IMG/VR virus record: IMGVR_UViG_2571042390_000001 | Direction: 5' to 3' (one strand) | DNA: 64,000 bases | Origin: a virus | Lineage: Duplodnaviria > Heunggongvirae > Uroviricota > Caudoviricetes | Shown: positions 1-64,000 of the stretch, in pieces | Numbering within the stretch: position 1 is the stretch's first letter | Layout of the letters: every line of letters begins with the position of its first letter | The notes under the pieces: generated by a model | The model's database searches: none | Told to the model about the DNA's origin: nothing | The model's input: the letters and a program-made list of their open reading frames with translations, nothing else | Position numbers and translations under genes: made by a program

Positions 1-16
1 CGGCAACGGAAGGAGC

Positions 17-2674
17 ATGGGTATCTGGCGTGCCTATGAGCAAGGGCAGGCGGATGAATATCGCCAGTACCTGATCGATCATGCAAAAGAGTTTGGTCTG
101 AATCCTGACGACATTTCACAAATGTCTATGCCCGTATTGGTGCGAGAAAGACTCACAGATGTAGACCGCGCACAATTTGCCCGCGATTCAAACATCAGCG
201 ATCTGCAAGAGATGGCTGCAAGTGAAAAAGCGTATGCGGATGCGCAATTTCTCACTGAGAGCGTCATGGCGCTATTTAATCCTTCAGATGATGGAAATCT
301 ACTGGCGCGGTCCAATGATGCGTTTATTCGTGCGTTTTTGCGCGAAATAGGTGATACGGCGACGGCAGGTTTGCTTACTGCCGATGGGCGTCCAACGAAA
401 CAACTTATCGACCGCATCCAGAATGCAATTTTTGCCAAAGCGTACAAGGATGAAAGGCTTGTTCGGCTGGTGGCGGAAGAGCCAGATCCGGAAATGCGTA
501 ACATTCTTACCGCATTAAATACGGCAGCCAGCGATTTTGCGCAAATGCAGTCGCTTTCAGGTGATGTTCACCATGACACGGTAACCGGACTGGTAGACGG
601 TATAGAGCAATTGAATGGTCTGGATAAACAGGCTATTGCCGCGCTACAGGAAGCAATTAACCTTGTTCGTGAAGCAAAAGATAACGGTCAGGCAGTAGAA
701 GAGGTGATCGCACAGCGTGGATTGTTTGGAGATAGCACTCCGGAAGCAGAAGCGCTTGCTCTGTTTATTGTTGCCAACAACCGAAGCGCTAAGCGAATGG
801 GGGCAGCTTTCAAGAAACTGGCGCAAAAAATTAACGATGAACTTATTCACCAGCAACAAGCGTTAGGCGATATGTTCGGCGGCGGAGATGTCGATCTGCG
901 TAGCATTTTATCTGCCGTTTCTGATGAAATTGAGGCTGAGTATGGCGAAGGTAAAGGGCTTAATTTCGCCATGTTTGAATCGGTTTCAGGAGAGGTCGAA
1001 CCATACATTTCAAAGCTAATTGCTGATGCGACCAGCGTGGAGGACTTGATCCGAATCGTGAAGGTGTCAGAAAAAATTAAGGAGTCCGCAAAAAAAATAA
1101 AGCGCAATGTATTTTTGGAACTTGGTTTTTATATTCGCAATGTCACCGTTAATGAGATTAAGGAGTGGGCTAAACGTTATGGATACAGCGACGCTGTGTT
1201 AACAACGATGTTATTGTCTTATCAACGCAGCAATTTTTATGCTAACGCACTGCGTGACGCGATTGAAAAAGGAGATGAAGCTCCTTCGCTCGCAGATGAA
1301 AGAAATATTGATTGTGATATTGAAACGTTTTGCAACATATCAGAAGAAGGCGTGCCCGCTGAACAATTTATACGTGTTTTACATAATGCAGCAAAACATA
1401 TTCCTGATGACTTTAGTATTGATGAATTGCGCAATGGTTGTCTTGTTTGGTTAGGTAACTATTTAAAATCTCCAGCGTCTATTGCAGAGAAAACAGCTTT
1501 AAGATTTAGAAAGGAAATGAATAAAGCTGGAAGCGCAGAAGAGATGGTGTGCATAATCCAAAATACTTTGAAGTTATTCAAAAAGAGCTTGCATAATATC
1601 GACGATATTATGGCGGCTGGTAGGAAAATAACAGCCAGTGTCGGAGTTAGCTCTGAACTAACGGCAGAGGAGATCGCTGATGCGTATATTGAGACACTTG
1701 TCAGGCTTAAGGAGATAGTGGAATTAGCAGAGCATTCCTCATATTACGGAATCAAGGAGCGTGTTGACTTTACTATAGAACAAATCAATAAAGTTAGGTC
1801 AAATAAGGAAAAACTCACTGACTACCTTGCTGAGGTTTTGCACCAGAATGATCATGGGATTGGATATGATCTGAAAAAAATGCTTGTTTTTAATCTGGAC
1901 ATACCGGAAGACTTGCAAGCAGAACTATATGAAATAGCTTCATTAACACGTGGACAAAAAGCCTATCCTAATGCGCTTGAAAATGTAGTACATAAAAAAG
2001 TCAGAGCCGCATTTGACATGATTCTTGAATCGTCAAATGTGTCACATGACCAGTCTAAGGAATGGAGTCGTGGGATTGCTATTTCTGATGAAGCAGAGCA
2101 GTTAAGTGGTCACGATAATGAAACTTTCTCCCGTAAAGCATACAGTATTCGCGAGACGATTGAAAAAGCCTATATTATTTCAGGAGGGACTTTATCTACA
2201 TTAAAAAATATTAACCACAAGAACAATGTTCGTGCTTTTGCAAGTCGAAATGGGAATATAACAATTGATGCTAATAGTGATCACGAGCGTGTATTATGGC
2301 ATGAAATAGGTCACCATATAGAACATTCAAATCCCCATCTATTGGAGAGGGCCAAAGCCTTCATTAAATCAAAAACTAACGGTAAAGTTTCTTATCATAA
2401 TATTGGTAGCCGTGGCAGTGCTGAGTATTTGGTGCGAACCGACCTAAGTCATGGATATATGTCTAAAATTTATATGGAAAATACGGTAAGTTCTGTCAGC
2501 GGCAGATTTATATCAAAGCCACCTGCATTAAGCAATTGCAGGGCGACTGAGATTTTTTCTATGGCCTTGCAGATGTATGCCGATCCGGAGCAGGCGACTA
2601 ACTCTGTATTAAACAATGACGGCGTGCTGGAATTTTTCTTGGGATGTATGAAGGAGTTGCAAAATGAAGTATAG
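17..2674 (+). CDS. Large hypothetical protein (885 aa) with zincin-like HExxH motif (HEIGHH); possible virion-associated or anti-defense protein
   Basis: Long ORF with AGGAG RBS just upstream of ATG at 17; HEIGHH encoded at about 2300-2317; no other domain recognised. Confidence 0.55.
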   Translation: MGIWRAYEQGQADEYRQYLIDHAKEFGLNPDDISQMSMPVLVRERLTDVDRAQFARDSNISDLQEMAASEKAYADAQFLTESVMALFNPSDDGNLLARSNDAFIRAFLREIGDTATAGLLTADGRPTKQLIDRIQNAIFAKAYKDERLVRLVAEEPDPEMRNILTALNTAASDFAQMQSLSGDVHHDTVTGLVDGIEQLNGLDKQAIAALQEAINLVREAKDNGQAVEEVIAQRGLFGDSTPEAEALALFIVANNRSAKRMGAAFKKLAQKINDELIHQQQALGDMFGGGDVDLRSILSAVSDEIEAEYGEGKGLNFAMFESVSGEVEPYISKLIADATSVEDLIRIVKVSEKIKESAKKIKRNVFLELGFYIRNVTVNEIKEWAKRYGYSDAVLTTMLLSYQRSNFYANALRDAIEKGDEAPSLADERNIDCDIETFCNISEEGVPAEQFIRVLHNAAKHIPDDFSIDELRNGCLVWLGNYLKSPASIAEKTALRFRKEMNKAGSAEEMVCIIQNTLKLFKKSLHNIDDIMAAGRKITASVGVSSELTAEEIADAYIETLVRLKEIVELAEHSSYYGIKERVDFTIEQINKVRSNKEKLTDYLAEVLHQNDHGIGYDLKKMLVFNLDIPEDLQAELYEIASLTRGQKAYPNALENVVHKKVRAAFDMILESSNVSHDQSKEWSRGIAISDEAEQLSGHDNETFSRKAYSIRETIEKAYIISGGTLSTLKNINHKNNVRAFASRNGNITIDANSDHERVLWHEIGHHIEHSNPHLLERAKAFIKSKTNGKVSYHNIGSRGSAEYLVRTDLSHGYMSKIYMENTVSSVSGRFISKPPALSNCRATEIFSMALQMYADPEQATNSVLNNDGVLEFFLGCMKELQNEV

Positions 2675-2957
2675 CATTGTGAGTCCCGCTGGGATTAGAG
2701 GGATTGTTGAATGCTCTGATGACGGCACATTGCGTATATTTGAAGGCGATATTTCGGAAGAAAATATTGCGCAAGATTTACGCTTTATCAACACAAATTC
2801 CGCAATGGGGATCGTGAATACCATTCATGCCGATGGGGTGTTTGTTCTGCGGAGCCTGGAAACTGTTGGCTGGGAGGTTGAGTGGCCAGAGGTGGAAGGA
2901 GATCCTGACGACGAAGACGATACTGGCGAATCATATCAAGACATTGATGTGAATTGA
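2664..2957 (+). CDS. Hypothetical acidic protein (97 aa)
   Basis: Start overlaps end of upstream ORF; acidic C-terminus; followed by terminator. Confidence 0.4.
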   Translation: MKYSIVSPAGIRGIVECSDDGTLRIFEGDISEENIAQDLRFINTNSAMGIVNTIHADGVFVLRSLETVGWEVEWPEVEGDPDDEDDTGESYQDIDVN

Positions 2958-2970
2958 TATGATTGATAAT

Positions 2971-2993
2971 CCCGCCGTCAGGCGGGTTTTTTT
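2971..2993 (+). terminator. Rho-independent terminator
   Basis: cccgcc/ggcggg stem with 4-nt loop followed by T7 run. Confidence 0.7.
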
Positions 2994-3255
2994 AGCGTGG
3001 TGTAAGAATAAATTCAGGATGCTCTCCAGCAAGCAATAACAGGTACTCAAATTCACCAGCCATAAGGCGTCTCGGTTTATTTCTATCTTCTTTGAATTGC
3101 CAAGCCCGGAGTTGATACCCCATTTTGTGGGCTAACTCCGTTTGCGTTAGCCCCATTCGCTGGCGGATTTCAATTATAGTTTCCGGGGTGTTTGGTGGGA
3201 GTTGTTTCACAATATGCCCTTTGCCAATGCTGTGATTCGCAACGAAGTATATCAT
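2992..3255 (-). CDS. HTH (XRE-like) DNA-binding protein
   Basis: IRQRMGLTQTELAHKMG helix-turn-helix signature. Confidence 0.5.
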   Translation of the reverse strand: MIYFVANHSIGKGHIVKQLPPNTPETIIEIRQRMGLTQTELAHKMGYQLRAWQFKEDRNKPRRLMAGEFEYLLLLAGEHPEFILTPR

Positions 3256-3267
3256 CGTTGAATCGAT

Positions 3268-3570
3268 TCACAGAGCTGCGCCGAATAGACCGCAGCATGG
3301 CATCCCTTCATCACAGTACCTGGCCCATTCTTTTTGGCATTCTTCTGTTTGCGCGTATTGGCTTAACGCGTCATCCAGCATATCCCAGGCCTTATAGGAA
3401 TCCTCTGCAACGCTAAACAAAGTCCTGCCTTCCCGGCTTAGAATTTGCAGATTGTAAATGTTTTCATTGCTCAGACATGCGCGGCTGATATGCATGTAAA
3501 CCGACCATGCAGGAACTCGATTTTTGATAGCAAGTTGGTGTAATTTGGAATTAATTAAAGAGCTTTTCAT
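3268..3570 (-). CDS. Hypothetical protein (about 100 aa)
   Basis: GGAG RBS 7 nt upstream of the ATG encoding MKSSLINSK; track ORF extends further to 3621. Confidence 0.4.
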   Translation of the reverse strand: MKSSLINSKLHQLAIKNRVPAWSVYMHISRACLSNENIYNLQILSREGRTLFSVAEDSYKAWDMLDDALSQYAQTEECQKEWARYCDEGMPCCGLFGAAL

Positions 3571-3753
3571 GGGATTTCTCCGCAGCAAAGTGGTCAACTT
3601 TTTCAATCTTAATGCGCACAATGTGCATATTCAAGTTTTATTCTTCACTTTGTTACGAGAGGGGCCAGCCAATATTTCTAGTTGAAAAGATCCATCATCA
3701 AAAATCACATACTGATTATGCTGCCGCAAACTGAAAACATTTCGCGGTGACTC

Positions 3754-5436
3754 ATGGCAACGAAAGACAAAAACAAAGGCTTTCTGTCGGCATTGAAGAA
3801 AGCCTTCAACAGTGGCGATGTCACGCCTGCCGATCCGGTCGTTTTTACGAGCGGTCATAGTGTCGTTGCGCGTTCTGGTCTGTCCGCTTTACGTCCGGGG
3901 ATACTGGGTGGCAATAGCGATGGCATGACAAGCGCGGCAGATACAGTATCAATTTCGGCAGAACTGCCCGGCGACCGCCTGCAAAAGTACAACATCCTGG
4001 AAACGATGGCTAAAAGCCCGACTATCTCGACGGCTTTAAATATTCACATTGCACATGCGCTTGCGCCTTCAAAAAAAACCGGACAAGCATTCATCCTTTC
4101 GCCAAAGGATGGTTCCGATGCCGAGGCAGTAAGTAGATGTGAAGAGTTAACCGCTGATTTGGGGACGATGATTAATGACGGACTTCCTTCATGGGCCATG
4201 ATTATGGCGATCTTTGGGGTGTCTTATGTCCGACCTTATGCTGAACAGGGCAGGGGGATAACAGGCATTGAGTCCAGTTATTACACTCTGCCACACTTCG
4301 TCCAGGAGTTTTATCGTGGTAGCCAGCTGGTAGGTTTCAGTGGTGATTACATTCTGGATACGCATAGTTTGCGCAGAGTAATAACCGAACCGTGGAATCT
4401 GGTTTCCATGAAAAATCCCTATTGGACGCCACAGCATAAAGTTATTCCGGTTAGCTACGGCACAAAAGGGTACTCACTGTTAAGTGATCAGGCTGATAAG
4501 CCGTTAATGGAGACGCAGAATTACGGAACTTCATTCCTGGAATACAGCTATGAACCTTACCTTAATTTATGTGCTTCGCTCGCCGCGCTGAAATCAACGC
4601 GAAATAATGCAGCCAAAATTGACCGCCTGATTGCTCTTACGACGAACACACTGGACCCGGTTAATGCGGCGAACTATACGCGTGGCGTCAGCCAGGCATT
4701 GAAGCGTCATAGTGACCTGGTGGCGCAAAGGTCGATTAATGCCAACGCTATTCCGACTGTGCTTAACCATCTGATACCTGTTATGGGAGACGGGAAGAAC
4801 GGCATCACCATTGATACGCAATCCATACCCGCAGATATCAGTGGTATCGAAGACGTTATGTTTCACCTCCGGCAGCTTGCTGCAAGCCTCGGCATTGACG
4901 CAACAATGCTTGGCTGGGCTGATCAGATGAGCGGAGGGCTTGGAGAAGGCGGCTGGCAGCAAACTGCTATCCAGGCTGCATTGCGTGCGAACTGGATCAG
5001 ACAGGCCGCCCAGCGAACTATTTATCGGCTTCTGGACATTCACCTCGCTTATAAATACGGCAAGGTTTACACCGAAACAAACCGCCCTTATGACGTGCAA
5101 TTCAACTCAATGAACACAGCTATCCAGGAAGAGGAAAACCGAGAACTGGATGCACGCGCCAACTTTGTTGCTGTCATCTCCCAAATTATGGACCAGATCC
5201 AGAACAACCCGAAACTGGCTGGTAGCGACGCGTTTATGCGTTATCTGTTCACTGAGCAGTTGCACATCGACGATGACACTCTCAACACCATGATCAAAGA
5301 GTTTAAGGCGAATGAATCAGAGCAAAACAACGAGCATGGTATGTACGAATCCGCGCCGTTGTCGTCCGGTGACGATCCGGAAAACTGGACGCCAGAACAG
5401 TTAATAAACTTTGCAAAATTTGTGATGAGCAATTAA
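3754..5436 (+). CDS. Hypothetical protein (560 aa); possibly a virion morphogenesis protein (portal-like by size and context only)
   Basis: Long ORF followed 13 bp later by a coiled-coil ORF; no diagnostic motif seen. Confidence 0.5.
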   Translation: MATKDKNKGFLSALKKAFNSGDVTPADPVVFTSGHSVVARSGLSALRPGILGGNSDGMTSAADTVSISAELPGDRLQKYNILETMAKSPTISTALNIHIAHALAPSKKTGQAFILSPKDGSDAEAVSRCEELTADLGTMINDGLPSWAMIMAIFGVSYVRPYAEQGRGITGIESSYYTLPHFVQEFYRGSQLVGFSGDYILDTHSLRRVITEPWNLVSMKNPYWTPQHKVIPVSYGTKGYSLLSDQADKPLMETQNYGTSFLEYSYEPYLNLCASLAALKSTRNNAAKIDRLIALTTNTLDPVNAANYTRGVSQALKRHSDLVAQRSINANAIPTVLNHLIPVMGDGKNGITIDTQSIPADISGIEDVMFHLRQLAASLGIDATMLGWADQMSGGLGEGGWQQTAIQAALRANWIRQAAQRTIYRLLDIHLAYKYGKVYTETNRPYDVQFNSMNTAIQEEENRELDARANFVAVISQIMDQIQNNPKLAGSDAFMRYLFTEQLHIDDDTLNTMIKEFKANESEQNNEHGMYESAPLSSGDDPENWTPEQLINFAKFVMSN

Positions 5437-5449
5437 CCGGAGGGAAATA

Positions 5450-6448
5450 ATGCAATCACTGAATACTGTTACGGATCGCTTCTCCCTGGTAGAGAAAATC
5501 CGCAAACACACACCGCAGAACAACCGAAATTACGTCATTCAGTCGGTACGAGACACATTCAACTCGCCAGAAACAAAAGAGCGTATCGCGCTGGGTGAGA
5601 TGTATGGTTATTACGGTCATGGTCGCCGGGCGATGCACTATAACAAAACGAAAAGCCTGAACTTGCCGGAAGTCTCTGTTGTGATGGTAGATGGGAAGCC
5701 TGTTGTATTGGAGAACGTGCCGTCAAACAGGACTATCGACATTTCGATTGACGACAACGGCATTGTTACTCATACGCAGGAAATACTGGATACAGACACC
5801 GGGCGTATTGTTCAGGGCATGATTAATTCTGGTGCTGGTGGTTGGTCGTGGGCTACATCTGGTCCAGATTCATCGGTATCCCTGGTAAAGTCTTTCCACG
5901 GCTTTGATTACGTAACTGTGCCTAACTATATCAGCCTCGACAAGAAAAGCCTGATGCTTGAATCAGCAGAAGAGCGCGATGCGGCTATTCATGCAGCACT
6001 TATCGAACAAGGTTTTACCGATAACGCTGCTACGGATCTGGTTCACCACTTTTCAGCAATGAAAAATCAGCAAGCCATGCTCGAATCTGCACATCGTGAA
6101 GCCCTGGAATCAGAATTGATGCTCCTTGAAGTGGAAAACATACAGCTTCGAGATAAGCTGCGCGCTCAAACAGCGATGATGGAAAGCCAGGGGGAAAATG
6201 CAAAGCAATACCGCCGGATTTTGCGTGAAGCTATCCAGGAAATGCCTGTTTTTATCAGCGCAGAACAGCGCCGGGCGCTCTGCCGTATGCAGTCTGAAGA
6301 TGATGCCCGCATAGTGGCTGCGATGCTTGAATCTCTTGGGGCAAATGCTACTTATGGCTTACCGGTATCAGGCAAGAAAGAACCAGAGTTATCACCGAAG
6401 GAGAACAAAAACACTACCCCGTTACTCTTCGTTTCCAGAAGGGGGTAA
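5450..6448 (+). CDS. Hypothetical protein with C-terminal coiled coil (possible scaffold or head-processing role)
   Basis: Heptad-like region LMLLEVENIQLRDKLRAQTAMMESQ; tight linkage to upstream ORF. Confidence 0.45.
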   Translation: MQSLNTVTDRFSLVEKIRKHTPQNNRNYVIQSVRDTFNSPETKERIALGEMYGYYGHGRRAMHYNKTKSLNLPEVSVVMVDGKPVVLENVPSNRTIDISIDDNGIVTHTQEILDTDTGRIVQGMINSGAGGWSWATSGPDSSVSLVKSFHGFDYVTVPNYISLDKKSLMLESAEERDAAIHAALIEQGFTDNAATDLVHHFSAMKNQQAMLESAHREALESELMLLEVENIQLRDKLRAQTAMMESQGENAKQYRRILREAIQEMPVFISAEQRRALCRMQSEDDARIVAAMLESLGANATYGLPVSGKKEPELSPKENKNTTPLLFVSRRG

Positions 6449-6466
6449 TCGCCTTGTTAAGTTAAA

Positions 6467-6475
6467 TTTCTAACA
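6467..6475. promoter_or_regulatory. Operator-like motif TTTCTAACA (candidate C1-type repressor site)
   Basis: One of about 15 intergenic copies of the same core; upstream of ORF 6649. Confidence 0.45.
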
Positions 6476-6562
6476 TAGTGTATTTATATACACTGTTGAT
6501 CCTGGTGGATGGGATCGAGTAGGATCGCGGTCACTGCTCCGGTAGCGACTGCCAAAAAAGCA

Positions 6563-6590
6563 AAAGCCGCTTCTCAGCGGCTTTTTGGGT
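6563..6590 (+). terminator. Rho-independent terminator (possibly bidirectional)
   Basis: aaagccgc/gcggcttt stem flanked by an A-run and a T-run. Confidence 0.6.
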
Positions 6591-6648
6591 GTATAAATCC
6601 ACTGCCATAGATTTATACGGTAGATAGATTTTTTCACGGAACTATCTG

Positions 6649-7611
6649 GTGAGTATTTTAAATTCAGTTTCAGTAACTTTCAACACTTCTGAGTATAAAA
6701 ACAACACTGAATACCACAAAAAAATCAAAGGTCATCAGTTGAGTTTTTTTGCTCGTCATAGCGGTCTTCTTTCCCCTTCACATAGCGCCATTATTGCCGA
6801 GTTCGCCAACCTGGCAGGGTCTACCGATGAATACATGATCCGTCGCTCATATGCTGATATGTCCGAGATTACAGGACGCAGTATTTCTACTGTGCGCCGG
6901 GCATTTGCTGAAGCGACGAAGTGCGGAATGCTTGTTAAGCAACATCAGGTAGCGAATAACAATGCCCAGGTGTGTAACGTATATCGGTTTACGACACAAT
7001 TTCTCCACTTCATTCATGTAGCAATGGAGATAGGGGGTAAGCAGGGCATCAAATTTGCCAACGCCACAAAACTGGTTAAGCAGTTGATTTCAAAGGTTCG
7101 TTATTTTTTTGAAACTGGGAACCCCCTGTTCAAATTGAACAAGTCCCCCCATGTTCAAAATGAACAGCCAATAGAAAATAAGAGTCACTCTATAGCCAAA
7201 AGAAGAGAAAGATCATGCGCGGTTCAGCCAAAGGCTTCACCTGCAGATAGTTCTCAAACGGATAACGGGGTACTGGATAAAAAACCAGTAATCAGGGAAG
7301 AACATACCAACCACTGCCTGGCGGCGGCAAAAGCGAGAGCTGCAAAGCGTCGTTCAGACGAGGGGCACGCAAAACGGCAGGCTCTGTATCGTACCGCTGA
7401 AAATCTGGCAAAAAAATTTGCATGGATACGTAGTGCCGCTACCGCAGTGAATAAGCCTAAACAATCCAGTGCCCTAGATTTCTCAATGGATTATTCTGGC
7501 TCCCAGGGGTGTGCAACCATTGGTGAAGCCTTTGACCTGATGAAACAGCGTGGCTATCGGTCTGAATTTGACCGTGAGGATTGGTCAATCCCTGCGGGAT
7601 TTAGGGGATGA
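6649..7611 (+). CDS. Putative DNA-binding protein (320 aa)
   Basis: HTH-like segment RSISTVRRAFAEATKCGMLV; operator-like motif upstream. Confidence 0.45.
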   Translation: MSILNSVSVTFNTSEYKNNTEYHKKIKGHQLSFFARHSGLLSPSHSAIIAEFANLAGSTDEYMIRRSYADMSEITGRSISTVRRAFAEATKCGMLVKQHQVANNNAQVCNVYRFTTQFLHFIHVAMEIGGKQGIKFANATKLVKQLISKVRYFFETGNPLFKLNKSPHVQNEQPIENKSHSIAKRRERSCAVQPKASPADSSQTDNGVLDKKPVIREEHTNHCLAAAKARAAKRRSDEGHAKRQALYRTAENLAKKFAWIRSAATAVNKPKQSSALDFSMDYSGSQGCATIGEAFDLMKQRGYRSEFDREDWSIPAGFRG

Positions 7612-7665
7612 CCTGTGTGTCTACAAAACATCCCAATGATCGGAAAATGCTCGGCCGATTATTTA

Positions 7666-7674
7666 TGTTAGAAA
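7666..7674. promoter_or_regulatory. Operator-like motif (TGTTAGAAA, reverse orientation) upstream of immI-like module 1
   Basis: Core motif plus variant TTTCTAAAA at about 7687-7696. Confidence 0.45.
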
Positions 7675-7899
7675 ATTAATTTGCTGTTTCTAAAACGGAA
7701 TGTATGATCTGCATCATCGACTGAAGTCATCCATTGCTGAAATTTTTAGTTGATCTTCCATGTTTTCAGGCTTATATTCATGCCGTCGTAGCAAATTCTG
7801 CGACCGGGTTTGACAGCCTGAATGTTAGTGCGGACAACCGCAGATTTCCGATATTGCGGTATTTTTGTGTCCGTAAACCGCGTTACGCCCGAATTATGG

Positions 7900-8000
7900 T
7901 GGGGCGTGATGGGGAGGCTTCGGCCTGCTGGTTTCACTAACGCCAGTCTGTCAACCCTGTCACGTCCTGCCACCTGTTTGACAGCGGGTGGCAGGTTGTT
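7900..8000 (+). ncRNA. Candidate c4-like antisense regulatory RNA (immI type), copy 1
   Basis: Non-coding region before icd-like gene; hairpin about 7966-7995; segments about 7921-7926 and 7935-7941 complementary to RBS region about 8007-8019. Confidence 0.35.
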
Positions 8001-8024
8001 AAACCTGTTAGTGAGGCCGTAACT

Positions 8025-8249
8025 ATGGTTAATGCCAATCCTTGCTCACGTCCAGAATTCATCTGGCGTTTCCACTCCCTGCAAAAACGCTGCGATCACT
8101 TCGCAATTGCCGCAACCGAAAAAGAAGCCCGTTCTCTGATCCCTGATCAGCATGGTGTTCTTACTGGTCGTTTCTCTACTTCCCCACAACCAAACACTAA
8201 TCCCTGGTATCGCAATATTACCAATCCCGGCATTGCGGAGGCTCACTGA
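8025..8249 (+). CDS. Icd-like small protein (host cell-division inhibitor Icd-like family)
   Basis: EFIWRF motif; stop overlaps start of the Rha/Ant-like gene; paralog at 48299. Confidence 0.55.
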   Translation: MVNANPCSRPEFIWRFHSLQKRCDHFAIAATEKEARSLIPDQHGVLTGRFSTSPQPNTNPWYRNITNPGIAEAH

Positions 8250-8956
8250 TGGGTATCTGCATTCTCGAAAAACTATCAATGACCAGCATTGAGATTGCGG
8301 AGCTGGTGGGAAGCCAACACTCTGACGTTAAACGTAGTATTGAGCGTATGGTTGCTCGAAGCATTATCCGAAAACCGCCAATGGCTGTTTTCGAAAAAAT
8401 CAATAACTTAGGATTGCGTCGTGGCGTTGAGGCTTACGTCTTCGAAGGCGAGCAAGGCAAACGAGACAGCATCATTGTCGTCGCGCAGCTCTCTCCCGAA
8501 TTCACCGCCCGGCTGGTGGACCGCTGGCGCGAACTGGAAGAACAAGTACGCCAGCCGTTGACCGAAATAGAGATGATCGCTGCAATGGCTGCGAATGCAG
8601 TTCAGCAGCAAAAGCTGATTCATGCTGTTGAGTCAAAGGTTAGCCAGGTCGCTGAAACCGTCGAGCAAATAAAGAAAGGCAATATTCCGGAAGGCTACAT
8701 TGGCTACCGCCAGTTGGCGGCGAAATGCGGCCTGACTGAAGCCAAATGCCGAAACCTTGTCAACGCTTACCGGATTCCCACCGATACACATGAGTTTTTG
8801 ACTCCAGAGGGGGTATTGTCGCGTCGTTCCATCGTGGCCTTATCTCCCTTCATGAATGCTTTTAACCGGATGATGTCGGAGGCTGAACACCGAGGAAAAC
8901 GCTGGTATCACCCCAAAATGGGGCAATTCCAGGTGATCGGTTGGGGAGGTGAGTGA
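8249..8956 (+). CDS. Rha-family phage regulatory / antirepressor-like protein
   Basis: N-terminal TSIEIAELVGSQHSDVKRSIERMVA Rha-type signature; occupies the ant position of an immI-like module. Confidence 0.6.
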   Translation: MGICILEKLSMTSIEIAELVGSQHSDVKRSIERMVARSIIRKPPMAVFEKINNLGLRRGVEAYVFEGEQGKRDSIIVVAQLSPEFTARLVDRWRELEEQVRQPLTEIEMIAAMAANAVQQQKLIHAVESKVSQVAETVEQIKKGNIPEGYIGYRQLAAKCGLTEAKCRNLVNAYRIPTDTHEFLTPEGVLSRRSIVALSPFMNAFNRMMSEAEHRGKRWYHPKMGQFQVIGWGGE

Positions 8957-9153
8957 TGGACATCATGCAGGCGGTAAAAAAAATCAGGGAAGGACAGGCT
9001 GAAGTGTGCCGCCGTAAAGCATGGAGTGTTGGTGTATGGGCCTGGCCTGATAATTACTCTACTACCGGATGGTTTTGTATTAATGGACTCCAGATCCGGG
9101 AAGTTGATTTATCGACGGCTGATATAGTCGGTAATGATTGGATCGTGACTTGA
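8953..9153 (+). CDS. Small DUF2829 (Tad2-family)-like protein
   Basis: AVKKIREGQAEVCRRKAW and C-terminal ADIVGNDWIVT signature; 4-nt overlap with Rha gene; same domain is fused to Rha in 48514..49455. Confidence 0.5.
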   Translation: MMDIMQAVKKIREGQAEVCRRKAWSVGVWAWPDNYSTTGWFCINGLQIREVDLSTADIVGNDWIVT

Positions 9154-9162
9154 AGCGTGATG

Positions 9163-9186
9163 CCCCGGCCTGGCCGGGGCTTTTTT
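9163..9186 (+). terminator. Rho-independent terminator
   Basis: ccccggcc/ggccgggg stem followed by T6. Confidence 0.65.
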
Positions 9187-9671
9187 CATGCCTCATTAGT
9201 TGAGGTTGCTGCGTCTCCGACTGGTAACAGGGCGGTATTGCGTGGTTCGCCAGCAGGCCAGCGATAGCCAGACACTCTTGATGTTGGGAATGCGCGAATA
9301 TTAACCGCATCCCCCTGGTTCCCACCCAGGACAAGCAGATCGCCATTGGCGCGGCGTCCGACAACGAAGCCTACGTGCCCACCGCCTACGCGGGTAAATA
9401 CAACGATACATCCGTATGCCGGTGTATCTAATTTCTCGCCCCAATCCAGATAGGATTTTGCCGACTCAAATCTTGTTGAGCGAATGCCTACACGTTCCAG
9501 CATTGCACCGACAAATGCTGCGCACCACGGCGTTTCATCGTCTTTAATTCCGCCGCGCTTGATGTCGCGCCAGAACTGAACGATTTCAGGGTTGTGTTTA
9601 GCGCCTTTTATTTCAGTCAAGCCAATGTGCTTACGGGCTTCAATTAGCCAGCGAGGTTCAATGTTTGCCAT
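9186..9671 (-). CDS. NlpC/P60-like (TIGR02594-type) putative peptidoglycan hydrolase
   Basis: Candidate catalytic Cys (PWCAAFV) and His (GGHVGFVVG) motifs. Confidence 0.5.
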   Translation of the reverse strand: MANIEPRWLIEARKHIGLTEIKGAKHNPEIVQFWRDIKRGGIKDDETPWCAAFVGAMLERVGIRSTRFESAKSYLDWGEKLDTPAYGCIVVFTRVGGGHVGFVVGRRANGDLLVLGGNQGDAVNIRAFPTSRVSGYRWPAGEPRNTALLPVGDAATSTNEA

Positions 9672-9822
9672 ATTTTTCTCCCGGTCATGGGTTAATAAGT
9701 AGGCAAACTATGGGGAGTATGTGATTTTGACGGTAGTATCGTCCCCCTGAAAATAACATTCTCCATACCCTCTCAACCGTACCGCATAGCGGAATTTTTT
9801 ACGGTTTAGAGGGGGAAATCCT

Positions 9823-12800
9823 TTGGACAAACTACTTCATTCAATCAGTGAAGCCTCCAGCTTAGGCGAACTGATTGAAATTGTTAGTCGGTTGCATAAA
9901 TTACGTGCTGTTGCGACCTTTGGCGTCAGGAAAGCCGATGGCGTCAGTATTCAGAAAACACGCCGGGCAGCAAACAATGCCGCAGTAAATCTTCTTAATT
10001 CCCTTCCGCCCGGCTTCGATGGGGCGAAATTAACTGACGAACAACGTCAGATTCTTGCTGGGTATACCGGTGAAGGCGGCCTGACAGATGGTGAGGGCAG
10101 CCAATACGAATACTACACGCCACAGTTTATGGCTGAAGGTATATGGGAGCTGTTTGCTGACTACGGTATTGATGGCGGTCACGTACTGGAACCATCAGCT
10201 GGCACGGGTATTTTCCAGGAGACAAAACGGCAGGGAATGATAATGACCAGCGCCGAGCTGTCTCCGATCTCCGGTCGAATCAACCAGCTGTTGCACCCGG
10301 AAGACGATGTGAACATTGGGGCGTTTGAGGCTCTGGCGGCGAAAGACGCAATGTATGACCACGCTGTTGGTAACGTACCGTTTGGCGAAGGCCGTTCCGG
10401 CGTTGCAGGGCTTGATCCGGCATATGCAAACGAGAAGAACGTTGGCAATTACTTTGTGCTGCGCACGATCGACAAGGTTAAACCTGGTGGGCTTATCGTA
10501 TTGGTGGTGCCGAATGGCATGACTGATGGTACGAAATACAAAAAATTGCGCGATAAAGTCAGCCGTAAAGCGGAATTTTTGGGCGCGCATCGTATGCCTT
10601 CCGGTACGTTCAGTGAATCAGGTACAGATACCGTGGTGGACGTATGGGTATTGCGTAAACACCCGGAAGCCTTCCTGGAGATGATCCCCGATACGGATGA
10701 TTCGACGCTCAAATCGGCAAACGTCCTTTGGGTTACCTTCCTCAAAGGGAAATGGTTTACAACCGAAGGGAAGCGATTTGTTTACGGCGACATGGAACGT
10801 ACCAGCTTCCGCAATACCCTAGTGGTGAAAAAAGACGGTCGTGTATCCAATGAGTCGATGAAAACCGCGCTATCTCGTCGCTTTGATAGTCGCATCAATT
10901 GGGATTTGCTCGGCGTAACTACTCAGGCATGGCAGGGCGCGAAAGTGGGCGATAAACGCCTTGTAGGCGGTATCTGGCATGAGTTTGATGGTCTGAAATG
11001 GGTTCAGGACACGACAACCAAATCCTCCGCGCTTGATGTAAGTCGATATGGTGTTTCGACGTTTGGCGATCTGCAGATCGCGTTCCAGTCAACAAACGGG
11101 ATTCTGGCTTTGTCATGGGACCAGATATCGGCGATCGCGTCCGACTATCCATCGGTTGTCAGTGATGAAGTGGCAGCAATGATTCGCTTTGCTGGCAAGC
11201 AGCGAGAAAAAGACAGGGAGCGCGTTATGCGCGGTGCACTGATAGGTCAGTTGATCAACAAGGCACTTGATTTGCGTAACCTGGGGGTGAACGTTGATGA
11301 CAAACTGGCAGATGCATCCCGCTTGGCGGCAGCAGAAGTTGCGAAGTATGGACCACCGCACGCGATTAAGCTGAATGGGCTTGCTGAAGCTGGCGCTAAA
11401 AACTGGATGACGTTCACTGGCAATGTGAAACAGGATGGTTCCACTTCTGACCTTCTGGCAGGGCGACTTGATGTAACGGATGGTGCTGCCGGTATTGACT
11501 TTACGCGTCCTGAACAAGTGATAGCACATCTTTTTAGTGATGTAGCCCTTAATCCTATAACGCTGGGCGACTTTCGTGAGGCGTTTGCTGGTGAACTGCC
11601 AGAGGACGACGACGCGGTCCTTGAATACCTGGCGAAATTTGATGATATCGCTATTGATGGGTATGGCTGTCTGCTGCCGATGGACCGCGCCACCAGCGGC
11701 GATGTTGCAACCAAAACAGCACTGCTGGTGGGCTGGCGTGATGCGTCAACAGGTGAGCAGAAAGCGAACTTTGAGCGTCAGTTGGCGAAAATCGAAGAGA
11801 AACGCATTTTCACGCCACTAAATAAAGTCACCGTTAATCTGAATGCCCGCTGGCTGGATCGCCGCTTGATAAAAGAGTTCCTGGCAGAGCAGGGCTATGA
11901 CGAGTTTAAGTACACTGAACCTGATCTGAAGGTCGTCGATGGCATTCTGGTATCTCCGGACGATTACGAAGGTAAGGACGGGGTATTTACCGGCTATCAG
12001 CTACGAACCGTAAACGGCAAAAACGGGAATGAGTTCAAGAAGGCCAACAATAAAGACGGCTTCCTGAACCAGTTAGAAAACTACCTGAACGGTGTTAAAC
12101 CGCGTGGGCAGAACGCTAACGAGTACCTGGATAAAATTGCTCAACTGGAAGTTAGCTTTAACGACTGGTTACGCACCCACCCGCAGGCGGATCAGATAGC
12201 CCGTGACTATAACGACGCATTCAATGGTTTCATTCCGTTCACACATTCTGACGCACCGCTTGGCCTGGAAGGGATTAGTGGAAAGCGCATTCCTCTGACT
12301 TATCAGAATGAAGAAGTTCGGCGCTTGTCAGAAGATGGGCGTGGCATCATGGGATTTGGTACCGGGCTGGGTAAAACCACGACCGCGCTTGCGCTTGAGG
12401 CGTATAACTTCGAAACAGGTCGCACTAAACGCACGTGTATTGTTGTTCCGAAGGCGGTTTATCAGAACTGGTATCACGAGGCACAGAGTTTCTACAGTGC
12501 TGATGCCTTCGCCAATATGATGTTTATCGGTTTGGATGAAGTTCGTGATGACAGCGGAAATATTCTGACCGCGCCGGTGCTTGATGAAAATGGCGAACCA
12601 CGCCTCGACAGTAACGGGCAGCCTCTTACCAGAAATGTTGTGAAAGAGTCCTCCAGCGCCGTTATCGTTCAGCGTATGAACATGATCCCGTCGTCAAATT
12701 GGCGAACGGTCATCATGACAAAAGAACAATTCGCGTCTATCCCGCTACGAGAAAAAACCATCGAGGAGAACTCACAGCAAGCTGTCTTTAATGCTGTGGA

Positions 12801-15800
12801 AATGGGGCGTCTTGACCTGGCGTCCGGTAAACACCGTGATGCGCAGAAGAAGAACAAGATTAAGGATCAGGCCGCGAATACCGGTACAACGAAGAAGCAG
12901 AATATCCCTTACTTTGAGGATATGAACTTCGATAGCGTGATTGCCGACGAGGGGCATAACTACCGCAACTCCTTTAATGCCGGGCGTGAAGCGGGACAAC
13001 TGGCATATTTGCCTAACCCGGCAGTATCCAAGATGGCCCGCGACATGGCTGTAAAAGCTGCGTACATGATGAAACGCAACAACGGGCGTGGTGTAGTCAT
13101 GCTGACGGCAACACCGCTGGTGAACAGTCCGATTGATGCCTTCAACATGCTGTCTACTGTCATTCCGCAGGAAGAGTGGATGCGTATGGGCATCATTACG
13201 CCTGATGATTTCGTTCGTGTGTTTGGCAAAACAGCCACAGTTCAGGTCCAGAAAATTTCCGGGGAAGTGGAAGAGAAGCAGGGGCTGGTGGGCTTCCAGA
13301 ACCTTGACGGCCTGCGTGGTATTTTCCATCGTTGGACCACTCTGAAGACTGCTGCAGATGTCGGAGCGACGGTTAAAATTCCCGACATCATCGAGAACAC
13401 CTTGCAGATCCCGATGACAGGGGAGCAGGAGACTGCTTATGAAGAGCTTCGTAAGCGTGCTCAGGAGTTAAGTCGCAATGATGAGCTGACAGTCGATGAA
13501 AACGGGCATATCACTAACGACAAACCGGATGATTTCATCTTCTCCATCATCCGTGACATGGATAAGGTTGCTATAGACCCGGATCTGTATGCCAGTGCGA
13601 TTACATTCCAGTTCCCCGTTGAGCTTGCAGACCAGGTAAAAGCTATTGCTGATGCCTTGCCAAAAGTAGCTGGCGGTAAAGTGGCAGATGATGTTGATGA
13701 GGCCGAGGAAGACGGCGCTGGCGGGCTGGTCAGTACGCGTACCAGCAAGGTAGTGAAGACCGCTTTTAGTGAACATCCGACGCATGTTGAAATACGTGCC
13801 AGCATTGAACTGGAAGCTGAAATACTGAAGGCCATTGCGGCTGCCGGCATTGATATGCAGCAGGTGTCGCACCCCATCCCGCCGAAGTATGCCGCGCTGA
13901 TCGAAAATCTTCGTGAAGGTCTGAAGAACGGTAAGCAGATCGTCTTTATTGATGAAAAAGCCCAGCACCAGAAGCTGCGCCGTATTATCGCCAGTGCACT
14001 GCAAATGCCGGAGCAGGAGATTGGCATTATCAATGCGACGACAGTTAGCCAGGCTGGTGGCATCAAGCTGAAGAAGGTGAATAAGCCGACCGAACCTACT
14101 CCAAACAAAAACGGTGAATACAAAGAAGGGGCATGGGAAACCTACTACAGCAAACTTGCCCAATATGAGGATTATCTCTCCGCTAAAAATGATGCTGGCC
14201 TTGAGGGCATGGAAGGTATTGCCGCCGACTATAACGAAGGTCGCACGCGCATCATAATCTGTAACAAGAAGGCTGAAGTAGGTATTAACCTGCACATCGG
14301 GACAACCGATATCCACCACCTGACACTACCCTGGACACCAGCCAGTATCGACCAACGAAATGGGCGCGGTGCGCGCGTAGGTTCACCGCAAGAAAAGGTC
14401 AATGTTCACTACTATTGTGGCAAAGGCACATTCGACGACTTCCGTCTGGATACGCTGAAACGTAAGAAAGACTGGATCAAGATGGTGATGACATCCGACA
14501 TGTCAGAGATCGCCAATGGTGATGCGGATGATGCTGATGAACGCGCCATTATGCTGGCGGCAAACCCGGAAGAACGCCGCGCAATCATGGCTCGCCAGGC
14601 GCAAGAGCGTGAAGAACGTCTGAAACTGAAAGCACAGCGCGAGGCCAACAATGCTCTCGATATCTACCTGAAAGCGGCAAACGCCGCCGGAAAAGATATC
14701 GGCATGATGGAGACAGAACTGAAAAGCGCGATGGAACAGATAGAGTATTACCAGCGCAATCTTGACGACCTGATAAAAGCGGGTACGAACAGGAATGGGC
14801 AAAAATACGCGCTTGAGCAGTTGAGTAGCTACAGAAAACGTGCGCGGGTGCTGCGGTTTGCGATCACCAGGGCAAAAGACGCGGATACCATAATGAAACG
14901 CTCTCGTGGTGATGTGGAGCGCGCTATTAAGTCTGGTGTGCTGGATATCAGTATCGATGTTATTCAGAACCCACAGGAATATATGCGCACTGACAAGAAT
15001 ATCCTGTTGCATAAAGGTAGTTATTACCGTGCAGTCATTGATGATCGCGAAACAACAGCGATTGTCCGGGTGGAAAAAATTGACGGTGAAAAAGCACAAT
15101 ACCTCTGCCGTATCGCCTGGCTGGATAGAGCAAGTCGTTACGCTCGAGCACCGGGGTCAATCGTTACATTGCCGTTTGACTCTGTGATTGAAGCGGTAAC
15201 TTTTGAAGAGGGGGTAGCTGAATCGCGCGCAACGGCTGCGCGTGGTGTTCAGTGCCACCAGCTATCAACAATACTTACTCGCGATCAGTTCTATGATGCT
15301 ATTCGCAATGGGGTAATGAATGTTATTGCTGGTAAACCTGGTAATGCATGGGGCGGTGGGTCAGCTATTAAATACTGGGCATATCGCACAGATGATGGTC
15401 AGATCGCGCTGTCATCGGCCTATGATGGCGTGATAGGCCAAAAAATCGGGCGAGCATCGGATATAGCACCTGAGCGATGGATATATCCTGATGGCAACGA
15501 CGAGGCGCTGAAGCGTGAAGTGGCAAAAATACAAGCCAGTGATAACCCGCTGAATATCGTGGACGGCGAGGGATTCCTCCAGGCATTGTATGGGTATGAT
15601 TACACCCAGGGAATGCAGGCATGGGGCGCACAGGCAACGATGGATGATGTTGCCCATGAGTTCGAAAACTGGATGGCTGGGCGTGGTCTGTCAGGTCGTT
15701 CGCTTAATAAAGTCACTTCTGAAGATATTCTTAGCTTGTTCCGCAAACCGTCCGGAGAAGGTCTGGAATCATTCTGGAGGACCGTGCTGGCATACCGTTT

Positions 15801-16659
15801 ATTCCAGGGCAGGATGAAAGCCTTTAGCAATATCGATGATATTGAACGGATGTTTAATCAGGTCAAGATCGCGAAAATTAAGGCGAAGATCGAAAAAACA
15901 CGTTCTGCGCTGGTGGCCTGGCGCGATGCATTGTTTGAGCAATATAAATCACTCAGTGATGCAGATGGATGGGCGGCATTGGAACAGCTGGCGAATAATG
16001 GGGTAGATGGAGCGAAACTCGCCATTGTTCAGGCTGATAACCCCCTGGAATCACCGGCAGCACAGTGGATTAAGGTGGGGGCTGTCATCAATGCATTTGA
16101 TGAAAAACACATTAGTAAGGACGATTTTGCTGATGCTGTTTCTGTTAATCGCCTGGTAGAAATGGCTACCCGCCGCGCCCGTGAGTTGAAAGACGGCGAC
16201 TATGTGAATGAGTTGCCGGATACGCTCAAATCGGCAACGTGGCAGGACTATGTATCGCTGAAAAACGGCGGGGCCACTGAATCAGAGATCGCGGAAAGGC
16301 TTGAGCAGGCTGAAAGCAAAAGAGAAGAGCAGGCGGCAGTGGCTGAAGCCAGAGCTGATGAAGCGGCGAATGATGACTATATCATTGTGGTTAATGATAA
16401 GCCGATTCGCGCTAAGGCGCGTGTTCGCGGGCGCTGGTGGAGCGTCAGCGAGGACGTTGGCGCGGTTTATCTCATTGCCGACCAACCAGGTTCCTCGACA
16501 ATACGGAACGCCAAAGACGCGATTAAGAAGATTGGCGGACGTTTCTGGAATTTTGAAGCAAACCCGGTTGCTGATGTGAACTTTGACCGTCCTGCATGGA
16601 TGGTATCTACGCGTTACTCGGTAGATGAACTGCGTAAAATAATCGCCGATGCGGCCTAA
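9823..16659 (+). CDS. darB: DarB-like antirestriction protein: N6-adenine methyltransferase fused to SF2 helicase (2278 aa)
   Basis: LEPSAGTG (SAM motif I), NVPFG (motif IV), Walker A GTGLGKT, DEGH box ADEGHNYRN, motif VI QRNGRGAR; TTG start with GAGGGGG RBS. Confidence 0.8.
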   Translation: MDKLLHSISEASSLGELIEIVSRLHKLRAVATFGVRKADGVSIQKTRRAANNAAVNLLNSLPPGFDGAKLTDEQRQILAGYTGEGGLTDGEGSQYEYYTPQFMAEGIWELFADYGIDGGHVLEPSAGTGIFQETKRQGMIMTSAELSPISGRINQLLHPEDDVNIGAFEALAAKDAMYDHAVGNVPFGEGRSGVAGLDPAYANEKNVGNYFVLRTIDKVKPGGLIVLVVPNGMTDGTKYKKLRDKVSRKAEFLGAHRMPSGTFSESGTDTVVDVWVLRKHPEAFLEMIPDTDDSTLKSANVLWVTFLKGKWFTTEGKRFVYGDMERTSFRNTLVVKKDGRVSNESMKTALSRRFDSRINWDLLGVTTQAWQGAKVGDKRLVGGIWHEFDGLKWVQDTTTKSSALDVSRYGVSTFGDLQIAFQSTNGILALSWDQISAIASDYPSVVSDEVAAMIRFAGKQREKDRERVMRGALIGQLINKALDLRNLGVNVDDKLADASRLAAAEVAKYGPPHAIKLNGLAEAGAKNWMTFTGNVKQDGSTSDLLAGRLDVTDGAAGIDFTRPEQVIAHLFSDVALNPITLGDFREAFAGELPEDDDAVLEYLAKFDDIAIDGYGCLLPMDRATSGDVATKTALLVGWRDASTGEQKANFERQLAKIEEKRIFTPLNKVTVNLNARWLDRRLIKEFLAEQGYDEFKYTEPDLKVVDGILVSPDDYEGKDGVFTGYQLRTVNGKNGNEFKKANNKDGFLNQLENYLNGVKPRGQNANEYLDKIAQLEVSFNDWLRTHPQADQIARDYNDAFNGFIPFTHSDAPLGLEGISGKRIPLTYQNEEVRRLSEDGRGIMGFGTGLGKTTTALALEAYNFETGRTKRTCIVVPKAVYQNWYHEAQSFYSADAFANMMFIGLDEVRDDSGNILTAPVLDENGEPRLDSNGQPLTRNVVKESSSAVIVQRMNMIPSSNWRTVIMTKEQFASIPLREKTIEENSQQAVFNAVEMGRLDLASGKHRDAQKKNKIKDQAANTGTTKKQNIPYFEDMNFDSVIADEGHNYRNSFNAGREAGQLAYLPNPAVSKMARDMAVKAAYMMKRNNGRGVVMLTATPLVNSPIDAFNMLSTVIPQEEWMRMGIITPDDFVRVFGKTATVQVQKISGEVEEKQGLVGFQNLDGLRGIFHRWTTLKTAADVGATVKIPDIIENTLQIPMTGEQETAYEELRKRAQELSRNDELTVDENGHITNDKPDDFIFSIIRDMDKVAIDPDLYASAITFQFPVELADQVKAIADALPKVAGGKVADDVDEAEEDGAGGLVSTRTSKVVKTAFSEHPTHVEIRASIELEAEILKAIAAAGIDMQQVSHPIPPKYAALIENLREGLKNGKQIVFIDEKAQHQKLRRIIASALQMPEQEIGIINATTVSQAGGIKLKKVNKPTEPTPNKNGEYKEGAWETYYSKLAQYEDYLSAKNDAGLEGMEGIAADYNEGRTRIIICNKKAEVGINLHIGTTDIHHLTLPWTPASIDQRNGRGARVGSPQEKVNVHYYCGKGTFDDFRLDTLKRKKDWIKMVMTSDMSEIANGDADDADERAIMLAANPEERRAIMARQAQEREERLKLKAQREANNALDIYLKAANAAGKDIGMMETELKSAMEQIEYYQRNLDDLIKAGTNRNGQKYALEQLSSYRKRARVLRFAITRAKDADTIMKRSRGDVERAIKSGVLDISIDVIQNPQEYMRTDKNILLHKGSYYRAVIDDRETTAIVRVEKIDGEKAQYLCRIAWLDRASRYARAPGSIVTLPFDSVIEAVTFEEGVAESRATAARGVQCHQLSTILTRDQFYDAIRNGVMNVIAGKPGNAWGGGSAIKYWAYRTDDGQIALSSAYDGVIGQKIGRASDIAPERWIYPDGNDEALKREVAKIQASDNPLNIVDGEGFLQALYGYDYTQGMQAWGAQATMDDVAHEFENWMAGRGLSGRSLNKVTSEDILSLFRKPSGEGLESFWRTVLAYRLFQGRMKAFSNIDDIERMFNQVKIAKIKAKIEKTRSALVAWRDALFEQYKSLSDADGWAALEQLANNGVDGAKLAIVQADNPLESPAAQWIKVGAVINAFDEKHISKDDFADAVSVNRLVEMATRRARELKDGDYVNELPDTLKSATWQDYVSLKNGGATESEIAERLEQAESKREEQAAVAEARADEAANDDYIIVVNDKPIRAKARVRGRWWSVSEDVGAVYLIADQPGSSTIRNAKDAIKKIGGRFWNFEANPVADVNFDRPAWMVSTRYSVDELRKIIADAA

Positions 16660-16695
16660 CAGATAAGGAGCGGCCCCAACTGGGGCCGAATTTGA

Positions 16696-17130
16696 ATGAC
16701 GACATTAATTGACACTGTAAAACCGACGGAATCCTACCTTGAGGACATTTTGCCGCAGGCGCTCAATGGCAGGAGTGAAGAGGCGTTTCTGGATGCATAT
16801 CTGAATGGCATGGTGGAAAGGCTGAAACGAGATCCACAGCTTTATCACCTTTATGGGCCGTGGTGGCCTGCGCTTAAAACGTTATTGCTGGAGCGCGGCG
16901 ACATATCATTTGGACAAGTTGTAGATAGTGATGTGGCAGAGATCTACAAAATGAGTCGCCCGGCGCTTACGGTTTTGGCTGGGCATCTGTATTCGAGCGA
17001 TCGCCTGGAAAATGACGCGGTATACAATCCTGTTCATGCTCTGGAAGTCGCACCTTATGCCGATGATACAGAGCCATACGTGTACACAAGTTACGACGAG
17101 TCTATAGAGAAATATCGAATTATGGGGTAG
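16696..17130 (+). CDS. Hypothetical protein (144 aa)
   Basis: ORF 37 bp after darB-like stop; probably same operon. Confidence 0.45.
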   Translation: MTTLIDTVKPTESYLEDILPQALNGRSEEAFLDAYLNGMVERLKRDPQLYHLYGPWWPALKTLLLERGDISFGQVVDSDVAEIYKMSRPALTVLAGHLYSSDRLENDAVYNPVHALEVAPYADDTEPYVYTSYDESIEKYRIMG

Positions 17131-17132
17131 CC

Positions 17133-17393
17133 ATGCGAAAGAATCGTAGGTTTACGGTCGAAGACCTAAAGGAATATTCCATATCGAAGGGGTATATCCT
17201 TGAGTTCCACCGATACAAGAAGGTTTTTACGCTGCGAAAAGCAGAAAACCCTGCGAACTGGAGCTGGATATACTTTCCTCACACCGATGATAAGTTGGTA
17301 GAACTTGTTGATGATTTAACCTATGAAGGTTGGTTGATCGCAATCGACAAGACAATCAAAGAATTATCCGAACAGGATAAAATAACCCTTTAA
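17133..17393 (+). CDS. Hypothetical protein (86 aa)
   Basis: Starts 3 bp after upstream stop. Confidence 0.4.
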   Translation: MRKNRRFTVEDLKEYSISKGYILEFHRYKKVFTLRKAENPANWSWIYFPHTDDKLVELVDDLTYEGWLIAIDKTIKELSEQDKITL

Positions 17394-17529
17394 AAATAAC
17401 AGGTTGGGTAAATGCCATGCGATTTACCCTCCTTGTTGATTAAGGTCACTCTTTACTCTAAAAGCAAATCCGACCTGTTGCATATAGACCATCCTTGAGT
17501 AGTATCTCTCTTGTTTTACAAATCTAACG

Positions 17530-18024
17530 TTGTTGTTATTATTTCGCATATTTACTATCAATGGGTGTGTTAGAAAAATAGCGCGAAAGAGAAGGCGTCG
17601 CAGTGAATATTCTGAAACATCCCCACATGCCGCAGCTCTTAGAGAACTGGAGAAAAACCCAGATCTAATCAAAAGGAACCATGAGCATTACGAGCAGGTT
17701 CGCGTCCTGGACTGGATGTATCGCAATATGCGTTATGTGTATGAGCATACTCACGCCACTCCAAACGGTGGCCTGCGAGGCATAAGGACGGCAATAAAAA
17801 TGGTGGCAGAGGGCCAAAAGAAGGGATATCCCGATCTTTCTATAGACCTTGCTTGTGGGGGATACCACGGAATGCGCATTGAGATGAAACATGGGAGAAA
17901 TCGCCTGACTCCCGAACAACTCGTCTGGATGACTCGCCTCACAGAAGCCGGTTACTACTGCTTTGAGGCGCGCAGTGCCGCTGAAGCCATAAAAGCTATC
18001 ACGGAGTATGTTTGTCTTGATTAA
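17530..18024 (+). CDS. VRR-NUC domain nuclease-like protein
   Basis: KKGYPDLSIDL ... RIEMKHGRNRLTPEQ PD-(D/E)xK-type motifs; true start is probably internal to the track ORF. Confidence 0.5.
   Translation: MLLLFRIFTINGCVRKIARKRRRRSEYSETSPHAAALRELEKNPDLIKRNHEHYEQVRVLDWMYRNMRYVYEHTHATPNGGLRGIRTAIKMVAEGQKKGYPDLSIDLACGGYHGMRIEMKHGRNRLTPEQLVWMTRLTEAGYYCFEARSAAEAIKAITEYVCLD
17568..17576. promoter_or_regulatory. Operator-like motif (TGTTAGAAA)
   Basis: Core motif in 5' region of the VRR-NUC ORF. Confidence 0.4.
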
Positions 18025-18038
18025 ACGGAGAAATCGTT

Positions 18039-18239
18039 TTGCGGTTACTTAACGTGGCAGAACTTATCCCTGCAGGAACTAATGCTATCGCTCGTCGTCG
18101 CTCATGGCAGCAGGCTCTATGTATTGAGATCTCGAAACGTATCAATGGAAGTTTTGAAGCTCGCAATATTGTTACTGGCGATAAGGTTCACATAACCCCG
18201 GAAAGTGCAAGCGCTGATGATTGGGAGTTTGTACATTGA
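18039..18239 (+). CDS. Hypothetical protein (66 aa)
   Basis: Short ORF between nuclease-like gene and next ORF. Confidence 0.3.
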   Translation: MRLLNVAELIPAGTNAIARRRSWQQALCIEISKRINGSFEARNIVTGDKVHITPESASADDWEFVH

Positions 18240-18535
18240 GCAAAAAATATTATGTGAGTCTGGCGTTCGCTGACGATGCGGGGAGGACGCGGAGTATCAC
18301 GTTGAGCACACCGGTTAAGGCTGTGACAGCGCCGTTAATCCGTGAAGCTCTCAGAGAGCTGGAATTGGGGGAAAACTCGGCACTGTTGTCGGTTAGTTGG
18401 TTCGGGAAAATGTCAGAGAAACAATACGTGGATGGAGTTACCCCAATAACAGTAATGAGGCTACTTTCATTGCTGCAATGGGCCATCGTACCTGTATTTA
18501 TCGCGTATCTTATTTATCAGGCTGCAACACAGTAA
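18221..18535 (+). CDS. Hypothetical protein with C-terminal transmembrane helix
   Basis: Hydrophobic C-terminus LLQWAIVPVFIAYLIY; terminator follows. Confidence 0.4.
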   Translation: MGVCTLSKKYYVSLAFADDAGRTRSITLSTPVKAVTAPLIREALRELELGENSALLSVSWFGKMSEKQYVDGVTPITVMRLLSLLQWAIVPVFIAYLIYQAATQ

Positions 18536-18543
18536 TTGCATAA

Positions 18544-18569
18544 AAACCCGCCAATTAGCGGGTTTTTTG
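18544..18569 (+). terminator. Rho-independent terminator
   Basis: aacccgc/gcgggtt stem followed by T-run. Confidence 0.65.
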
Positions 18570-18610
18570 TTTATTGCATCTTTCGATACTGTCATCAAAC
18601 TAATAAAATA

Positions 18611-18619
18611 TGTTAGAAA
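18611..18619. promoter_or_regulatory. Operator-like motif (TGTTAGAAA)
   Basis: About 30 bp upstream of ORF 18649. Confidence 0.45.
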
Positions 18620-18648
18620 AATAATTTAACAAAGTAACGGGAATAGCA

Positions 18649-19857
18649 ATGAGTCAACACACTGATACTTCTAATCTGGAAATTATCTCGACAGCAATTG
18701 AAACGCTGCGCACACAAATCGCTCTTATACAGAAACGGAATCCGGGTGATGACCTGTCAAAGCGACTGCACGAGAGTGTCATTGCCACTACAGATAACCT
18801 GGTGGCGGAAATCAACAAGCTGCTTGATGATGGGGCAGTTGATTACAATAAGCTGGTGGATCAGTTTGAGGAATACCAACAAGCAGTTAATGATGGCTTG
18901 ATCCGTTTTTCACAAGTCACAGGCGTATCAGCGACAGTTGAAAGCCTGGGTGATGCAGTTAATCAATTTGCCGCGAATATGCGTAATGAGATCGGCAATC
19001 TGGAAGCGCGTCTTGAACAGGCAAATACACTGCGTAAATCTGCCGAAGCCGATTTGAACCGTTACAAAAAAGACTATCCGCCAAGCCTGACAAAGCGGCT
19101 GGATGTTGCGGAGAAGGATAACCGCACGCTGAAAAGAGAGCGCCGGGAACTAAAAGAGCGTTTAACCAAGCTCAATCAGCAATGCATTGATTATCAAGGC
19201 GAAGGCGTCACACTGCGTAAAAAGTTGGCTACAGCGCAGAGCATTATCGAAACATTAAAGCGAGAGTGCTCACAGCTTGGTCACGATCTGAACCGTGCTT
19301 GTGGCATGGGACAAAGACCAGAGACATTTCCACTTATGTATGATGGAAGGGATGCCATTGCCTACATCCATGAGTATCCGCACGGCCTGGTTGCGGAAAC
19401 TGGGCAGCGTGGCGAAGCACTGCTGACGGCTAATTACCATCAACAAATCAGAACCAATCGCCTGTTAACGATGGATGTGATCCCATCGGTATGGGGAACG
19501 CCGCTTTACTATCGCCTGCCGGGCTTCGAAAAGGACTGGAATACCGACATAGACGAATGTCTCGCAGATAAAATTATGGCGTATCTGGAGACGGATTTTC
19601 CGCGCTTATATCGCCGGATTATGGACTCTAAGGATGCGCCAATCGATGAATTAAAAATGCGTCCGGAGACGCTGGAGGCAATCAAGCAGACGGAGTTTGA
19701 TACTGTATTCAGTGTGGCCTGCATTCCAAGCTGTTTCCATGAAAGCATCCCGTTCATGCAAGGAGATCGTCGTCAGGAAATCATTGACGCTTGCCGGGTA
19801 TGGGCGAACGAATGGGATAAGAAGAATGGGGGTGTAGAAGATCTTTATGGGAAATAA
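18649..19857 (+). CDS. Hypothetical coiled-coil protein (402 aa)
   Basis: N-terminal heptad-rich half, globular C-terminal half; operator-like motif upstream. Confidence 0.5.
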   Translation: MSQHTDTSNLEIISTAIETLRTQIALIQKRNPGDDLSKRLHESVIATTDNLVAEINKLLDDGAVDYNKLVDQFEEYQQAVNDGLIRFSQVTGVSATVESLGDAVNQFAANMRNEIGNLEARLEQANTLRKSAEADLNRYKKDYPPSLTKRLDVAEKDNRTLKRERRELKERLTKLNQQCIDYQGEGVTLRKKLATAQSIIETLKRECSQLGHDLNRACGMGQRPETFPLMYDGRDAIAYIHEYPHGLVAETGQRGEALLTANYHQQIRTNRLLTMDVIPSVWGTPLYYRLPGFEKDWNTDIDECLADKIMAYLETDFPRLYRRIMDSKDAPIDELKMRPETLEAIKQTEFDTVFSVACIPSCFHESIPFMQGDRRQEIIDACRVWANEWDKKNGGVEDLYGK

Positions 19858-20509
19858 TGTGTTAGAAATCTAAAATCACAATTCGAATGTATTGATTGTG
19901 AAGATAACTTAACATAGAATTTTCCTTGCTGGTGGGCGGTACCCACGTTTCGCTTGCTGGGCTTGATAGTCACTTATTGGTTATTGTTCGCCCACCAGCA
20001 TTTAACAAATTAAAGTGTTAGAAATGTATAGTAATGCAAGAGCACGCTTTGGCACCGTGCAGGCCAAAGTTCAGCAGGTTTAGTGCGGAAAGTGGTTTCA
20101 GAGAGAGCACTTTGCGGAGTAAACGACAATACATGTTGAGCCACGGAAGGTCTTTTTAAGGTGTTCATTGATGATGGTCCGGCAGAGAGTAACGGTACAT
20201 GCTGCATCTAATCATCAATGCACATCTTCAACATTAAGGAGGCATAGGGATTTTTGTGGCGGTTACCTTTTGCCCTGAGTCTCCTTAATGTTGCGGTAAT
20301 GCACCTATGCGGATGTGGCCTTGCATTGTGTCTTGAAAGAATGGGGTAAGGCCGGGGATATCCCCAGGGGGAGGCACCCCCGCTGCAACGAACAGCCACA
20401 GACGGCAGTCGAGTGATGGAAACGTGTAAAGACTTTAAACCTCGTTACGGCTGGCGTGGCAAACGCGACAACCGAGACAGAGCGGTGACGGGCGGAGAGA
20501 GTGCCGCAT

Positions 20510-20631
20510 CAAGAAAGAAGCCGACTTGTGATCCCTTTCAGCGGGCATTTGAAAGTGAATCCAGCTCAGGCAGTCGGCTTCTTTCTTGTGTGAGATGTAG
20601 CGTATTTGCCCATCTTCGGGTGGGCTTTTTT
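20510..20631 (+). ncRNA. Candidate structured small RNA (long hairpin plus intrinsic terminator)
   Basis: 17-bp stem caagaaagaagccgact/agtcggcttctttcttg with nested hairpin, then gcccatc/ggtgggc stem and T6. Confidence 0.3.
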
Positions 20632-21092
20632 AGGGTTTTCGTCATGGTTAGCGACTTTGCGGCGGTTTAGAAACTGACCATTAAAGTAAATGCAAACGAT
20701 GATCTGATGATGGTAGCGGCCTAAGAAGCCAGACGCCACGGGGTATGAGTCGTCCCCCGTCAAAAAAATCGACCGCAGAGTGTCCCCGTCTGTGTATTAG
20801 GGAACGGGGAGGCATAACAGGCAAGGGCGCTGGTGTGATTAACCAGATGAATGAGAAGGGTCAGGTCTTTCTGGTCAGCGCCCTTACCTGTTGCGTCCTT
20901 CCCGCGTAACAGCCATTGCTTAATGGCATCCTGGGAGAACTTCTTGTAACGGGTATATCCCGTCATGCTGAAGGCGCTAATCACGCTGGAAGCCAGGGTT
21001 GTGCATCCCCTGTTACCGAATTGCAGCCAGGGCGCGGTGCGCCGAAAAGCATACGGAGGTGGAAGCCCTCGCCGGAGACGTACCCGGCAAGT

Positions 21093-21167
21093 GATGGTGT
21101 AGCTCAGCGGTAGAGCAGTTGGCTGTTAACCAACTGGTCGGTGGTTCGAATCCACCCACCATCGCCA
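21093..21167 (+). tRNA. tRNA-Asn (anticodon GTT)
   Basis: Cloverleaf: acceptor GATGGTG/CACCATC, T-arm GGTGG-TTCGAAT-CCACC, anticodon loop CTGTTAA, 3' CCA. Confidence 0.8.
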
Positions 21168-21172
21168 ATTTA

Positions 21173-21259
21173 GGGGAGTTAGTCCGTAGGGGTAGCGGGG
21201 TAGACTGTAAATCTACTGTCATTGCGACTCGGGTGGTTCGACTCCATCACTCCCCACCA
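21173..21259 (+). tRNA. tRNA-Tyr (anticodon GTA), long variable arm
   Basis: Acceptor GGGGAGT/ACTCCCC, anticodon loop CTGTAAA, type II variable arm, 3' CCA. Confidence 0.7.
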
Positions 21260-21263
21260 AATT

Positions 21264-21339
21264 GCCGGTTTAGCTCAGTTGGTAGAGCAGTCGCTTTGTA
21301 AGCGAATGGTCAGCGGTTCGATCCCGTTAACCGGCACCA
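21264..21339 (+). tRNA. tRNA-Thr (anticodon TGT)
   Basis: Acceptor GCCGGTT/AACCGGC, D-arm TAGCTCAGTTGGTAGAGC, anticodon loop TTTGTAA, 3' CCA. Confidence 0.8.
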
Positions 21340-21408
21340 ACACAACAGGTAAGAGCATTTGTAGAGTTCGACTCTCTACCGTGGGCTTTTTCCCGCGATG
21401 CGAGCCAT

Positions 21409-21439
21409 AAATGCTCTTACCGTTGTGATGAAGTGCAGC
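21409..21439. repeat. tRNA-array-associated repeat, copy R1
   Basis: aaatgctcttaccgttgtgatgaagtgc; 3' strand of a long hairpin that follows tRNA-Thr. Confidence 0.4.
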
Positions 21440-21650
21440 TCTTTGAAGCAACCAGAAGATAAGCATCTGGCTTCACAACATAAACCGCAGGAACGACCAA
21501 TAAACGGTAGTCCGTATGGAGAACACCCCGTTGAGGAAGAGGTCTGGCCGGAACCGTAACCGGCACTACAACGTTGAGAACACTGGCGTAACGGGGTCAT
21601 ATCCCAATCTACGAATAAATGTTGCGTTGCAGCGTGACAACCAGTGTTCT

Positions 21651-21674
21651 CAACATTGTGGTGAATGCGCAGGC
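21651..21674. repeat. tRNA-array-associated repeat, copy R2
   Basis: caacattgtggtgaatgcgcaggc; preceded by inverted repeat gttgagaacactgg/ccagtgttctcaac. Confidence 0.35.
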
Positions 21675-21793
21675 TGATGCGCGAAAGACATTGCAGCTAT
21701 TGCGGAAAAGAGCTGTTCGGCGGGGCAATTAAACGCCCGTGAGAGTCTGAAATAACCGCAAGCCGGAGATCAGCACCGGTCGCCACAATAACG

Positions 21794-21880
21794 GGAGAGT
21801 AGGGAGCATGGTGCTCAAGCGGTCTTGAAAACCGTCCCATTGCGCAAGCGATGATGGTTCGATTCCATTACTCTCCGCCA
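21794..21880 (+). tRNA. tRNA-Ser (anticodon TGA), long variable arm
   Basis: Acceptor GGAGAGT/ACTCTCC, anticodon loop CTTGAAA, type II variable arm, T-loop TTCGATT, 3' CCA; position 8 atypical. Confidence 0.6.
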
Positions 21881-21974
21881 GTGCAACATTAAGGGTATTT
21901 GGCTAATTAAGCGAATGCCGGAAGCAGAACCGGATCACCAAATGCGTACAGGCGTCATCGCCGCCCAGTCAGCC

Positions 21975-22004
21975 AAATGCTCTTACCATTGCGGTGAATG
22001 CGGC
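21975..22004. repeat. tRNA-array-associated repeat, copy R3
   Basis: aaatgctcttaccattgcggtgaatgcggc; follows tRNA-Ser. Confidence 0.4.
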
Positions 22005-22171
22005 TAAGCGCACGCGGAACAGTTAAAACAGTAAAGGTGGTCTTTTTACTGGCGTAACGAGAATCCATAAGTGATCCGGCGTTAATTGTTAACTGGTTAA
22101 CGTCACCGGGAGGCGCCCGGCACCGCAACCTAACAGCAATGGCGTTTTGTCTTAAAAGGTGGCTGCAAGTG

Positions 22172-22300
22172 ATGGATTTTTGGGCGTTTGCCGATAAAAA
22201 CCCGGAGTGGACATTATTGTTTCTGCTGGTGGTTGCATACGGGGTAGAGCAAGCGGCAAAAGCCTTACGCGGTTCTGGCAAAAAGCGTAAGCGTAATTAA
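22172..22300 (+). CDS. Small hydrophobic ORF (42 aa) inside the tRNA cluster
   Basis: AGGTGG RBS 8 nt upstream of ATG; predicted TM segment WTLLFLLVVAYGV and basic tail; below track size cutoff. Confidence 0.25.
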   Translation: MDFWAFADKNPEWTLLFLLVVAYGVEQAAKALRGSGKKRKRN

Positions 22301-22309
22301 CAGTAATCT

Positions 22310-22385
22310 GGCCCTTTAGCTCAGTGGTTAGAGCGGGCGACTCATAATCGCACGGTCACCGGTTCAAGTCCGGTAGGGGCCACCA
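22310..22385 (+). tRNA. tRNA-Ile2-like (anticodon CAT; may read AUA after lysidine modification, or be tRNA-Met)
   Basis: Near-identical in outline to E. coli ileX-type tRNA: GGCCC(T)TTAGCTCAGTGGTTAGAGC ... CTCATAA ... GGTTCAAGTCC ... CCA. Confidence 0.75.
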
Positions 22386-22607
22386 CATTTGGTTGTAACA
22401 CGGCGTATGGCACATGCGTCGTTAGCGGTCTGGTGTAGCTGTTAGGTACCTTTTACTAACACTGCATGGGCACACCAGGTAGCCGGAATGTGCAAGCCCC
22501 GTTCATAGCGTCGGACTGCGGATTCACCATCCTGGCGATTCGGTGTGACAGCCGGAAGAGCACGGCGCACAACAGGAAAAGGCGTTTAATTAGCGTGAGC
22601 GCCGTTT

Positions 22608-22633
22608 CCGTTGTGGTAATTGCGGCTATGCGC
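22608..22633. repeat. tRNA-array-associated repeat, copy R4
   Basis: ccgttgtggtaattgcggctatgcgc; downstream of tRNA-Ile2. Confidence 0.35.
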
Positions 22634-22837
22634 TCGTGACGAAGCCATTTTCATTCACTACGTTCTGATAAGTGACGTCGCCAGGAGTGGCTAACCTGGC
22701 AGGTGGAGGCACCACCGCCACAACTCCTTTCAATTCATCATATAGCCGCTCAGGCTGTACCCCTTAATTAATACGAAGTTACGACATCACTACCGGTACT
22801 TCCGGGGGATAGTCGCGCGTGTAAAAAAGGAAACGTT

Positions 22838-23413
22838 ATGTTAATGGCGAACGATAACGCATATACAGAAGAAGATCTCATTTTGAGTGACTTCATAGGG
22901 AAGCGTGAACGCTGGACCCAAAAGCGAGAGGAAATTTACGCCTCATTAGTTCGCAAAGGCGTCAATATCGAAACCGCACAGAGCGGCGATATGACAGTGG
23001 TAAGCGTTGGATTGCACGGTGTAAGCGTGTCAGCAATCAATCATGAGCCATACGTTGCGTTATCCGAGTCAATGGTAAGGTTAGTTAAGTTCCTGAAATA
23101 CACAGAAGCGAATAATGTAATCATTGGCAAAAAGAATATCCCTTTTTCCTCGGCTTTTTACTGGATGATGAAAGGGCTTGATGCCCGGCGGACATCATGG
23201 CCCAAAGGGAGCTATATATCGATGTTCCGTGGCAGTATTGGCAGCAAAGAAAAGCTCTTCGAATTCTTGCCGGAAGAGGCATTCGATATTGTGGAAGGGT
23301 GCGATGTGATGGTGATGCCTCGCCTGGTAATGATGAATGGGGATTTACAGGCGCAGACAGACTGGTTTGCAACTGGTGTGGATATTATCGCGACTGACTG
23401 GGAGGCTTTCTGA
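22838..23413 (+). CDS. Protein with C-terminal DUF2829 (Tad2-family)-like domain (191 aa)
   Basis: C-terminal AFYWMMKGLDARRTSW ... DIIATDWEAF matches the DUF2829 pattern. Confidence 0.5.
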   Translation: MLMANDNAYTEEDLILSDFIGKRERWTQKREEIYASLVRKGVNIETAQSGDMTVVSVGLHGVSVSAINHEPYVALSESMVRLVKFLKYTEANNVIIGKKNIPFSSAFYWMMKGLDARRTSWPKGSYISMFRGSIGSKEKLFEFLPEEAFDIVEGCDVMVMPRLVMMNGDLQAQTDWFATGVDIIATDWEAF

Positions 23414-23805
23414 TGTACGGGACTACCAAATTAAGCACTCAACAGGCCACCAATATGGAGTGGTCTATCGCTAACTGTAAGATCGAGTCATGCAATGCCA
23501 CGCGTACTGATGTGGGCCATAAAAGCACTATAACAGGCTATCTAGTAATGACCACCAGGGGGATAAGGGTTAGATTTCGCTGGAAAGCAGAGCAAGTAAC
23601 CCCATTCAGAGAGCCATCAATGCCGCTGCAGGTTGAGCAGGATTATCTATGTTTACCAGAAATAGATGGAGGAATGCTGGTGGAGTCTGATGGTAGTAAG
23701 GCTGATTTTGAAGCCAATTTGAAGCTGGCACAGGCCGTAATCAATAGTTATCGCGGACAGTGGATCGCAAAAGTGAAACATGTTGTTCGTTTGTCTCGCT
23801 GGTAG
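23413..23805 (+). CDS. Hypothetical protein (130 aa)
   Basis: Start overlaps upstream stop. Confidence 0.4.
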   Translation: MYGTTKLSTQQATNMEWSIANCKIESCNATRTDVGHKSTITGYLVMTTRGIRVRFRWKAEQVTPFREPSMPLQVEQDYLCLPEIDGGMLVESDGSKADFEANLKLAQAVINSYRGQWIAKVKHVVRLSRW

Positions 23806-23826
23806 CATTAGATATTTAGTATTAAT

Positions 23827-23835
23827 TTTCTAATA
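23827..23835. promoter_or_regulatory. Operator-like motif variant (TTTCTAATA) upstream of lpa-like gene
   Basis: P1 lpa is a known C1-controlled gene; same position here. Confidence 0.4.
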
Positions 23836-23913
23836 CATTCATCTTTTTACCAGTCTATACAGTTTTAACATTCTCATTATCATCCCCTCGGTCATTTCCT
23901 GCCCGGGGGATTA

Positions 23914-24306
23914 ATGGAACAAATCAGCAGCGCAGAAATTGCGGATATCATGATCAGGGCTGACTGCTATCTGACAGTCACTGAAATTACCACTCTCGCC
24001 AAAGAAAAATACCCTCATCTCCATGTTTCACGAGTAAGTGTAACTAACATCATTCGTCATTTTGTTCGTTCAAGCAGGGCAATCTGTGAGCTTGATGATC
24101 GTGTTTACCCACGAAAATACTGGTTGCATGGCCTGAACGGATATCAGTTCAAGGTGCGTGGGCGAACCCCTGAATATGGCAGTTTACTGGTTAAAAACTG
24201 TAGCAGGAAATCAGTCGAACAGGCGCGAAAAGAGCAACGAGAGCTGGTGGACATGGCGAATAAGCTGTGGAATGCCGCCGTTAAAAAGCGTGGTGTTGCT
24301 TTATGA
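23914..24306 (+). CDS. Hypothetical protein; possible late-promoter activator (Lpa-like) by synteny only
   Basis: Immediately upstream of pacA-like/pacB-like genes, as lpa is in P1; operator-like motif upstream. Confidence 0.4.
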   Translation: MEQISSAEIADIMIRADCYLTVTEITTLAKEKYPHLHVSRVSVTNIIRHFVRSSRAICELDDRVYPRKYWLHGLNGYQFKVRGRTPEYGSLLVKNCSRKSVEQARKEQRELVDMANKLWNAAVKKRGVAL

Positions 24307-25667
24307 GTCTGGTTAATTGGGAGGAGCACCGCGCCCGCTTTATAGCGTTGCGTGAAGAAAAAGGGATCACTGTAAAGGAATACTGTGAGGAGCATGGCCT
24401 TAGCTTCAATACAGCCAGAAAGCATCTCAATATGAAAAAAAATGAGGTGCGGTCGCAGGTAAAGACAACAAAAAAAAGCACCAAATCACCTGAAAAAAAA
24501 CGGGCGGGAAGAGCAACAAAAAAGCTGGAAGAGGGTGCAGAAAAAACAAAATTTACAGAAATTGACAATTCGCAGGGCGCAGGTTCTTTCCGAAGTATGC
24601 CGAGAAAGAAAACTTCGGATCATGAAAATAATTCAAATAATAACAATGAGATAAAAGAATCTGTCAGGAGATCATTGCGCGAAAAAATGGCGAAAATGAT
24701 CCCCGAAGAAGATAAAAACGCCCCAAAAATTGAGGGATCTTCTGCAATGATCCCTGACGGTGCTGTGCAGCGTGCCACATTGCCAACTACGAATGTGGCT
24801 CGCGATATGATGAAGAACGGCGCAGAAGAACACCTGCGGTTAGCAATTCAAATGGCGCAAGAGCGCGCACTTCAGTATCAAAGCATTGTTGATCAGGAGG
24901 CCGAACGTCTACAGGCGGAAATAGACGCCTTGGGCGATAAAGAGCCAGAAGGAATGCACCCTGGGCAGCGCCTTCTCGGTCTAATCAGTGACGCGGCCTA
25001 CTACATGAATGATTTTATCAGTAGGTTGGCAGCTATATATCAGTCCGAACAAAAGCTGCGACAGGGGGATGAAAAGCTTCGTCAGAGCGCTCGCCAGCAA
25101 GCATTCAAAGAGGCTGAGGCCAGAGAAAAACTCGAATTAGCACGCCTACAGGCCGAACAGCGTGGCAAAGAGATTGAATATCGCATTGGCGCTGACGCAC
25201 GCGCAGCCAGAGTTATCGCCGCCGCTATACGTATGCGTGAGCGCGAGGAACTGGATGATATCGGTGTTGCTGAATACATCGAGCGCCAGGGTGTCAGCGT
25301 CCCGGCTATCCTCGCGGCGCGCGCGGCGAAAGCTATCACTCTTCTCGAACCACCTGTTTCTGACGTCAATGATGTTGATGATGAACAGCTGGACAAAGAG
25401 GCAAGGGAGTTTGCAACGCTTCAGGCTAACCATCCGCAATGGCTGGCAGAGCGCCGGGCGGATGTGGCAACCATTGTTGAAGAATTGGGGTGCGGAGATT
25501 ACGACCGCAATGGCGAGCGTAAAGCTGGAGAATTCGAGGCCAACGACGAAGAGCTGGATATTGACCCTTCGGCAACGGCTGAAATTTACGGTGATTATGA
25601 TGCATCTGATGCAGGGTATGACGCCGGAGATGATGATATCGCGATAGAACCGCCGGAGGATGATTAA
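24303..25667 (+). CDS. pacA: Terminase small subunit, PacA-like
   Basis: N-terminal HTH-like region, charged/acidic C-terminus, stop overlaps start of the large subunit; internal GATC cluster. Confidence 0.55.
   Translation: MSLVNWEEHRARFIALREEKGITVKEYCEEHGLSFNTARKHLNMKKNEVRSQVKTTKKSTKSPEKKRAGRATKKLEEGAEKTKFTEIDNSQGAGSFRSMPRKKTSDHENNSNNNNEIKESVRRSLREKMAKMIPEEDKNAPKIEGSSAMIPDGAVQRATLPTTNVARDMMKNGAEEHLRLAIQMAQERALQYQSIVDQEAERLQAEIDALGDKEPEGMHPGQRLLGLISDAAYYMNDFISRLAAIYQSEQKLRQGDEKLRQSARQQAFKEAEAREKLELARLQAEQRGKEIEYRIGADARAARVIAAAIRMREREELDDIGVAEYIERQGVSVPAILAARAAKAITLLEPPVSDVNDVDDEQLDKEAREFATLQANHPQWLAERRADVATIVEELGCGDYDRNGERKAGEFEANDEELDIDPSATAEIYGDYDASDAGYDAGDDDIAIEPPEDD
24610..24760. other. 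Candidate pac site (cluster of GATC-containing hexamers inside pacA-like gene)
   Basis: Five GATC sites within about 135 bp, including repeated AATGATCCC. Confidence 0.3.
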
Positions 25668-27175
25668 TGGCTGGCGGGCGCAAGATTAAATGCGTCACCA
25701 GCGATCCACGCTGGCGCGATATGGTAATCAAATACCGCTACAACTTTACCCAGGCTGTAGTCGATATTTTTGGGATGTTCCCCTCCCACCAGCAGCAGCA
25801 GATCATTCAGTCAGTGCAGGAAACGGGGAGTAGGACGACCGTCACGTCCGGACACGGAACGGGGAAGTCGTCCCTTACCGCGATGTTGCTGTTGATTTTT
25901 ATGATCCTGTTCCCCGATGCCCGTGTCATCATTGTTGCTAACAAGATAGGCCAGGTAAAAACAGGCGTATTCAAATACGTTAAACAGTATTGGGCGAATG
26001 CAGTTAAGCGTCATGGGTGGTTGCAGACCTATTTTGTCCTCTCTGACACCATGTTTTATGAGCGCTCCCGTAAGGGGATTTGGGAAGTTCTCTGCAAAGG
26101 TTATCGACTCGGCAACGAAGAAGCGCTGGCGGGGGAACACGCGGCACATTTGCTTCTAATTCTGGATGAAGCATCTGGTATATCTGATAAGGCGATCGGC
26201 GTAATGACCGGTGCTCTTACTGAAGAAGATAACCGGATGTTGATGCTATCCCAGCCAACAAGGCCAAGTGGTTATTTCTACGATTCGCACCATTCTCGAG
26301 CAAAAACCCCAGACAACCCGAAAGGGATCTGGACAGCAATTGTTCTTAACTCGGAAGAATCACCGTTCGTCACACCACAATTCATCAAGGAGAAGCTTCT
26401 GGAATATGGTGGGCGCGATTCTATTGAGTACATGGTCAAGGTGCTTGGTCAGTTCCCACGAGAAATTAACGGCTATTTGCTTGGTCGTGATGAATGCGAT
26501 CGCTCTGCTCGCCGCAAGGTGTTGTTGGAGAAAAACTGGGGATGGGTGGCAACGGCTGACGTTGGTAATGGGCGAGATAAGTCGGTCCTCAACATCTGCA
26601 AGGTATCAGGTCACAGGGATAAGCGGCGCGTTGTTAACTTTAAGGTAATGGAGATGCCTGGCACTATGGACCCATTGGCCTTTGCTGACTTCATATATAA
26701 CGAATGTACGCCGGAAAAATACCCGAATATAACAATCGCGGTTGATGCTGATGGTTTTGGTTCTGATACGTGTGCGCAGTTGGTGCGTCGTGGTGCGAAC
26801 CCGGTACGTATTCGGTGGGGAAAACCCATGTTTGCGAACAAAGACAGGGAGCGATTTGTTAATCAGCGTGCCTACGCAAATATTATGGCGCGAGATGCCA
26901 TAAAGTCAGGGCGTATGCGGATAGACAGTGACCCTAAAACGGCAGAGCAAGCGTCAAAAATCCCCTTTTTACTGAATGAAGAAGGGAAAATGGCGATGAT
27001 GCGCAAAGAGCACATGCGGCAAAAGCTAAACATCAAATCGCCTGACCGATGGGATACCTACTGCTTCACTATGCTGGTGGACTATGTGCCTGCTAATGAA
27101 GATATTGGTGCCGAAATGGCAACTTTCCGAGATCAGGTTCTGGCGGATATCGAAATGCCGGATCTGGATATATAA
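25667..27175 (+). CDS. pacB: Terminase large subunit, PacB-like
   Basis: Walker A SGHGTGKS and Walker B LLILDEASGISD. Confidence 0.8.
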   Translation: MAGGRKIKCVTSDPRWRDMVIKYRYNFTQAVVDIFGMFPSHQQQQIIQSVQETGSRTTVTSGHGTGKSSLTAMLLLIFMILFPDARVIIVANKIGQVKTGVFKYVKQYWANAVKRHGWLQTYFVLSDTMFYERSRKGIWEVLCKGYRLGNEEALAGEHAAHLLLILDEASGISDKAIGVMTGALTEEDNRMLMLSQPTRPSGYFYDSHHSRAKTPDNPKGIWTAIVLNSEESPFVTPQFIKEKLLEYGGRDSIEYMVKVLGQFPREINGYLLGRDECDRSARRKVLLEKNWGWVATADVGNGRDKSVLNICKVSGHRDKRRVVNFKVMEMPGTMDPLAFADFIYNECTPEKYPNITIAVDADGFGSDTCAQLVRRGANPVRIRWGKPMFANKDRERFVNQRAYANIMARDAIKSGRMRIDSDPKTAEQASKIPFLLNEEGKMAMMRKEHMRQKLNIKSPDRWDTYCFTMLVDYVPANEDIGAEMATFRDQVLADIEMPDLDI

Positions 27176-27176
27176 A

Positions 27177-27193
27177 GCCCCGCGATGCGGGGC
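27177..27193 (-). terminator. Terminator-like hairpin between convergent pacB-like and c1-like genes
   Basis: gccccgc/gcggggc stem; A/T-rich run on the minus-strand 3' side. Confidence 0.4.
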
Positions 27194-27202
27194 CGGTTGT
27201 GA

Positions 27203-28240
27203 TTACCAGAGCTTCGCGGCGTACTGCGTTTGGGGGAATGTGTATCCGTAACGTTCTTCGATTGCTTTGCCGTATTTTTTACGAGCTTCATTCAGTTTTA
27301 TGCCGGTCAGGTCGTCTCCAGAGGCCATCATTACGTCTAACAATTCCAGATCCATTTTATCCAGCCTTGCCATTGCTTCACGTGATGTACGTATCTTACG
27401 CTCAATGATATGGCGAATAGCCGGATCGGCATCCTCCAGCATCTTAGCGGATTTCTGCTTAAGGCTTTCATTGCGAATATCGATGTTCCTTAAGATGTAC
27501 GACTTCGCAACGTAGCTTGGCTGGTGTTTTTCCAGGTCACGAACACGATATAAGTTAAAATCGCCGAGAAGGCTGCAAGGTACCGATTCGACGCCAGAAT
27601 AAATTGTAATGCTCCGGCGCTCACCAACATTATTGACAACGGGGATCGTTGTCTTCGGTAGTCTTGCGAAAACCAATGCGCCATGTGCGCCAACTCTAAA
27701 GCGAGAAAGGGCATTGCTGCCTTCGATGTTTGTTGTCAGCACAACATCTGTATATGCCTCTTTACGCGCCCGGTAGATCTCGCCTTCAGGCTCAGCTTCA
27801 AAGAAGCGCTGTTCTTCTTCAAGAGCACCTACGATTTGAGAAAAAACCCTATTTTTCAGGCTTTTCTTTATGATTTTGTCGTATTTTTTGAGCAATTGTT
27901 CACGTGTAAATGTACGTGTTGTTGTAGCGCTTTGCACAACAACATGCGTGCTTTGATTGGTGTCCTCAATGATGAATGGGATCGGAGAATATACAGACTC
28001 AACAATGTTCGACGCTTTGCCGTCGGCATCGCGGCACATGTCAACGAAGGCTTTCCATTCAGCAAGACATTTTTCAGCTTCTTCTAATATGTTTTGGTCA
28101 TGCGTTAATGCAACATGGCGGAATTCCTCGCCAGCATAACTGGTATCATGGAAAACAGAGTTTGCGACCACCAGCTCTTTCCACCGTTCAGCGGTTTGCA
28201 GGAACCGTTTGTACTCTTTCTCGATCGACTTCTTACTCAT
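27203..28240 (-). CDS. Hypothetical protein (345 aa); candidate C1-like repressor by position
   Basis: Sits between pacB-like and lox-cre as c1 does in P1; operator-like motif directly upstream; no sequence-level confirmation. Confidence 0.4.
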   Translation of the reverse strand: MSKKSIEKEYKRFLQTAERWKELVVANSVFHDTSYAGEEFRHVALTHDQNILEEAEKCLAEWKAFVDMCRDADGKASNIVESVYSPIPFIIEDTNQSTHVVVQSATTTRTFTREQLLKKYDKIIKKSLKNRVFSQIVGALEEEQRFFEAEPEGEIYRARKEAYTDVVLTTNIEGSNALSRFRVGAHGALVFARLPKTTIPVVNNVGERRSITIYSGVESVPCSLLGDFNLYRVRDLEKHQPSYVAKSYILRNIDIRNESLKQKSAKMLEDADPAIRHIIERKIRTSREAMARLDKMDLELLDVMMASGDDLTGIKLNEARKKYGKAIEERYGYTFPQTQYAAKLW

Positions 28241-28259
28241 TATTCCTACTCGATTTAGT

Positions 28260-28268
28260 TTTCTAACA
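28260..28268. promoter_or_regulatory. Operator-like motif TTTCTAACA in the c1-like / cre divergent region
   Basis: About 20 bp upstream of the c1-like start codon. Confidence 0.45.
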
Positions 28269-28449
28269 TAAAATTACTATGACAAATTTATGTCGAATAA
28301 CAGAGTGAGTAAAGGATCGAACTGTGATTTTTTGTCATCAAATTTAGAAAACCAACTGTATAAACCACGCTTCGCAAATTAAAGACCATGAAGGCAACGT
28401 GTTACTGGTCAGAATCAATCTGTGATGGATTAAAAAAAATCGCCATTTT

Positions 28450-28483
28450 ATAACTTTAAATAATTGGCATTATTTAAAGTTAG
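28450..28483. other. lox-like recombination site (13-bp inverted repeats around an 8-bp asymmetric spacer)
   Basis: ATAACTTTAAATA-ATTGGCAT-TATTTAAAGTTAG, arms 12/13 complementary; same outline as loxP (ATAACTTCGTATA-N8-TATACGAAGTTAT); about 150 bp upstream of cre homolog. Confidence 0.6.
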
Positions 28484-28634
28484 GCTATAATTATGGGTAG
28501 ATGATCAGTATTGACATCACTGAAAATACGCGCCTCGAATCAAAGGCTTGAATCTTGAAAATTAACTTATAGCTACCCTGTCATTTTTATATTTTTCGCG
28601 TAGCGTTATCTGTATATAGAGGTTAAATAGTTTC

Positions 28635-29663
28635 ATGAGTGAATTAATTATCTCTGGCAGCTCCGGTGGTTTTCTGCGCAACATTGGCAAAGAGTACCAG
28701 GAGGCCGCAGAAAACTTTATGCGGTTCATGAATGACCAGGGGGCTTATGCGCCGAATACTCTGCGCGACCTCCGGTTGGTGTTTCATTCATGGGCGCGCT
28801 GGTGTCACGCTCGCCAGCTTGCCTGGTTTCCGATCTCACCAGAAATGGCCCGCGAGTATTTTCTTCAGCTGCATGATGCCGATCTGGCTTCGACCACCAT
28901 TGATAAGCACTACGCCATGCTGAATATGCTGCTTTCGCATTGTGGCCTTCCGCCACTTTCGGATGATAAAAGTGTTTCTCTGGCTATGCGGCGCATCCGG
29001 CGCGAAGCGGCAACTGAAAAAGGCGAACGAACAGGCCAGGCTATACCGCTTCGGTGGGACGATCTGAAACTGCTCGACGTCCTGTTGTCCAGGTCAGAAC
29101 GGCTGGTGGACCTGCGCAACCGGGCTTTTCTCTTTGTTGCATACAATACGCTGATGCGTATGTCGGAAATCTCGCGTATTCGTGTAGGAGATCTGGACCA
29201 AACAGGTGACACTGTCACGCTACATATTTCACACACGAAGACAATAACGACCGCCGCCGGGCTTGATAAGGTGCTTTCCCGTCGCACTACCGCTGTGCTG
29301 AATGACTGGCTGGATGTTTCCGGGCTTCGCGAACATCCTGACGCAGTGCTGCTCCCGCCGATACACCGTAGCAATAAGGCCAGGATCACGACAACGCCCC
29401 TTACTGCACCTGCAATGGAGAAAATATTCAGCGACGCCTGGGTGTTGCTGAATAAAAGAGATGCTACGCCAAACAAAGGAAGATACCGGACGTGGACCGG
29501 GCATAGTGCACGCGTCGGGGCCGCTATTGATATGGCTGAAAAGCAGGTGTCTATGGTGGAGATCATGCAGGAAGGAACCTGGAAGAAACCGGAAACACTT
29601 ATGCGGTATCTTCGCCGTGGCGGCGTGTCTGTGGGGGCTAATAGCCGCCTGATGGATTTGTAA
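28635..29663 (+). CDS. cre: Cre-like tyrosine recombinase
   Basis: WTGHSARVGAAIDMAEKQVSMVEIMQEGTWKKPETLMRYLR parallels the Cre C-terminal catalytic region (WSGHSARVGAARDMARAGVSIPEIMQAGGWTNVNIVMNYIR). Confidence 0.85.
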   Translation: MSELIISGSSGGFLRNIGKEYQEAAENFMRFMNDQGAYAPNTLRDLRLVFHSWARWCHARQLAWFPISPEMAREYFLQLHDADLASTTIDKHYAMLNMLLSHCGLPPLSDDKSVSLAMRRIRREAATEKGERTGQAIPLRWDDLKLLDVLLSRSERLVDLRNRAFLFVAYNTLMRMSEISRIRVGDLDQTGDTVTLHISHTKTITTAAGLDKVLSRRTTAVLNDWLDVSGLREHPDAVLLPPIHRSNKARITTTPLTAPAMEKIFSDAWVLLNKRDATPNKGRYRTWTGHSARVGAAIDMAEKQVSMVEIMQEGTWKKPETLMRYLRRGGVSVGANSRLMDL

Positions 29664-29668
29664 ATTAA

Positions 29669-29677
29669 ATTTCTAAC
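29669..29677. promoter_or_regulatory. Operator-like motif TTTCTAACA downstream of cre
   Basis: Upstream of ORF 29737. Confidence 0.4.
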
Positions 29678-29736
29678 ACATCTTTTTAGATTAACGCCTT
29701 TGCTGTAAAGTACCCTCGCCTATTTAGGAGGGTGCT

Positions 29737-30081
29737 TTGCAGAGCCAAATCACGGAATCAAGACGCTTCAAGGTGGATGGTTACACCGTAACCTTCGCCG
29801 CTGGTGTTAAGAACAGTCATGCTGTTGTTGTGTTCGGCATCATGACCGGGCTTGAGGCCGTCCCTGTGTTTACCCTCGAAAAAAACTGGCGAAATCTGGA
29901 GGAAGCAGAAAGCTACGTCCGGAAAGTAACCATCATTGCCGCCGAAAAACTCCTGGCCCACTATCAGGAAAATTATCGCACTATGGTCGAGAAGATTAAT
30001 CTCGCTTTCACTCGCCCCACTACCGGCTTTATTGCACCGAATACTAATGCAGGTCGATATCCGGCAAGGGGGCGTCGGTGA
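29737..30081 (+). CDS. Hypothetical protein (114 aa)
   Basis: TTG start with AGGAGG RBS. Confidence 0.45.
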   Translation: MQSQITESRRFKVDGYTVTFAAGVKNSHAVVVFGIMTGLEAVPVFTLEKNWRNLEEAESYVRKVTIIAAEKLLAHYQENYRTMVEKINLAFTRPTTGFIAPNTNAGRYPARGRR

Positions 30082-30554
30082 AAACTTATTACCCATCTCT
30101 GAATTGTTACCCGTCTTCCTATCCAGAATTATCCGGGAAGCTGTTAGCTCTATTAGCTAAAGCACCTACGGAATGGTTTAAGCCAGTCGTTATCAATCCA
30201 CACTTCCTGGATTACGGATCTGTTCGCACTCGTAACGAACTCAAAAACCTACTGGCGCATGGATTCATTCGACACCGTTCCGGTAAAGGCTATCAGTTAG
30301 CGATTGCGCCAGAAGAGGCCGTGCGGCTATTCGCATATCGTGACAGCCAGACAAAAGCTCGGGTAATAGCTCAAATACTTCATAACGGCAGCACCTATGC
30401 CCGCCAGTTTGGCGGCGACACGTCGCAGTTCTTGCGGGCGGTGCGATCGCTGGAGGAGCAAGGAATTATTGAAAGTTCCTGTCTTCCTGTTCCTACCGTT
30501 CCACATATCAAACGTCGGGTTTACACCTTCACGCAGAGAGCTAAAAAACAATGA
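30078..30554 (+). CDS. Hypothetical protein (158 aa)
   Basis: GTG start overlapping upstream stop. Confidence 0.4.
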   Translation: MKTYYPSLNCYPSSYPELSGKLLALLAKAPTEWFKPVVINPHFLDYGSVRTRNELKNLLAHGFIRHRSGKGYQLAIAPEEAVRLFAYRDSQTKARVIAQILHNGSTYARQFGGDTSQFLRAVRSLEEQGIIESSCLPVPTVPHIKRRVYTFTQRAKKQ

Positions 30555-31045
30555 TTTACGTAAAAGTGAAACGCCTACATCCGGCAGCAAAACTTCCAGC
30601 TTATGCCACCTCCGGATCGGCGGCGATGGATTTTGAGGCTGTTGAAATAAAACCATGCGTCGATAGCAATGGTGCAATTTCCTCAAGCTGGTGGGTGTAT
30701 ACCGGACTGGCTATGGAGATCCCGCCCGGCTGGTGTCTGAAACTCTATCCGCGATCCGGATTGGGCTGCAAAAAACATACTCGCCTGGCTAACTGCGTAG
30801 GAATTATCGACTCCGATTATCGCGGCGAAATCATGGCAAAACTGATTACTGATCCCGGCGGGGAAGGCGTTTGTCTCAAGCCTGGAATGGCGGTCATGCA
30901 AGGCATTTTTGAGCGTGTTGAACCGGTATCGCTGGTAGAAGTTGATGAACTCGATGAAACAGAGCGAGGTGCTGGTGGCTTTGGTAGCACATCGGAAGAC
31001 CGCATTGAAATCAAGCGTACACCGCTTCAGTACGAAAAGTTTTAA
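30551..31045 (+). CDS. dut: dUTP diphosphatase (dUTPase)
   Basis: Conserved dUTPase motifs AYATSGSAAMD, PRSGL, GIIDSDYRGE, RGAGGFGSTS. Confidence 0.85.
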   Translation: MIYVKVKRLHPAAKLPAYATSGSAAMDFEAVEIKPCVDSNGAISSSWWVYTGLAMEIPPGWCLKLYPRSGLGCKKHTRLANCVGIIDSDYRGEIMAKLITDPGGEGVCLKPGMAVMQGIFERVEPVSLVEVDELDETERGAGGFGSTSEDRIEIKRTPLQYEKF

Positions 31046-31059
31046 GTAGAGGAAAGATT

Positions 31060-31722
31060 ATGGCCAGCACTTTTCAGGTGTTCCCCAAATACAAAAGCCA
31101 CAGCATCATTCGGGCATCGAAAATCAAAGATATTGTTATTGTCGGCGAAGCTTATGCGCCCATTTTTGGCAGTATCGAAGTCGTTGAGCCAAAAGGAATG
31201 ACGCTTCGTGTTGATGGTGTGTTCTTGGAAAAATTCCGACCGCAAATAGGAGGATATCTCGTCACTGCTGAAAATGGCTATCTGGTCTATGTGCCAGAGA
31301 AAGCATTTGAAAAATGCTATAGCCGGGTTAACGACGCCTCCGAAAATGGGGTATCGCTCAGCATTGAAGGTCACAATGGGGTGACATTCATTACAGCCAG
31401 GGACGTAACTATTTCTGCTGGCGGTATCGCTACTCTACAAGAAGAAATCGACCTTGAAGCAGCCGACTTTTCTGACGCGCTGATGTGGCTGAAGGATGGC
31501 AAGAAAGTTGCCCGACGTGGGTGGAACGGCGAAAACCAATTCTGCTGGCTGGTTCCCGAAGGACAGTACCCGGCACGAATGGAAGCCATTAAGGGATATT
31601 TCCCCGGCGATCTCGTTCCGTATGGTGCTTATTTCGCCTTAAAAAATGCACAAGGTGTAGTTGTTCCGTGGGTTCCTTCTGTAGGCGACTTACTGGCATG
31701 TGACTGGTTTGTGGTGGAGTGA
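31060..31722 (+). CDS. Protein with C-terminal DUF2829 (Tad2-family) domain (220 aa)
   Basis: ALMWLKDGKKVARRGWNGENQF ... VPWVPSVGDLLACDWFVVE, a close match to the DUF2829 signature. Confidence 0.6.
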   Translation: MASTFQVFPKYKSHSIIRASKIKDIVIVGEAYAPIFGSIEVVEPKGMTLRVDGVFLEKFRPQIGGYLVTAENGYLVYVPEKAFEKCYSRVNDASENGVSLSIEGHNGVTFITARDVTISAGGIATLQEEIDLEAADFSDALMWLKDGKKVARRGWNGENQFCWLVPEGQYPARMEAIKGYFPGDLVPYGAYFALKNAQGVVVPWVPSVGDLLACDWFVVE

Positions 31723-31728
31723 TTTAAC

Positions 31729-32496
31729 GTGGAAAATACTAAAGCAATTCAATACCGCTTGCGTAATGGCCTGCTGGTGGCTGTTAACGCCGACATGTCA
31801 CTGCCGTTTGACACGATTGAACGCACTATCATGACGTATCTCGGCTTTAATGAAGAACTGAATGAAGAGCATGGCGTAGCTATATGGAACGATGCAGATA
31901 ACGGCGCTCGTCGTCATATTACAGCCAGAGGAAAAGACTACTCTCTGGAAGAACTGTTTACCCTTGCACAGTCTTTCGAATGTGTAGCATTGGACCTGTT
32001 TAATGATCATGCTATAGCGCAACGACTTATCCGCGAGCTTGGGCTGTCCGTTACCCCAATCATCTTTAGAAATGGCAGCCTGACTGGCACATGGCGCGTA
32101 GAACGCATCTCAAACTACCTTCCATATAACCGACTGTTAAATGGAGTAATCTCCGGCGTTAATCAGCCCGTAGCGTGTGAAAATGTAAACCTGGTTGTCG
32201 CTGTTTTGGCAACCGCATGTCGTGTTATCGGTTTGGCTAAACAGGCATTTATTCATTTCCCAAATGGTGCAGAAGGTAGCGCAGAGATTATCGCGTGTGA
32301 TTTCGAATTTACCTGGATGCTACGAGAATATCTGGACCAAACAGTGTTCCGCGCCGAAGAACTGGATATGTATATCACGTCAACGATTCCTGATGATGTG
32401 CGTGCTGAAGCAATCGCTACAGCAAGGGCCAAATGCCGTGCGGCGATTGCAGAGCAGGCCAAAGAAGAAGTTAAGGAAGTGGCAGATGGCGACTAA
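31729..32496 (+). CDS. Hypothetical protein (255 aa)
   Basis: GTG start; in operon with dut and the DUF2829 gene. Confidence 0.4.
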   Translation: MENTKAIQYRLRNGLLVAVNADMSLPFDTIERTIMTYLGFNEELNEEHGVAIWNDADNGARRHITARGKDYSLEELFTLAQSFECVALDLFNDHAIAQRLIRELGLSVTPIIFRNGSLTGTWRVERISNYLPYNRLLNGVISGVNQPVACENVNLVVAVLATACRVIGLAKQAFIHFPNGAEGSAEIIACDFEFTWMLREYLDQTVFRAEELDMYITSTIPDDVRAEAIATARAKCRAAIAEQAKEEVKEVADGD

Positions 32497-33580
32497 GAGC
32501 AATATTTATAAAGATCCGCGCTGGCTGTCGCTGGTGGAGAAATATAAAGACAATTGGGTTCTGGCAGCAAAAGAATTGTTTGATATTGATTTAAGCCACC
32601 AGCAACAACAAATTGTTGAAGCTATACAGCCCAATAATGCAAAAGCTACTGTCACCACTCCGCATGGGATCGGACGACCGCAAGTGCTTGCTGTTATTAG
32701 TACCCTTTATACGATTATGTATCCTGATTCCCGGACAGTAATTGTTTATCCAAAATCAAATGCTTGCAAAAAAGGAATTGTTGCATATGTGTGGCAATGT
32801 TGGGAGGCATTACTGAAAAAACAACCTTTTATCATTGAGTATTTTAAGGTCGGTGATAGCGGTCTGATGTTCAATGAATTTTGGGGAATGTGCTTTTGTA
32901 ACTACCGCCTTAACTATGAAGATAGCATTGCAGGTCACTACGCCGACCATCTGTTATTCATTATTGTGGATTCCGCACATATCAGCGATCGGGCATACAG
33001 TATTGTGTGGGCAAGCATGACTAGTGGTGATTCACGCATATTGCTCACTTCAATTCCGTCACCAGAGGAAATAGGATTTTTTTATGATTCTCATCATGGG
33101 CGTGCTTTAGCTGAAGATAATCCGAGTGGTGCCTATAAAGCCATTAAGCTGAGTGCTGAGGATTCACCATTTATTACCCAAGAATATCTTGATCATTTTG
33201 CCGAAAGGTATGGCGGGCGAAATAGTGATGACTACCGTCGTATGATTCTTGGTGAGTTCCCTGGTATTAGGGAGGCTGTTCTTGAATCAGATATGCCGAA
33301 GACAATGCGCTTTTCGATGCCTGATGGTAGTGAATGGACAATACCATTACGAGTGATAGCCCGGCATCATGCGCAGCACCACGCCAAAAAACATGGCGTC
33401 ACGACATTAGAATGGTTGAAATCGCACACCATTCCACTCTTCACTGCAGATCACAATGCTATCGTTGAGTGGGCAAAAACAATTCCGTGGGAGAATGTCG
33501 CTGAATACGCCCACATGCTAAAACCGCCGAAAGACAGGCAAGAAATTAGCTGGCTGACAGCAGAAAAAATCATTGAGTGA
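32486..33580 (+). CDS. Terminase large-subunit ATPase-domain paralog with degenerate Walker motifs
   Basis: Homologous to PacB-like N-terminal domain (DPRW, HQQQQI, FYDSHH blocks) but P-loop is PHGIGRP and Walker B is IIVDS; no nuclease domain; ATG at about 32486. Confidence 0.55.
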   Translation: MATKSNIYKDPRWLSLVEKYKDNWVLAAKELFDIDLSHQQQQIVEAIQPNNAKATVTTPHGIGRPQVLAVISTLYTIMYPDSRTVIVYPKSNACKKGIVAYVWQCWEALLKKQPFIIEYFKVGDSGLMFNEFWGMCFCNYRLNYEDSIAGHYADHLLFIIVDSAHISDRAYSIVWASMTSGDSRILLTSIPSPEEIGFFYDSHHGRALAEDNPSGAYKAIKLSAEDSPFITQEYLDHFAERYGGRNSDDYRRMILGEFPGIREAVLESDMPKTMRFSMPDGSEWTIPLRVIARHHAQHHAKKHGVTTLEWLKSHTIPLFTADHNAIVEWAKTIPWENVAEYAHMLKPPKDRQEISWLTAEKIIE

Positions 33581-33587
33581 TAGTAAG

Positions 33588-33618
33588 AAGCCCGCCTGGT
33601 TGAGCGGGCTTCTTTTCA
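33588..33618 (+). terminator. Rho-independent terminator (between convergent genes)
   Basis: gaagcccgc/gcgggcttc stem followed by T-run. Confidence 0.55.
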
Positions 33619-33996
33619 AATATTGGAACCATATAGTTCACGTAGTTTTTTCGCTACTGAAGATACGGGGATTTCACCAGTTGCAGCCCCCACTGCAAGC
33701 TCCACCAGCACGGGATCATCATATACCTGTATACCGTTACGGCGTAGAAATAGCAGCGCACTGTTTAGCGCGGTACGCTTATTGGCATCATTGAATATAT
33801 GCCCTCTCGCCGTAGCCACCAGGTAGGTGGCGGAGACTTCGAAAAGGTCGGTGATCTCTTCGTAGGCAACTCTGGCCTGAACTCTCCCGATAATGGCCTC
33901 TGCCCTACCCGGATCTGACATTCCCGGCAGGCCGCCGTAGCGGCTTATATTCGCATCATGAAGCGCAATAAGTTCTTCCGGTGATATATGCCTCAT
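33616..33996 (-). CDS. doc: Doc toxin (Fic/Doc family, death-on-curing)
   Basis: Sequence recalled as near-identical to P1 Doc ([25 protein letters not shown] ... [19 protein letters not shown]). Confidence 0.9.
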
Positions 33997-34217
33997 TATC
34001 GGTTAACCAGTTCCTTGTTGGTGGAGTCCAGGGTGTCAAACAGGGATGCAAATTCAGCATCCAGCGCCGCCTTTTTGTAGGCTTCGAAAGTAGCCTTGCT
34101 GACAATTACTGCTGGTTCACGGCCTCTGCGGGTGATTTCAACCTCTTCCCCGGCTTCAACATTGTTGAGCAATTCAGAAAGGTTGCCGCGCGCGGTACGG
34201 AAGTTAATAGATTGCAT
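33996..34217 (-). CDS. phd: Phd antitoxin (prevent-host-death)
   Basis: [15 protein letters not shown] ... matches P1 Phd as recalled; start taken at the ATG two codons inside the track ORF. Confidence 0.9.
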
Positions 34218-34289
34218 AAACACCTCGTGTACTCGTTATGTGTACACAATCATAAACCTCACAGGCATAAAGCACCAGCACTTTGCAGC

Positions 34290-34679
34290 TTAAATAACCG
34301 GACAATCATCAAACTCCCCACTTCGGGCATCATTGATGACATGAGTGATCACACCAAAAACAGCATTACTGCCCGTGCATCCATCGTCATCTACTGGTAA
34401 CGCCTCTTTCTTCCCGGTGCTTAAATCCTCCAGGTGCTGGCGCGGATACTTTCGGTATCTCTTTATGCGATATTCTCCCTCCATAGCGCACACAAGCAGC
34501 GAACCATCAACCGGAGTAAGCGAGGAATCAACCACCAGCAAAGCACCCTGCAATATTCCCTCACGGTGATGGCTATCAGCTGCCCGCATGAAGTAGGTCG
34601 CTGAAGGATGTCTAATTATCTGCTGATCAAGAGAAATTCGGCTTTCAACATAATCCGCCGCAGGAGAAGGGAAGCCCAT
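34290..34679 (-). CDS. humD: HumD (UmuD' homolog, translesion synthesis accessory protein)
   Basis: UmuD-like LLVVDSSLTPVDGSLLVCAMEGEYRIKRY region; SOS box upstream; P1 synteny humD-phd-doc. Confidence 0.8.
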   Translation of the reverse strand: MGFPSPAADYVESRISLDQQIIRHPSATYFMRAADSHHREGILQGALLVVDSSLTPVDGSLLVCAMEGEYRIKRYRKYPRQHLEDLSTGKKEALPVDDDGCTGSNAVFGVITHVINDARSGEFDDCPVI

Positions 34680-34698
34680 AGCGTTTTACCTCAATGAT

Positions 34699-34715
34699 AC
34701 TGTTTATTCATACAG
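34699..34715 (-). promoter_or_regulatory. LexA (SOS) box upstream of humD
   Basis: taCTGTttattcatACAGta matches CTGT-N8-ACAG; about 20 bp upstream of humD start. Confidence 0.6.
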
Positions 34716-34802
34716 TATACATTGAAAAGGCATAGTTTGTGAAAGCGGGGTTTGTAGGCGCGCCACGCTGGGGGCTAATCACATTTCTCCCCCATCTTGC
34801 CG

Positions 34803-35054
34803 TTATTTTTTTGGTGCATCCTCGTTCTGATACACCGGATCGCTCCCTTTTGGCAACTGGAGGTTTAACTGCCGGTAGTGCCGTAGCCGTTCCATGAAAT
34901 AGGCGCGCAGGTTTTCCGGTTGCTCACGGGCCACCTGCTCTGCAATCACAGGTATATTCAGCCGTTCTTTGTAAGCAACGCCGCTGGCGGCAAGGTCTAC
35001 GTTCACCTTGTCTCGCTCTTCCTGGCTTTTAGCTGCTATATTTCGATCTGACAC
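34803..35054 (-). CDS. Hypothetical protein (83 aa); lxr-like position upstream of humD
   Basis: Position matches P1 lxr; no motif evidence. Confidence 0.4.
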
Positions 35055-35086
35055 AAGAAACCTCCAGGAGTTAGTGGATCAGGCAC

Positions 35087-35437
35087 ATGCACAACAACGT
35101 TCTCAATGTTAGCCGTTCAATTCAGACAATCAGAGACTGCACCAGTGTGGTGGCATCAATCCCATTGCGAAACAGCATAGACGAACTGCAAATTCGTGTA
35201 TTGAATCTGAATCAGGCTAATAAGCAATTGCGCTTTATTTTGACGCTGAAAAGTGAAACAGAGGGGATAAAGCACAGCGTAAAAGTGTTTTCTGAGGCCA
35301 TTCTGCTTCATGGGACGCTCCGGCATCTGGTAAGGCCAGAACGTCAATATCCTGACGTCCTGGCGCGTGAAAAAGACCTTCTTTCCGAAGTTCAGAATAG
35401 GGTGATCGATTTCGTTAAATGCCACCCACTACAATGA
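35087..35437 (+). CDS. Hypothetical protein (116 aa)
   Basis: Isolated plus-strand ORF between minus-strand genes. Confidence 0.3.
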   Translation: MHNNVLNVSRSIQTIRDCTSVVASIPLRNSIDELQIRVLNLNQANKQLRFILTLKSETEGIKHSVKVFSEAILLHGTLRHLVRPERQYPDVLAREKDLLSEVQNRVIDFVKCHPLQ

Positions 35438-35493
35438 TTTGTAGTAACCAGGGGTACTGCGGGTAGCCAGAACTACAAGCTCACCAGTCATCA

Positions 35494-36309
35494 TTAATAC
35501 CGGCATTCATAGCATGAGTATCTCCACTGTTCATGGTCAAAGCACCAGAATGCTTCCCTGGGCAGATTGTGTTTGTTCATTAGCGCCAGAACTTGCGTAG
35601 GCGTATTCGCGGGAATTTCTGGTAATAAAGCCTTCGCCATTTCATGAACCAACATGGCATCAATGACGCCTAGCGTATGGCCTGCCTTAATCTTTAATGC
35701 AGTTTCAAGATAGCTCCTTTCCAGAGTTGTGCTTACTCTTGGCTTCGGCACCTCTTGTGGATGAGTATCCAGACGGTTGCCAGATTCATAGGCTACCCGC
35801 AGCCAGTGCATGAATGTTTCAGTAGACACACAACCGCAGTCCAAGTCGATTTTTTCGCGTTGTTGCCCCAGCCATTGCTCAAAATTTAACTTATTGGATG
35901 CTTCAAGAGCCTCTTCGTATTGTTTGCGCGAAATTATTTCCGTGTATTCCTCGCGATCAAGGTTACTTATCGGAAGCCTGACCTCAAGGCAAAAATTGCG
36001 CCCACGCGGGCTTTTCGCTGGATCAGAGCCAAAAGCAAAGAAACCATATGATGGTTCACAGCAGTCCTCTCTAACCATGCGACAATCGAGCACATCATCA
36101 GGCCACCCTCCACGCTTTGGCAGCTCCTGCACCAACAAGTCAATCAGCTTTATACTCTCACCGTCTTTGCAGGTTGCTAACGCTATTTGGGCAAGCTCCA
36201 ATACCTCATCTGCCGTGTATCCAGCGCCGTGTCCATACATTTCGATGCGTGCAATAATCTCTGATATGCGAAATTTAGTGATTTTAGTCATAGTTTTATT
36301 TCCTTGCAT
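35494..36309 (-). CDS. Hypothetical protein (271 aa)
   Basis: First gene (3' end) of the minus-strand accessory array. Confidence 0.45.
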   Translation of the reverse strand: MQGNKTMTKITKFRISEIIARIEMYGHGAGYTADEVLELAQIALATCKDGESIKLIDLLVQELPKRGGWPDDVLDCRMVREDCCEPSYGFFAFGSDPAKSPRGRNFCLEVRLPISNLDREEYTEIISRKQYEEALEASNKLNFEQWLGQQREKIDLDCGCVSTETFMHWLRVAYESGNRLDTHPQEVPKPRVSTTLERSYLETALKIKAGHTLGVIDAMLVHEMAKALLPEIPANTPTQVLALMNKHNLPREAFWCFDHEQWRYSCYECRY

Positions 36310-36497
36310 GGTTCGCCTTTACGGCATATAGCTGCACGGTCATTTCTTACATTAACCACGGTCACCGTTCCGTCATCGCATTGAATAACGATGAAAGGGT
36401 GTTCATTCTCTTTTGTGCAATGTTGCTGTTCCCCTGCTATAACAGTGAGGGGAATTAATAAAATAATAATTACTGCGAATTTACTAAATGTTGCCAT
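36288..36497 (-). CDS. Small secreted/membrane protein (69 aa)
   Basis: N-terminal signal-like hydrophobic segment FAVIIILLIPLTVIAG. Confidence 0.3.
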   Translation of the reverse strand: MATFSKFAVIIILLIPLTVIAGEQQHCTKENEHPFIVIQCDDGTVTVVNVRNDRAAICRKGEPCKEIKL

Positions 36498-36521
36498 AGC
36501 AATCTTTCTTTCTGTTTTTCA

Positions 36522-36815
36522 TTATGGTTGAATCCAGTTATCTTCAATAGCAATGCTCAATCTTTGTAACCATTCTGCTAATTTCAGCATTGCTTCTCTT
36601 TCGCTTAAACCACGAGGAAAATCATCAAGCGATATTGTTGGCTTGAAGTTTCCCAAATTATCCATTTCAACGGTCAGATTTTGCTCCAGCACGGTATTCC
36701 TTACGCGGCTATTGTGCCGAAGCAAATATACTGAACGTGATTTATTGGTTTTGTGGTCGAGCTGATATTCGGTAAGTATCATCTGGCTTCCGCCATGATT
36801 ATTACCGCGCCACAT
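36522..36815 (-). CDS. Hypothetical protein (97 aa)
   Basis: ORF in minus-strand array. Confidence 0.35.
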   Translation of the reverse strand: MWRGNNHGGSQMILTEYQLDHKTNKSRSVYLLRHNSRVRNTVLEQNLTVEMDNLGNFKPTISLDDFPRGLSEREAMLKLAEWLQRLSIAIEDNWIQP

Positions 36816-36838
36816 AATTACTCCGTGTTAATTGAAAT

Positions 36839-37141
36839 TTAGCTATTAATCTTCACTTTTATCGCGAACACCTTTACCGGTTTATCACCGAAGTGCGGAT
36901 GTGTGATTGTCTTGATTTCATATCCACCATACGGAACATCAATTCTGCGACTGGAATCGTCGCGCTTCGGATATCCCTTTGTGATAATCAGGCGGTCATA
37001 CTTACGGTTAACGAGGCGCTTATTCCAGTAGTCATTACACAGGCGATACTCTTCCGTTTTATCTCCGCGAATCATGGCATCGAAGTATTCACCTTTGACG
37101 GCAAGTTGCAGGTTAGCCATTACCTCACCTCCAGTCTCCAT
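36839..37141 (-). CDS. ASCH/DUF3850-like protein
   Basis: LQLAVKGEYFDAMIRGDKTEEYRLCNDYW resembles ASCH-type N-terminus. Confidence 0.4.
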   Translation of the reverse strand: METGGEVMANLQLAVKGEYFDAMIRGDKTEEYRLCNDYWNKRLVNRKYDRLIITKGYPKRDDSSRRIDVPYGGYEIKTITHPHFGDKPVKVFAIKVKINS

Positions 37142-37380
37142 ACCGCCTGACCAATCCGGCTGGCATGGGTATCTTTGGATACTGTTCCGTCTTTAGCCAG
37201 CTCCATAAGAATTTTGCGCAAATCTGCCGAGCGCCATTCTTCATCAGGAAATTCCTTCTCCATTGCCAACCGCAGATTCCAGGTTGCTATCGTGAATGGA
37301 TATTCACCGCCGAGAGCTTTCTCTTGTAGGGCAGCACGGGAACGCATCACCTGCAAAACCTTCTCTTTTACATCCATCAT
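37120..37380 (-). CDS. Hypothetical protein (86 aa)
   Basis: ORF in minus-strand array. Confidence 0.35.
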   Translation of the reverse strand: MMDVKEKVLQVMRSRAALQEKALGGEYPFTIATWNLRLAMEKEFPDEEWRSADLRKILMELAKDGTVSKDTHASRIGQAVWRLEVR

Positions 37381-38066
37381 TACGCCTCCTTCGGCGGTTC
37401 TGGTAGCGGCATCCAGTGGGTTACTTCTTTGAGATGCAGGTCTTCGCCATCACCGTCATCCCAAGTGGGATTGCCATCATTAAACCAGTCGCCATATACG
37501 CCGACCTGAGTGTTGGGGATGCTTGGTGGGTAGTTGTTTTTAAAGTCAGCTGCTAACACATAGTATTGTCGCTCTCCCATTTCTGGCATTCGATCACTAC
37601 AGCTTATCCAACCATCCGGAGTTACCGGAGAGTTGGTTGACGTTTCCGCAATTTCCCGAAAATTATTGGTTGACGAATTCGCGTTTTTCCGAAAGTTTCC
37701 GGCATGAAGCATAGCCGCGCGGCAGGCATTCCACCCCTTCACATAACCGAACGCCATCAACTGATCACTCATGGCGGGCAGCATTGTGTGGGTCGTACTG
37801 ATTTCTTCCGGCACTACCGGCGCTGGCGGGGCGATGCGTCCAAGCAACTTATTTACCTCTTTCGCCATCGCGTCATATTTATCTAAATGGCGATTAGCTT
37901 CTAAGCAGACTCGGCGCATCTGATCTGAGTTAACTCGTTTAACTGGATCTGCTTCCAGCGATGCCAGCGCAATCCGTGCCAGTTCCATTTGTTCACCACG
38001 GGTAAGCCCGTTTTCAAGCGGATTTTTAATGAACAATTCAATACGTTCTTTGGTAATAGTGGTCAT
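37380..38066 (-). CDS. DUF551-like protein
   Basis: C-terminal GWISCSDRMPE ... THWMPLPEPP signature; N-terminus shared with 38836..39285. Confidence 0.5.
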   Translation of the reverse strand: MTTITKERIELFIKNPLENGLTRGEQMELARIALASLEADPVKRVNSDQMRRVCLEANRHLDKYDAMAKEVNKLLGRIAPPAPVVPEEISTTHTMLPAMSDQLMAFGYVKGWNACRAAMLHAGNFRKNANSSTNNFREIAETSTNSPVTPDGWISCSDRMPEMGERQYYVLAADFKNNYPPSIPNTQVGVYGDWFNDGNPTWDDGDGEDLHLKEVTHWMPLPEPPKEA

Positions 38067-38076
38067 GTGTTACTCC

Positions 38077-38340
38077 TTAACCCGCAGTGCTTTCAACTGA
38101 TGAGGGGAACAAAATCTTTTCATCAAACCCTGCATTCATATCATGAACAGCAACACACCAATCCATCGACGAACGATTATCAAGAGTCTCCATGATTTCA
38201 TCCATGCGGCGCAGGTCATACAGGTAAATGCTTTTATCGCCAATGGTGTAAAAACCAATTTTTTTCGGTGATGGACAGCGATCAAGAACGTCCTGTAATT
38301 CGCTCAACCATGCTTGTTCTTTTTTTGTCAAAGTTGCCAT
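38077..38340 (-). CDS. Hypothetical protein (87 aa)
   Basis: ORF in minus-strand array. Confidence 0.35.
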   Translation of the reverse strand: MATLTKKEQAWLSELQDVLDRCPSPKKIGFYTIGDKSIYLYDLRRMDEIMETLDNRSSMDWCVAVHDMNAGFDEKILFPSSVESTAG

Positions 38341-38341
38341 A

Positions 38342-38872
38342 TCACTCTCCTTTGATGCGAATGCCAGTGGTACTCATTCTCCTGATTTCCCAGAGCACAC
38401 GAGGAACACCACCGTTTCCGACCGGATCGCGTTTACTCCGCAGGGCGACGCTTGATTCCGCCCAGCTTTTTCTTGGAGGAAGCTCTTTCACACGAACAAA
38501 ACCAGCTGCGCGGAGAGATGCTCCTGATTCATCTGCCTGGGTGTACGTAATACAACGTTGATAACCCATAGCCTTTGCTGCCCGCCAGACAGCACCATAA
38601 AGCGCGCTGTTAGCGTTGCGTTCTCCTGTGGTACATGTGCGATTTACTTCAAGCGTTAATCCATCGTCCAAATGTCGTGCAACAGGTCTACCGGCTGTCG
38701 CCACACCTATCAATTCTCCGGCATCATTTCTCAGACCAATGCTGAATTTATGCCCCACTGGTGGTTTATTGTGTCGGTGATGTCTGGATATAAACGCCTT
38801 CGCAACACGAAGAGTAACCGGTGAAATTTGCATTCTCACTCTCCTTTGATGCCAATGTTTACAGACTGGCAA
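38342..38872 (-). CDS. Hypothetical protein (up to 176 aa; start uncertain)
   Basis: ORF in minus-strand array; internal Met may be true start. Confidence 0.35.
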   Translation of the reverse strand: MPVCKHWHQRRVRMQISPVTLRVAKAFISRHHRHNKPPVGHKFSIGLRNDAGELIGVATAGRPVARHLDDGLTLEVNRTCTTGERNANSALYGAVWRAAKAMGYQRCITYTQADESGASLRAAGFVRVKELPPRKSWAESSVALRSKRDPVGNGGVPRVLWEIRRMSTTGIRIKGE

Positions 38873-39285
38873 GCCTCTTTGAGCACCCAGTCAACAGCGT
38901 CTTTCCATGCTCCGGTTTCGACTGGCGGATTCTCACGCTTAACTTGTTCATAGAAACGCACGGCTTTAACCAGTCCTTCTGATGTCACCGGGACTGGCGG
39001 GGCAGTGAATAAGGCCTGAATCTCATAGCTCGGCCTGTCGTTGCAATCCTCTTTTGTCGGTACATATTTCCAGTCACCAACCCACGGCTCCCCCTGAGAG
39101 TCCGTAACGCCTTTTTTCACGTAGCGATATCGCCACGCGACTGGCTCTGCTTCCAACGATGCCAGTGCGATACGAAACACATTGGCAAGCAGACTGCTTG
39201 AAGATTGGTTATCGTGCGCCGGGTCGCTCAGGAAACCAGTGATGAATGATTTAATTTCCGCGTTTTCTCTGGTAATAGTGGTCAT
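38836..39285 (-). CDS. Hypothetical protein sharing N-terminal module with DUF551-like protein
   Basis: MTTITRENAEIKSF ... FRIALASLEAEP parallels MTTITKERIELFIK ... ARIALASLEADP. Confidence 0.4.
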   Translation of the reverse strand: MTTITRENAEIKSFITGFLSDPAHDNQSSSSLLANVFRIALASLEAEPVAWRYRYVKKGVTDSQGEPWVGDWKYVPTKEDCNDRPSYEIQALFTAPPVPVTSEGLVKAVRFYEQVKRENPPVETGAWKDAVDWVLKEACQSVNIGIKGE

Positions 39286-39542
39286 TTATTAATCCTCAAA
39301 ACTTTATGCCCGGGCGCAAAAGCACGTGTTTTGTCTTTGCTTATTCGCCAGCCATCCTTGCGCGCCTCTTTTGCACAGCCAGCCCATGACGTACCGATAT
39401 ACTCACCGAAGTCTGGCGTTTGATATTTACCATTTGTACACTGGCGACAATCACAGTAGAGATGCATGGTGTAACTTGCAGCGATAGCCACATCACTCTC
39501 CTTTAGTACGCAAGTGGTTTTTCCAGCGGTTTTGCGCCGCAC
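39282..39542 (-). CDS. Small Cys-rich hypothetical protein
   Basis: ORF in minus-strand array. Confidence 0.3.
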   Translation of the reverse strand: MRRKTAGKTTCVLKESDVAIAASYTMHLYCDCRQCTNGKYQTPDFGEYIGTSWAGCAKEARKDGWRISKDKTRAFAPGHKVLRINK

Positions 39543-39685
39543 TGGGCTTTTTGCAACAACTGTTACCCATCACCCCGCAACACCCCGCCAACCTCACTCG
39601 TCTGTTACTAATCCTCAACCAGCGCCAGATCCCAACACCGTTTCTGCGAGCTAACAGAATTTTTGCTTTACGGTTTTTCATCGCT

Positions 39686-40351
39686 TTACTCTTCTTCCTC
39701 ACGCCCAAGATATGAAAGAGATGTGACTGCTGTTGCATGGAAACCACAAACCTTGCTAAGTGCGCTTTTAAACTCTTCAAGGTCGGATTGCGATTTGATT
39801 CTGAAAGGTGACTGCGCAATCCCGGACATGGTAATGCCACTAACATTGCTCACTGCGTTGTAGTGATATACGTGCCTATTAGCTGATTGAGTCACGCGTT
39901 CCTGTTGGCTGTTTATATTGGCATCCTGCCCTGTGGTGGTCTTCTCCAACTCTTCGATACGTTCAGCCATCGCAGCACACTCTTCAAAGTTGCTTGATGC
40001 TTTTCTCTCCCATTCGGCGCATTGTTTTCCAAGCTCTGCAATCAGCTTGTCTTTGCCTTCAAGCTCAACACGCAGCTTCCCTACCGTTAGCGCAATATCC
40101 TCGTTCTCCTGGTCGCGAGATTTGATGTATTGCTGGTTTCTTTCCAGTTCATCCAGTAATGCCAAAGCAACCTTTGGATTAAAGGCAGCAATAAATTCAG
40201 CGTTGTTTTTCAGAACGTGTTGCGCAATGGCCTGACCACTTAGTCGGACCTTATAACCACGTGCGCCACGGTGTGGTTTATATGAGTCCCAGTCTCCCCA
40301 CGTTGCTTTCTCTGCCGCCTCACGCAGTGCCTGGTAATTAATTTTGCTCAC
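39686..40351 (-). CDS. Ead/Ea22-like protein
   Basis: N-terminal YQALREAAEKAT motif typical of lambdoid Ea22-like proteins; central coiled coil. Confidence 0.5.
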   Translation of the reverse strand: MSKINYQALREAAEKATWGDWDSYKPHRGARGYKVRLSGQAIAQHVLKNNAEFIAAFNPKVALALLDELERNQQYIKSRDQENEDIALTVGKLRVELEGKDKLIAELGKQCAEWERKASSNFEECAAMAERIEELEKTTTGQDANINSQQERVTQSANRHVYHYNAVSNVSGITMSGIAQSPFRIKSQSDLEEFKSALSKVCGFHATAVTSLSYLGREEEE

Positions 40352-40883
40352 TGACTGCCTCCTTCTTAATCAGTTTACACAGGTGCTCCACAGCCACAGA
40401 GAGTGCATCCACCGCTCGTTTATCCAGACGCGGGGCCAGAGCAAGCAGTTCATTTATTGCAATCTGAATACCATGCTCCGCCGCCAGCGCCGCGCGATTG
40501 CTCTCCAGCTCTGCAATGCGCTGTTTTGCGGTATCAAGTTCAATCGATAATTTTTCCAACTGCTCTTTATGCTTCTTGTATTCCTGATATGCGTGCCAGG
40601 ACTGACCTTTGCGCACACTATCAGTAATATCAGTAATCTGTTCTGGTGTTAGAGTGGTCAGTGGCTGTGCTGGGAAAATCAGCACTTTCCCGGAATCCCA
40701 ATCAAAACCAGCGTGAATTGACTGAACCTCAACTGAGGGTGTTGAACCAATGCTGCCAGGCGAATGAACAACGATCGTTACATCCATATCGCGACGATGG
40801 CTGTGGTTGTTGGACAAAATACGATTCAACAAAATACGATTCACCAACTCAGAAAATTTGGAGAATTTCATGCGGAGCCTCAA
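40338..40883 (-). CDS. Hypothetical coiled-coil protein (181 aa)
   Basis: ORF in minus-strand array. Confidence 0.35.
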   Translation of the reverse strand: MRLRMKFSKFSELVNRILLNRILSNNHSHRRDMDVTIVVHSPGSIGSTPSVEVQSIHAGFDWDSGKVLIFPAQPLTTLTPEQITDITDSVRKGQSWHAYQEYKKHKEQLEKLSIELDTAKQRIAELESNRAALAAEHGIQIAINELLALAPRLDKRAVDALSVAVEHLCKLIKKEAVSEQN

Positions 40884-41290
40884 TATGCAAAATAGACCGT
40901 TGCCACGCCGTTATAGTGATCAAACGATACGGCGTTTACTTCATAACTGGCCGGGAGCTTCGAGCCAAGAACGTATCCGGGCCACGTTTTCCATGGAATT
41001 TCTCTATTCTCACTACCCCCATATACCGTACATCCAAGTGAACCTACAGCTTCATTAGAACGCGTGCCGCACGTTATGAATCCCAGATTTTGCTTACTGC
41101 TCTTAATGGTGATTGAGTGAACGCTGGCTGATGCATTAGCAGCACGCTGTGCCTGTTGGTTTGCGATATTCGCAGAGTTCGCAGCAGCTACAGCAGCCGT
41201 AGTCGCGGCGGTAGAGGCTACAATAGCTGCTGAAGCATGCACTTGTTGGATATTCACCAACAATGCCGCGATAAAAATCATCTTCTTCAC
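40880..41290 (-). CDS. Secreted hypothetical protein with signal peptide
   Basis: MKKMIFIAALLVNIQQVHA signal-like N-terminus. Confidence 0.4.
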   Translation of the reverse strand: MKKMIFIAALLVNIQQVHASAAIVASTAATTAAVAAANSANIANQQAQRAANASASVHSITIKSSKQNLGFITCGTRSNEAVGSLGCTVYGGSENREIPWKTWPGYVLGSKLPASYEVNAVSFDHYNGVATVYFAY

Positions 41291-42009
41291 TTGTCAGCTC
41301 CTTTGCGAATCTGTTCCGCCCATTCTTCAAGGGATTTCTCCGCATATTCACCAGACAGGCCATCAATCGGATGCGCTTCATTAGCCAACTCTTCTTTCGC
41401 TGACAAAATCATGCGTGTAACGTCGAAAACTTCACGCAAAGACTTATTGATAAATCCGTGATTGAACGCAGCAGCAAGACGGCTGGCGGTATAGTTAACT
41501 CCCTCGTTGCGTGCTTCCGCACGAATTTCAGCCAGAAAAGCATCGGTGGCTGGCATATTTCCTGTTGCCTTCATGGCCTCCAAAATAACCAGAACGCCAT
41601 CTCGCCCAACCTCCTCAGCGATAACCTCGGTGTTGTCGCCAACAACATCGCAGAATGCCTGAACTGCCTTACGAGCCAGTTCATTCTCCGCCGCCAGCGC
41701 CGCGAGATTAGTCTCAAGCTCTGCAATTCGACACATAGCATCAATATTTGTGTCCTCCAGGCGCTTAATTTCACCAAGAAGCTCCAGTGCAACCTTTGGG
41801 TTGAACGCGGCAACATAACGAGCGTTGTTCTCTGCATTTTTCTGTCCATCAAAGCCGGTCCATTTGATAACGTCTTCACATCGTTCATCACCGGGCGTGT
41901 GCACCGCATAAGTACCAGTATCCGTCGAAATAAATGCGACCCATTCGTCTGGTGTTGCCTTTTCTGCCGCCTCACGCAGTACCTGATAGTCAATTGTCAT
42001 TCTCGCCAT
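41287..42009 (-). CDS. Ead/Ea22-like protein (paralog)
   Basis: YQVLREAAEKATPDEW and AAFNPKVALELL motifs shared with 39686..40351. Confidence 0.5.
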   Translation of the reverse strand: MARMTIDYQVLREAAEKATPDEWVAFISTDTGTYAVHTPGDERCEDVIKWTGFDGQKNAENNARYVAAFNPKVALELLGEIKRLEDTNIDAMCRIAELETNLAALAAENELARKAVQAFCDVVGDNTEVIAEEVGRDGVLVILEAMKATGNMPATDAFLAEIRAEARNEGVNYTASRLAAAFNHGFINKSLREVFDVTRMILSAKEELANEAHPIDGLSGEYAEKSLEEWAEQIRKGADK

Positions 42010-42641
42010 CCTTCACAGTTGTAATCACGACAGCCTTCAAAATCATATGGGCTGTACTGCCAGGTTATTTTTCCGCAATGCGGACAATTCCAACGCACCT
42101 TCCCGCTTCGCGACTTCTTTCTTCTGTTCTGCTCTTTCAACCAGTCAGGCATGACCAAACCTGCGCCCTGAACCATTGTTCTGCGGTTAAAGTTATTGAT
42201 ATTGAACGTCCGGCGCTTTGCTGCATCAGCAATGGAAAATGGCAACCAAACTATTCCTGGTTCGTTTTTGTTGGCGAAGCTAAAGATGGTCGCTTTACTG
42301 AAGTCATCTGTTGGCAATCCACCGTGTTGAAGCCAGTAAACATCGTTGCCGTTCCAGCTACCTTTTTTGTAGGCCACATACTCAGTGCAATCTGACTCAA
42401 TCAGGCTTTCTGTAGGGATGTACTGGCAATCAACGTGCCACACAGCCATTGCATCCACACTATCGGCACAAACAGGCTGATCGATATCTCGCCCACAATT
42501 CCAGGCTTTTTGGGCTTCTTCCAGCGTGTAAATATGAGCGCGATCGATATCAGAACTGTAACCATTGCCGTTATGGCAATGGAATGAGGCGTTATTACCC
42601 ACAGTTTCACGCAAGCACATCATGTAAAAGCGGTTATTCAC
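41997..42641 (-). CDS. Cys-rich hypothetical protein (214 aa)
   Basis: C-terminal CPHCG ... C ... C cluster. Confidence 0.4.
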   Translation of the reverse strand: MNNRFYMMCLRETVGNNASFHCHNGNGYSSDIDRAHIYTLEEAQKAWNCGRDIDQPVCADSVDAMAVWHVDCQYIPTESLIESDCTEYVAYKKGSWNGNDVYWLQHGGLPTDDFSKATIFSFANKNEPGIVWLPFSIADAAKRRTFNINNFNRRTMVQGAGLVMPDWLKEQNRRKKSRSGKVRWNCPHCGKITWQYSPYDFEGCRDYNCEGWRE

Positions 42642-42927
42642 TGGTTGCCTCCGCTTCCCACGTTTTCAGACTTTCACCACAGAATGGGCAAAATGAAACT
42701 CGAATAGGCGATTTAGAAAATTCACCAGACCGCAGCATGATCAGGTCTTGTGAATGAATTAATTCATGGTTATAGATTTTGTATTTCAGCAGACCTTTCC
42801 GCGTCGTGTATTCAGCATCCTGCTCCAGAGATTGTGCCAACGCCGCGCACGGTTCTATTTTTTTGTCATTAATCAAACAAGTGGAGATTCTGCACTTTGC
42901 AGCTCCGTCACCATTACCTTGACTCAT
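42634..42927 (-). CDS. Small Cys-containing hypothetical protein
   Basis: ORF in minus-strand array. Confidence 0.3.
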   Translation of the reverse strand: MSQGNGDGAAKCRISTCLINDKKIEPCAALAQSLEQDAEYTTRKGLLKYKIYNHELIHSQDLIMLRSGEFSKSPIRVSFCPFCGESLKTWEAEATSE

Positions 42928-42940
42928 TGCATTGCTCCCA

Positions 42941-43936
42941 TCAGTTATTGAACGTGATCACTCCGCGCTCAATGGCGAAGTCGAAAAGCTGGTTAGCGGC
43001 TACGTAAAGGCGTATGCCATGTGCTTTTTCCCATGCCCGGACATCGTTTTCTGCGCTTCTGGCGCAGTCATCGCAAAGAGGAACAGTCCAGCGGTCGTGT
43101 TCGTTTAACGAGCGGGCGCGGTACATGAATGGGTGATTAACCTTGCCGCCGCAGCCTACACACGGGCGAGACACCACAAACCGGAGATAAGCCGGGCTTT
43201 TTCCGAGTAAGGTTTTTGGACGGCGCATATATAGGAGGCCAGAATCTTCATCGACGGACAGATTGACGATCTGCTCTGCGGAAATATCCACCAGCTCGCG
43301 GGTACTATGCTCCCAAGTAATATCCGACTCTTTCAGAGTGCCGGTAGGGATTTCAGTTTTTGGCTGACAAAATGCAATGCGACCAGCTTCATCAGGCAGT
43401 TCGTCTTTAAGATTCCGGCGAATGGCCCAAAAGGTGAGTTCAACCATGCTCAGATCGCGATCTGGCGGAAGTTTTAACTCGCTGGCAGCCCAGTTCATAA
43501 TCCAGTTGGCGCGATTCAGTGACAGTTGGTCTTCCAGCTTGCCGTATCCCTTCATCATGTATTCCGCATCATGCTTCCAGCACAGGCGAACGGCAGAACC
43601 GTTATAGAAATGGGTGGTTAGCTGGTGGCTGCAATCGCGCTTATCATGCACCTGGCAATCGTGAATGTTGGTGCTAACCCAGTGAACGAGAGAATCCTCA
43701 CCACCTAACGCGTTAAATACGCGCTCACTTTGAAAAAAGGGTGCCAGTGACTGGTTGGCAACCAGTGAATAATTCAGGTCAACGACACCATCAGGGGTGT
43801 TTTCAGCCTGTTCACGCGGCAATGGGGATATAAGAAAACGGCGTCCTGCGCCGATGTAATTGCTGGTGGGCTTATCTACAGGAAAGACAGCCACACCAGT
43901 TTCATTTACGACATATGGGGTGATTATTGCACTCAT
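42941..43936 (-). CDS. Hypothetical protein (331 aa) with C-terminal Cys/His cluster (zinc-finger or HNH-like)
   Basis: CVGCGG ... NHPF ... VPLCDDC; paired operator-like motifs upstream. Confidence 0.45.
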   Translation of the reverse strand: MSAIITPYVVNETGVAVFPVDKPTSNYIGAGRRFLISPLPREQAENTPDGVVDLNYSLVANQSLAPFFQSERVFNALGGEDSLVHWVSTNIHDCQVHDKRDCSHQLTTHFYNGSAVRLCWKHDAEYMMKGYGKLEDQLSLNRANWIMNWAASELKLPPDRDLSMVELTFWAIRRNLKDELPDEAGRIAFCQPKTEIPTGTLKESDITWEHSTRELVDISAEQIVNLSVDEDSGLLYMRRPKTLLGKSPAYLRFVVSRPCVGCGGKVNHPFMYRARSLNEHDRWTVPLCDDCARSAENDVRAWEKAHGIRLYVAANQLFDFAIERGVITFNN

Positions 43937-43978
43937 AATGCATACCGACTCTGTTTTGTTCCGATCGGTAAAATAATA

Positions 43979-44007
43979 TGTTAGAAAACTAAAATCAATG
44001 TTCTAAC
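43979..44007. promoter_or_regulatory. Paired operator-like half-sites (TGTTAGAAA ... TTCTAAC) upstream of ORF 42941..43936
   Basis: Two inverted copies of the core spaced about 13 nt apart. Confidence 0.45.
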
Positions 44008-44164
44008 GTGATTTTGAGTGCGTAAATGATTTGATCAGACTTTAAGCTGCCCTCCCTTCACCTGCATTAGCGTCAGATTTCCGCTAAAAACCGCGCCCGT
44101 GTCTAGTTTCTATAGCCAGAACCATCAATACGGCTATATAAATTCACTTCATGCAGAGCCTGGG

Positions 44165-44476
44165 TCATGCGGCAACCTTCTCACGCAGCCAGATACAAAC
44201 CGGACCATCTTCAGTGTCATGAATAGAGCCAACAAACCAGCCTTCACCCTCTGGTCGCTCCGGTTCCCAGGCGGCAATATCGGGACCAGCTGCGTCCAGA
44301 TCAAAATCATCTTCATCCATACTGCGAATAGTCCACTGAAGATTATTTTCCTTCATCCAGGCGTCAAATTCCTCAGTGGAAATATATTCACGACCTGCGC
44401 AAAACTTCTCATACTCCGGATGTGTCCAGCAGCCATATTCATCACGTTCTACCGGCATTTCTTTAATTGTGTTCAC
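44165..44476 (-). CDS. Hypothetical protein (103 aa)
   Basis: ORF in minus-strand array. Confidence 0.35.
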   Translation of the reverse strand: MNTIKEMPVERDEYGCWTHPEYEKFCAGREYISTEEFDAWMKENNLQWTIRSMDEDDFDLDAAGPDIAAWEPERPEGEGWFVGSIHDTEDGPVCIWLREKVAA

Positions 44477-44697
44477 TCTTCATCCTCCAAATCAGCAACC
44501 GCGTCCATCACATCAGAACCGCGAATAACTTCAAAAGCGCGGCAGGCCATTTGAAATACCCGTTGCTCTTGCGGGTGCGGAGACTCCCAATATTTGAAGC
44601 CTGGGCGATGCGTGTACCCCATCATGGAATAAAAATCGCCAGCAAGTTCAATCGCGGCATCAACAAGTTCGCGATTTGTCATCGTCTGTTCTGTCAT
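44473..44697 (-). CDS. Hypothetical protein (74 aa)
   Basis: Overlapping start/stop with neighbours. Confidence 0.3.
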   Translation of the reverse strand: MTEQTMTNRELVDAAIELAGDFYSMMGYTHRPGFKYWESPHPQEQRVFQMACRAFEVIRGSDVMDAVADLEDEE

Positions 44698-44969
44698 TTG
44701 GTTTTCTCCTGTCTGAACATCACTATCATCAGGTCGCCTTTTGTCGCTATTCTGGCTGTTGTGCCTGGTTCAATGCGGCTAAGTTCAAATGCGTCATAGA
44801 ACGCTTCTAATGCCTTCTGGCGTAGTTCCTGTTTGCGCCGTTTTTTCCACTCTTTTAGGAAAATGGAACCCAGCCATCGCCAGGTACGGGACATGATGTA
44901 AAGCCAACCAAGAAGTGCCAGACCGGTATTTAGGGCCGTATCGAGCGTTATCGTGGTGTCGATATTCAC
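44694..44969 (-). CDS. Small membrane hypothetical protein
   Basis: Predicted TM segment LALLGWLYIM. Confidence 0.3.
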   Translation of the reverse strand: MNIDTTITLDTALNTGLALLGWLYIMSRTWRWLGSIFLKEWKKRRKQELRQKALEAFYDAFELSRIEPGTTARIATKGDLMIVMFRQEKTK

Positions 44970-45214
44970 TGTGGTGGTTCCTGCTTTTCTGCCTTCAATA
45001 CCATGCGAGAACCATCATCCAGCTCCCAATTAATTTCACCGCCTTCTGCCATGACCAGATGCCAGACGAGTTGAGCGGCCTCGTTGGTTACATCACGACC
45101 GCGATCATTGCCAACACGACGTTTTGTTCCATCCCCTAAGTCACGCATTTTTGCCAACACGATGGTTTTTGATAGCGGTGAAAAACCAAGCTGTAGTCGT
45201 GCGGTATTACTCAC
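44966..45214 (-). CDS. Hypothetical protein (82 aa)
   Basis: ORF in minus-strand array. Confidence 0.3.
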   Translation of the reverse strand: MSNTARLQLGFSPLSKTIVLAKMRDLGDGTKRRVGNDRGRDVTNEAAQLVWHLVMAEGGEINWELDDGSRMVLKAEKQEPPQ

Positions 45215-45217
45215 TGT

Positions 45218-45721
45218 TTACCTTCCTTTTCTAAGCTGTTCGGCGATATCTTCGAGAACGCCATCAGAGAATGAGCGGTCAAAATCGCCTTCCCGCGCAT
45301 TAGCCATAAACTCAGTAGAGGTAAGAATCATCCGGGCAATATCCGCGGCGTTCTTCGCAGTATCATCAATAAAACCAGCTTCCCAAGCAGCCAGCATCCT
45401 GTTCGCCACAAAGTAAGCGCCCTCCTTGCGTGCTTCAGTCTTCACTTCATCCAGGAAAGTGTCGGTCGCAGGAGTGGTTTTTTGTGGTGATAGGGCGAGA
45501 CGAATTGTTTCGAGAGCTGGATCTATTTCCACTGTTGGCACCTTGATAAAGCCAAGCTGCACGCCATTCATAATGAACGTGCGGCGATCCTCACATATCG
45601 CATTCAGTCTCGCATTCTCCGCCGCCAGCGCAGCACACGCTTTCTCAAGTCGGGAAATTTCCGTTACATACTCAGCGTTACGCTCTGCCAGTTGTGCTGG
45701 CGTTAAACCTTCAGACTTCAT
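45218..45721 (-). CDS. Hypothetical protein sharing C-terminal domain with Ea22-like paralog
   Basis: TDTFLDEVKTEARKEG ... ARMILTSTEF parallels the C-terminus of 41287..42009. Confidence 0.4.
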   Translation of the reverse strand: MKSEGLTPAQLAERNAEYVTEISRLEKACAALAAENARLNAICEDRRTFIMNGVQLGFIKVPTVEIDPALETIRLALSPQKTTPATDTFLDEVKTEARKEGAYFVANRMLAAWEAGFIDDTAKNAADIARMILTSTEFMANAREGDFDRSFSDGVLEDIAEQLRKGR

Positions 45722-46028
45722 GTACTCTCCTTTCGAAATAAACGTACTGATTAATCATGCCCAGGGGCATTTCGAGTTTTTCCGCGATCTCACGGCGGGG
45801 AACACCACACTGATGAAGCTGCCGCGCCAGTTCTATATCGCTCTGCCGGAATTTGGCTGACGGATGAAAGTCTCCTTTCAGAATCATGCTGATCCCCAAC
45901 TCCCGCGCTTTAGTCCTGACGGCATCACCGGTACGACCGATCAGCTTCCCAATACTCTCGACCGTCATAGTTCCGGCGCACTGGCGGAGTATCATGATTT
46001 CTGCCCTTCCCCATCCCCGCCAGCTCAC
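45711..46028 (-). CDS. Hypothetical protein, possible HTH
   Basis: ORF in minus-strand array. Confidence 0.35.
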   Translation of the reverse strand: MSWRGWGRAEIMILRQCAGTMTVESIGKLIGRTGDAVRTKARELGISMILKGDFHPSAKFRQSDIELARQLHQCGVPRREIAEKLEMPLGMINQYVYFERRVHEV

Positions 46029-46663
46029 GCAGAACTCCTTCTAACCAAAAGAACGCCATCTTCAGAAACAACGTTGCAGGACTTCAGGTAATTCATTGCC
46101 TCTTTCGGTAATGGATTCTTTGGATCGGCGTTTGCCAGGGATTTCGATAACCTCATGATAAATTTGATCATTACCTTCTGGCGGAGCTTGTGCTCATGAG
46201 ATAAAGACAGGTAATAGGAAATGGTATGGGCTAAACGCTCACGAAGCTGTTCTGTGCCGTGATATACAGCAGCGATATCACGCAGTGCATTGACCAGTTC
46301 CCGGTAAATATGCGGAGCAACCTGGCATTCAATGTTGGTTGGTGACTCATAAATTACAGTCAGCCCCAGCTTTTCAGCCAGCGCGTGCTCTGCGCGAGCA
46401 CCAACCGATTCTTCCCATCGATTGAGCAAGTAGATCGCATCAGCAGAACGCACCATTGCCAGGCAAATATCCATGTATTCACTCTGACAAAGGCCACCAG
46501 GTAACATAGCTGGATTCAGAACGATATGCCCTTCAGCCATCAACTCGCTCGCTTTCGCATTAAACGCCGCACGGTTGTAATCTGGATAACCAGTCATCGG
46601 CCCCGCGATGTAAATTTTCAAAACACGTTTCACCATCAAAATTTCCCCAGAATCGTGACGCAA
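46025..46663 (-). CDS. DUF4406-like (nucleoside 2-deoxyribosyltransferase-like fold) protein
   Basis: KIYIAGPMTGYPDYN motif near N-terminus. Confidence 0.45.
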   Translation of the reverse strand: MRHDSGEILMVKRVLKIYIAGPMTGYPDYNRAAFNAKASELMAEGHIVLNPAMLPGGLCQSEYMDICLAMVRSADAIYLLNRWEESVGARAEHALAEKLGLTVIYESPTNIECQVAPHIYRELVNALRDIAAVYHGTEQLRERLAHTISYYLSLSHEHKLRQKVMIKFIMRLSKSLANADPKNPLPKEAMNYLKSCNVVSEDGVLLVRRSSA

Positions 46664-46830
46664 AACATAAGCACTGCGAAAAGCTCAATACCAAGCTCAA
46701 GTAGCGCCAACGCCCCGAAAAACAACACATAGAACAGGCCAATCTCATTCACAGATGGCTGGTGGATCGCACTTAAAGCTATAAGCATCATGTCCTCCAA
46801 ACAGTTATCAGGAATGATATTAATGTTTTG

Positions 46831-46860
46831 TGTTAGAAAATCAATTTTGAATATCTAACC
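46831..46860. promoter_or_regulatory. Paired operator-like motifs in the divergent region upstream of ref
   Basis: TGTTAGAAA at 46831-46839 plus ATCTAACC at about 46853-46860; P1 ref is C1-controlled. Confidence 0.45.
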
Positions 46861-46908
46861 ATTTTGATCAATCATAGAAAAATCGTTGAAAAGTAAGAGA
46901 CTGCCATC

Positions 46909-47487
46909 ATGCAGAAACAGAGTTATTGGGAGAAACAGAGACAAAAAGCCATGCAAAAATTGGCTGACCCGGCCTGGCGAGAGGAACAAAGGGCAAAGCG
47001 CCTTCAACAAGCTCAACGCCAGCAGCAGCGAGCGAGAGAAAAAGCCGCATCGCCTGAATATCGGCAAAAGAAAATTGAAAAAGCAAAGCAATATGAACAG
47101 CGGAGAAAAGATAAAGCTGTATCCGCTCCGTCCAAAAAAACACGCACGTCACGCGGCCTGAAAGGCAGATCACTCACAGCCGATGAACGCCGGATACAGA
47201 CCGCTATCGGTGCTCTCCCCTGCATTGCCTGCCATATTCACGGGCAACATAGCCCAGTGGTATCCCTGCACCATATCTTCGGGAGAACGGCAGAGAACGC
47301 GCATAAATATGTCCTCCCTTTGTGTAAATGGCACCACCAGTACGCAGCGCCAGCCGAGGTCAGAGAACAATATCCCTGGCTGGTCCCTGTTCATGCTGAC
47401 GGAAAAATAGGCGGAAAAGCAGATTTCATGCGGCACAATGCCGATGAAATGACGTTGTATCAGATGGCGATTGAGTTGATAAATTAG
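46909..47487 (+). CDS. ref: Ref-like HNH endonuclease (recombination enhancement function)
   Basis: Highly charged N-terminus followed by Cys/His core ALPCIACHIHGQH ... LPLCKWHHQ; operator-like motif upstream. Confidence 0.6.
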   Translation: MQKQSYWEKQRQKAMQKLADPAWREEQRAKRLQQAQRQQQRAREKAASPEYRQKKIEKAKQYEQRRKDKAVSAPSKKTRTSRGLKGRSLTADERRIQTAIGALPCIACHIHGQHSPVVSLHHIFGRTAENAHKYVLPLCKWHHQYAAPAEVREQYPWLVPVHADGKIGGKADFMRHNADEMTLYQMAIELIN

Positions 47488-47488
47488 T

Positions 47489-47497
47489 TTTCTAACA
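47489..47497. promoter_or_regulatory. Operator-like motif TTTCTAACA
   Basis: Immediately after ref stop, upstream of immI-like module 2. Confidence 0.4.
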
Positions 47498-48091
47498 TTT
47501 TAAGTTGAATTGAAAAACTCTCCGATGTACATTCACTACCGATTGGCACACCGGTCAACTTTTTGAGACAAACTGTTTAGTTTTTCGTATTATTGCCTCC
47601 GCCATACCTATGGCGGTGCAATATAGGTGGCTGAAAAGCCCCCGTTGACTCACGGTGTTCCAGCCTTTATTGCGCCGCCACCAGACCGTGGAACAGTCGA
47701 TGGCGGCTCCGAAAGCAAGGAGTCACAACACTATGAACAACTACAGTCTTTTCCCATCACTCGTCTTCCACCACTCACGCGATAATCTGCATTCTTTGCT
47801 CGCGCCGGGGGTGTCAAAATGACTGTTCGCTACCTCAACTTTCAAATCAAGAACATTACTGGCGGTTGCTATGACTGGTTTGTCACTCTCGGAAAAGAAG
47901 TGATCACCGGGAAGCTGGATGAAGTGAAAGCTAAAGCAATGGCCTACGCCTGCAAGCAAGTCAGGAAGAAATCCGCCAAAGCATAAAATACTGACTGTTG
48001 CGCCCTGGCATTATCGTGGGGTATATTTCTACGGCACCTTAGAAAAACGGGTGCCGGGATTGGAACCCCGGATAATGTCAAAGGCGACACA

Positions 48092-48113
48092 GACGCCGAA
48101 CGCGTCTTTTTTT
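48092..48113 (+). terminator. Rho-independent terminator
   Basis: gacgc/gcgtc stem followed by T7. Confidence 0.5.
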
Positions 48114-48149
48114 GTGTCATGCCATCGCACAGCCATACTTAGCGTTTAG

Positions 48150-48260
48150 CTCAGAGATCAATGGTAGTGCTGGCTGGGCTGCCGAAAGGCAGGCCGGTTC
48201 CCTTTGACGCCGGTAGTTCCAACCCAGTCAGTGCTACCGCCATTGAGATTGGAACCTCAC
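48150..48260 (+). ncRNA. Candidate c4-like antisense regulatory RNA, copy 2
   Basis: Segments at about 48187-48191 and 48200-48206 complementary to RBS region of icd-like gene 2 (about 48280-48294). Confidence 0.35.
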
Positions 48261-48298
48261 GCGGTAGCTCCTTAACTTAGTCAAAGGAGGCTGCCAAT

Positions 48299-48514
48299 AT
48301 GGCTACTATCCCTACCCCAACTCATTCTGAATTTATCTGGCGTTTCTATTCCTGCCAAAAACACCTGTATATCTGCGTCATGGCTGCTACCGAAGCAGAG
48401 GCGCGCTCATACCTTCCCGAAGAACCCTGCATTTTTGCTGCTCGCTTCACTCTTGATGCGATGGAGATCCTCAATTACTGGAATCTGCCGATGAACTGCG
48501 TGGAGGTGCACTGA
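48299..48514 (+). CDS. Icd-like small protein (paralog of 8025..8249)
   Basis: SEFIWRFYSCQKH motif; stop overlaps start of downstream gene. Confidence 0.55.
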   Translation: MATIPTPTHSEFIWRFYSCQKHLYICVMAATEAEARSYLPEEPCIFAARFTLDAMEILNYWNLPMNCVEVH

Positions 48515-49455
48515 TGAATCTGTCCATCTCTCAAAAAGCGACAATGACCAGTATTGAGATCGCGGAACTGGTGGGAAGTCGTCACTCTGATGTTAAACGC
48601 AGCATCGAAAGACTTGTTGCTAAAGGAGTTATCCAACATACGCCATTGGCTACAGTTGAGAATAATCAATCACTTAGCCCTAATAAATACACAAAAGCCT
48701 ATTTCTTCGAAGGCGAACAAGGCAAGCGCGATAGTATTGTCGTCGTCGCGCAGCTCTCTCCCGAATTTACCGCCCGGCTGGTGGACCGCTGGCGCGAACT
48801 GGAGAATGCCCGGGTACAGTTAAAATCAAAAGCCGAAATCCTGGCTGAAATGGCGCAAATGCATCTTGAGCATGAACGCCGGATCAACGCCGTAAATGCC
48901 CAGGTAGCCGAGGTATCGGCACAAGTGTCCAGGGTCGCTGAAACCGTTGAGCAAATCAAGAAAGGCAATATGCCGGAAGGCTACATTGGCTACCGCCAGC
49001 TGGCGGCGAAATGTGGCCTGACTGAAGCCAAATGCCGTAACCTTGTCAACGCTTACCGGATTCCCACCGATACACATGAGTTTTTGACCCCCGATGGCTT
49101 GCTTGCGCGACGCTCCATTGTGGCCCTTGCCCCCTTCCGGAAAGCCTTTAAGCAGGTGATGTCGGAGGCAGAACCACGCAATAAACGCTGGTATCATCCA
49201 AAGATGGGGATGTTTCAGGCAATCCACCATCCTGTGCCTGAAAGCCCAAAGGATAATCTGTCACTACATACCGCCAGAGAGAAGATCAGGACTGGATACG
49301 CAACAGTGTGTCGTCGTTCTTCCTGGCCTGAAGGTATATGGGTGTGGCCCGAAGGTGGATCACGAAAGCACTGGCGCACCATCCGTGACGGGAAAATCCA
49401 TGCTATTGATTTAGCTCCAGAGGATGTTATTGCTATGGACTGGATTGTTAGTTAA
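48514..49455 (+). CDS. Rha/antirepressor-like protein fused to C-terminal DUF2829 (Tad2-family)-like domain
   Basis: N-terminal TSIEIAELVGSRHSDVKRSIERLVA; C-terminal VCRRSSW ... EDVIAMDWIVS aligns with separate ORF 8953..9153. Confidence 0.6.
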   Translation: MNLSISQKATMTSIEIAELVGSRHSDVKRSIERLVAKGVIQHTPLATVENNQSLSPNKYTKAYFFEGEQGKRDSIVVVAQLSPEFTARLVDRWRELENARVQLKSKAEILAEMAQMHLEHERRINAVNAQVAEVSAQVSRVAETVEQIKKGNMPEGYIGYRQLAAKCGLTEAKCRNLVNAYRIPTDTHEFLTPDGLLARRSIVALAPFRKAFKQVMSEAEPRNKRWYHPKMGMFQAIHHPVPESPKDNLSLHTAREKIRTGYATVCRRSSWPEGIWVWPEGGSRKHWRTIRDGKIHAIDLAPEDVIAMDWIVS

Positions 49456-49514
49456 ATGCTGCATCCCCGGCGACGCCGGGGATTTAACTGCCAAATAATC
49501 GGATTATCCGCACG

Positions 49515-49826
49515 ATGAAAAAAATAGATTTCACTTATTCTGCCGCCACACTTGAGCGGCGCTTCACCCTCATTAGAGAGTTGGAACTGTCAAAAGTCTG
49601 GTATCAAATCCTACTGGATGAAGAGTTTTCACTGATGGTTATAGCAGAAAAATTGGCTATGCCTAATGACCGGCACAAGGTCATAGCCAGCCTCGATCTG
49701 GTGACAAACAGATACTGGGAAACAGAGGAACTACATGAGGCGGGAGTAATTCGTGACCTGATGGAGAATTCCGTTCCCCGCCGCTATCGTGCAGGGAACG
49801 GCATCTCCGTGGTTAAAGGTGTTTAA
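49515..49826 (+). CDS. Hypothetical protein (103 aa)
   Basis: ORF after immI-like module 2. Confidence 0.35.
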   Translation: MKKIDFTYSAATLERRFTLIRELELSKVWYQILLDEEFSLMVIAEKLAMPNDRHKVIASLDLVTNRYWETEELHEAGVIRDLMENSVPRRYRAGNGISVVKGV

Positions 49827-50215
49827 AGCTCACCTGCGCGCTGTTTTTCAAGCACAGATTTAACATTTGGCGCTTTCCCTTTAAAAGAATGGAAAGTGCC
49901 ACATTTTTCTGTTTTAACCTCGCGCAGAGCTTCGCCATCGGCGTTCTGCCATTGATGGGATAATGTCATATCACCGCGAGAAGGAACATCCAGCGAGTAC
50001 AGCGTGTAAGTTCCCCCCATCTCCGCATACTCCTGGAACACATAGCTCATTACGTCAGATTCAGTTTTTCGGTGTGCGTTATCAACCTTATTCCCATTCA
50101 GAAATATGGCATCTGGATAGATTTTTATATCAAACCTACCGCACTTAACTTGTAAATTTCCGGCGCTCGCGATCAAAGGGAAAGACGCCAGTAAAGCAAT
50201 AGCCAATCTTTTCAA
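49823..50215 (-). CDS. Secreted (periplasmic) hypothetical protein
   Basis: Signal peptide MKRLAIALLASFPLIASA. Confidence 0.5.
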   Translation of the reverse strand: MKRLAIALLASFPLIASAGNLQVKCGRFDIKIYPDAIFLNGNKVDNAHRKTESDVMSYVFQEYAEMGGTYTLYSLDVPSRGDMTLSHQWQNADGEALREVKTEKCGTFHSFKGKAPNVKSVLEKQRAGEL

Positions 50216-50235
50216 TTCTGCCTCCGCTGCGTAAC

Positions 50236-50859
50236 TTATTGCCCGTATTTTTTACACCATTGCTCTGCCATTTGTTTGGCTAAAGGCCCGGCTACTGCAC
50301 TGTATTCTGCTGTTTTACTTTGCACACATGAAGCAGATGGTTTTTTATTTCGCTGCTCGGTTAGTTTGCGCTCATAAGCCATCATGCTATCGAACCCGGC
50401 AATATCACTTTGGCGAAGCATTCCCTTTTTAACCAAAAATTGCTGCCCCTCGGGCACCAGCGCAAGCATAAAAAGTGGTTGTAATAACTCACCTAATCCT
50501 TGCTGGCGATACACTTCGAATTGCTGCCATCCCTGACTTAATCTGGAAAGAGTATCTTTGGTTGAATAACCTGTTTTTGTTATAGCTTTGTCCGTCAGAT
50601 ATGCTGTATATGCAAAAACGCAAAAGTCAGTTTTACCAATAAACTGAGTTCCAACAGGCCGTAATGGAATGCCCTCTCTCTTGCAAAAGTCCATAATTGC
50701 CGCTTGTGAATGATCCCCACCAGCGTTATTCATAACCTGCTGCCCTGCCCTGAATTGTGCAGGTAACGCAGTTGCATTGGCTGTATTAACAGATACGCAT
50801 CCCAACATAGCCGCGAGCGCGGTCCCTAAAACCCTTAACTTCACTACACCGTCCTTCAT
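50236..50859 (-). CDS. Secreted protein or lipoprotein, hypothetical
   Basis: Signal peptide with possible lipobox-like LGC. Confidence 0.5.
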   Translation of the reverse strand: MKDGVVKLRVLGTALAAMLGCVSVNTANATALPAQFRAGQQVMNNAGGDHSQAAIMDFCKREGIPLRPVGTQFIGKTDFCVFAYTAYLTDKAITKTGYSTKDTLSRLSQGWQQFEVYRQQGLGELLQPLFMLALVPEGQQFLVKKGMLRQSDIAGFDSMMAYERKLTEQRNKKPSASCVQSKTAEYSAVAGPLAKQMAEQWCKKYGQ

Positions 50860-51076
50860 GTAAACAAAATGAAGTTTTATGTTACAAAAACAATCAACTA
50901 CATCAACATGATTTAGGCCAAATTTCGGTCAAAAAATAAAATCCACAAAAAGTGGTTGACACTATTTTGGAAATCACAAACTGCACATAATCCATCGCGC
51001 TAACGGCTCCCGTTGAAGGTTCTTTTGACGATTAACTTTCAGCCGAAGCGCGGTAGGGAGTCATAACGCCAAAGCA

Positions 51077-51100
51077 GGCCGCCATGTGCGGCCTTTTTTT
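51077..51100 (+). terminator. Terminator-like hairpin with T-run
   Basis: ggccgc/gcggcc stem followed by T7. Confidence 0.45.
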
Positions 51101-51127
51101 GTATCCGTCATCCGTGGAGGAAGGACA

Positions 51128-51781
51128 ATGGAGAAGATAGCAATATTCAGCCTGACCACCAGCAAACCGCAAATGCTCACTGCAATACTGAAAGACGGTG
51201 CTCTCGTGATTAACGAAGTAAAACCCCTTCCCGCGTCAGCATTGGAACAAAAGCAAAAGATTCCTCCAGCTATAGCAGCCCTGCGGAAAAGCAAATTTAA
51301 GGTGCTGGTAGACGAAATTACGCCAACGATCTCCGCTGGCACCGGAGCAAGCCAGGTAACACTCAAGACACGTCATGCCGACGGCAGAGCTGCGATCATC
51401 GTAGGGATGGAAAGATACAGAGAGCTAAAACTCCAGAAGCTATTATCCCTGCCGCAAAACAATAAAGGTGCTTTCGAAATTCCCGACTCCATCGTTGACA
51501 CCGAATACAACGGTAACGGAGAAGAAGTTTACCGGGTGAACTGGCAGGATATTAGGCCGGAACATATTTTGATGATCCTGTGTTGCTACGCGACCGTATA
51601 CCACAATGTTGCCAGTGCGGATTACGTAGAGCAGATGACCGGTACAGTCGAGAAAGAGCAAAAAACAGGCATACTCGCTTCGTTCCTGTCCATTATTGGG
51701 CATGAAAAAGTTAAAGCAGGCACCTCCCAGCCAAAGTCGCTGACTGGGAAAGAAGTTGATGAAGATACCGTGATACTTTGA
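51128..51781 (+). CDS. Hypothetical protein (217 aa)
   Basis: ATG with GGAGGAAGG RBS; track ORF starts further upstream. Confidence 0.45.
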   Translation: MEKIAIFSLTTSKPQMLTAILKDGALVINEVKPLPASALEQKQKIPPAIAALRKSKFKVLVDEITPTISAGTGASQVTLKTRHADGRAAIIVGMERYRELKLQKLLSLPQNNKGAFEIPDSIVDTEYNGNGEEVYRVNWQDIRPEHILMILCCYATVYHNVASADYVEQMTGTVEKEQKTGILASFLSIIGHEKVKAGTSQPKSLTGKEVDEDTVIL

Positions 51782-52117
51782 TCACATTAGTAGCTTTGTT
51801 AACTCCCTCAATACCAGGTAGAAGAGTAACAAAAACACTGACGTGGATACCTGCTGAGTTAAAGAAGCACTAATAAATTTATTCAATAAATCAATCAGCT
51901 TATTAAAAATATTCATCTTTTCGAATCCATTCGATCGGTAAATAACACCCAGCTCACTATCGAGCTGGTCCACGCCTTAAGATTAATGAAAGTCACTTGT
52001 TGACAGTCAATAAATTCCAGGGTGGCGAAAAAACTCTGTCTATACGGATAGTGCTTGCATTTTACTCTTTCTGTGTGTAGCGTATATACACAGGTTGCAC
52101 GCACGAATGGAATTATT

Positions 52118-52399
52118 TTGATTAAGTCATTTCGCCATAAAGGGCTTGAACGCTTTTTCAAGACAGGTTCAACCGCAGGCATTCAGGCCAAACATGCGGT
52201 TAAGCTACGCATTCAATTGACTGCGCTTAATACAGCTAAACGCCCGGACGATATGTCTGCGCCTGGATGGGAATTGCACCCTCTAAAGGGGGCGGACCTT
52301 AAAGGTCACTGGGCAATATCGGTAAACGGTAACTGGCGACTTACCTTCCGATTTGAAGGAGAAGACGCAATTCTAGTTGACTATCAGGATTATCATTGA
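52118..52399 (+). CDS. higB: HigB-type toxin (RelE/ParE superfamily)
   Basis: [14 protein letters not shown] ... [10 protein letters not shown] ... [11 protein letters not shown] ... VDYQDYH; probable TTG start. Confidence 0.75.
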
Positions 52400-52689
52400 G
52401 GAACACTATGAGTCGCATGCATAATCCCGCGCATCCAGGCGCGGTTCTTCGTGAATATTTGGGAGACATGTCAGTCACAGACGCCGCTGCGGCATTAGGC
52501 ATTACTCGCACGGCGCTTTCCCGAATTCTGAATGAAAAAGCAGGTATATCTGCTGATATGGCACTTCGTCTGGAGTCCGCTCTTGGAACCAGTGCCGAAA
52601 TGTGGACCGGTATGCAATCCCAGTATGAGCTTTGGGTTGCTTCGCAAACCACTCGCCCAAACATCCGTCCATTATTTTTCCACGCATAA
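52396..52689 (+). CDS. higA: HigA-type antitoxin (XRE-family HTH)
   Basis: [10 protein letters not shown] ... [25 protein letters not shown]; overlaps higB stop. Confidence 0.75.
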
Positions 52690-52694
52690 TTTCA

Positions 52695-52727
52695 CAGCGT
52701 CACCAGGCCTGGTGACGCTGCTTTCTC
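52695..52727 (+). terminator. Terminator-like hairpin after higA
   Basis: 10-bp stem cagcgtcacc/ggtgacgctg; weak T-run. Confidence 0.45.
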
Positions 52728-52781
52728 GCATTTCACACCCTGCATACAGTTTCCCCCAGGTTATGACTGAGGGGCTTTGTT

Positions 52782-53111
52782 ATGGGCTATAGCAGACTCG
52801 ACGATAGGTACATTGAAGACGATATTTTTCGTGCGCTGTTTCACCAGGAAATGATTAAGCGGGTATCGGAGTATCACTCTGATAATTTCCAGTACACGAT
52901 AAAGATTGATGAAGTATATCGTTCAGACCTTGCAGCCTACAGGGCGTATGGCAATGCAGATTTGCGCTGGGTATTCCGGGTGCTGGTGGGCCATGAGTCA
53001 GAAATGGAAGAAATGCCCGCAGGGACCACGTTAACTCTTCCTGATGTGGCATGGCTGAGGAACAAGATCCGTGATTACGCAAGCGCGGAACCGGAGATAG
53101 AAAATGCCTGA
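52782..53111 (+). CDS. Hypothetical protein (109 aa)
   Basis: Overlaps start of downstream SWIM-like gene (operon). Confidence 0.4.
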   Translation: MGYSRLDDRYIEDDIFRALFHQEMIKRVSEYHSDNFQYTIKIDEVYRSDLAAYRAYGNADLRWVFRVLVGHESEMEEMPAGTTLTLPDVAWLRNKIRDYASAEPEIENA

Positions 53112-54297
53112 TTTCCTGAAAAACCAGGACGGGCGCTATATCACTGACGGTCTGTCCTCTAAGGACTTCACGCGTATATTCGAGCTTATCAGGAAAGAAC
53201 AAACCCGTAAGCGCCGACAAGCTCACCGGACGCTGACGCCAGGTAGACTGAGGAACAAATCCGCCGAAGATATTCTCAAGTTAGGGAAGAAAAAAGGCGG
53301 CACGTTCTTCACGCGAGACGACCTGAAAGGTTTCGAAAAGCTACGGAGTAAAACACGCGAAAAATATGACAGCAAGACGGCTGGCATCACATACGCCCAG
53401 CTGGTGGCATCCAGCCAGGCAATCGATATTAAGCGTGCAAATAACGCCGTGGATGACGGATCTGGTATCAAAAGAGCTACCCCCGTATCTCTTCGCCACA
53501 ACGTGATTAATATCCGCGTAGAAGCATCGGATATATCCGTCCACCAGCACCATATCGTCCGGATACGCTTTGAAGAATGGGATCAGATGGTCGATGACAT
53601 CGCAGAAGACGATAAATCAGCTCTCAAAATCACTAAATCACTGTGCGCCGGGCGAGTGTCTTTCGATTGTGACTGTGGTCGTCATCAATACTGGTATCGT
53701 TACATCGCTACTGCGGGTAACTTTGCCCTGGCCCCGCCAAAAGAATACGCCTATCCAAAAGTTCGTAACCCTAAGCTACAAGGCGTCGCCTGTAAACACG
53801 TGATCCACTCAATGACGCGGTTACAGTCCGCAAGTTGGCAAATGAGTATTGCTCGTGCACTACAAAAGGCTGCAACGCAAATTGCATTTGGTGACGATCG
53901 CCGCCGTACAACCAAACACTTCTCAAAAGAAGACGAGAAGGAGTTTAATCGCAATCGTAGCAGTAAAACGAACGTTGACGCTGCCAAGCGAGAATGGAGA
54001 CTCTATCAGAAGCGCCAGGCCGCTTTAAGCACAAAACTGGCAAAGGACAACGGCAAGATTGACAAGCTACGTGACCAACTGACCAAGGCCAGAAAGTTGT
54101 CAGACGCACAGAAAAAACGGGCGGCAGCAAAAGAAGCGGCGTTGCAACGTGAGAAACAGAAAAACAAGGAGCTTCAGCAACGCCTGGCCGATCAGTTCGC
54201 ACTGAAGAAGCAGGCGTTTATTGATGCGCTTGTCATGGCAGGAACGCCACAAGAACATGCTGAAAAAATGTTTATGGCGTATGTAAAAAAAGCATAA
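53104..54297 (+). CDS. SWIM-like zinc-finger protein with basic coiled-coil tail (397 aa)
   Basis: CDCGRH ... (37 aa) ... CKHVIH CxC...CxH arrangement; Lys/Arg-rich C-terminus. Confidence 0.45.
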   Translation: MPDFLKNQDGRYITDGLSSKDFTRIFELIRKEQTRKRRQAHRTLTPGRLRNKSAEDILKLGKKKGGTFFTRDDLKGFEKLRSKTREKYDSKTAGITYAQLVASSQAIDIKRANNAVDDGSGIKRATPVSLRHNVINIRVEASDISVHQHHIVRIRFEEWDQMVDDIAEDDKSALKITKSLCAGRVSFDCDCGRHQYWYRYIATAGNFALAPPKEYAYPKVRNPKLQGVACKHVIHSMTRLQSASWQMSIARALQKAATQIAFGDDRRRTTKHFSKEDEKEFNRNRSSKTNVDAAKREWRLYQKRQAALSTKLAKDNGKIDKLRDQLTKARKLSDAQKKRAAAKEAALQREKQKNKELQQRLADQFALKKQAFIDALVMAGTPQEHAEKMFMAYVKKA

Positions 54298-54308
54298 ACC
54301 ACACATAT

Positions 54309-54340
54309 AGCCTGGTGGTCTATGCCAGGCTTTCACTTTT
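54309..54340 (+). terminator. Terminator-like hairpin between convergent genes
   Basis: agcctgg/ccaggct stem followed by T-rich run. Confidence 0.45.
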
Positions 54341-55112
54341 CTGATAAATCAGTTTGCATTTCAGAATACAATCGAGAAATATCAGAGAACAATTCATTAA
54401 AATCAGTACTATAGAATGATGTTTTCTTTATTGCTGCAATAAAATCATATAAATCCTGCGGAGTTTCAATTTTACATTTCCTATTCTCATACAGAGTAGG
54501 CAAAATGTGAATATTTTTATATGTAAGCGTTATGGCATCATCAAACCTTTCTTTCATTTTATCATATTTTTCTTTTTCATCTTCTATTTTGTTTAAAATG
54601 TCTTCCAGTTCTTTTTTTCTTTCATCCAGCTTTTGTTGGCTATAGCTAGCCTCTATTTCACGCTCAGCTCTTTTCTTGGCTCTTTTTGCTAATTTCTCTT
54701 TCTCGTTTTCGTCTGTTTTATTGTCCAAAATTTTTATTTTATAGTACACCTTAGTTGTAATGCAAGATACCGCAAGTGTAATTACTGGTGCCACAATCGA
54801 CGCAATCACACCATAGAAAAACGGCAAGAAAAAGTGGGCAAACCAAGGAGGTAAAATCTCGCCATCAAGAAATTGTATTTTTTCACCGGTAAAAACTATT
54901 GACAGAGTATATAGAACATCTTCTTTTGATTTGAACAAAATTAATATATCTCTCCAGTTAACAACCAGAAAAGATATAAAAATATATGCAAAAAGCTTAT
55001 TAAATACTTTATCTTTTATAACATATTCCATTGTATTCTTGACGGAATCAACAACGGACTCATTTTCTTTATCTGATTCAGATGTCTTCTTTACTGATGA
55101 ATCTGTACTCAT
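54333..55112 (-). CDS. AT-rich membrane protein with C-terminal charged coiled coil; candidate toxin or abortive-infection effector
   Basis: Long ORF in AT-rich DNA; predicted TM segments (FAYIFISFLVVNW; FFLPFFYGVIASIVAPVITLAV); K/E-rich heptads; directly downstream of HigA-like gene. Confidence 0.5.
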   Translation of the reverse strand: MSTDSSVKKTSESDKENESVVDSVKNTMEYVIKDKVFNKLFAYIFISFLVVNWRDILILFKSKEDVLYTLSIVFTGEKIQFLDGEILPPWFAHFFLPFFYGVIASIVAPVITLAVSCITTKVYYKIKILDNKTDENEKEKLAKRAKKRAEREIEASYSQQKLDERKKELEDILNKIEDEKEKYDKMKERFDDAITLTYKNIHILPTLYENRKCKIETPQDLYDFIAAIKKTSFYSTDFNELFSDISRLYSEMQTDLSEK

Positions 55113-55175
55113 ATATGCTACCAAATTTCTAGTATCTATTTTTTATAAAAACAGCGGTCATCCAGACCGCAAAAC

Positions 55176-55535
55176 TCAAACGCCAACCAGGCTTTCCAGT
55201 GGAATACCAAACTGGGCATGTAAACGACGAATCATAGGTAACGTCAAATTTCGTGTCCCATTAAGCACTTCGTAAACACGGTTTGACTTACCAATTGCCG
55301 GTTCCAGATCCTTCACGGTCAGTCCTTGCAGTTCCATACGGAATTTAATGGCCTCAATAGGTGATGGTGGCTCAATTGGGTAATGTTTTTTCTCGTACTC
55401 CTCAATGAGAAGACACATAACCTCAAAGAAATCACCTTCCGGAGTATTCATTTCCGGTTCGTTATCGAACATCGGTTCGACCGCACGCAGTGCGGCCTCA
55501 TAATCTTGTTCTGTACGGATAGGTTTAATGTTCAT
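55176..55535 (-). CDS. HigA (E. coli YgjM-type)-like antitoxin/HTH regulator, no cognate HigB adjacent
   Basis: C-terminal IGKSNRVYEVLNGTRNLTLPMIRRLHAQFGIPLESL parallels E. coli HigA (IGSKSMVSRVLSGKRKLTLEHAKKLATRFGISPALF) as recalled. Confidence 0.6.
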   Translation of the reverse strand: MNIKPIRTEQDYEAALRAVEPMFDNEPEMNTPEGDFFEVMCLLIEEYEKKHYPIEPPSPIEAIKFRMELQGLTVKDLEPAIGKSNRVYEVLNGTRNLTLPMIRRLHAQFGIPLESLVGV

Positions 55536-55591
55536 TAATTACAAAGGAAAGCCCACTTGCTAAGTGGGCTTTTTGTATGTGTTTTACTATA

Positions 55592-55930
55592 TCAGGCTGC
55601 TTTTTTATTCAGGTTCCGCTGAGAAATAAATTTTTCAGCAGTATTGATACGACTTAACTCTTCCTGAACGCGCATATCATTTTCGACTTCCCACAGATCT
55701 ACTGCGGTCTGAAGATTAATCCAAAAATCTACAGAAGTATCGAATGCTTTTGCCAGGCGATATGCCATATCCATCGTTAGCTTACGATTATTATTAACAA
55801 GAGCACTTACGGTGTTACGATGAACATGAAGTATTTCTGCTAACTCGTTGATCTTCAGCTCTAACGGCTCCAGGTATTCGTACAGCAGGATATCACCTAC
55901 GGTCGTCGGTTTTCTGGTTGCCTGTTTCAT
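55592..55930 (-). CDS. higA: HigA-family antitoxin (XRE HTH)
   Basis: TVGDILLYEYLEPLELKINELAEILHVHRNTVSALVNNNRKLTMDMAYRLAKAFDTSVDFWINLQ. Confidence 0.7.
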   Translation of the reverse strand: MKQATRKPTTVGDILLYEYLEPLELKINELAEILHVHRNTVSALVNNNRKLTMDMAYRLAKAFDTSVDFWINLQTAVDLWEVENDMRVQEELSRINTAEKFISQRNLNKKAA

Positions 55931-56000
55931 TTTTTGCCCTTACTAGCGTGCGTATTAAGTGGACTCTGGTCAGAACCCGGTCCGTAACCGGGTATCTGTT

Positions 56001-56303
56001 TTAGTATTTGTGAGGGTCGAGATACAAGTCCTCGGCCTTTCCGTTAACCCACTTAAAAATTAACCTATATTGCTTATTCACCCTTACTGATGAATAGCCA
56101 TTTAGCTTCCCTGACAGTTCCTCATACCGATTACCTGGTGGTGATCTTAAATCCTTACAGGTAGTTGCGGCATTGATAATGTCCAACTTCCGTGACAATG
56201 TCATATGAATATCAGGAGGTATCTTTCTATGTGGTGTTGAAAATTCAAAAAAATCATCAAGCCACGCATCCCTGAAATCCTTTATGTTAATTTTTTTGGT
56301 CAT
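56001..56303 (-). CDS. higB: HigB-like toxin (RelE/ParE superfamily)
   Basis: PPGNRYEELSGKLNGYSSVRVNKQYRLIFKW ... LYLDPHKY; upstream of its HigA. Confidence 0.7.
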   Translation of the reverse strand: MTKKINIKDFRDAWLDDFFEFSTPHRKIPPDIHMTLSRKLDIINAATTCKDLRSPPGNRYEELSGKLNGYSSVRVNKQYRLIFKWVNGKAEDLYLDPHKY

Positions 56304-56465
56304 TAGTCATTTGATCCTCCGTGATGATTACCGAATGCCATAACTATAGCGCACCGTTGCACTGTGCGCAAGTGCATTTTATGAATTCCCCCTCCTTCAT
56401 CCAAAATCACAATCTCCCGAAAATCTTCCTTTCGATACCTGACAGATCGACCTTTGAGGATGCTT

Positions 56466-57257
56466 ATGGGCCGTTTTGACGAATGGTTTGCTGACGATGC
56501 AAACCTGGCAAGTAAGGAGTCAGAACATGACAGCACGCAGAGAGAAACGCCAGCGCCGATTGAAGCGAATGCAGGAGGCGCGCCGGAACATGGCAATACC
56601 GGTTCGGATTCATTCAGCATTCTGGAAGAGCAACCCGCCGCCAAAGCTGATAGCCATGATAATTTTGCTGATAGCAACGGTGGCCTTACTCCGGATGCTG
56701 GCGAATCAGATATAGCCATACTTCCATCTTCCCTGGCTGGCAGAGAACCGACTCCACAGTTAAAAGCACGCTATAACGGGCATAAAGCCTTTAACGACCA
56801 AATCCGCGCAGACTGGATGCTGATTATTGAATCCAGCCCAGACGCGTTTCAGGCTCTCTTATATCGACCAGATGTTGGCACATATGGGGTAGTCAGCGAC
56901 GAAACAGGAGAAGAGTCATTCACTGAACTGGATAACAACCAACGCGAACTGACTTACCAGGAACCTGAAATCGTTTATGTGCTGGATAACCCTGACGGGC
57001 GTGACTCTTTCCATGCGATTGACGCAGACGGTGAGCAGGATGGCTTAACCGATGATGTTCTGATTCTGCGTATTGCAGCAAATAACGTCCCCGTCGGCTC
57101 AATTCTTGAATGGAATGAAGAGATGGTAAACGGCGTAGCGCGCCGCTGGTGGTACGTGCACCGTATTTTTAGCTACGGCACACAGCATGTTGGTTCGCTT
57201 TACTACTGCATACCTGCCAGGAATTTTGATACGACTCAAAACGGAGTGATCGAATGA
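56466..57257 (+). CDS. Hypothetical protein (acidic N-terminal half)
   Basis: ATG with GAGGA RBS; first of four tightly linked plus-strand ORFs. Confidence 0.4.
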   Translation: MGRFDEWFADDANLASKESEHDSTQRETPAPIEANAGGAPEHGNTGSDSFSILEEQPAAKADSHDNFADSNGGLTPDAGESDIAILPSSLAGREPTPQLKARYNGHKAFNDQIRADWMLIIESSPDAFQALLYRPDVGTYGVVSDETGEESFTELDNNQRELTYQEPEIVYVLDNPDGRDSFHAIDADGEQDGLTDDVLILRIAANNVPVGSILEWNEEMVNGVARRWWYVHRIFSYGTQHVGSLYYCIPARNFDTTQNGVIE

Positions 57258-58021
57258 CTTCAAATAAAACCCTCCTGGCGCGAACAGGTGAATGGCAAAC
57301 CTCACGCACAGGAAAATTCCAGACCACGGGCTTTGAAAACGTGGATAACGCGTTTGCGACGCTAATCAGCAACATTTTTTCTGATATCTTACTGGTGGCC
57401 CCCGCGCCGGAAGAAAAACGCTTTGCGTCATTCCTGAATCGTCCACCAGCAGAGCGTGTCTATGTGGCCCGTTTCGACAATGCGATCGAGTTTCTTAAAG
57501 CAGTTCGTCGCGCAAATGCCGGGCAAGGGAGAAAACCTGAAAACCAGAACATTAACCGGGATGCTCTCCCCCTGGTCAATATCTCACGCACTATGGATAT
57601 CAATTATATCAACGATGATCAGCAGATTGACCGCAAAAAAGTAGCCAGTTTTTGCGAACCGGATACCGGAATGCCTTTAGCAGAACTGGAATACACCCAG
57701 GCCATTCTGACGTATGACGTTACGTTAATGGCAACTGATAAAGCGACCATGAGTCTGATGTGTAATTCGCTGGGCGCACGGCTTCGCCTGATGACAGGTA
57801 CACAATTTGAAGCAACCACTCACCTTGTTCGTGTCCCGGTCCCGCTGATTTGCTCGATACAGGATGCCAAAGAAGTCGGCTTTACGGATGTTTCAGCACC
57901 AATTGGAGAAGAGCGTATTTATGCCACACAAGCGCCGATAAGTGTGATTGCAGACGTGATCACAGCATGGGAGTTGGACGCAAAACGTATTATTACCGAA
58001 ACCTCGATATCTATGGGGTGA
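57254..58021 (+). CDS. Hypothetical protein (255 aa)
   Basis: Start overlaps upstream stop. Confidence 0.45.
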   Translation: MTSNKTLLARTGEWQTSRTGKFQTTGFENVDNAFATLISNIFSDILLVAPAPEEKRFASFLNRPPAERVYVARFDNAIEFLKAVRRANAGQGRKPENQNINRDALPLVNISRTMDINYINDDQQIDRKKVASFCEPDTGMPLAELEYTQAILTYDVTLMATDKATMSLMCNSLGARLRLMTGTQFEATTHLVRVPVPLICSIQDAKEVGFTDVSAPIGEERIYATQAPISVIADVITAWELDAKRIITETSISMG

Positions 58022-58024
58022 TAA

Positions 58025-59005
58025 GTGGCCCAGGAGTTACAACAATATTTTCTACAGTCAGTGCTCATTAACGATAACAAAGTGCCTCGAGACTGGATTT
58101 TTACCGCAGTATATGTAGAAAAAACCAGCCTCAAAGCCCCTTTGCTAAAACTGGAAATTCATGACGCTACCGGCACCGTAATTGATGACTGGAAAGCCAA
58201 ATACGGTGCATCGCTGGTGGCTGAAATGGGCGATCCAAACGGTAATGCAGGCACTTTTAAAACAGATTTCTTTGTTACGTCTGCAATGCTGGCTGGTGAT
58301 GTTGTTACCGTTATTGCTGTCAGTGAAGACGTGCGCAGGTTTAAGATCCCCTCCCCGCGCACAAATTTACATACCAACAAAACACCAGACGCTATATTCA
58401 AGGCATATTCCGGCAAGCTTAAAATTACCAGCAGCGTGCTAAAACGCGCAGTTACATATCATCTGAATGCCGGTGACAAACCGTCAAAAATGCTTTCGGA
58501 GATAGCGCGAGACAAAGGTGCATTATGTTGGGTATGCCGGGGGGAATTTAACTTTTACACCCTGGCTGATCTGATGAAGCAAACGCCATCATTTACCTAC
58601 GAGGGGAATAACCCTAAAGCAGAATACACTTTGTCCAAAATGCGCCTACTCCAACAGGAACATGCGACAACAGCAAAGAATCAATATCGTTTTGTTGGGT
58701 ATTCCATGACCGATGGCTACGTCGAATATGGCGATAGCTCACTCCCAGTGCGTTATATATCCGACTCTGATATGGAAACTCTTCGCAATATGCAGCTGTC
58801 TCTCGTCCCCAAAATGGATATAGAAGTCGCAGGCAATCCTGATATAAAACCGGGGATGGTAATAGAGATTATCGTATACCGCTATGACCAGGAAAACCGC
58901 ATTGATGAATCAATGCCCCGTAAGCTGATAGTAAAAAATGTTGCGCACTTTGAGGACCGCGTAGGCTACACAACACGAATGATATTAGGAGTGCCGAACA
59001 AATGA
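58025..59005 (+). CDS. Hypothetical protein (326 aa), possible baseplate/tail-associated
   Basis: Context only: immediately upstream of gpV-like spike ORF. Confidence 0.45.
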   Translation: MAQELQQYFLQSVLINDNKVPRDWIFTAVYVEKTSLKAPLLKLEIHDATGTVIDDWKAKYGASLVAEMGDPNGNAGTFKTDFFVTSAMLAGDVVTVIAVSEDVRRFKIPSPRTNLHTNKTPDAIFKAYSGKLKITSSVLKRAVTYHLNAGDKPSKMLSEIARDKGALCWVCRGEFNFYTLADLMKQTPSFTYEGNNPKAEYTLSKMRLLQQEHATTAKNQYRFVGYSMTDGYVEYGDSSLPVRYISDSDMETLRNMQLSLVPKMDIEVAGNPDIKPGMVIEIIVYRYDQENRIDESMPRKLIVKNVAHFEDRVGYTTRMILGVPNK

Positions 59006-59655
59006 AGCGTAGAGCGCAAATTGTTGGAACTGTGCACCCGGCAGGGCTTATGCGTGCTCAAGTCCGTGTTTTACCTGACTGGAATGGCGTTCCTGATGAC
59101 GATCTACCCTGGGCGGAATACCTGTTACCCATCGGAAACGCTTTTGTACCCACAGTCAAAGGTGACCTGGTCTGGGTAGAGTTTCCTTATTTAGATGTTA
59201 ACGGTCGAATAGACACCAGACGCCCAATGATAGTTGGTGCCGCTCAGGATGCACCGGGAGGAATTCCAAACGTTGCACCAGAAGCATCTGGCAAAGGCAA
59301 CGGCTGGACGCCGCCGGAAGTAGATGGAGCACCTCCCCGCCCCCAAATCTCAGCAACGAAAGACTTCGTTATTCACCGCAACAATATTCTTGAAGTACGA
59401 ACTGCTGGTGGCGGCTATGAAATTGCCAATACGGCAGCAGGCTCAAGGATTGGCATGAATGAGTCCGGGCAGATATATATCATTGGTCCGGCTGATGTAA
59501 TCGTGAATGCAGGAGGGAGTGTTAACGTCAAATCAGCCAACAACATCAATGTTAATGGGGAAAATATTGCTGTCACCGCTAACGGGGACATAGCTTTCAA
59601 GGCAGGGGGAACCTTTCAGGCCACTGCTGGCAACTTCGATTTCAAGAAAGGATAG
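59002..59655 (+). CDS. gpV/gp5-like baseplate spike-type protein
   Basis: N-terminal VKGDLVWVEF ... RRPMIVGAA OB-fold-like motif and C-terminal G/N/V-rich beta-helix-like repeats. Confidence 0.5.
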   Translation: MKRRAQIVGTVHPAGLMRAQVRVLPDWNGVPDDDLPWAEYLLPIGNAFVPTVKGDLVWVEFPYLDVNGRIDTRRPMIVGAAQDAPGGIPNVAPEASGKGNGWTPPEVDGAPPRPQISATKDFVIHRNNILEVRTAGGGYEIANTAAGSRIGMNESGQIYIIGPADVIVNAGGSVNVKSANNINVNGENIAVTANGDIAFKAGGTFQATAGNFDFKKG

Positions 59656-59664
59656 AAAATGCAC

Positions 59665-59708
59665 CCATTTGTGTTAGATAATTAACGCGTATTTTCTAAC
59701 ACAAATGG
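59665..59708. promoter_or_regulatory. Palindromic operator-like site upstream of hrdC-dmt
   Basis: ccatttgtgttaga ... tctaacacaaatgg perfect inverted repeat containing the core motif twice. Confidence 0.55.
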
Positions 59709-59714
59709 TGAGAA

Positions 59715-60620
59715 ATGAGATCAGTCGCTTTCAAAAATATCTTCATCTATCGTCTTTCACGCGAAGTTAGCTGGGATACTGCAGAAGTAAATGCAGCCCT
59801 TAGCAAGTTTGTGTTTACCCCATGCGGTTCTCAGGATATGGCTAAAGCTGGTTGGACCTCCGTTCTTGGTGACAACCTCACACATGAATACCAGGGTTTT
59901 CTGCTAATACAGCATAAGCGAGAAGAAAAAATTCTCCCCTCGCAGGTGCTCAAGGAAGAGTTGCAGAAAAAAGTCCTGAAACTCGAAGAAGAGCAAGCCC
60001 GCAAGCTGAAGAAAACGGAAAGAGACAGTCTTAAAGATGAAGTCCTGCATTCACTTTTGCCTCGCGCGTTCACGAGAAAATCACTTGCCAAAATCCTGAT
60101 CGACCGCAGCAACCATCTGGTATTCGTTGAGGCAAGCAGCGCCAAAAAGGCAGAGGACCAGCTGGCTTTATTGCGAAAATCGCTCGGCAGCCTGCCTGTC
60201 ATTCCATTCACACCACGCGAACCGCTGGAAATTACAATGACCGAGTGGTTTAAAAGCGGCTTCCCTGCCGGATTTACAGCAGGTGAAGACGCCACATTAA
60301 AGGGTCTGCTCGATAATGGTGGTGCCGTTCGCTGCAACAAAGTTGATCTACAGTCCGACGAGATTATGTCTCACATTGAGGCGGGGAAAGTAGCTACGAC
60401 CGTTGCAATTAACTGGATGGAACGCGCGTCGTTCAGAGTCAACGATGATATGAGTATCAAAGCCCTGACATTCTGTGATGATCTCTATGACCAGAATGAC
60501 GATATCGACCGGGAGGATGTAGCACAACGATTTGATGCTGATTTCGTGCTCTTTACGGGCGAATTATCTGCACTGTTTAACGCGCTGGTGGAGGCCATTG
60601 GCGGTGAAGCAGAACGTTAA
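59715..60620 (+). CDS. hrdC: RdgC homolog (P1 hrdC-like recombination-associated protein)
   Basis: N-terminal [12 protein letters not shown] ... [14 protein letters not shown] matches the RdgC family; precedes dmt as in P1. Confidence 0.7.
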
Positions 60621-62760
60621 CCTTCGATATGGTTCAGTTTGCAGTGGAATTGAAGCCGCGAGCATTGCCTGGGAACCGTTGGGTATGCGTCCGGCGTGGT
60701 TTGCTGAAATTGAGCCTTTTCCATCTGCCGTTCTTGCGCACCGCTGGCCTCATATCGCCAACCTTGGCGATATGACAAAACTTGCCAAAAAAGTCCTGGC
60801 TGGGGAAATCGAATCCCCTGATGTGCTCGTCGGGGGAACACCTTGTCAGGCATTCAGTATCGCGGGATTACGTGGTGGGCTTGATGATGAGCGCGGCGCG
60901 CTAACTTTGAAGTATGTGGAGCTTGCAAATGCAATTGACGACAAACGGTCTGAGTCCTTCCTCAAACCGACAGTTATCGTCTGGGAAAATGTCCCAGGAG
61001 TCCTGTCATCGGCAGATAACGCCTTCGGATGTTTCCTTGCCGGATTGGCTGGAGAAGATGCACCATTTGAACCAGGTGATCGACCTGAATCAGGAAAAAG
61101 TAACGCGTTCTGGCGGTGGGATGGCAAAACCGGTTGCCATGCTCCAAAGTGGCCGCAGTGTGGTTGTATTTATGGACCGCAGCGAAAGGTGGCCTGGAGA
61201 ATACTTGATGCCCAATACTTCGGAGTGGCACAACGACGCCGACGCGTGTTTGTTGTCGCAAGTGCTCGAACAGACCTCGATCCCGCAACGGTACTTTTTG
61301 AGTTCGAAGGCGTGCGCCGGGATATTGCGCCGAGCAGAGGCGAGGGGAAGGAAGTTGCCGGAAATGTTGGAAATGGCATTAAAAGCGGGAGCCATTGGGA
61401 TAACCCTGTAAATCCTCACCCGACACTTGCCCGATCGCACAATACCGGCGGGACGGGTGCAAGCAACCAGGAGATTTTTTCACAGCGCGGAAGTGGGCTT
61501 GTCGGTGCTTACCGGATGGTAGCATTTGGTGAGTATGCGGATGATGAGGCGGCTTCCACGGTCAAGGCCAGAGATTTTAAGGATGCAACCGACCTGGCTG
61601 TTTTTGACAGTGCGAACGTCGGAGTGGCAGTACGTCGCTTAACGCCTGTCGAGTGCGAACGCCTGCAGGGCTTTCCTGACGGGCACACGTTGATCCCTAC
61701 GGAAAAGCGTAAAAAAGTTTCTTCAGATGAACTGGCATACCTTCGCAATCACTATCCAGATTTAAGCGAAGAAGAGGCCGCGATGCTTGCAGCTGACGGA
61801 CCGCGTTACAAAGCGATCGGCAACAGCATGGCAGTTCCTGTTATGCAATGGATAGGGTGTCGCATTCTTGCGACCGTAGCGGATAAACAGCAAAAAACAA
61901 TAAATACCATTACCTACACAAGAAAACTCCGGACTCCGGATGAATATGAACGCCCAATATTCAAATGGGTAGGCGGTAAATTCTCAGAGTTGCCTACAGT
62001 GCTTGAGCATCTACCACACGGCAAGCGGTTAATAGAACCATTCGTTGGTGGCGGTTCCGTATTTACGAATGCAGGATTTCGCCACAACCTGCTTAATGAT
62101 ATTAACGGTGACCTGATTAACTTCTATCAGACATTGCAGCGAGAGGGACATTCGCTCGTCACGCTGGCATATAGTTTTTTCAAAAATTACAACAACGCTG
62201 ACGCTTACCTCGAAGTGCGCGAGGCATTTAACAGAGGAAAGTATGACCAGCTACATCATGCTGCCGCCTTTTTGTACCTTAATCGGCACTGTTTTAATGG
62301 CGTAACGCGGTACAACCAAAATGGCGAGTTCAACGTGGGGTATGGCAAATACAAAGCGCCCTACTTCCCACATGCAGAGATGGAGGCATTTTTGGCTGAT
62401 GACGTACTCAAAAACACGTCCTTTGTATCAGGTGACTTTGCTGGCGTCATCGAGGCGGCTGGTGAAGGCGATGTGATTTTTTGCGATCCGCCGTATGAAC
62501 CGCTGCCGGATACAGAAGGGTTTACCAGTTATTCAGGAAATAGCTTCCGTTTCGACGAACAGAAACGGCTGGTATCTCTATTGGTGGAAGCCCACCAGCG
62601 CGGCGCTAAGGTAGTGATAACAAATAGTGGTGCGCCAAACATCCGTGAACTATATGAACGAAACGGGTTTAAAGTACATCATATGGCAGCCAGACGGTCG
62701 GTGTCCTGCAAGGCGTCAACACGTGTAGTTGCTAACGATATAATTGCAATAATGAAGTAA
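60604..62760 (+). CDS. dmt: Dmt-like bifunctional DNA methyltransferase (C5-cytosine domain fused to Dam-like N6-adenine domain)
   Basis: N-terminal [11 protein letters not shown] (motif IV) C5-MTase; C-terminal KWVGGK and DPPY Dam-type motifs; probable GTG start with GGAGG RBS. Confidence 0.8.
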
Positions 62761-62762
62761 AA

Positions 62763-62791
62763 AACGCCGCAGTAGCGGCGTTTACTTTTTT
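62763..62791. terminator. Bidirectional rho-independent terminator between dmt and glnS
   Basis: aacgccgc/gcggcgtt stem flanked by A-run and T-run. Confidence 0.65.
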
Positions 62792-62808
62792 ATGTGGCGA
62801 AATACCTA

Positions 62809-64000
62809 TTAACCTAACTTCGCCCAGGTATCACGCAGCCCAACGGTGCGGTTAAATACCGGTTTTTCCGCCGTAGAATGGCGGCTGTCGAGGCAGAAAT
62901 AACCTTCACGCTCAAACTGGAATGCTTTACCCGCTACCGCTTCTTTCAGCGACGGTTCAGCAAAACCCTGTTTGATCACCAGCGATTCCGGGTTAATCAC
63001 CGACAGGAAATCATCCGCAGCACCTGGGTTCGGCACGCTGAACAGACGATCGTACAGGCGGATTTCAACCGGCAGCGCATGTGCCGCGCTCACCCAGTGA
63101 ATAACGCCTTTCACTTTACGACCATCTGCCGGATCTTTGCTTAAGGTGTCGGCGTCATAAGTACAGAAGATGGTGGTGATATTGCCTTCGGCATCTTTCT
63201 CCACGCGTTCAGCCTTAATGACGTAAGCATTACGCAGACGCACTTCTTTACCCAGCACCAGACGTTTGTACTGCTTGTTAGCTTCTTCGCGGAAATCGGC
63301 GCGGTCGATCCAAATCTCACCGCTAAACGGCACCTGACGGCTACCCATTTCCGGTTTGTTTGGATGGTTCGGCATGGTGACCATTTCGCCTTCGCCCTGG
63401 TAGTTTTCGATAACCAGTTTCACCGGATCGATAACCGCCATTGCGCGCGGCGCATTTTCGTTGAGATCTTCACGGATGCAGGATTCCAGCGACGCCATCT
63501 CAATGGTGTTGTCCTGCTTGGTCACGCCGATGCGTTTGCAGAACTCACGAATAGAAGCCGCAGTGTAACCACGACGACGCAGACCGGAAATGGTCGGCAT
63601 ACGCGGGTCATCCCAGCCTTCAACGTGCTTGTCGGTCACCAGCAGGTTAAGCTTACGCTTGGACATCACAGTGTATTCCAGATTCAGGCGCGAAAATTCG
63701 TACTGGCGCGGGTGAACAGGAATGGTGATGTTGTCCAGTACCCAGTCATACAGACGACGGTTGTCCTGGAACTCAAGCGTACACAGAGAGTGCGTAATAC
63801 CTTCCAGCGCATCGCTGATGCAGTGGGTGAAGTCGTACATCGGGTAGATGCACCACTTGTTGCCAGTCTGGTGATGTTCAGCAAACTTAATGCGGTACAG
63901 CACCGGGTCGCGCATCACGATAAACGGCGAAGCCATGTCGATTTTCGCACGCAGGCAGGCTTTACCTTCTTCAAAACCACCGGCACGCATTTTTTCGAAC
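62809..64000 (-). CDS. glnS: Glutaminyl-tRNA synthetase (3' portion; gene continues beyond window end)
   Basis: Near-identical to E. coli GlnRS C-terminal region as recalled ([13 protein letters not shown]); host chromosomal gene. Confidence 0.9.

Follow-up and report, generated by a model that had tools for sequence, protein, structure and literature searches.

The 64,000-nucleotide stretch of DNA analyzed here (the window) contains, between the end of repL (7611) and the start of an icd-like gene (8025), a region that could be a plain leader or could encode an antisense RNA acting on the genes behind it. A sequence-only reading had described this region as non-coding and had proposed within it a candidate c4-like antisense RNA, a hairpin with a 9-bp stem, and complementarity to the icd ribosome-binding site. 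The evidence assembled below indicates, with a probability of about 94%, that the c4 antisense RNA belonging to a P1-type immI module is encoded at positions 7898-7974. The questions that then arise are which targets this RNA is likely to recognize, what the hairpin at its 3′ end represents, and how the locus compares with a second module of the same kind in the window.

Positions 7600-9000 are 92.7% identical over their full length to Escherichia phage D6 and 99.8% identical to the closest plasmid, E. coli p95_MLI121. At least 80% of this interval is covered in 104 plasmid records, and positions 7765-8136 share 93% identity with the c4-icd region of phage P1. D6 and p95_MLI121 have the gene order portal, pro, repL, an unannotated gap, an icd-like gene, Ant (Rha/Roi-like), a small ORF, a lysozyme-like gene on the opposite strand, and a darB-like gene, and the ORFs of the window match this order. 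These identities and the shared ORF order indicate that the window is a P1 relative of the D6-like kind, maintained as a plasmid prophage. P1-like and D6-like phage-plasmids are common in E. coli, Salmonella, and Shigella. Neither D6 nor p95_MLI121 has a gene annotated between the end of repL and the start of icd, in agreement with the earlier description of the region as non-coding, and the program-listed ORFs between 7611 and 8025 overlap the RNA gene. The c4 site is likewise without an RNA gene in the public entries for D6 and the closest plasmid, so the placement given here is of use for annotation.

Positions 7898-7974 (+) are base for base the annotated and experimentally characterized 77-nt c4 misc_RNA of P1 (NC_005856, 48343-48419; 100% identity). 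Over the larger interval 7783-8045 there are two differences from P1 in 263 bp, at 7808 and 7990. The Rfam C4 model (RF01695) matches 7892-7977 (+) over its full length (model positions 1-87) with 68.8 bits against a gathering score of 45. With its P1 identity, its score above the gathering threshold, and targets placed as in P1, the proposed candidate is a real c4 gene; the start that had been given for it, 7900, clips two bases from the RNA. ARAGORN found no tRNA or tmRNA gene in 7600-8200, and that identity was rejected. The P1 record and the secondary literature describe c4 as a processed, 77-base, trans-acting antisense RNA whose precursor is a substrate of RNase P, and the P1 record and reviews state that c4 represses icd and ant translation through a2/b2. 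Functional statements on the present element are transferred from the P1 GenBank annotation and from secondary sources. The U at position -1 and the 3′ ACC tail match those of P1 c4, and by analogy with the identical P1 RNA the presumed RNase P cut lies between U7897 and G7898.

The predicted c4 fold is the canonical Y shape, in which the minimum free energy (MFE) and centroid structures coincide (-42 kcal/mol, z = -4.55). A closing stem of 17 bp, the P1 stem (7898-7914/7955-7971, +), leads into a UUCG hairpin (7915-7926, +) and a second hairpin (7927-7932/7942-7947, +). The 9-nt loop of the second hairpin contains b′, TCACTAAC (7934-7941, +). The other unpaired element, a′, CTGTCAA (7948-7954, +), makes up the whole 7-nt single-stranded junction, and ACC (7972-7974, +) is left as an unpaired 3′ tail. 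This fold is conserved in eight divergent c4 homologues, which include copies on Duganella, Glaciimonas, and Paraburkholderia contigs: 93.5% of the pair cells hold standard pairs, and seven pairs have changes on both sides, with compensatory changes in support of the P1 stem. The observed values were reached by 0-1 of 500 shuffles, and all slid registers drop to 35-54% paired. The alignment behind the covariance model leaves out the second c4 of the window, which was misaligned by MAFFT. The element has every feature of the P1/P7 c4 family that can be tested in a sequence.

Both unpaired elements have exact complements downstream of c4. The first, a2, TTGACAG (7978-7984, +), is complementary to a′ over 7 nt; the second, b2, GTTAGTGA (8007-8014, +), is complementary to b′ over 8 nt and is identical to the annotated b2 of P1, where the record carries the note 'repression of icd ant translation'. 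The bipartite complementarity to the icd ribosome-binding site that had been proposed is therefore exact at both sites. The accompanying statement that the target sits exactly on the Shine-Dalgarno sequence can be refined. The icd Shine-Dalgarno GAGG (8013-8016, +) lies 9 nt before the icd ATG (8025), and b2 overlaps its first two bases, which b′ covers by Watson-Crick pairs, whereas the remaining two are reachable by G-U pairs only. Predicted duplexes have energies of -11.7 kcal/mol for b′/b2 (10 bp with the G-U extension) and -8.4 kcal/mol for a′/a2. The 8-mer GTTAGTGA occurs once in the 64 kb, with 1.09 occurrences expected, and the target 7-mers occur 3-5 times per strand in the window, with about 4 expected. 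As these counts are close to expectation, the motifs alone are not rare, and the evidence is in their paired placement and in their covariation.

Covariation was assessed in relatives of two kinds. When IMG/VR and GTDB were scanned for the invariant core of c4, 118 loci with the P1 scaffold were obtained, which carry 2 a′ types and 7 b′ types in 12 combinations. In all 118 the locus's own a′ is exactly complemented at both a1 and a2, and its own b′ core at both b1 and b2. Complements of the other types were found at none of these sites (0/708 at each of b1 and b2, 0/118 at each of a1 and a2). Almost all variation among the 63 distinct c4 sequences is at 7936-7941 (b′), at 7951-7952 (a′), and at one stem position that toggles between G-U and G-C, and the target sites vary to match a′ and b′. 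A covariance model made from the divergent copies found 97 further c4 genes on contigs gathered by a different scaffold pattern. Here, 22 a′ and 55 b′ sequences are represented among 84 unique, diverse c4 genes that fold into a Y. In 79 of these 84, an a2 that matches exactly over 7 nt or more lies 0-6 nt from the c4 3′ end, and b2, in the diverse loci, is mostly 7-11 nt long and lies about 28-38 nt downstream, adjoining a Shine-Dalgarno sequence and a start codon. Swapped-locus controls with the 84 genes gave much shorter matches. About five of 10 genome-contig loci (actinobacterial, Paracoccus, and similar) were chance 21-mer matches with non-c4 folds and were excluded. By these comparisons of sequence the pairing model is strongly supported for the c4 family, and the present locus fits it in every respect. 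The covariation of loop and target likewise supports occlusion of the icd ribosome-binding site by b′/b2 pairing, a function taken over from the P1 record.

A sigma-70 promoter, TTGATC-17-TATATT (7750-7778, +), precedes c4 and is the sole promoter-like match in 7500-8300; the transcription start is predicted at about 7785. This promoter is equivalent to the P1 promoter P1c4 (formerly P51b), the equivalence of position being obtained through the P1 locus coordinate + 6264. Farther upstream, a weak P51a-like promoter (TTTGCTG, 7680-7686; TATGAT, 7703-7708; +) is overlapped by an operator-like sequence, TGTTAGAAAATTAATTT (7666-7682, +), which has a partial inverted copy at 7687-7695. The arrangement resembles that of P1, in which Op51 overlaps P51a. 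The motif TGTTAGAAA, which the sequence-only reading had called operator-like, is present in 12 exact copies in the window, compared with 0.65 expected, and has the extended consensus TGTTAGAAAAnTAAnTT. Copies precede both repL (6467, minus strand) and c4 (7666), at places that mirror those of Op53 and Op51 in P1. The window has a single instance of the inverted repeat TTAGAAA-N12-TTTCTAA. The P1 C1 operator itself (Op51 consensus ATTGCTCTAATAAATTT) has no match in the whole window at up to 3 mismatches. Conservation of Op51, considered as a possible feature of the locus, was dropped for this reason, and with Op51 absent, transcriptional control may differ from that of P1. The site 7666-7695 is a reasonable candidate for a D6-type C1 operator, and control of the operon by the phage's own C1 is plausible.

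The a1/b1 leader (7785-7866, +) carries exact complements of a′ and b′. Its first hairpin (7785-7791/7798-7804, +) is followed by a hairpin (7805-7808/7817-7820, +) with a1, TTGACAG (7810-7816), in its loop, by b1, GTTAGTG (7824-7830, +), and by a conserved terminator-like hairpin (7837-7842/7855-7860, +), after which comes ATTTTTGTGT. The Rfam c4-a1b1 model (RF03163) matches 7772-7824 with 55.2 bits against a gathering score of 46.7. The isrK model (RF01394) scores 44.5 bits on 7785-7866, below its gathering score of 50; the leader resembles the isrK family but falls outside it by score. The a1 and b1 copies probably serve to compete for c4, a role first proposed in P1.

The icd-like gene (8025-8249, +) encodes 74 aa and is recognized by NCBIfam NF033153 (phage_ICD_like, E = 9.7e-10); its product and P1 Icd share 59% identity over 61 aa. 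The next gene (8249-8956, +; 235 aa) is of antirepressor type and belongs to the Rha/Roi family (Pfam Phage_pRha, E = 5e-7). In D6 this antirepressor is annotated as 'anti-repressor Ant, similar to HK97 Roi'. The start codon of this gene and the stop codon of icd overlap (TGATG), which suggests that ant translation is coupled to that of icd, and the scan of 7500-8300 found no promoter-like site between c4 and ant. The antirepressor is of Rha/Roi type and is not P1 Ant1/Ant2, and its action on this phage's C1 is putative. It is 67% identical to the Ant of the second module and is without the C-terminal domain, which is present in a separate ORF.

The hairpin that the sequence-only reading had placed at about 7966-7995 is exactly there: CCTGCCACC (7966-7974) pairs perfectly with GGTGGCAGG (7987-7995), forming a perfect 9-bp stem (+) with a 12-nt loop that holds a2. 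It is not the body of c4, the one structural detail in which that reading was off, but a downstream, a2-presenting hairpin that borrows the c4 3′ strand. Because the final nine bases of that strand serve as its 5′ arm, the hairpin and the base of the c4 closing stem are competing, mutually exclusive structures. The energy of the hairpin comes to -22.6 kcal/mol when a2 is kept unpaired, which corresponds to z = -5.5 in a comparison with shuffled right arms. The arrangement is general: at least 8 pairs span a2 in 64 of the 65 distinct c4 contexts, with a median z of -3.5 against shuffled right arms. When right arms were swapped in from loci with a differing c4 3′ strand, the energy was -10.1 kcal/mol, compared with -16.2 kcal/mol for the contexts' own arms, which were better in 64 of 65 (Wilcoxon p = 2e-11). 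In the present element the stem is made perfect by G7990, and among 63 distinct relatives this position is A in 39, C in 21, and G in 2. The predicted MFE fold of the precursor contains a downstream hairpin on the end of the c4 3′ strand, and the lowest 3 bp of the c4 stem are open as a result. That hairpin is the a2-side hairpin in a shifted register, and the P1 allele leaves c4 intact in the same prediction. In this model the stronger a2 hairpin resulting from G7990 could affect c4 processing.

A second module occupies 48034-49455. It consists of an isrK-type leader (48034-48112), which at 61.3 bits passes the gathering score of Rfam isrK, a c4 (48157-48244) with its own a1, b1, a2, and b2, icd2 (48299-48514), and ant2 (48514-49455). 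The a′ (GTTCCAA) and b′ (CCTTTGAC) of this c4 each have their own targets, and among the targets of the first module there are no sites that match them. Predicted duplexes between modules range from -2.8 to -7.9 kcal/mol, compared with -8.4 to -15.9 kcal/mol for cognate ones; the c4 of the first module is predicted to pair with its own targets at -11.7 and -8.4 kcal/mol and with those of the second at -2.8 to -4.3 kcal/mol. The weakness of the cross-duplexes indicates that the two modules should act independently, and two modules without matching complementarity can share one genome.

The c4 of the first module and all four of its targets are identical to those of P1, and its predicted immI specificity should therefore be that of P1 and unlike that of D6, of P7, and of the second module. 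The P1/P1 a′/b′ type is the commonest one on D6-like backbones in the sample (11-12 loci). The same a′/b′ types are found on P1-like and D6-like backbones, which points to exchange by recombination. A practical use of such specificity calls is the prediction of cross-immunity among P1-like and D6-like phage-plasmids.

Other explanations of the locus have to be weighed against a c4 gene. The hairpin at 7966-7995 might mark the end of the c4 transcript, as an intrinsic terminator or an attenuator, with c4 acting mainly as a cis-regulatory element. It is a strong hairpin (-22.6 kcal/mol), and Weinberg et al. 2010 pointed out that several c4 genes have a P1 stem whose 3′ half overlaps with the 5′ half of a hairpin predicted to be a terminator. 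The sequence that follows it, however, is TTGTTAAA, which has no U-run; five T's in the next 8 nt occur in just 8 of the 65 contexts and more than five in none, and a terminator scan of the + strand in the 7500-8300 region finds nothing. Furthermore, icd and ant have no promoter-like site of their own downstream and so require read-through past the hairpin. Termination at 7966-7995 was rejected because the U-run is lacking, and this explanation is considered very unlikely.

It is, if anything, less probable still that an inert leader or a decaying immunity duplicate occupies the region, with lysogeny controlled by the second module and C1 and the c4-like sequence retained through recent descent from a P1-like recombination partner. 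The presence of two c4-icd-ant modules with paralogous antirepressors, the lack of the C-terminal domain in the antirepressor of the first, and the near identity to P1 (2 differences in 263 bp), which could mean recent transfer rather than selection, would all accord with such a history. Yet promoter, leader, c4, four targets, icd, and ant are all intact, and the module is retained at no less than 80% coverage in the 104 plasmid records. D6-like backbones also carry several a′/b′ types with targets that always match, which requires ongoing selection on pairing. The least credible explanation by far is a small protein, encoded either at 7822-8022 (+, 66 aa) or at 7746-7973 (-, 75 aa). Both ORFs exist and are open in almost all of the 63 distinct relatives, and the old P1 record X15639 lists a c4 CDS, but openness is uninformative in relatives this similar, and the current P1, P7, D6, and PGAP annotations have no CDS here. 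The variation is limited to the two unpaired RNA elements and is mirrored by complementary changes at four sites, two of which fall outside the logic of these ORFs, and it is the RNA structure that covaries; coding by these ORFs was rejected on this pattern.

With 7898-7974 as a c4 gene, the locus can be given the following putative scheme. The operon would be transcribed rightward from the P51b-like promoter, and probably also from the operator-controlled promoter upstream of it, into an RNA that contains, in order, the a1/b1 leader, c4, a2/b2, icd, and the antirepressor gene. From this RNA c4 would be excised as a 77-nt Y-shaped molecule, with RNase P expected, as for the identical P1 RNA, to make the 5′ end at G7898. 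Pairing of b′ with b2 and of a′ with a2 would block access to the icd ribosome-binding site. With icd no longer translated, the antirepressor would be silenced as well, because the ant start overlaps the icd stop, and the prophage would stay repressed. In the primary transcript, the full c4 stem, competent for RNase P, and the a2 hairpin, whose 5′ arm is made of the final 9-12 nt of the c4 3′ strand, would form as alternatives. This choice could couple c4 maturation to target accessibility, on top of repression in trans, and the rare G7990 would shift the balance between c4 stem and a2 hairpin. The wider proposal, that the a2 hairpin is a functional cis toggle near-universal in c4 modules and is joined to a combinatorial specificity code of a′ and b′, is a tentative one, and our judgment leans against it.

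The element is of a known kind. A study of a D6-like Salmonella plasmid has reported an ImmI-like region with c4, icd, and antirepressor, together with a second c4/icd region, so the present result is the identification of a known element. The exact coordinates, the assignment of specificity, and the lack of matching complementarity between the two modules are added here, and the size of the a′/b′ repertoire and the conserved a2-presenting hairpin are modest additions. The plasmid prophage carries a complete P1-type immI antisense switch, and c4 itself gains no new question from it.

The closest likeness is to P1, with which the locus shares the identical 77 nt, a′, b′, a1, b1, a2, and b2, the position of the P51b-type promoter, and the order leader, c4, targets, icd, antirepressor; the icd and ant frames overlap in both. 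The surroundings differ, as P1 has simABC upstream and kilA-repL downstream, whereas the present D6-like locus has repL upstream. Other differences from P1 are the absence of the Op51 sequence, in whose place there is a different operator-like motif (TGTTAGAAAAnTAAnTT), the divergence of the 3′ half of icd, and a Rha/Roi-type antirepressor of 235 aa instead of Ant1/Ant2. In addition, G7808 and G7990 strengthen the a1 and a2 hairpins here relative to those of P1. The c4 loci of D6 and P7 have the same scaffold, gene order, and target positions as the present one, and D6 shares the whole backbone. Their predicted specificities differ from that of this element: D6 has b′ CGTAAGT with b1/b2 ACTTACG, and in P7, a′ is CTGCTAA and b′ is CACAATC, each complemented by its own targets.

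The leader connects the locus to isrK-containing systems. In 13 diverse loci, isrK matches lie directly upstream of 14 of the 21 C4 matches, and in an Stx1 phage the isrK and C4 elements are 24 nt apart, inside an over-extended "Ant" CDS. In the IsrK/orf45/anrP system of Gifsy-1 (Salmonella), IsrK is a terminated, Hfq-binding sRNA that activates antirepressor translation in trans, the read-through transcript gives rise by processing to STnc1160, an RNA of about 80 nt, and the antirepressor is translationally coupled. The authors of that work liken IsrK to P4 seqA and STnc1160 to the P4 CI RNA; as they already draw this comparison, it is not claimed here that a c4-type RNA was overlooked in Gifsy-1. 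The likeness to Gifsy-1 rests on the published description, and the P1-type leader is not known to activate translation in trans as IsrK does. The IsrK activity, together with the adjacency of isrK and C4 elements, supports a decoy role for a1/b1 leaders, an idea that earlier publications already express in different terms. The P4 CI RNA resembles c4 in being a processed antisense RNA that comes from the leader of the operon it controls and in having complementary sites both up- and downstream. It differs in its mode of action, which as described by the IsrK authors is premature termination of transcription, compared with occlusion of the ribosome-binding site for c4.

The stretch from 7783 to 8045 of the window differs from P1 at only two positions, 7808 and 7990, and each difference stabilises a hairpin that presents a target of the c4 antisense RNA. 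G7808 closes the a1 hairpin in the leader, and G7990, carried by just 2 of the 63 distinct relatives, converts the a2 hairpin (7966-7995) to a perfect 9-bp stem. In the predicted fold of the precursor with G7990, the base of the c4 stem would be invaded by the a2-side hairpin.

The window also has a second c4 module (48034-49455), consisting of an isrK-type leader (48034-48112, 61.3 bits), a C4 match (48157-48244, 77.1 bits), an icd-like gene (48299-48514) and a gene for an antirepressor of 313 aa (48514-49455). The unpaired elements a' and b' of its c4 RNA are GTTCCAA and CCTTTGAC, with matching a1, b1, a2 and b2 of their own; strong complementarity to module 1 was found neither for this a'/b' pair nor for these targets. 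The N-terminal parts of the two antirepressors are 67% identical. A 66-aa ORF (8953-9153) that follows the module-1 antirepressor gene shares 40% identity with the module-2 protein's C-terminal domain, and this homology indicates that the antirepressor, fused in module 2, is split in module 1.

Across the 118 P1-scaffold loci (L004-L134), a' falls into two types and b' into seven, and 12 combinations of them are present. P1-like and D6-like backbones have a'/b' types in common, and this sharing of sequence types suggests that recombination has shuffled immI specificity. The c4 RNA genes are unannotated in the D6 record NC_050154 and in plasmid NZ_CP117014, and the repL-icd interval is empty in both annotations. 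Four clustered tRNA genes lie on the + strand of the window (21093-21336 and 22310-22382; Rfam matches of 41.9-75.5 bits).

Some viral contigs have two or three tandem isrK-C4 units (L166, 9709-11209; also L137, L147, L148 and L203), spaced by about 656 nt and differing in a'/b' sequence from unit to unit. In the Stx1a-converting phage Stx1_14040 (L255), a CDS annotated as "phage antirepressor Ant" (1274-2296) runs through both the isrK (1502-1578) and the C4 (1603-1690) matches; its true start codon is probably ATG 1745, which is preceded by GGAGG. In this phage the conserved c4 AUGG has its A at +106 from the isrK start, near the "first AUG at +107" that was reported in Salmonella prophage Gifsy-1 for orf45 of the IsrK locus. 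This suggests that orf45 overlaps a c4-type RNA.

The P1 operator consensus is absent from the window. The 9-mer TGTTAGAAA is present in 12 exact copies (6467, 7666, 17568, 18611, 19860, 20016, 28260, 29670, 43979, 46831, 47489 and 59693; 0.65 expected), which widen to the consensus TGTTAGAAAAnTAAnTT. Copies of this motif stand before repL (6467) and c4 (7666), like the P1 C1 operators Op53 and Op51, and the motif probably serves this phage as its C1 operator.

Follow-up and report, generated by a model that had tools for sequence, protein, structure and literature searches.

No family of phage immune-signal sponges is more widespread than Tad2, and every DUF2829 protein tested to date has proved to be a signal sponge. 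The protein is a tetramer held together via helix α1, with ligand pockets at the protomer interfaces, and its homologs differ in the ligand they bind (gcADPR, His-ADPR or CDNs). Early expression is regarded as a requirement for such sponges in the published discussion of Tad2. The gcADPR site is reported to be conserved in ~99% of Tad2 homologs, with only ~1% predicted to be non-functional for this ligand, and gcADPR binding is lost in the W21A/N22A and S90A/T92A/D93A mutants of HgmTad2. Among the antisense-gated anti-immunity operons of temperate phages, the immI operon of P1 and P7 (c4-icd-ant1/ant2) is the best understood. In both phages, the payload controlled by the C4 antisense RNA is an antirepressor.

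The window analysed here, by which we mean the whole stretch of 64,000 nucleotides, is a D6-like, P1-related phage-plasmid. It contains two P1-type immI modules, in which C4 with its a1/b1 and a2/b2 sites lies upstream of icd and a payload gene, and each module ends in a short domain that an earlier note had assigned to the DUF2829/Tad2 family as a gcADPR-sequestering anti-defence protein. The order in both modules is promoter, a1/b1, C4, a2/b2, icd, Rha and domain, followed by a terminator in module 1 or a hairpin in module 2. In module 1, the C4 RNA is followed by icd, a Rha gene, a coupled 65-aa ORF and a terminator:

7772 to 7824, plus strand: a1/b1 decoy target sites of the C4 RNA (Rfam RF03163 c4-a1b1, 55.2 bits, above the gathering score of 46.7)
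7892 to 7977, plus strand: C4 antisense RNA (Rfam RF01695, 68.8 bits; loops CTGTCAA and TCACTAAC, identical to those of P1 C4)
7978 to 8014, plus strand: a2 (7978-7984) and b2 (8007-8014) C4 target sites, from a complementarity scan
8025 to 8249, plus strand: icd-like leader gene (ORF of 74 aa; Icd-like cell-division inhibitor in the D6 and pB2C_96 annotations)
8249 to 8956, plus strand: Rha-family protein (235 aa; Pfam PF09669, 30.6 bits, cutoff 29.9; phrog_63 'anti-repressor Ant', E 1e-46)
8956 to 9153, plus strand: stand-alone short Tad2-fold (DUF2829-like) protein (65 aa, D6 orf17)
9162 to 9186, plus strand: intrinsic terminator closing the module (stem of 8 G-C pairs, then TTTTTT)

The icd region of module 1 is 93% identical in DNA to the c4-icd region of P1, its b2 site lies 11 nt upstream of the icd ATG, and the Rha-family gene occupies the ant slot of P1. 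The complementarity scan recovered the annotated a2/b2 sites of P1, which served as a positive control, exactly. In module 2, an isrK element and C4 precede icd and a single Rha protein of 313 aa:

48034 to 48112, plus strand: isrK-family RNA element upstream of C4 (Rfam RF01394, 61.3 bits)
48157 to 48244, plus strand: C4 antisense RNA (Rfam RF01695, 77.1 bits; loops GTTCCAA and CCTTTGAC)
48249 to 48287, plus strand: a2 (48249-48255) and b2 (48280-48287) target sites, from the complementarity scan
48299 to 48514, plus strand: icd-like leader gene (ORF of 71 aa; D6 orf83, Icd-like annotation)
48514 to 49455, plus strand: Rha-family protein fused to a Tad2-fold domain (313 aa, D6 orf82; PF09669, 32.7 bits, cutoff 29.9; phrog_63 match up to the last column)
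49258 to 49452, plus strand: short Tad2-fold domain at the C-terminus of the 313-aa protein (residues 249-313; 40% identical to the stand-alone copy)
49465 to 49481, plus strand: G+C-rich hairpin with no U tract right behind the stop codon, read from the sequence (possible terminator; the terminator scan made no call)

The a1/b1-like repeats of module 2 lie inside the isrK element at 48058 and 48077, and the direct repeats GATTGGAACC and GTCAAAGG occur again at 48247 and 48280. The loop specificity of this C4 differs from that of module 1, and its b2 site overlaps the icd Shine-Dalgarno. All three ORFs named in the earlier note were found at the coordinates given there (the Rha-like gene at 8249-8956, 235 aa; the small ORF at 8953-9153, 66 aa; the 313-aa ORF at 48514-49455), and the antisense-gated location it proposed was confirmed for both copies, which lie at the 3′ end of C4-gated icd-Rha operons. 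Each copy closes the coding part of a P1-type immI operon, and its synthesis is therefore gated by the C4 RNA; the domain should stay silent in an established plasmid prophage and be produced in a burst on entry into a naive cell or when C4 control is bypassed.

The small ORF read from its GTG has 66 codons and overlaps Rha by 4 nt; read from the ATG at 8956, the start annotated in phage D6 and plasmid pB2C_96, it has 65 codons and a 1-nt overlap (TGATG stop/start) with a GGAGGTGAG Shine-Dalgarno immediately 5′, the classic arrangement of translational coupling. Over its whole length and without gaps, its product matches residues 249-313 of the fused protein at 40% identity (E 3e-18); the Rha bodies of the two modules share 67% identity as far as residue 237 (E 2e-116). 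The larger protein thus comprises a Rha body (1-237), an 11-residue Pro-rich linker (238-248, HHPVPESPKDN) and the domain, and its final 65 residues and the product of the small ORF are diverged paralogues with a short, insertion-less DUF2829/Tad2 fold. The split/fused pair is therefore real, and the contrast is stable in nature. In IMG/VR, all 16 copy-1-type loci are split, with the small ORF intact in 16 of 16, while 12 of the 19 copy-2-type loci are fused and intact (308-313 aa), in 5 the Rha reading frame is shifted, so that an ORF of 118-120 aa with the domain at its end remains, and the other 2 are incomplete because the contig stops or the ORF is truncated. Nearly all of the 109 D6-like plasmids in PLSDB have both copies (210 places in 109 records), and the intact small domain ORF forms a 165-member protein cluster, next to occasional shortened variants (P0002, P0003 and P0008).

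To place the domain within a family, sequence profiles were applied first to both copies. PF11195 matched the 65-aa ORF over model positions 1-72 of 73 with 15.1 bits (E 0.034), below the gathering threshold of 25 bits, and did not match the fused C-terminus; an NCBIfam search of the domain gave no match. Searches of PDB sequences with single-sequence and two-sequence profiles gave no Tad2 match, and a 5-sequence profile reached HgmTad2 at E 0.12 only. As sequence searches were insufficient alone, we turned to structure prediction. The AlphaFold model of the 65-aa protein (pLDDT 88.8) has the topology α1-β1-β2-β3-β4-α-β5, that is, a predicted N-terminal helix, a five-stranded antiparallel sheet and a short helix before the last strand, the same element order as in the published description of Tad2. 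A Foldseek search of the PDB with this model returned Tad2 structures as all of the best 18 matches (TM 0.71-0.76), with the next match at TM 0.41, and the best matches in BFVD were DUF2829 proteins, some of just 65-71 aa. The model of the full-length fused protein, with a pLDDT of 57, was unusable and was left out of the fold search; the assignment of this copy to the Tad2 fold rests on the modelled copy, to which it is 40% identical, and on a direct match to SPO1 Tad2 (57% identity over the final 23 residues of the latter, E 1e-3).

Profile comparisons agreed with the structural result. The domain profile matched SPO1 Tad2 by hhalign (E 1.9e-4), and the window profile matched a bridging protein, P0009, in a library of 1.8 billion proteins (E 5.8e-4). 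P0009 scores 37.4 bits against PF11195, above the threshold, and matches phrog_7385 (the D6 orf17 family) and phrog_1048 (the SPO1 Tad2 family) alike; another relative, P0005, scores 23.9 bits. The basic N-terminal helix, W and C-terminal DW-I-V that the earlier note had pointed out are present and align with the RxGW (β1-β2) and D..A.DW (C-terminus) motifs of the family, and R20, W23, D56, D61 and W62, which correspond to R22, W25, D79, D84 and W85 of SPO1 Tad2, are invariant in 8 of 8 aligned sequences. The domain thus belongs to DUF2829/Tad2 at the level of fold and superfamily only: the assignment made in the earlier note stood in the Foldseek and hhalign comparisons and failed at the level of Pfam.

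Mapping of the gcADPR contacts W25, N26, W73, D79, S76 and T78 (SPO1 numbering) gave W, S, V, D, S and A in copy 1 and W, P, I, D, A and E in copy 2. Two of the four principal contacts are therefore replaced in both copies (N26 by S or P, W73 by V or I), as is T78 (by A or E), and G27 is lost, so that neither copy retains the full set of conserved gcADPR contacts by which functional Tad2 is recognized. The pocket is partly preserved, as copy 1 retains S76 and copy 2 retains H71/D67, and three relatives (P0005, P0006 and P0009) have an aromatic residue (Y/F) at position 73. The β2-β3 connection is ~6 residues long; it lacks the insertion with helix α2 that is a dimer-interface element of SPO1 Tad2, and the 35-41-residue CDN-binding insertion of the HgmTad2/SptTad2 type (β2 to β5) is absent. 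Taken together, these features and a canonical Tad2-like gene elsewhere on the same plasmid weaken a gcADPR-sponge function, and do not refute it, and the job of the domain is probably a different one. The canonical relative had not been noticed in the earlier note:

31060 to 31722, plus strand: canonical Tad2-like protein outside the modules (220 aa, DUF2829 at residues 136-219; Pfam PF11195, 80.2 bits, E 1.6e-22)

This protein matches a local HMM built from SPO1 and ModTad2 (E 3.7e-19), keeps an intact site (GWNG and PWVPSxxD) and has the β2-β3 insertion. It belongs to the same superfamily as the mini-domain (hhalign E 1.6e-3) and, likewise, carries it as a C-terminal domain; its gene adjoins a dUTPase-like gene, is not behind C4 and has homologs in 159 phage records. 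'Tad2' is detected in 93% of D6-like plasmids, which is probably accounted for by this gene. Superfamily membership and early antisense-gated expression would both suit the reading of the earlier note, in which gcADPR binding by the domain would block Thoeris as soon as infection begins. However, two of the four principal contacts are lost, the equivalent mutations in HgmTad2 abolish binding, the Pfam scores are sub-threshold and an intact-site canonical copy is already encoded at 31060-31722, and on this evidence gcADPR sequestration in the form first proposed appears most improbable.

A possible, although somewhat doubtful, alternative is that the domain oligomerises and sequesters a different nucleotide-derived immune signal than the canonical Tad2 of the same plasmid, for example another TIR product or an ADPR derivative, with C4 providing an early burst and silence in the prophage that would spare the host's own immunity. 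The Tad2 fold, the invariant W25 and D79 equivalents, the aromatic residue at position 73 in three relatives and the presence in the model of all pocket-forming elements (the β1-β2 loop, the β3-β4 hairpin and the helix before β5) are consistent with such a sponge, as are the range of ligands bound by Tad2 homologs, the early expression that suits sponges, the autonomous, moron-like promoter-to-terminator cassette and the co-maintenance of diverged paralogues, which fits different ligands. Against it, N26 and W73 are replaced in both copies and the substituted positions vary within the clade with no new consensus, the β2-β3 insertion with helix α2 is missing, three Tad2-type domains in one enterobacterial plasmid are implied, and the domain is repeatedly linked physically to a DNA-binding regulator.

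The clade to which the domain belongs is tiny. A word-indexed homolog search returned near-identical relatives only, and an exhaustive search of representative proteins returned only 8 proteins. A profile scan of contigs from one genome per species, covering ~100,000 bacterial and archaeal species, gave no genuine match to the domain, and tblastn against 50,697 phage records found it in D6 only. Ant of phiP27 was rejected as a homolog, its match being confined to the Rha C-terminal motif. Two loci (L007 and L008) consist of C4, the domain and a terminator, without icd and without Rha, at a position where the corresponding site of D6 is empty. None of their neighbouring proteins matches the window, and an unrelated backbone was considered and rejected, as both proved to be relatives of D6 with a capsid region that the window does not include. 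In these minimal cassettes, the b′ loop of C4 is predicted to pair 9-23 nt upstream of the domain start codon, in the ribosome-binding region. The domain alone directly behind C4 in related D6-like plasmids is a new arrangement, and it suggests that the domain is an autonomous C4-gated payload that can work without Rha; it is the one protein common to all four module types.

These cassettes also bear on whether the domain is a passive appendage that has no activity itself, being either a decaying remnant or a tail that only helps Rha to oligomerise or to remain stable. The fused C-terminal domain is under strong purifying selection (pN/pS 0.1-0.2 at pS 0.3-0.4), whereas in the split copy pN/pS is 0.4-0.9 from few substitutions, above that of the adjacent icd and rha, and this near-neutral value does not demonstrate purifying selection for copy 1. 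A passive role would agree with the latter value, with the truncated variants and with the holding together of the Tad2 tetramer by helix α1, yet the domain has been kept by itself after C4, together with a fitting b2 site, by two diverged lineages that lack Rha, survives where Rha is frameshifted and remains intact in all split loci and in the 165-member cluster, which makes this reading improbable.

We favour, with a probability of roughly 0.4, the reading that the domain has been recruited away from gcADPR sequestration and is an effector or co-effector of the C4-controlled anti-immunity (lysis-lysogeny) pathway. The domain would be an oligomeric binding module whose conserved W23/D56 face binds a protein or ligand partner, acting together with Rha where the two are translationally coupled (module 1) or fused (module 2), and alone in the minimal cassettes. 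A more specific version is unlikely, namely that the Tad2 fold has been repurposed as the effector proper of these C4-gated modules, either as a new kind of small antirepressor that binds a C1-type repressor, or as a ligand-sensing switch on Rha that links a nucleotide (possibly host immune) signal to the lysis-lysogeny decision.

Several observations were counted on either side of an anti-immunity role. Coupling or fusion to Rha in the P1 ant slot, the antirepressor nature of the C4 payload in P1 and P7, the co-maintenance of both copies in nearly all D6-like plasmids and the purifying selection on the fused domain were counted for it. Counted against it were the sponge activity of all tested DUF2829 proteins, the invariance in the clade of the W25, D79, D84 and W85 equivalents, the partly preserved pocket, the selection result for copy 1 and the lack of similarity to Ant1 and Coi, the known P1 repressor antagonists. 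DUF2829 is also often C-terminal in longer phage proteins (phrog_1048, phrog_872, phrog_30130 and the 220-aa protein of the window), which was counted on the same side, since the fusion to Rha may then be functionally meaningless. As a prophage-silent sponge is also biologically sensible, C4 gating discriminates only weakly between these readings.

The clade is a natural outlier in which half of the Tad2 site is altered and the domain is still retained, and it provides four natural constructs for comparison (Rha-fused, Rha-split, Rha-frameshifted and alone behind C4), with the canonical Tad2 as an internal control. If the domain is a sponge, it would represent a new ligand specificity delivered in an RNA-timed burst; if it has been repurposed, a sponge fold would have become a lysis-lysogeny regulator. 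Present annotations call these genes 'hypothetical' or 'Rha family', and screens of phage-plasmids for anti-defence genes probably register the canonical copy only.

The closest described proteins are those of phage D6. The product of orf17, annotated as a 'hypothetical protein' (phrog_7385), matches the 65-aa ORF with 100% identity, and that of orf82, annotated as 'anti-repressor Ant' or 'Rha family transcriptional regulator', has ~92% identity to the fused protein over the last 101 residues, at the C-terminus of phrog_63. In the annotations examined and the literature searched, a scope outside which the D6 genome paper of Gilcrease and Casjens (2018) falls, neither had been linked to DUF2829/Tad2. 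Among P1 proteins, Ant1 (hhalign E 0.29, probability 0.2%) lacks a Tad2-like domain and was rejected as a homolog, as was Coi (hhalign E 0.41). Coi, a 69-aa C1 inactivator encoded at another locus under other regulation, may be a functional analogue only, as a small protein that could antagonise a C1-type repressor. With SPO1 gp34.65, ModTad2, HgmTad2 (AcrIIA7) and SptTad2, the domain shares its fold, element order and RxGW and D..A.DW motifs, and the format of a small phage protein that is sometimes the C-terminal domain of a longer one; it differs in being only 65 aa long, in its sub-threshold Pfam score, in its place in a C4-gated immI operon and in its coupling or fusion to Rha. With the immI operon of P1 and P7, the modules share the C4 gate with a1/b1 and a2/b2, the icd leader, the position of the payload and, in module 1, identical a′ and b′ loops of C4. 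They differ in that the payload is a Rha-family protein with a Tad2-fold domain rather than Ant1/Ant2, and in that D6-like plasmids have two of these modules, whose C4 RNAs differ in specificity.

Both C4-gated operons of the window, modules 1 and 2, encode the ORFs that the earlier note had described:

8249-8956, + strand: Rha-family ORF of module 1, 235 aa
8953/8956-9153, + strand: small ORF of module 1, 66 or 65 aa depending on the start chosen
9162-9186, + strand: strong terminator of module 1, eight G-C pairs and a T run, 3' of the small ORF
48514-49455, + strand: fused Rha protein of module 2, 313 aa

Residues 249-313 of the 313-aa protein align to the small ORF without gaps (40% identity, E 3e-18), confirming that a domain encoded separately in module 1 (copy 1, split) is the C-terminal domain of a single protein in module 2 (copy 2, fused). 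The Rha bodies of the two modules are 67% identical as far as residue 237, and in the fused copy an 11-residue Pro-rich linker separates body and domain. In module 1, the Rha stop codon overlaps the small-ORF ATG as TGATG, with GGAGGTGAG immediately 5'. The E. coli plasmid pB2C_96 matches the 2.1 kb around this finding at 100% identity, and phage D6, a P1-related plasmid prophage, does so at 95%; in the D6 annotation the small ORF is orf17 ('hypothetical protein') and the fused gene orf82 ('anti-repressor Ant'). Both copies are present in almost all D6-like plasmids in PLSDB. In IMG/VR, copy-1-type loci are split in 16/16 cases, while copy-2-type loci carry the intact fusion in 12 of 19, a common frameshift that breaks Rha into pieces of 212 and 120 aa and leaves the domain intact in 5 of 19, and a contig end or truncated ORF in 2 of 19. 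In the D6-like lineage of loci L040-L044 (e.g. L041 2256-3198), where module 2 Rha is broken into a 212-aa ORF and a 120-aa ORF with an intact Tad2-fold domain in the latter, the frameshift is either a second, independent path to the split state or a pseudogene. Convergent with module 1 is a CHAP/TIGR02594 peptidoglycan hydrolase (9186-9671, - strand), followed by a 2278-aa protein (9823-16659, + strand) for which the D6 annotation notes similarity to P1 darB (DEAD/DEAH-box helicase family); DarB is an anti-restriction methyltransferase-helicase. Four tRNA genes cluster at 21093-22382 (Rfam RF00005), a feature already described in D6-like plasmids.

Four independent lines, including a bridge protein, comparison with SPO1 Tad2 and shared motifs, establish that this mini-domain is a member of the DUF2829/Tad2 superfamily. 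The assignment proposed in the earlier note thus holds at the level of fold and superfamily and fails at that of Pfam: relative to the PF11195 cutoff of 25 bits, the 65-aa ORF scored 15.1 bits in an alignment spanning model positions 1-72 of 73, and the fused copy gave no match. A profile built from the two window copies found only eight proteins in an exhaustive search of 1.8 billion representative proteins, among them P0005 (E 1.6e-10), which scores 23.9 bits against PF11195, and P0009 (E 5.8e-4), which at 37.4 bits is a bona fide member. This bridge protein, P0009, matches phrog_7385, the D6 orf17 family, as well as phrog_1048, the SPO1 Tad2 family, and tblastn with it led to D6 orf17 (E 6e-4). 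Pairwise hhalign to SPO1 Tad2 (gp34.65, taken from the SPO1 genome, its numbering in agreement with the published contact residues) gave a full-length alignment with E 1.9e-4, and the last 23 residues of Tad2 are 57% identical to the fused copy. Five residues, R22, W25, D79, D84 and W85 (SPO1 numbering), are invariant in the two window copies, in the bridge proteins and in validated Tad2 proteins. SPO1 Tad2 matches the C-terminal end of phrog_1048, phrog_872 and phrog_30130, which are far longer profiles (172-262 positions), and therefore C-terminal fusions of DUF2829 to other domains, with uncharacterised N-terminal partners, seem common in phages.

Published ligand contacts of SPO1 Tad2 comprise two of van der Waals type (W25, W73), two polar ones (N26, D79), and T78, I63 and T65, with D67, H71 and S76 as water ligands; binding is lost in the HgmTad2 mutants W21A/N22A and S90A/T92A/D93A, and the site is reportedly conserved in ~99% of homologs. 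Residues at the positions of SPO1 W25, N26, W73, D79, S76 and T78 are as follows:

Copy 1 (split): W, S, V, D, S, A
Copy 2 (fused): W, P, I, D, A, E

In both copies a deletion removes G27; copy 2 retains D67 and H71, and the relatives P0005, P0006 and P0009 have Y or F at position 73. As N26 and W73 are replaced, half of the principal Tad2 contacts are lost, with the substituted positions varying across the clade. The mini-domain also differs from SPO1 Tad2 in missing the b2-b3 insertion, to which helix alpha2, the SPO1 dimer interface, belongs; in HgmTad2, the b2-b5 insertion is where cyclic dinucleotides bind. An HMM of SPO1 Tad2 and ModTad2, run against all window ORFs, gave a strong match at 31009-31719 (E 3.7e-19), and a canonical gene is found here:

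31060-31722, + strand: canonical Tad2-like gene, 220 aa, PF11195 80.2 bits, GWNG and PWVPSxxD intact

The N-terminal region of its product (~135 aa) is without assignment, and 159 phage records contain homologs, P1-like SJ46 among them (81.5% identity). The ORF directly preceding it (30551-31045) looks like a putative dUTPase. According to a 2025 preprint, 'Tad2 AcrIIA7' is present in 93% of phage-plasmids of the D6-like group and 56% of the P1-like group; because the mini-domains fall under family thresholds and were not found in P1, this is almost certainly the gene at 31060-31722. The plasmid thus holds three domains of the Tad2 superfamily, with the canonical site in only one. The proposal that the mini-domain sequesters gcADPR therefore outruns the evidence, given the replaced N26 and W73, the deleted G27 and the canonical Tad2 elsewhere in the window, and we consider a canonical gcADPR sponge, listed third among the readings, highly improbable.

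The fused domain shows pN/pS of 0.1-0.2 at pS 0.3-0.4. For the split copy pN/pS is 0.4-0.9, from just 3-5 synonymous and 7-10 non-synonymous changes, numbers at which no purifying selection on copy 1 is demonstrated and diversifying and relaxed selection cannot be told apart; its neighbours have lower values (icd 0-0.18; rha 0.08-0.26). Compared with loci L022, L023 and L025, the split copy (8956-9153) shows recurrent changes of Y34 (to S or C) and L45 (to Y or C), residues that sit in the b2-b3 and b3-b4 loops. That the mini-domain is a passive tail or decaying remnant, the reading listed fourth, appears improbable.

Two c4/icd regions were already known in D6-like elements (PMC6799933). Rfam places a C4 RNA 5' of both modules (7892-7977; 48157-48244), together with an a1/b1 element in module 1 and, in module 2, an element ending in a terminator-like hairpin (48091-48107):

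48034-48112, + strand: isrK-family RNA, 61.3 bits, replacing the c4-a1b1 element 5' of the module 2 C4

A complementarity scan, which recovered the annotated P1 sites exactly, identified equivalent a2/b2 sites in modules 1 and 2, b2 lying at the ribosome-binding site of icd, which bears out the antisense gating previously claimed. The same arrangement is reduced to a minimum in two Raoultella-type D6 relatives:

L007, 3752-4320: minimal cassette of a1/b1, C4 and domain
L008, 3746-4210: minimal cassette of a1/b1, C4 and domain

These contigs share 77% identity with D6 in the major capsid region, and the cassette is inserted between the orf53 and orf55 homologs, where D6 is empty. P0005 (96 aa, on the Raoultella plasmid contig L007) and P0006 (68 aa, L008), the most distant relatives of the domain, lie directly downstream of the a1/b1 element and C4 RNA, and neither icd nor Rha is present in the two cassettes. 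The complementarity scan puts the pairing site of the C4 b' loop (L007, CTTGAGT; L008, TTTCTTGAGTG) 9-23 nt 5' of the domain ATG. A terminator-like hairpin lies 3' of the stop codon in L007; in L008 a 65-aa NikA-like ORF comes after the domain. The domain is therefore the sole protein common to all four C4-gated architectures, and its position alone behind C4 argues that it can function without Rha. The N-terminal extension of P0005 aligns to the fused protein in its linker region, which suggests that the minimal cassette descends from the fused module through deletion of icd and Rha. The moron-like organisation of the cassette, the retained fold and half-pocket, and the co-maintenance of two diverged paralogues would suit a sponge with altered specificity, which we rank second and regard as possible, if doubtful.

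Ranked first, tentatively and at a probability of roughly 0.4, is that the mini-domain acts as an effector or co-effector of the anti-immunity pathway, in which its conserved W23/D56 face would be the working surface. We favour anti-immunity because the characterised C4-gated payload in P1 and P7 is an antirepressor, because coupling or fusion of the domain to Rha recurs in the ant slot, and because the mini-domain has a degraded sponge site on a plasmid that already carries a canonical Tad2. The isrK-family element of module 2 resembles the isrK region of Salmonella Gifsy-1. The a' and b' loops of the module 1 C4 (CTGTCAA, TCACTAAC) are identical to those of P1, and module 1 should therefore share immI specificity with P1, whereas the loops of the module 2 C4 (GTTCCAA, CCTTTGAC) differ from both, giving two anti-immunity specificities on one plasmid.

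Follow-up and report, generated by a model that had tools for sequence, protein, structure and literature searches.

A D6-type darB ortholog encodes a methyltransferase and SWI2/SNF2 protein with a strongly diverged C-terminal third

Which protein is encoded by a 6.8-kb open reading frame in a viral DNA stretch of 64,000 nucleotides (hereafter, the window), and does the last third of that protein hold activities of its own? A sequence-only reading had proposed a 2278-aa relative of the P1 protein DarB, and the frame itself proved to be as described: It stands in the ORF list with exactly the proposed coordinates, 9823-16659, and is open throughout, with no internal stops in the translation. 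The TTG is the earliest possible start past the upstream stop, is preceded by a good Shine-Dalgarno sequence (GAGGGGG, 6-nt spacer), and aligns with the ATG of P1 darB (MDKL versus MNKL). The ORF matches phrog_1685 from end to end, and its predicted product is a single 250-kDa polypeptide. Over the entire gene, dN/dS values against two diverged D6-type alleles were 0.02 to 0.16. The features of the locus are collected in Table 1.

Table 1. Features of darB and its neighbours, in window coordinates.
Feature	Residues	Position	Strand	Remarks
darB ortholog, D6 type	2278 aa	9823..16659	+	TTG start; stop 16657-16659
Putative equivalent of the P1 DarB capsid-targeting sequence	1-30	9823..9912	+	
Helical N-terminal domain with GYTGEGG	~40-95	9940..10107	+	LPD36 domain of Iyer et al. 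2017
Gamma-class N6-adenine DNA methyltransferase domain	~97-300	10111..10722	+	motifs, Pfam, PDB match, AF2/Foldseek
Mixed alpha/beta region without assigned family	~301-820	10723..12282	+	
SWI2/SNF2-type SF2 ATPase	~821-1560	12283..14502	+	variable insert at aa ~1250-1450
Long coiled-coil-like helices	~1561-1705	14503..14937	+	start of C-terminal module
Small beta-barrel, Tudor/SH3/KOW-like	~1720-1792	14980..15198	+	strands 180-252 of model
All-helical domain	~1894-2181	15502..16365	+	model helices 354-641
Small C-terminal alpha/beta domain	~2186-2278	16378..16656	+	motif AKxxIK..G..(F/W)..W(W/M).(I/V)
ulx homolog, DarB-associated Dar component	144 aa	16696..17130	+	directly downstream of darB
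ddrB homolog, long P1-type form		1..2674	+	upstream of darB; cut by left end of window
VRR-NUC ORF, P1 pmgM homolog		17530-18024		Pfam VRR_NUC 5.1e-6

Comparison with P1 DarB (AAQ13985.1, 2255 aa), the founding and genetically characterised member of the family, revealed homology over the full length: BLASTP aligned aa 1-1935 at 43% identity (E = 0, 1524 bits), and both termini were reached when the alignment was made global. The two proteins have the same domain order and all catalytic motifs in common, but their overall identity is just 40-43%, ranging from 38-68% in aa 1-1600 to 19-26% in aa 1600-2278. Together with the D6 annotation described below and with the ulx partner gene, which directly follows darB as it does in P1, this bears out the proposed match to DarB. 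The ulx homolog is 46% identical to P1 Ulx (E = 7e-45; 2.3e-59 for the PHROG “Ulx-like anti-restriction”), a protein that assists DarB localisation in P1 (PMC9024508), and D6_14 is annotated as similar to ulx. The gene thus keeps its Dar association, with ulx adjacent and ddrB in the same element, and its neighbours are head, morphogenesis, and Dar genes (prt, pro, ulx, pmgM, and pmgS). Their arrangement is nonetheless altered relative to P1, where darB is divergent from prt/pro, whereas in the window prt and pro are co-oriented with darB, and repL, c4/icd/ant, and a CHAP gene lie in between.

At the DNA level, darB and orf15 of phage D6 (D6_15, ASR76325.1; GenBank MF356679) share 99.1% identity, and for the latter GenBank carries the note “defense against restriction; similar to P1 gene darB.” The D6 protein has the same length (2278 aa), start, and stop and just 11 real amino-acid differences, and the flanks are shared over the stretch bounded by the portal gene and pmgS. 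Beyond the portal gene, on its upstream side, the two elements differ: The window has an hxr-like ORF and a ddrB of the long P1 type, and D6 has a 454-aa ddrB and two other ORFs. The closest record of darB was found on the E. coli plasmid p95_MLI121 (99.6% identical DNA), and we counted the D6-type gene in 113 PLSDB plasmids and, among 5426 complete E. coli genomes, in 93, nearly always on plasmids. The D6-type allele was also seen in Salmonella. More broadly, we collected a DarB-like family of 22 members (2190-2360 aa, 31-54% identical) with invariant catalytic residues, and for the 10 family clusters that we checked, the contigs reach ~100 kb, which is as large as P1-like elements are. The data show that the gene is darB, and they also show its domain layout, the integrity of its catalytic motifs, purifying selection on it, and its synteny. 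It very probably belongs to a phage D6-like member of the P1 family of plasmid prophages, which occur in E. coli and Salmonella, with the architecture of Table 1 and a presumed P1-like role. As the phage D6 record already annotates this gene as DarB, the finding, though correct, is an ordinary one: GenBank (phage D6) and the literature on P1 and polyvalent proteins already contained the gene, its relation to P1 darB, and its domain content.

The N-terminal part of the protein follows P1 in outline. A reporter carrying only the 30 N-terminal residues of DarB enters the P1 capsid (PMC9024508), and the corresponding residues of the window protein, modeled as helices at aa 2-9 and 14-25, are weakly conserved with P1 (SSxxE[LI] at aa 12-17). 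The residues needed for packaging in P1 differ, however, as the targeting signal at P1 residues 6-10 is not kept in the alignment with D6-type DarB. The helical domain that follows, described as LPD36 (PMC5512222), contains a GYTGEGG motif at aa 80 that is also present in P1 and of which Y81, G83, G85, and G86 are invariant family-wide. The proposed N6-adenine methyltransferase motifs were all located, in a form identical to P1: YYTP at aa 97, EPSAGTG (SAM motif I) at 123, and NVPF (motif IV) at 184, the last a variant of the canonical NPPY/F, with NPPF or NPPY in other family members. Pfam N6_Mtase agrees, just clearing its cut-off (20.7 versus 20.4 bits), and a PDB sequence match is a type I HsdM (7eew). 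Foldseek searches with the AF2 model confirmed the predicted methyltransferase fold, returning HsdM, M.TaqI, M.BseCI, CamA, BsaXI, and LlaBIII at E-values of 1e-9 to 1e-6, while neither Pfam nor the model and Foldseek identified a separate target-recognition domain beside it. Between methyltransferase and helicase, aa ~300-820 matched no Pfam family even at E <= 10; this region is conserved in the family, with a column identity of 0.4-0.55, and has a model pLDDT of mostly 70-93.

The proposed central SF2 helicase is likewise present, and Pfam narrows it to the SWI2/SNF2 type (SNF2-rel_dom 2.9e-12, plus ResIII and Helicase_C). Its motifs GLGKT (Walker A, I; aa 848), DEGH (II; 1042), TATP (III; 1095), and QRNGRGAR (VI; 1511) all recur in P1 DarB, and this is the segment best conserved between the two (57-68% identity). 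The same architecture characterises the methylase-SWI2/SNF2 “dyad” of polyvalent proteins (Iyer, Burroughs, Anand, de Souza, Aravind 2017, PMC5512222), in which LPD36-like N-terminal helices with a GxGG motif precede an adenine methyltransferase of EcoKI/TaqI-like type (motifs TP and N-x-P-[FY]) and a C-terminally fused SWI2/SNF2 ATPase. In the polyvalent proteins of other phages (PHROG 10089, a 4647-aa profile) the dyad is joined to other effector domains, and this profile matches DarB just in the methyltransferase and helicase parts.

The combination of methyltransferase and SNF2/SF2 ATPase also resembles restriction systems. Like HsdM and Type ISP enzymes, DarB has a gamma-class N6-adenine methyltransferase fold (Foldseek E-values 1e-9 to 6e-6), and Type ISP, represented by LlaBIII among the fold matches, likewise joins a methyltransferase and an SF2 translocase in one chain. 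Partial matches to DISARM DrmD, DpdE, and ZorD were moreover obtained on the helicase region (NCBIfam, PADLOC). One could thus regard darB as a defence or R-M-like prophage module (Type ISP, BREX, or DISARM-like) that guards the lysogen from other phages, a reading that we consider extremely unlikely. The matches are confined to the generic helicase C-lobe, at 15-45 bits versus curated cut-offs of 500-1100, and membership in DISARM, BREX, or Type ISP was rejected (best NCBIfam hit DrmD, 44.5 bits versus a cut-off of 610; PADLOC <=38 bits). DarB differs from HsdM and Type ISP in having no recognisable TRD/HsdS and no partner subunits, and Pfam and Foldseek found no nuclease domain anywhere in it; no partner defence genes accompany it. 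Its order is methyltransferase, then helicase, and the gene, orthologous to that of a P1 virion protein, lies in a virion context among head, morphogenesis, and Dar genes.

The C-terminal third, in which the sequence-only reading saw no assignable motif and allowed for additional activities, was examined by domain annotation, and no Pfam match was found in aa ~1540-2278. Searched alone, it is nevertheless homologous to the C-terminus of P1 DarB (23% identity over 734 aa, E = 5e-21), and it is under purifying selection (dN/dS 0.10-0.16). The module is almost confined to full-length DarB-like proteins of 2200-2360 aa, and this limitation to the P1-like family sets it apart from the polyvalent-protein dyads. 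An AlphaFold model (pLDDT 82) predicts four parts: a coiled coil, a small barrel of Tudor/SH3-like fold, a helical domain, and, at the end, a small alpha/beta domain. For the barrel, Foldseek returned Tudor domains with a TM of ~0.7 on the target, an assignment that is tentative because the E-values were just 0.15-0.8. The all-helical domain is the fastest-evolving part of DarB, with a family column identity of 0.19-0.33 and 19-24% identity to P1. Separately, we observed that the C-terminal module, of 700 residues, changes at several times the rate of the enzymatic core and recombines between alleles. The terminal domain (pLDDT 75-89), which had no match in Pfam, shares its motif with P1, and K2235 and W2259 are near-invariant in it among the 22 family members. 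Neither the AlphaFold model nor Foldseek revealed a recognisable catalytic or enzyme fold in the C-terminal third. As P1 DarB shares this third and no enzyme fold was recognised, the suggested additional activities are not supported.

How such a protein would act can be approached from P1, in which Dar acts in cis and darB mutants are sensitive to EcoB and EcoK (PMC9024508, PMC12810830, PMC12707154, PMC5512222). For the D6-type protein we infer packaging, co-injection, antirestriction spectrum, and enzymatic mechanism by analogy. Tens of copies would be loaded into the procapsid late in infection, dependent on Hdf/DarA, DdrB, and Ulx, and would be ejected together with the DNA, yielding cis protection from EcoK/EcoB-like type I restriction. 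Injected DarB may then load onto the entering DNA, move along it as an ATP-driven SWI2/SNF2 double-strand DNA translocase, and methylate adenines, or clear or block the type I enzyme, ahead of cutting, an account to which we assign slightly less than an even chance. The non-catalytic C-terminal module would dock the protein to Dar/capsid partners or to its target.

Protection could also arise by occlusion or interference rather than methylation, with many copies coating or travelling the DNA and blocking, stalling, or displacing the type I enzyme, while the methyltransferase domain would act in binding DNA or SAM. Dar protects in cis only, that is, just the DNA packaged with it, from which reviewers have proposed physical obstruction (PMC12707154), and a P1 virion holds ~40-45 copies of the 250-kDa protein (PMC9024508, PMC12810830, PMC12707154, PMC5512222). 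Consistent with this, the C-terminal third looks less like an enzyme than like a scaffold for interactions, built from a coiled coil, a small barrel, and a helical domain, and the methyltransferase appears without a separate target-recognition domain. However, the SAM-binding and catalytic methyltransferase residues and the ATPase motifs are invariant or nearly so among 22 proteins that are 31-54% identical, and the catalytic motifs are under the strongest purifying selection within darB. Dispensable catalysis is hard to reconcile with these data, and we judge pure occlusion to be possible but rather unlikely.

A further account dispenses with the protein altogether. Cloned P1 darB relieved EcoKI restriction despite a premature stop codon, via Chi and EcoKI sites, and catalytic darB mutants on a plasmid gave equal relief (“data not shown”) (PMC11109961). 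Antirestriction linked to darB would then stem from the DNA, where Chi sites lead to RecBCD/ClpXP-dependent restriction alleviation. The window darB indeed contains 7 Chi sites, and the whole window 44 versus 1.75 expected. This enrichment spans the window and is not specific to darB, however, no EcoKI site lies within the gene, and the published effect was seen with multicopy plasmids. Given that the 6.8-kb ORF is intact at dN/dS 0.02-0.16 and that the P1 protein is packaged, darB is maintained for its protein, and a DNA-based origin of the effect seems very unlikely. EcoKI and EcoBI sites are as frequent in the window as chance predicts, so that the element does not rely on site avoidance to escape restriction.

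While the finding itself adds little, it retains value for comparison. Recent literature still calls the mechanism of DarB, discovered by genetics almost 40 years ago, undefined (PMC11109961, PMC12707154). D6-type DarB, which is common and keeps every catalytic residue with a C-terminal third that is ~23% identical, offers a natural counterpart to P1 DarB for chimeras and for exchanges of parts. In this way the enzymatic core might be told apart from a putative docking or specificity module, and protein delivery as conceived for P1, with its N-terminal capsid-targeting tag, might be carried over to a second phage. Since the C-terminal thirds are just ~23% identical, partners or spectrum may differ from P1. 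That the C-terminal module is a specificity determinant, recognising for instance given type I (or BREX) complexes or Dar/capsid partners, is a speculation that we regard as improbable. If true, D6-type and P1-type DarB would counter different sets of restriction systems, and the terminal alpha/beta domain and Tudor/SH3-like barrel would be new target-binding or DNA-binding domains.

The remaining neighbours complete the picture of the locus. The proposed VRR-NUC nuclease-like ORF is real. Between it and darB lie ulx and a small ORF, and it corresponds to a putative morphogenetic gene of P1; nothing ties this pmgM homolog to Dar. The ddrB homolog, whose P1 counterpart is a Dar component required for DarB incorporation, is open to the window edge and matches phrog_2299 at positions 123-994 of 995. 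It is 98% identical to D6 ddrB over 324 aa, followed by ~560 aa that are absent from D6. Beyond the left edge of the window lie hdf, darA, and ddrA, which are present in D6 and apparently also in the closest plasmid, for which just the positions and lengths of the genes were compared.

Translation of the window at 9823–16659 (+) gave a single uninterrupted ORF of 2278 codons, as the sequence-only reading had it, and this ORF is almost certainly DarB, a component of the P1 antirestriction system Dar. The TTG start codon is the earliest possible start past the upstream stop, follows a Shine-Dalgarno sequence (GAGGGGG, 6-nt spacer), and lies opposite the P1 darB ATG in the alignment (MDKL vs MNKL). 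All of the methyltransferase and SF2 helicase motifs that had been picked out by eye are present, each where P1 DarB has its counterpart (table), and Pfam matched SNF2-rel_dom (2.9e-12), ResIII, Helicase_C, and N6_Mtase, the last barely exceeding its cut-off. The proposed match to DarB was borne out on comparison with P1 DarB: BLASTP yielded 43% identity over aa 1–1935 (E = 0), and the global alignment ran to both ends. Per 100 residues, identity was 38–68% up to aa 1600, with peaks in the methyltransferase and both helicase lobes, and 19–26% from aa 1600 on. By homology, an antirestriction role of the protein is very probable.

Features of darB and its neighbors (nucleotide positions in the window; aa, residues of DarB; model, residues of the C-terminal structure model, where 1 = aa 1541)
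Feature	Position	Place	Assignment or evidence
CHAP-domain protein, 161 aa	9186–9671	(−), divergent from darB	Pfam 2.6e-7
GYTGEGG	aa 80		N-terminal helical domain (LPD36)
YYTP	aa 97		methyltransferase TP motif
EPSAGTG	aa 123		methyltransferase motif I (SAM)
NVPF	aa 184		methyltransferase motif IV
GLGKT	aa 848		helicase motif I
DEGH	aa 1042		helicase motif II
TATP	aa 1095		helicase motif III
QRNGRGAR	aa 1511		helicase motif VI
Long helices	model, to about 165
Small beta-barrel	model 180–252
Short mixed segment		between beta-barrel and all-helical domain
All-helical domain	model 354–641
Terminal alpha/beta domain	model 646–737
ulx homolog	16696–17130	directly downstream of darB	46% identity to P1 Ulx; PHROG "Ulx-like anti-restriction"
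pmgM homolog (VRR-NUC ORF)	17530–18024	downstream of darB	Pfam 5.1e-6

At the DNA level, a full-length comparison puts darB at 99.1% identity with orf15 of Escherichia phage D6 (MF356679), which its depositors annotated as "defense against restriction; similar to P1 gene darB"; the two proteins differ at 11 positions. The closest record of all is the E. coli plasmid p95_MLI121 (99.6%). With ≥80% of the query covered, D6-type darB occurred on 113 PLSDB plasmids, which come from Escherichia, Salmonella, Shigella, and Klebsiella. Of 5426 complete E. coli genomes, 93 carried it, almost invariably on a plasmid of ~90 kb. The identity to D6 and this distribution place the window in a D6-like plasmid prophage of the P1 family. 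The element is distinct from D6 itself: on the upstream side of the portal gene, D6 matches only 72% of the first 9.8 kb. Window 1–2957 holds a ddrB homolog, cut by the left edge, and then an hxr-like 97-aa ORF. This ddrB is of the long P1 type, matching positions 123–994 of a 995-position PHROG profile, whereas the ddrB of D6 has 454 aa and shows 98% identity to it over the shared 324 residues only. In its Dar region, the element is a D6/P1-type mosaic. Two C4 antisense-RNA loci (Rfam RF01695) were seen in the same element, at 7772–7977 (68.8 bits) and 48034–48244 (77.1 bits, preceded by an isrK-like RNA, RF01394, 61.3 bits). The former includes the c4-a1b1 target element and precedes icd and the anti-repressor gene, in a stretch (7765–8136) that is 93% identical to P1. 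The pair suggests that one element may hold two immunity/antirepressor control modules.

The adjacency of darB and the ulx homolog is the P1 arrangement, and in P1, Ulx aids DarB localization (PMC9024508). The VRR-NUC nuclease-like ORF that had been noticed downstream is real and is the pmgM homolog; a small ORF separates it from the ulx homolog, and beyond it lie pmgR-like ORFs and then the pmgS scaffold gene. On the other side of darB is the gene of the CHAP-domain hydrolase, for which the annotation in relatives reads TIGR02594 family or putative peptidoglycan hydrolase; P1 has portal and protease genes at this position instead. The hdf, darA, and ddrA genes lie off the window; in D6 they are found just to the left, and apparently also in the closest plasmid, on gene positions and lengths only. 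The 151-bp divergent gap between the CHAP gene and darB contains a candidate P1-type late promoter at 9719–9739 (ATGTGATTT-N6-TAGTAT), which we likened to the annotated −22 and −10 elements of P1 late promoters (AAGTGATTT / AAGTGACTA). Because the pattern was not enriched in the window (6 seen vs 3.8 expected) and its spacing is unlike both P1 examples, we keep this predicted promoter of darB as a weak lead. A sigma-70 scan came out under the expectation from shuffled sequence.

The C-terminal third (from about aa 1541) had been described as free of assignable motifs and as a possible seat of additional activities. The first part held, with no Pfam match past ~aa 1540; the second gave way to a module that is homologous to P1 DarB and non-catalytic in appearance. 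The 738 C-terminal residues alone matched the P1 DarB C-terminus at E = 5e-21, and the final ~70 residues of both proteins share a clear motif, AKDAIK..G..W....W; this third is therefore an integral part of DarB and no addition. The idea that the terminal AKxxIK..G..W motif marks a DUF5710-like domain was dropped, as Pfam gave it no support. A word-indexed protein search with the C-terminus found nothing beyond near-identical E. coli fragments, and the family surfaced only by exhaustive HMMER search of aa 1541–2278 against 1.84 billion representative proteins. Even so, only 50 matches were obtained at E ≤ 1e-3: short fragments of the same gene aside, most were proteins of 2190–2360 aa matched at the equivalent C-terminal place, and the remainder were shorter or partial proteins (about 550–1650 aa). 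The 10 clusters that we looked up lie on contigs no longer than about 100 kb, and two of these clusters are named Vibrio proteins.

An alignment of 22 DarB family members, which are 31–54% identical to the window protein, showed invariant catalytic residues, and mean column conservation was 0.5–0.7 over aa 50–1550 and 0.2–0.35 over aa 1600–2278. dN/dS was computed against two D6-type alleles that have diverged to 92.9% and 82.2% nucleotide identity; it was 0.02–0.10 for aa 1–1600 and 0.10–0.16 for aa 1601–2000, extending to aa 2200 for the closer allele, dS being saturated over aa 2001–2200 for the more distant one. The module thus evolves more quickly and is clearly constrained. Relative to the allele on plasmid p2_035148, dS formed a mosaic along the gene (~0.98 for aa 1601–1800, 0.50 for aa 401–600, and 0.12–0.25 for most others), which indicates intragenic recombination among D6-type darB lineages. 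An AlphaFold2 model of aa 1541–2278, built from an 18-sequence alignment, reached a mean pLDDT of 82.3 with a pTM of 0.44, so that the domains are well formed and their mutual placement is uncertain. Overall, the C-terminal third is confined to the DarB family, P1-homologous, and recombining, and it looks like an interaction scaffold. That it sets a restriction-system or partner specificity differing between P1-type and D6-type phages is an improbable extension.

A second AlphaFold2 model, of aa 1–830 (pLDDT 82.1), matched HsdM (type I), M.TaqI, M.BseCI, CamA, BsaXI, and LlaBIII (Type ISP) at E values of 1e-9 to 1e-6, confirming at the level of the modeled fold a gamma-class adenine methyltransferase. 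Within it, aa ~300–820 are conserved and well modeled and, like the C-terminal third, fall in no assigned family. We rejected a reading as a defense system of the DISARM, BREX, or Type ISP-like kind. DrmD, DpdE, and ZorD matched in the generic helicase C-lobe only, with scores far under curated cut-offs; no nuclease domain was found in the protein; and the neighbors are head genes.

P1 DarB is an internal head protein of ~40–45 copies (PMC9024508, PMC12810830), targeted by its N-terminal 30 residues (PMC9024508) and loaded last, in a pathway that requires Hdf/DarA, DdrB, and Ulx (PMC9024508, PMC12810830, PMC12707154). Mutants in P1 darB are sensitive to EcoB and EcoK restriction (PMC9024508, PMC12810830, PMC12707154), and Dar acts in cis only (PMC12707154). 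Skutel et al. 2024 called the DarB mechanism undefined and found that cloned darB relieves EcoKI restriction via its DNA (Chi and EcoKI sites), not its protein (PMC11109961); such a DNA-only explanation cannot say why a 6.8-kb ORF has stayed intact at low dN/dS. In the proposal of Iyer et al., the methylase-SWI2/SNF2 dyad moves along the injected DNA, methylating it (PMC5512222), and reviewers have also put forward physical occlusion (PMC12707154). The invariance of the catalytic residues of both enzymes, with strong purifying selection, indirectly favors a catalytic mechanism; we hold translocation with methylation tentatively, at slightly under an even chance, and consider occlusion unlikely. 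EcoKI and EcoBI sites occur in the window at chance frequency (6 vs 8.7 and 11 vs 10.6 expected, respectively), which suggests that the element may depend on active protection from these enzymes rather than on site avoidance.

Both the gene and this interpretation had been recorded before, in D6's GenBank annotation, the P1 literature, and the polyvalent-protein survey; the small additions made here are the family-specific nature of the C-terminal third, the equally unassigned aa 300–820, and the identity of the VRR-NUC ORF as pmgM.

Chi sites (GCTGGTGG) numbered 44 in window 1–64000 vs 1.75 from shuffles (e.g., 466, 5834, 8302 ... 62592), with 7 within darB; the first 32.5 kb holds 25, of which 20 are on the + strand. 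The D6-like element thereby shares the Chi enrichment reported for P1, as cited in PMC11109961. Cumulative GC skew peaked at about 33–34 kb (33000–35000 region), where gene and Chi orientation switch, and GC content dropped to 0.389 at 54001–56000 (about 0.48 elsewhere), a region with several short minus-strand ORFs. Five tRNA genes lie on the + strand at 21093–22385 (Asn-GTT, Tyr-GTA, Thr-TGT, Ser-TGA, and Met-CAT), whereas the compared stretch of the D6 record has three of them annotated (Asn, Thr, and Ser), on the strand opposite to that of darB.
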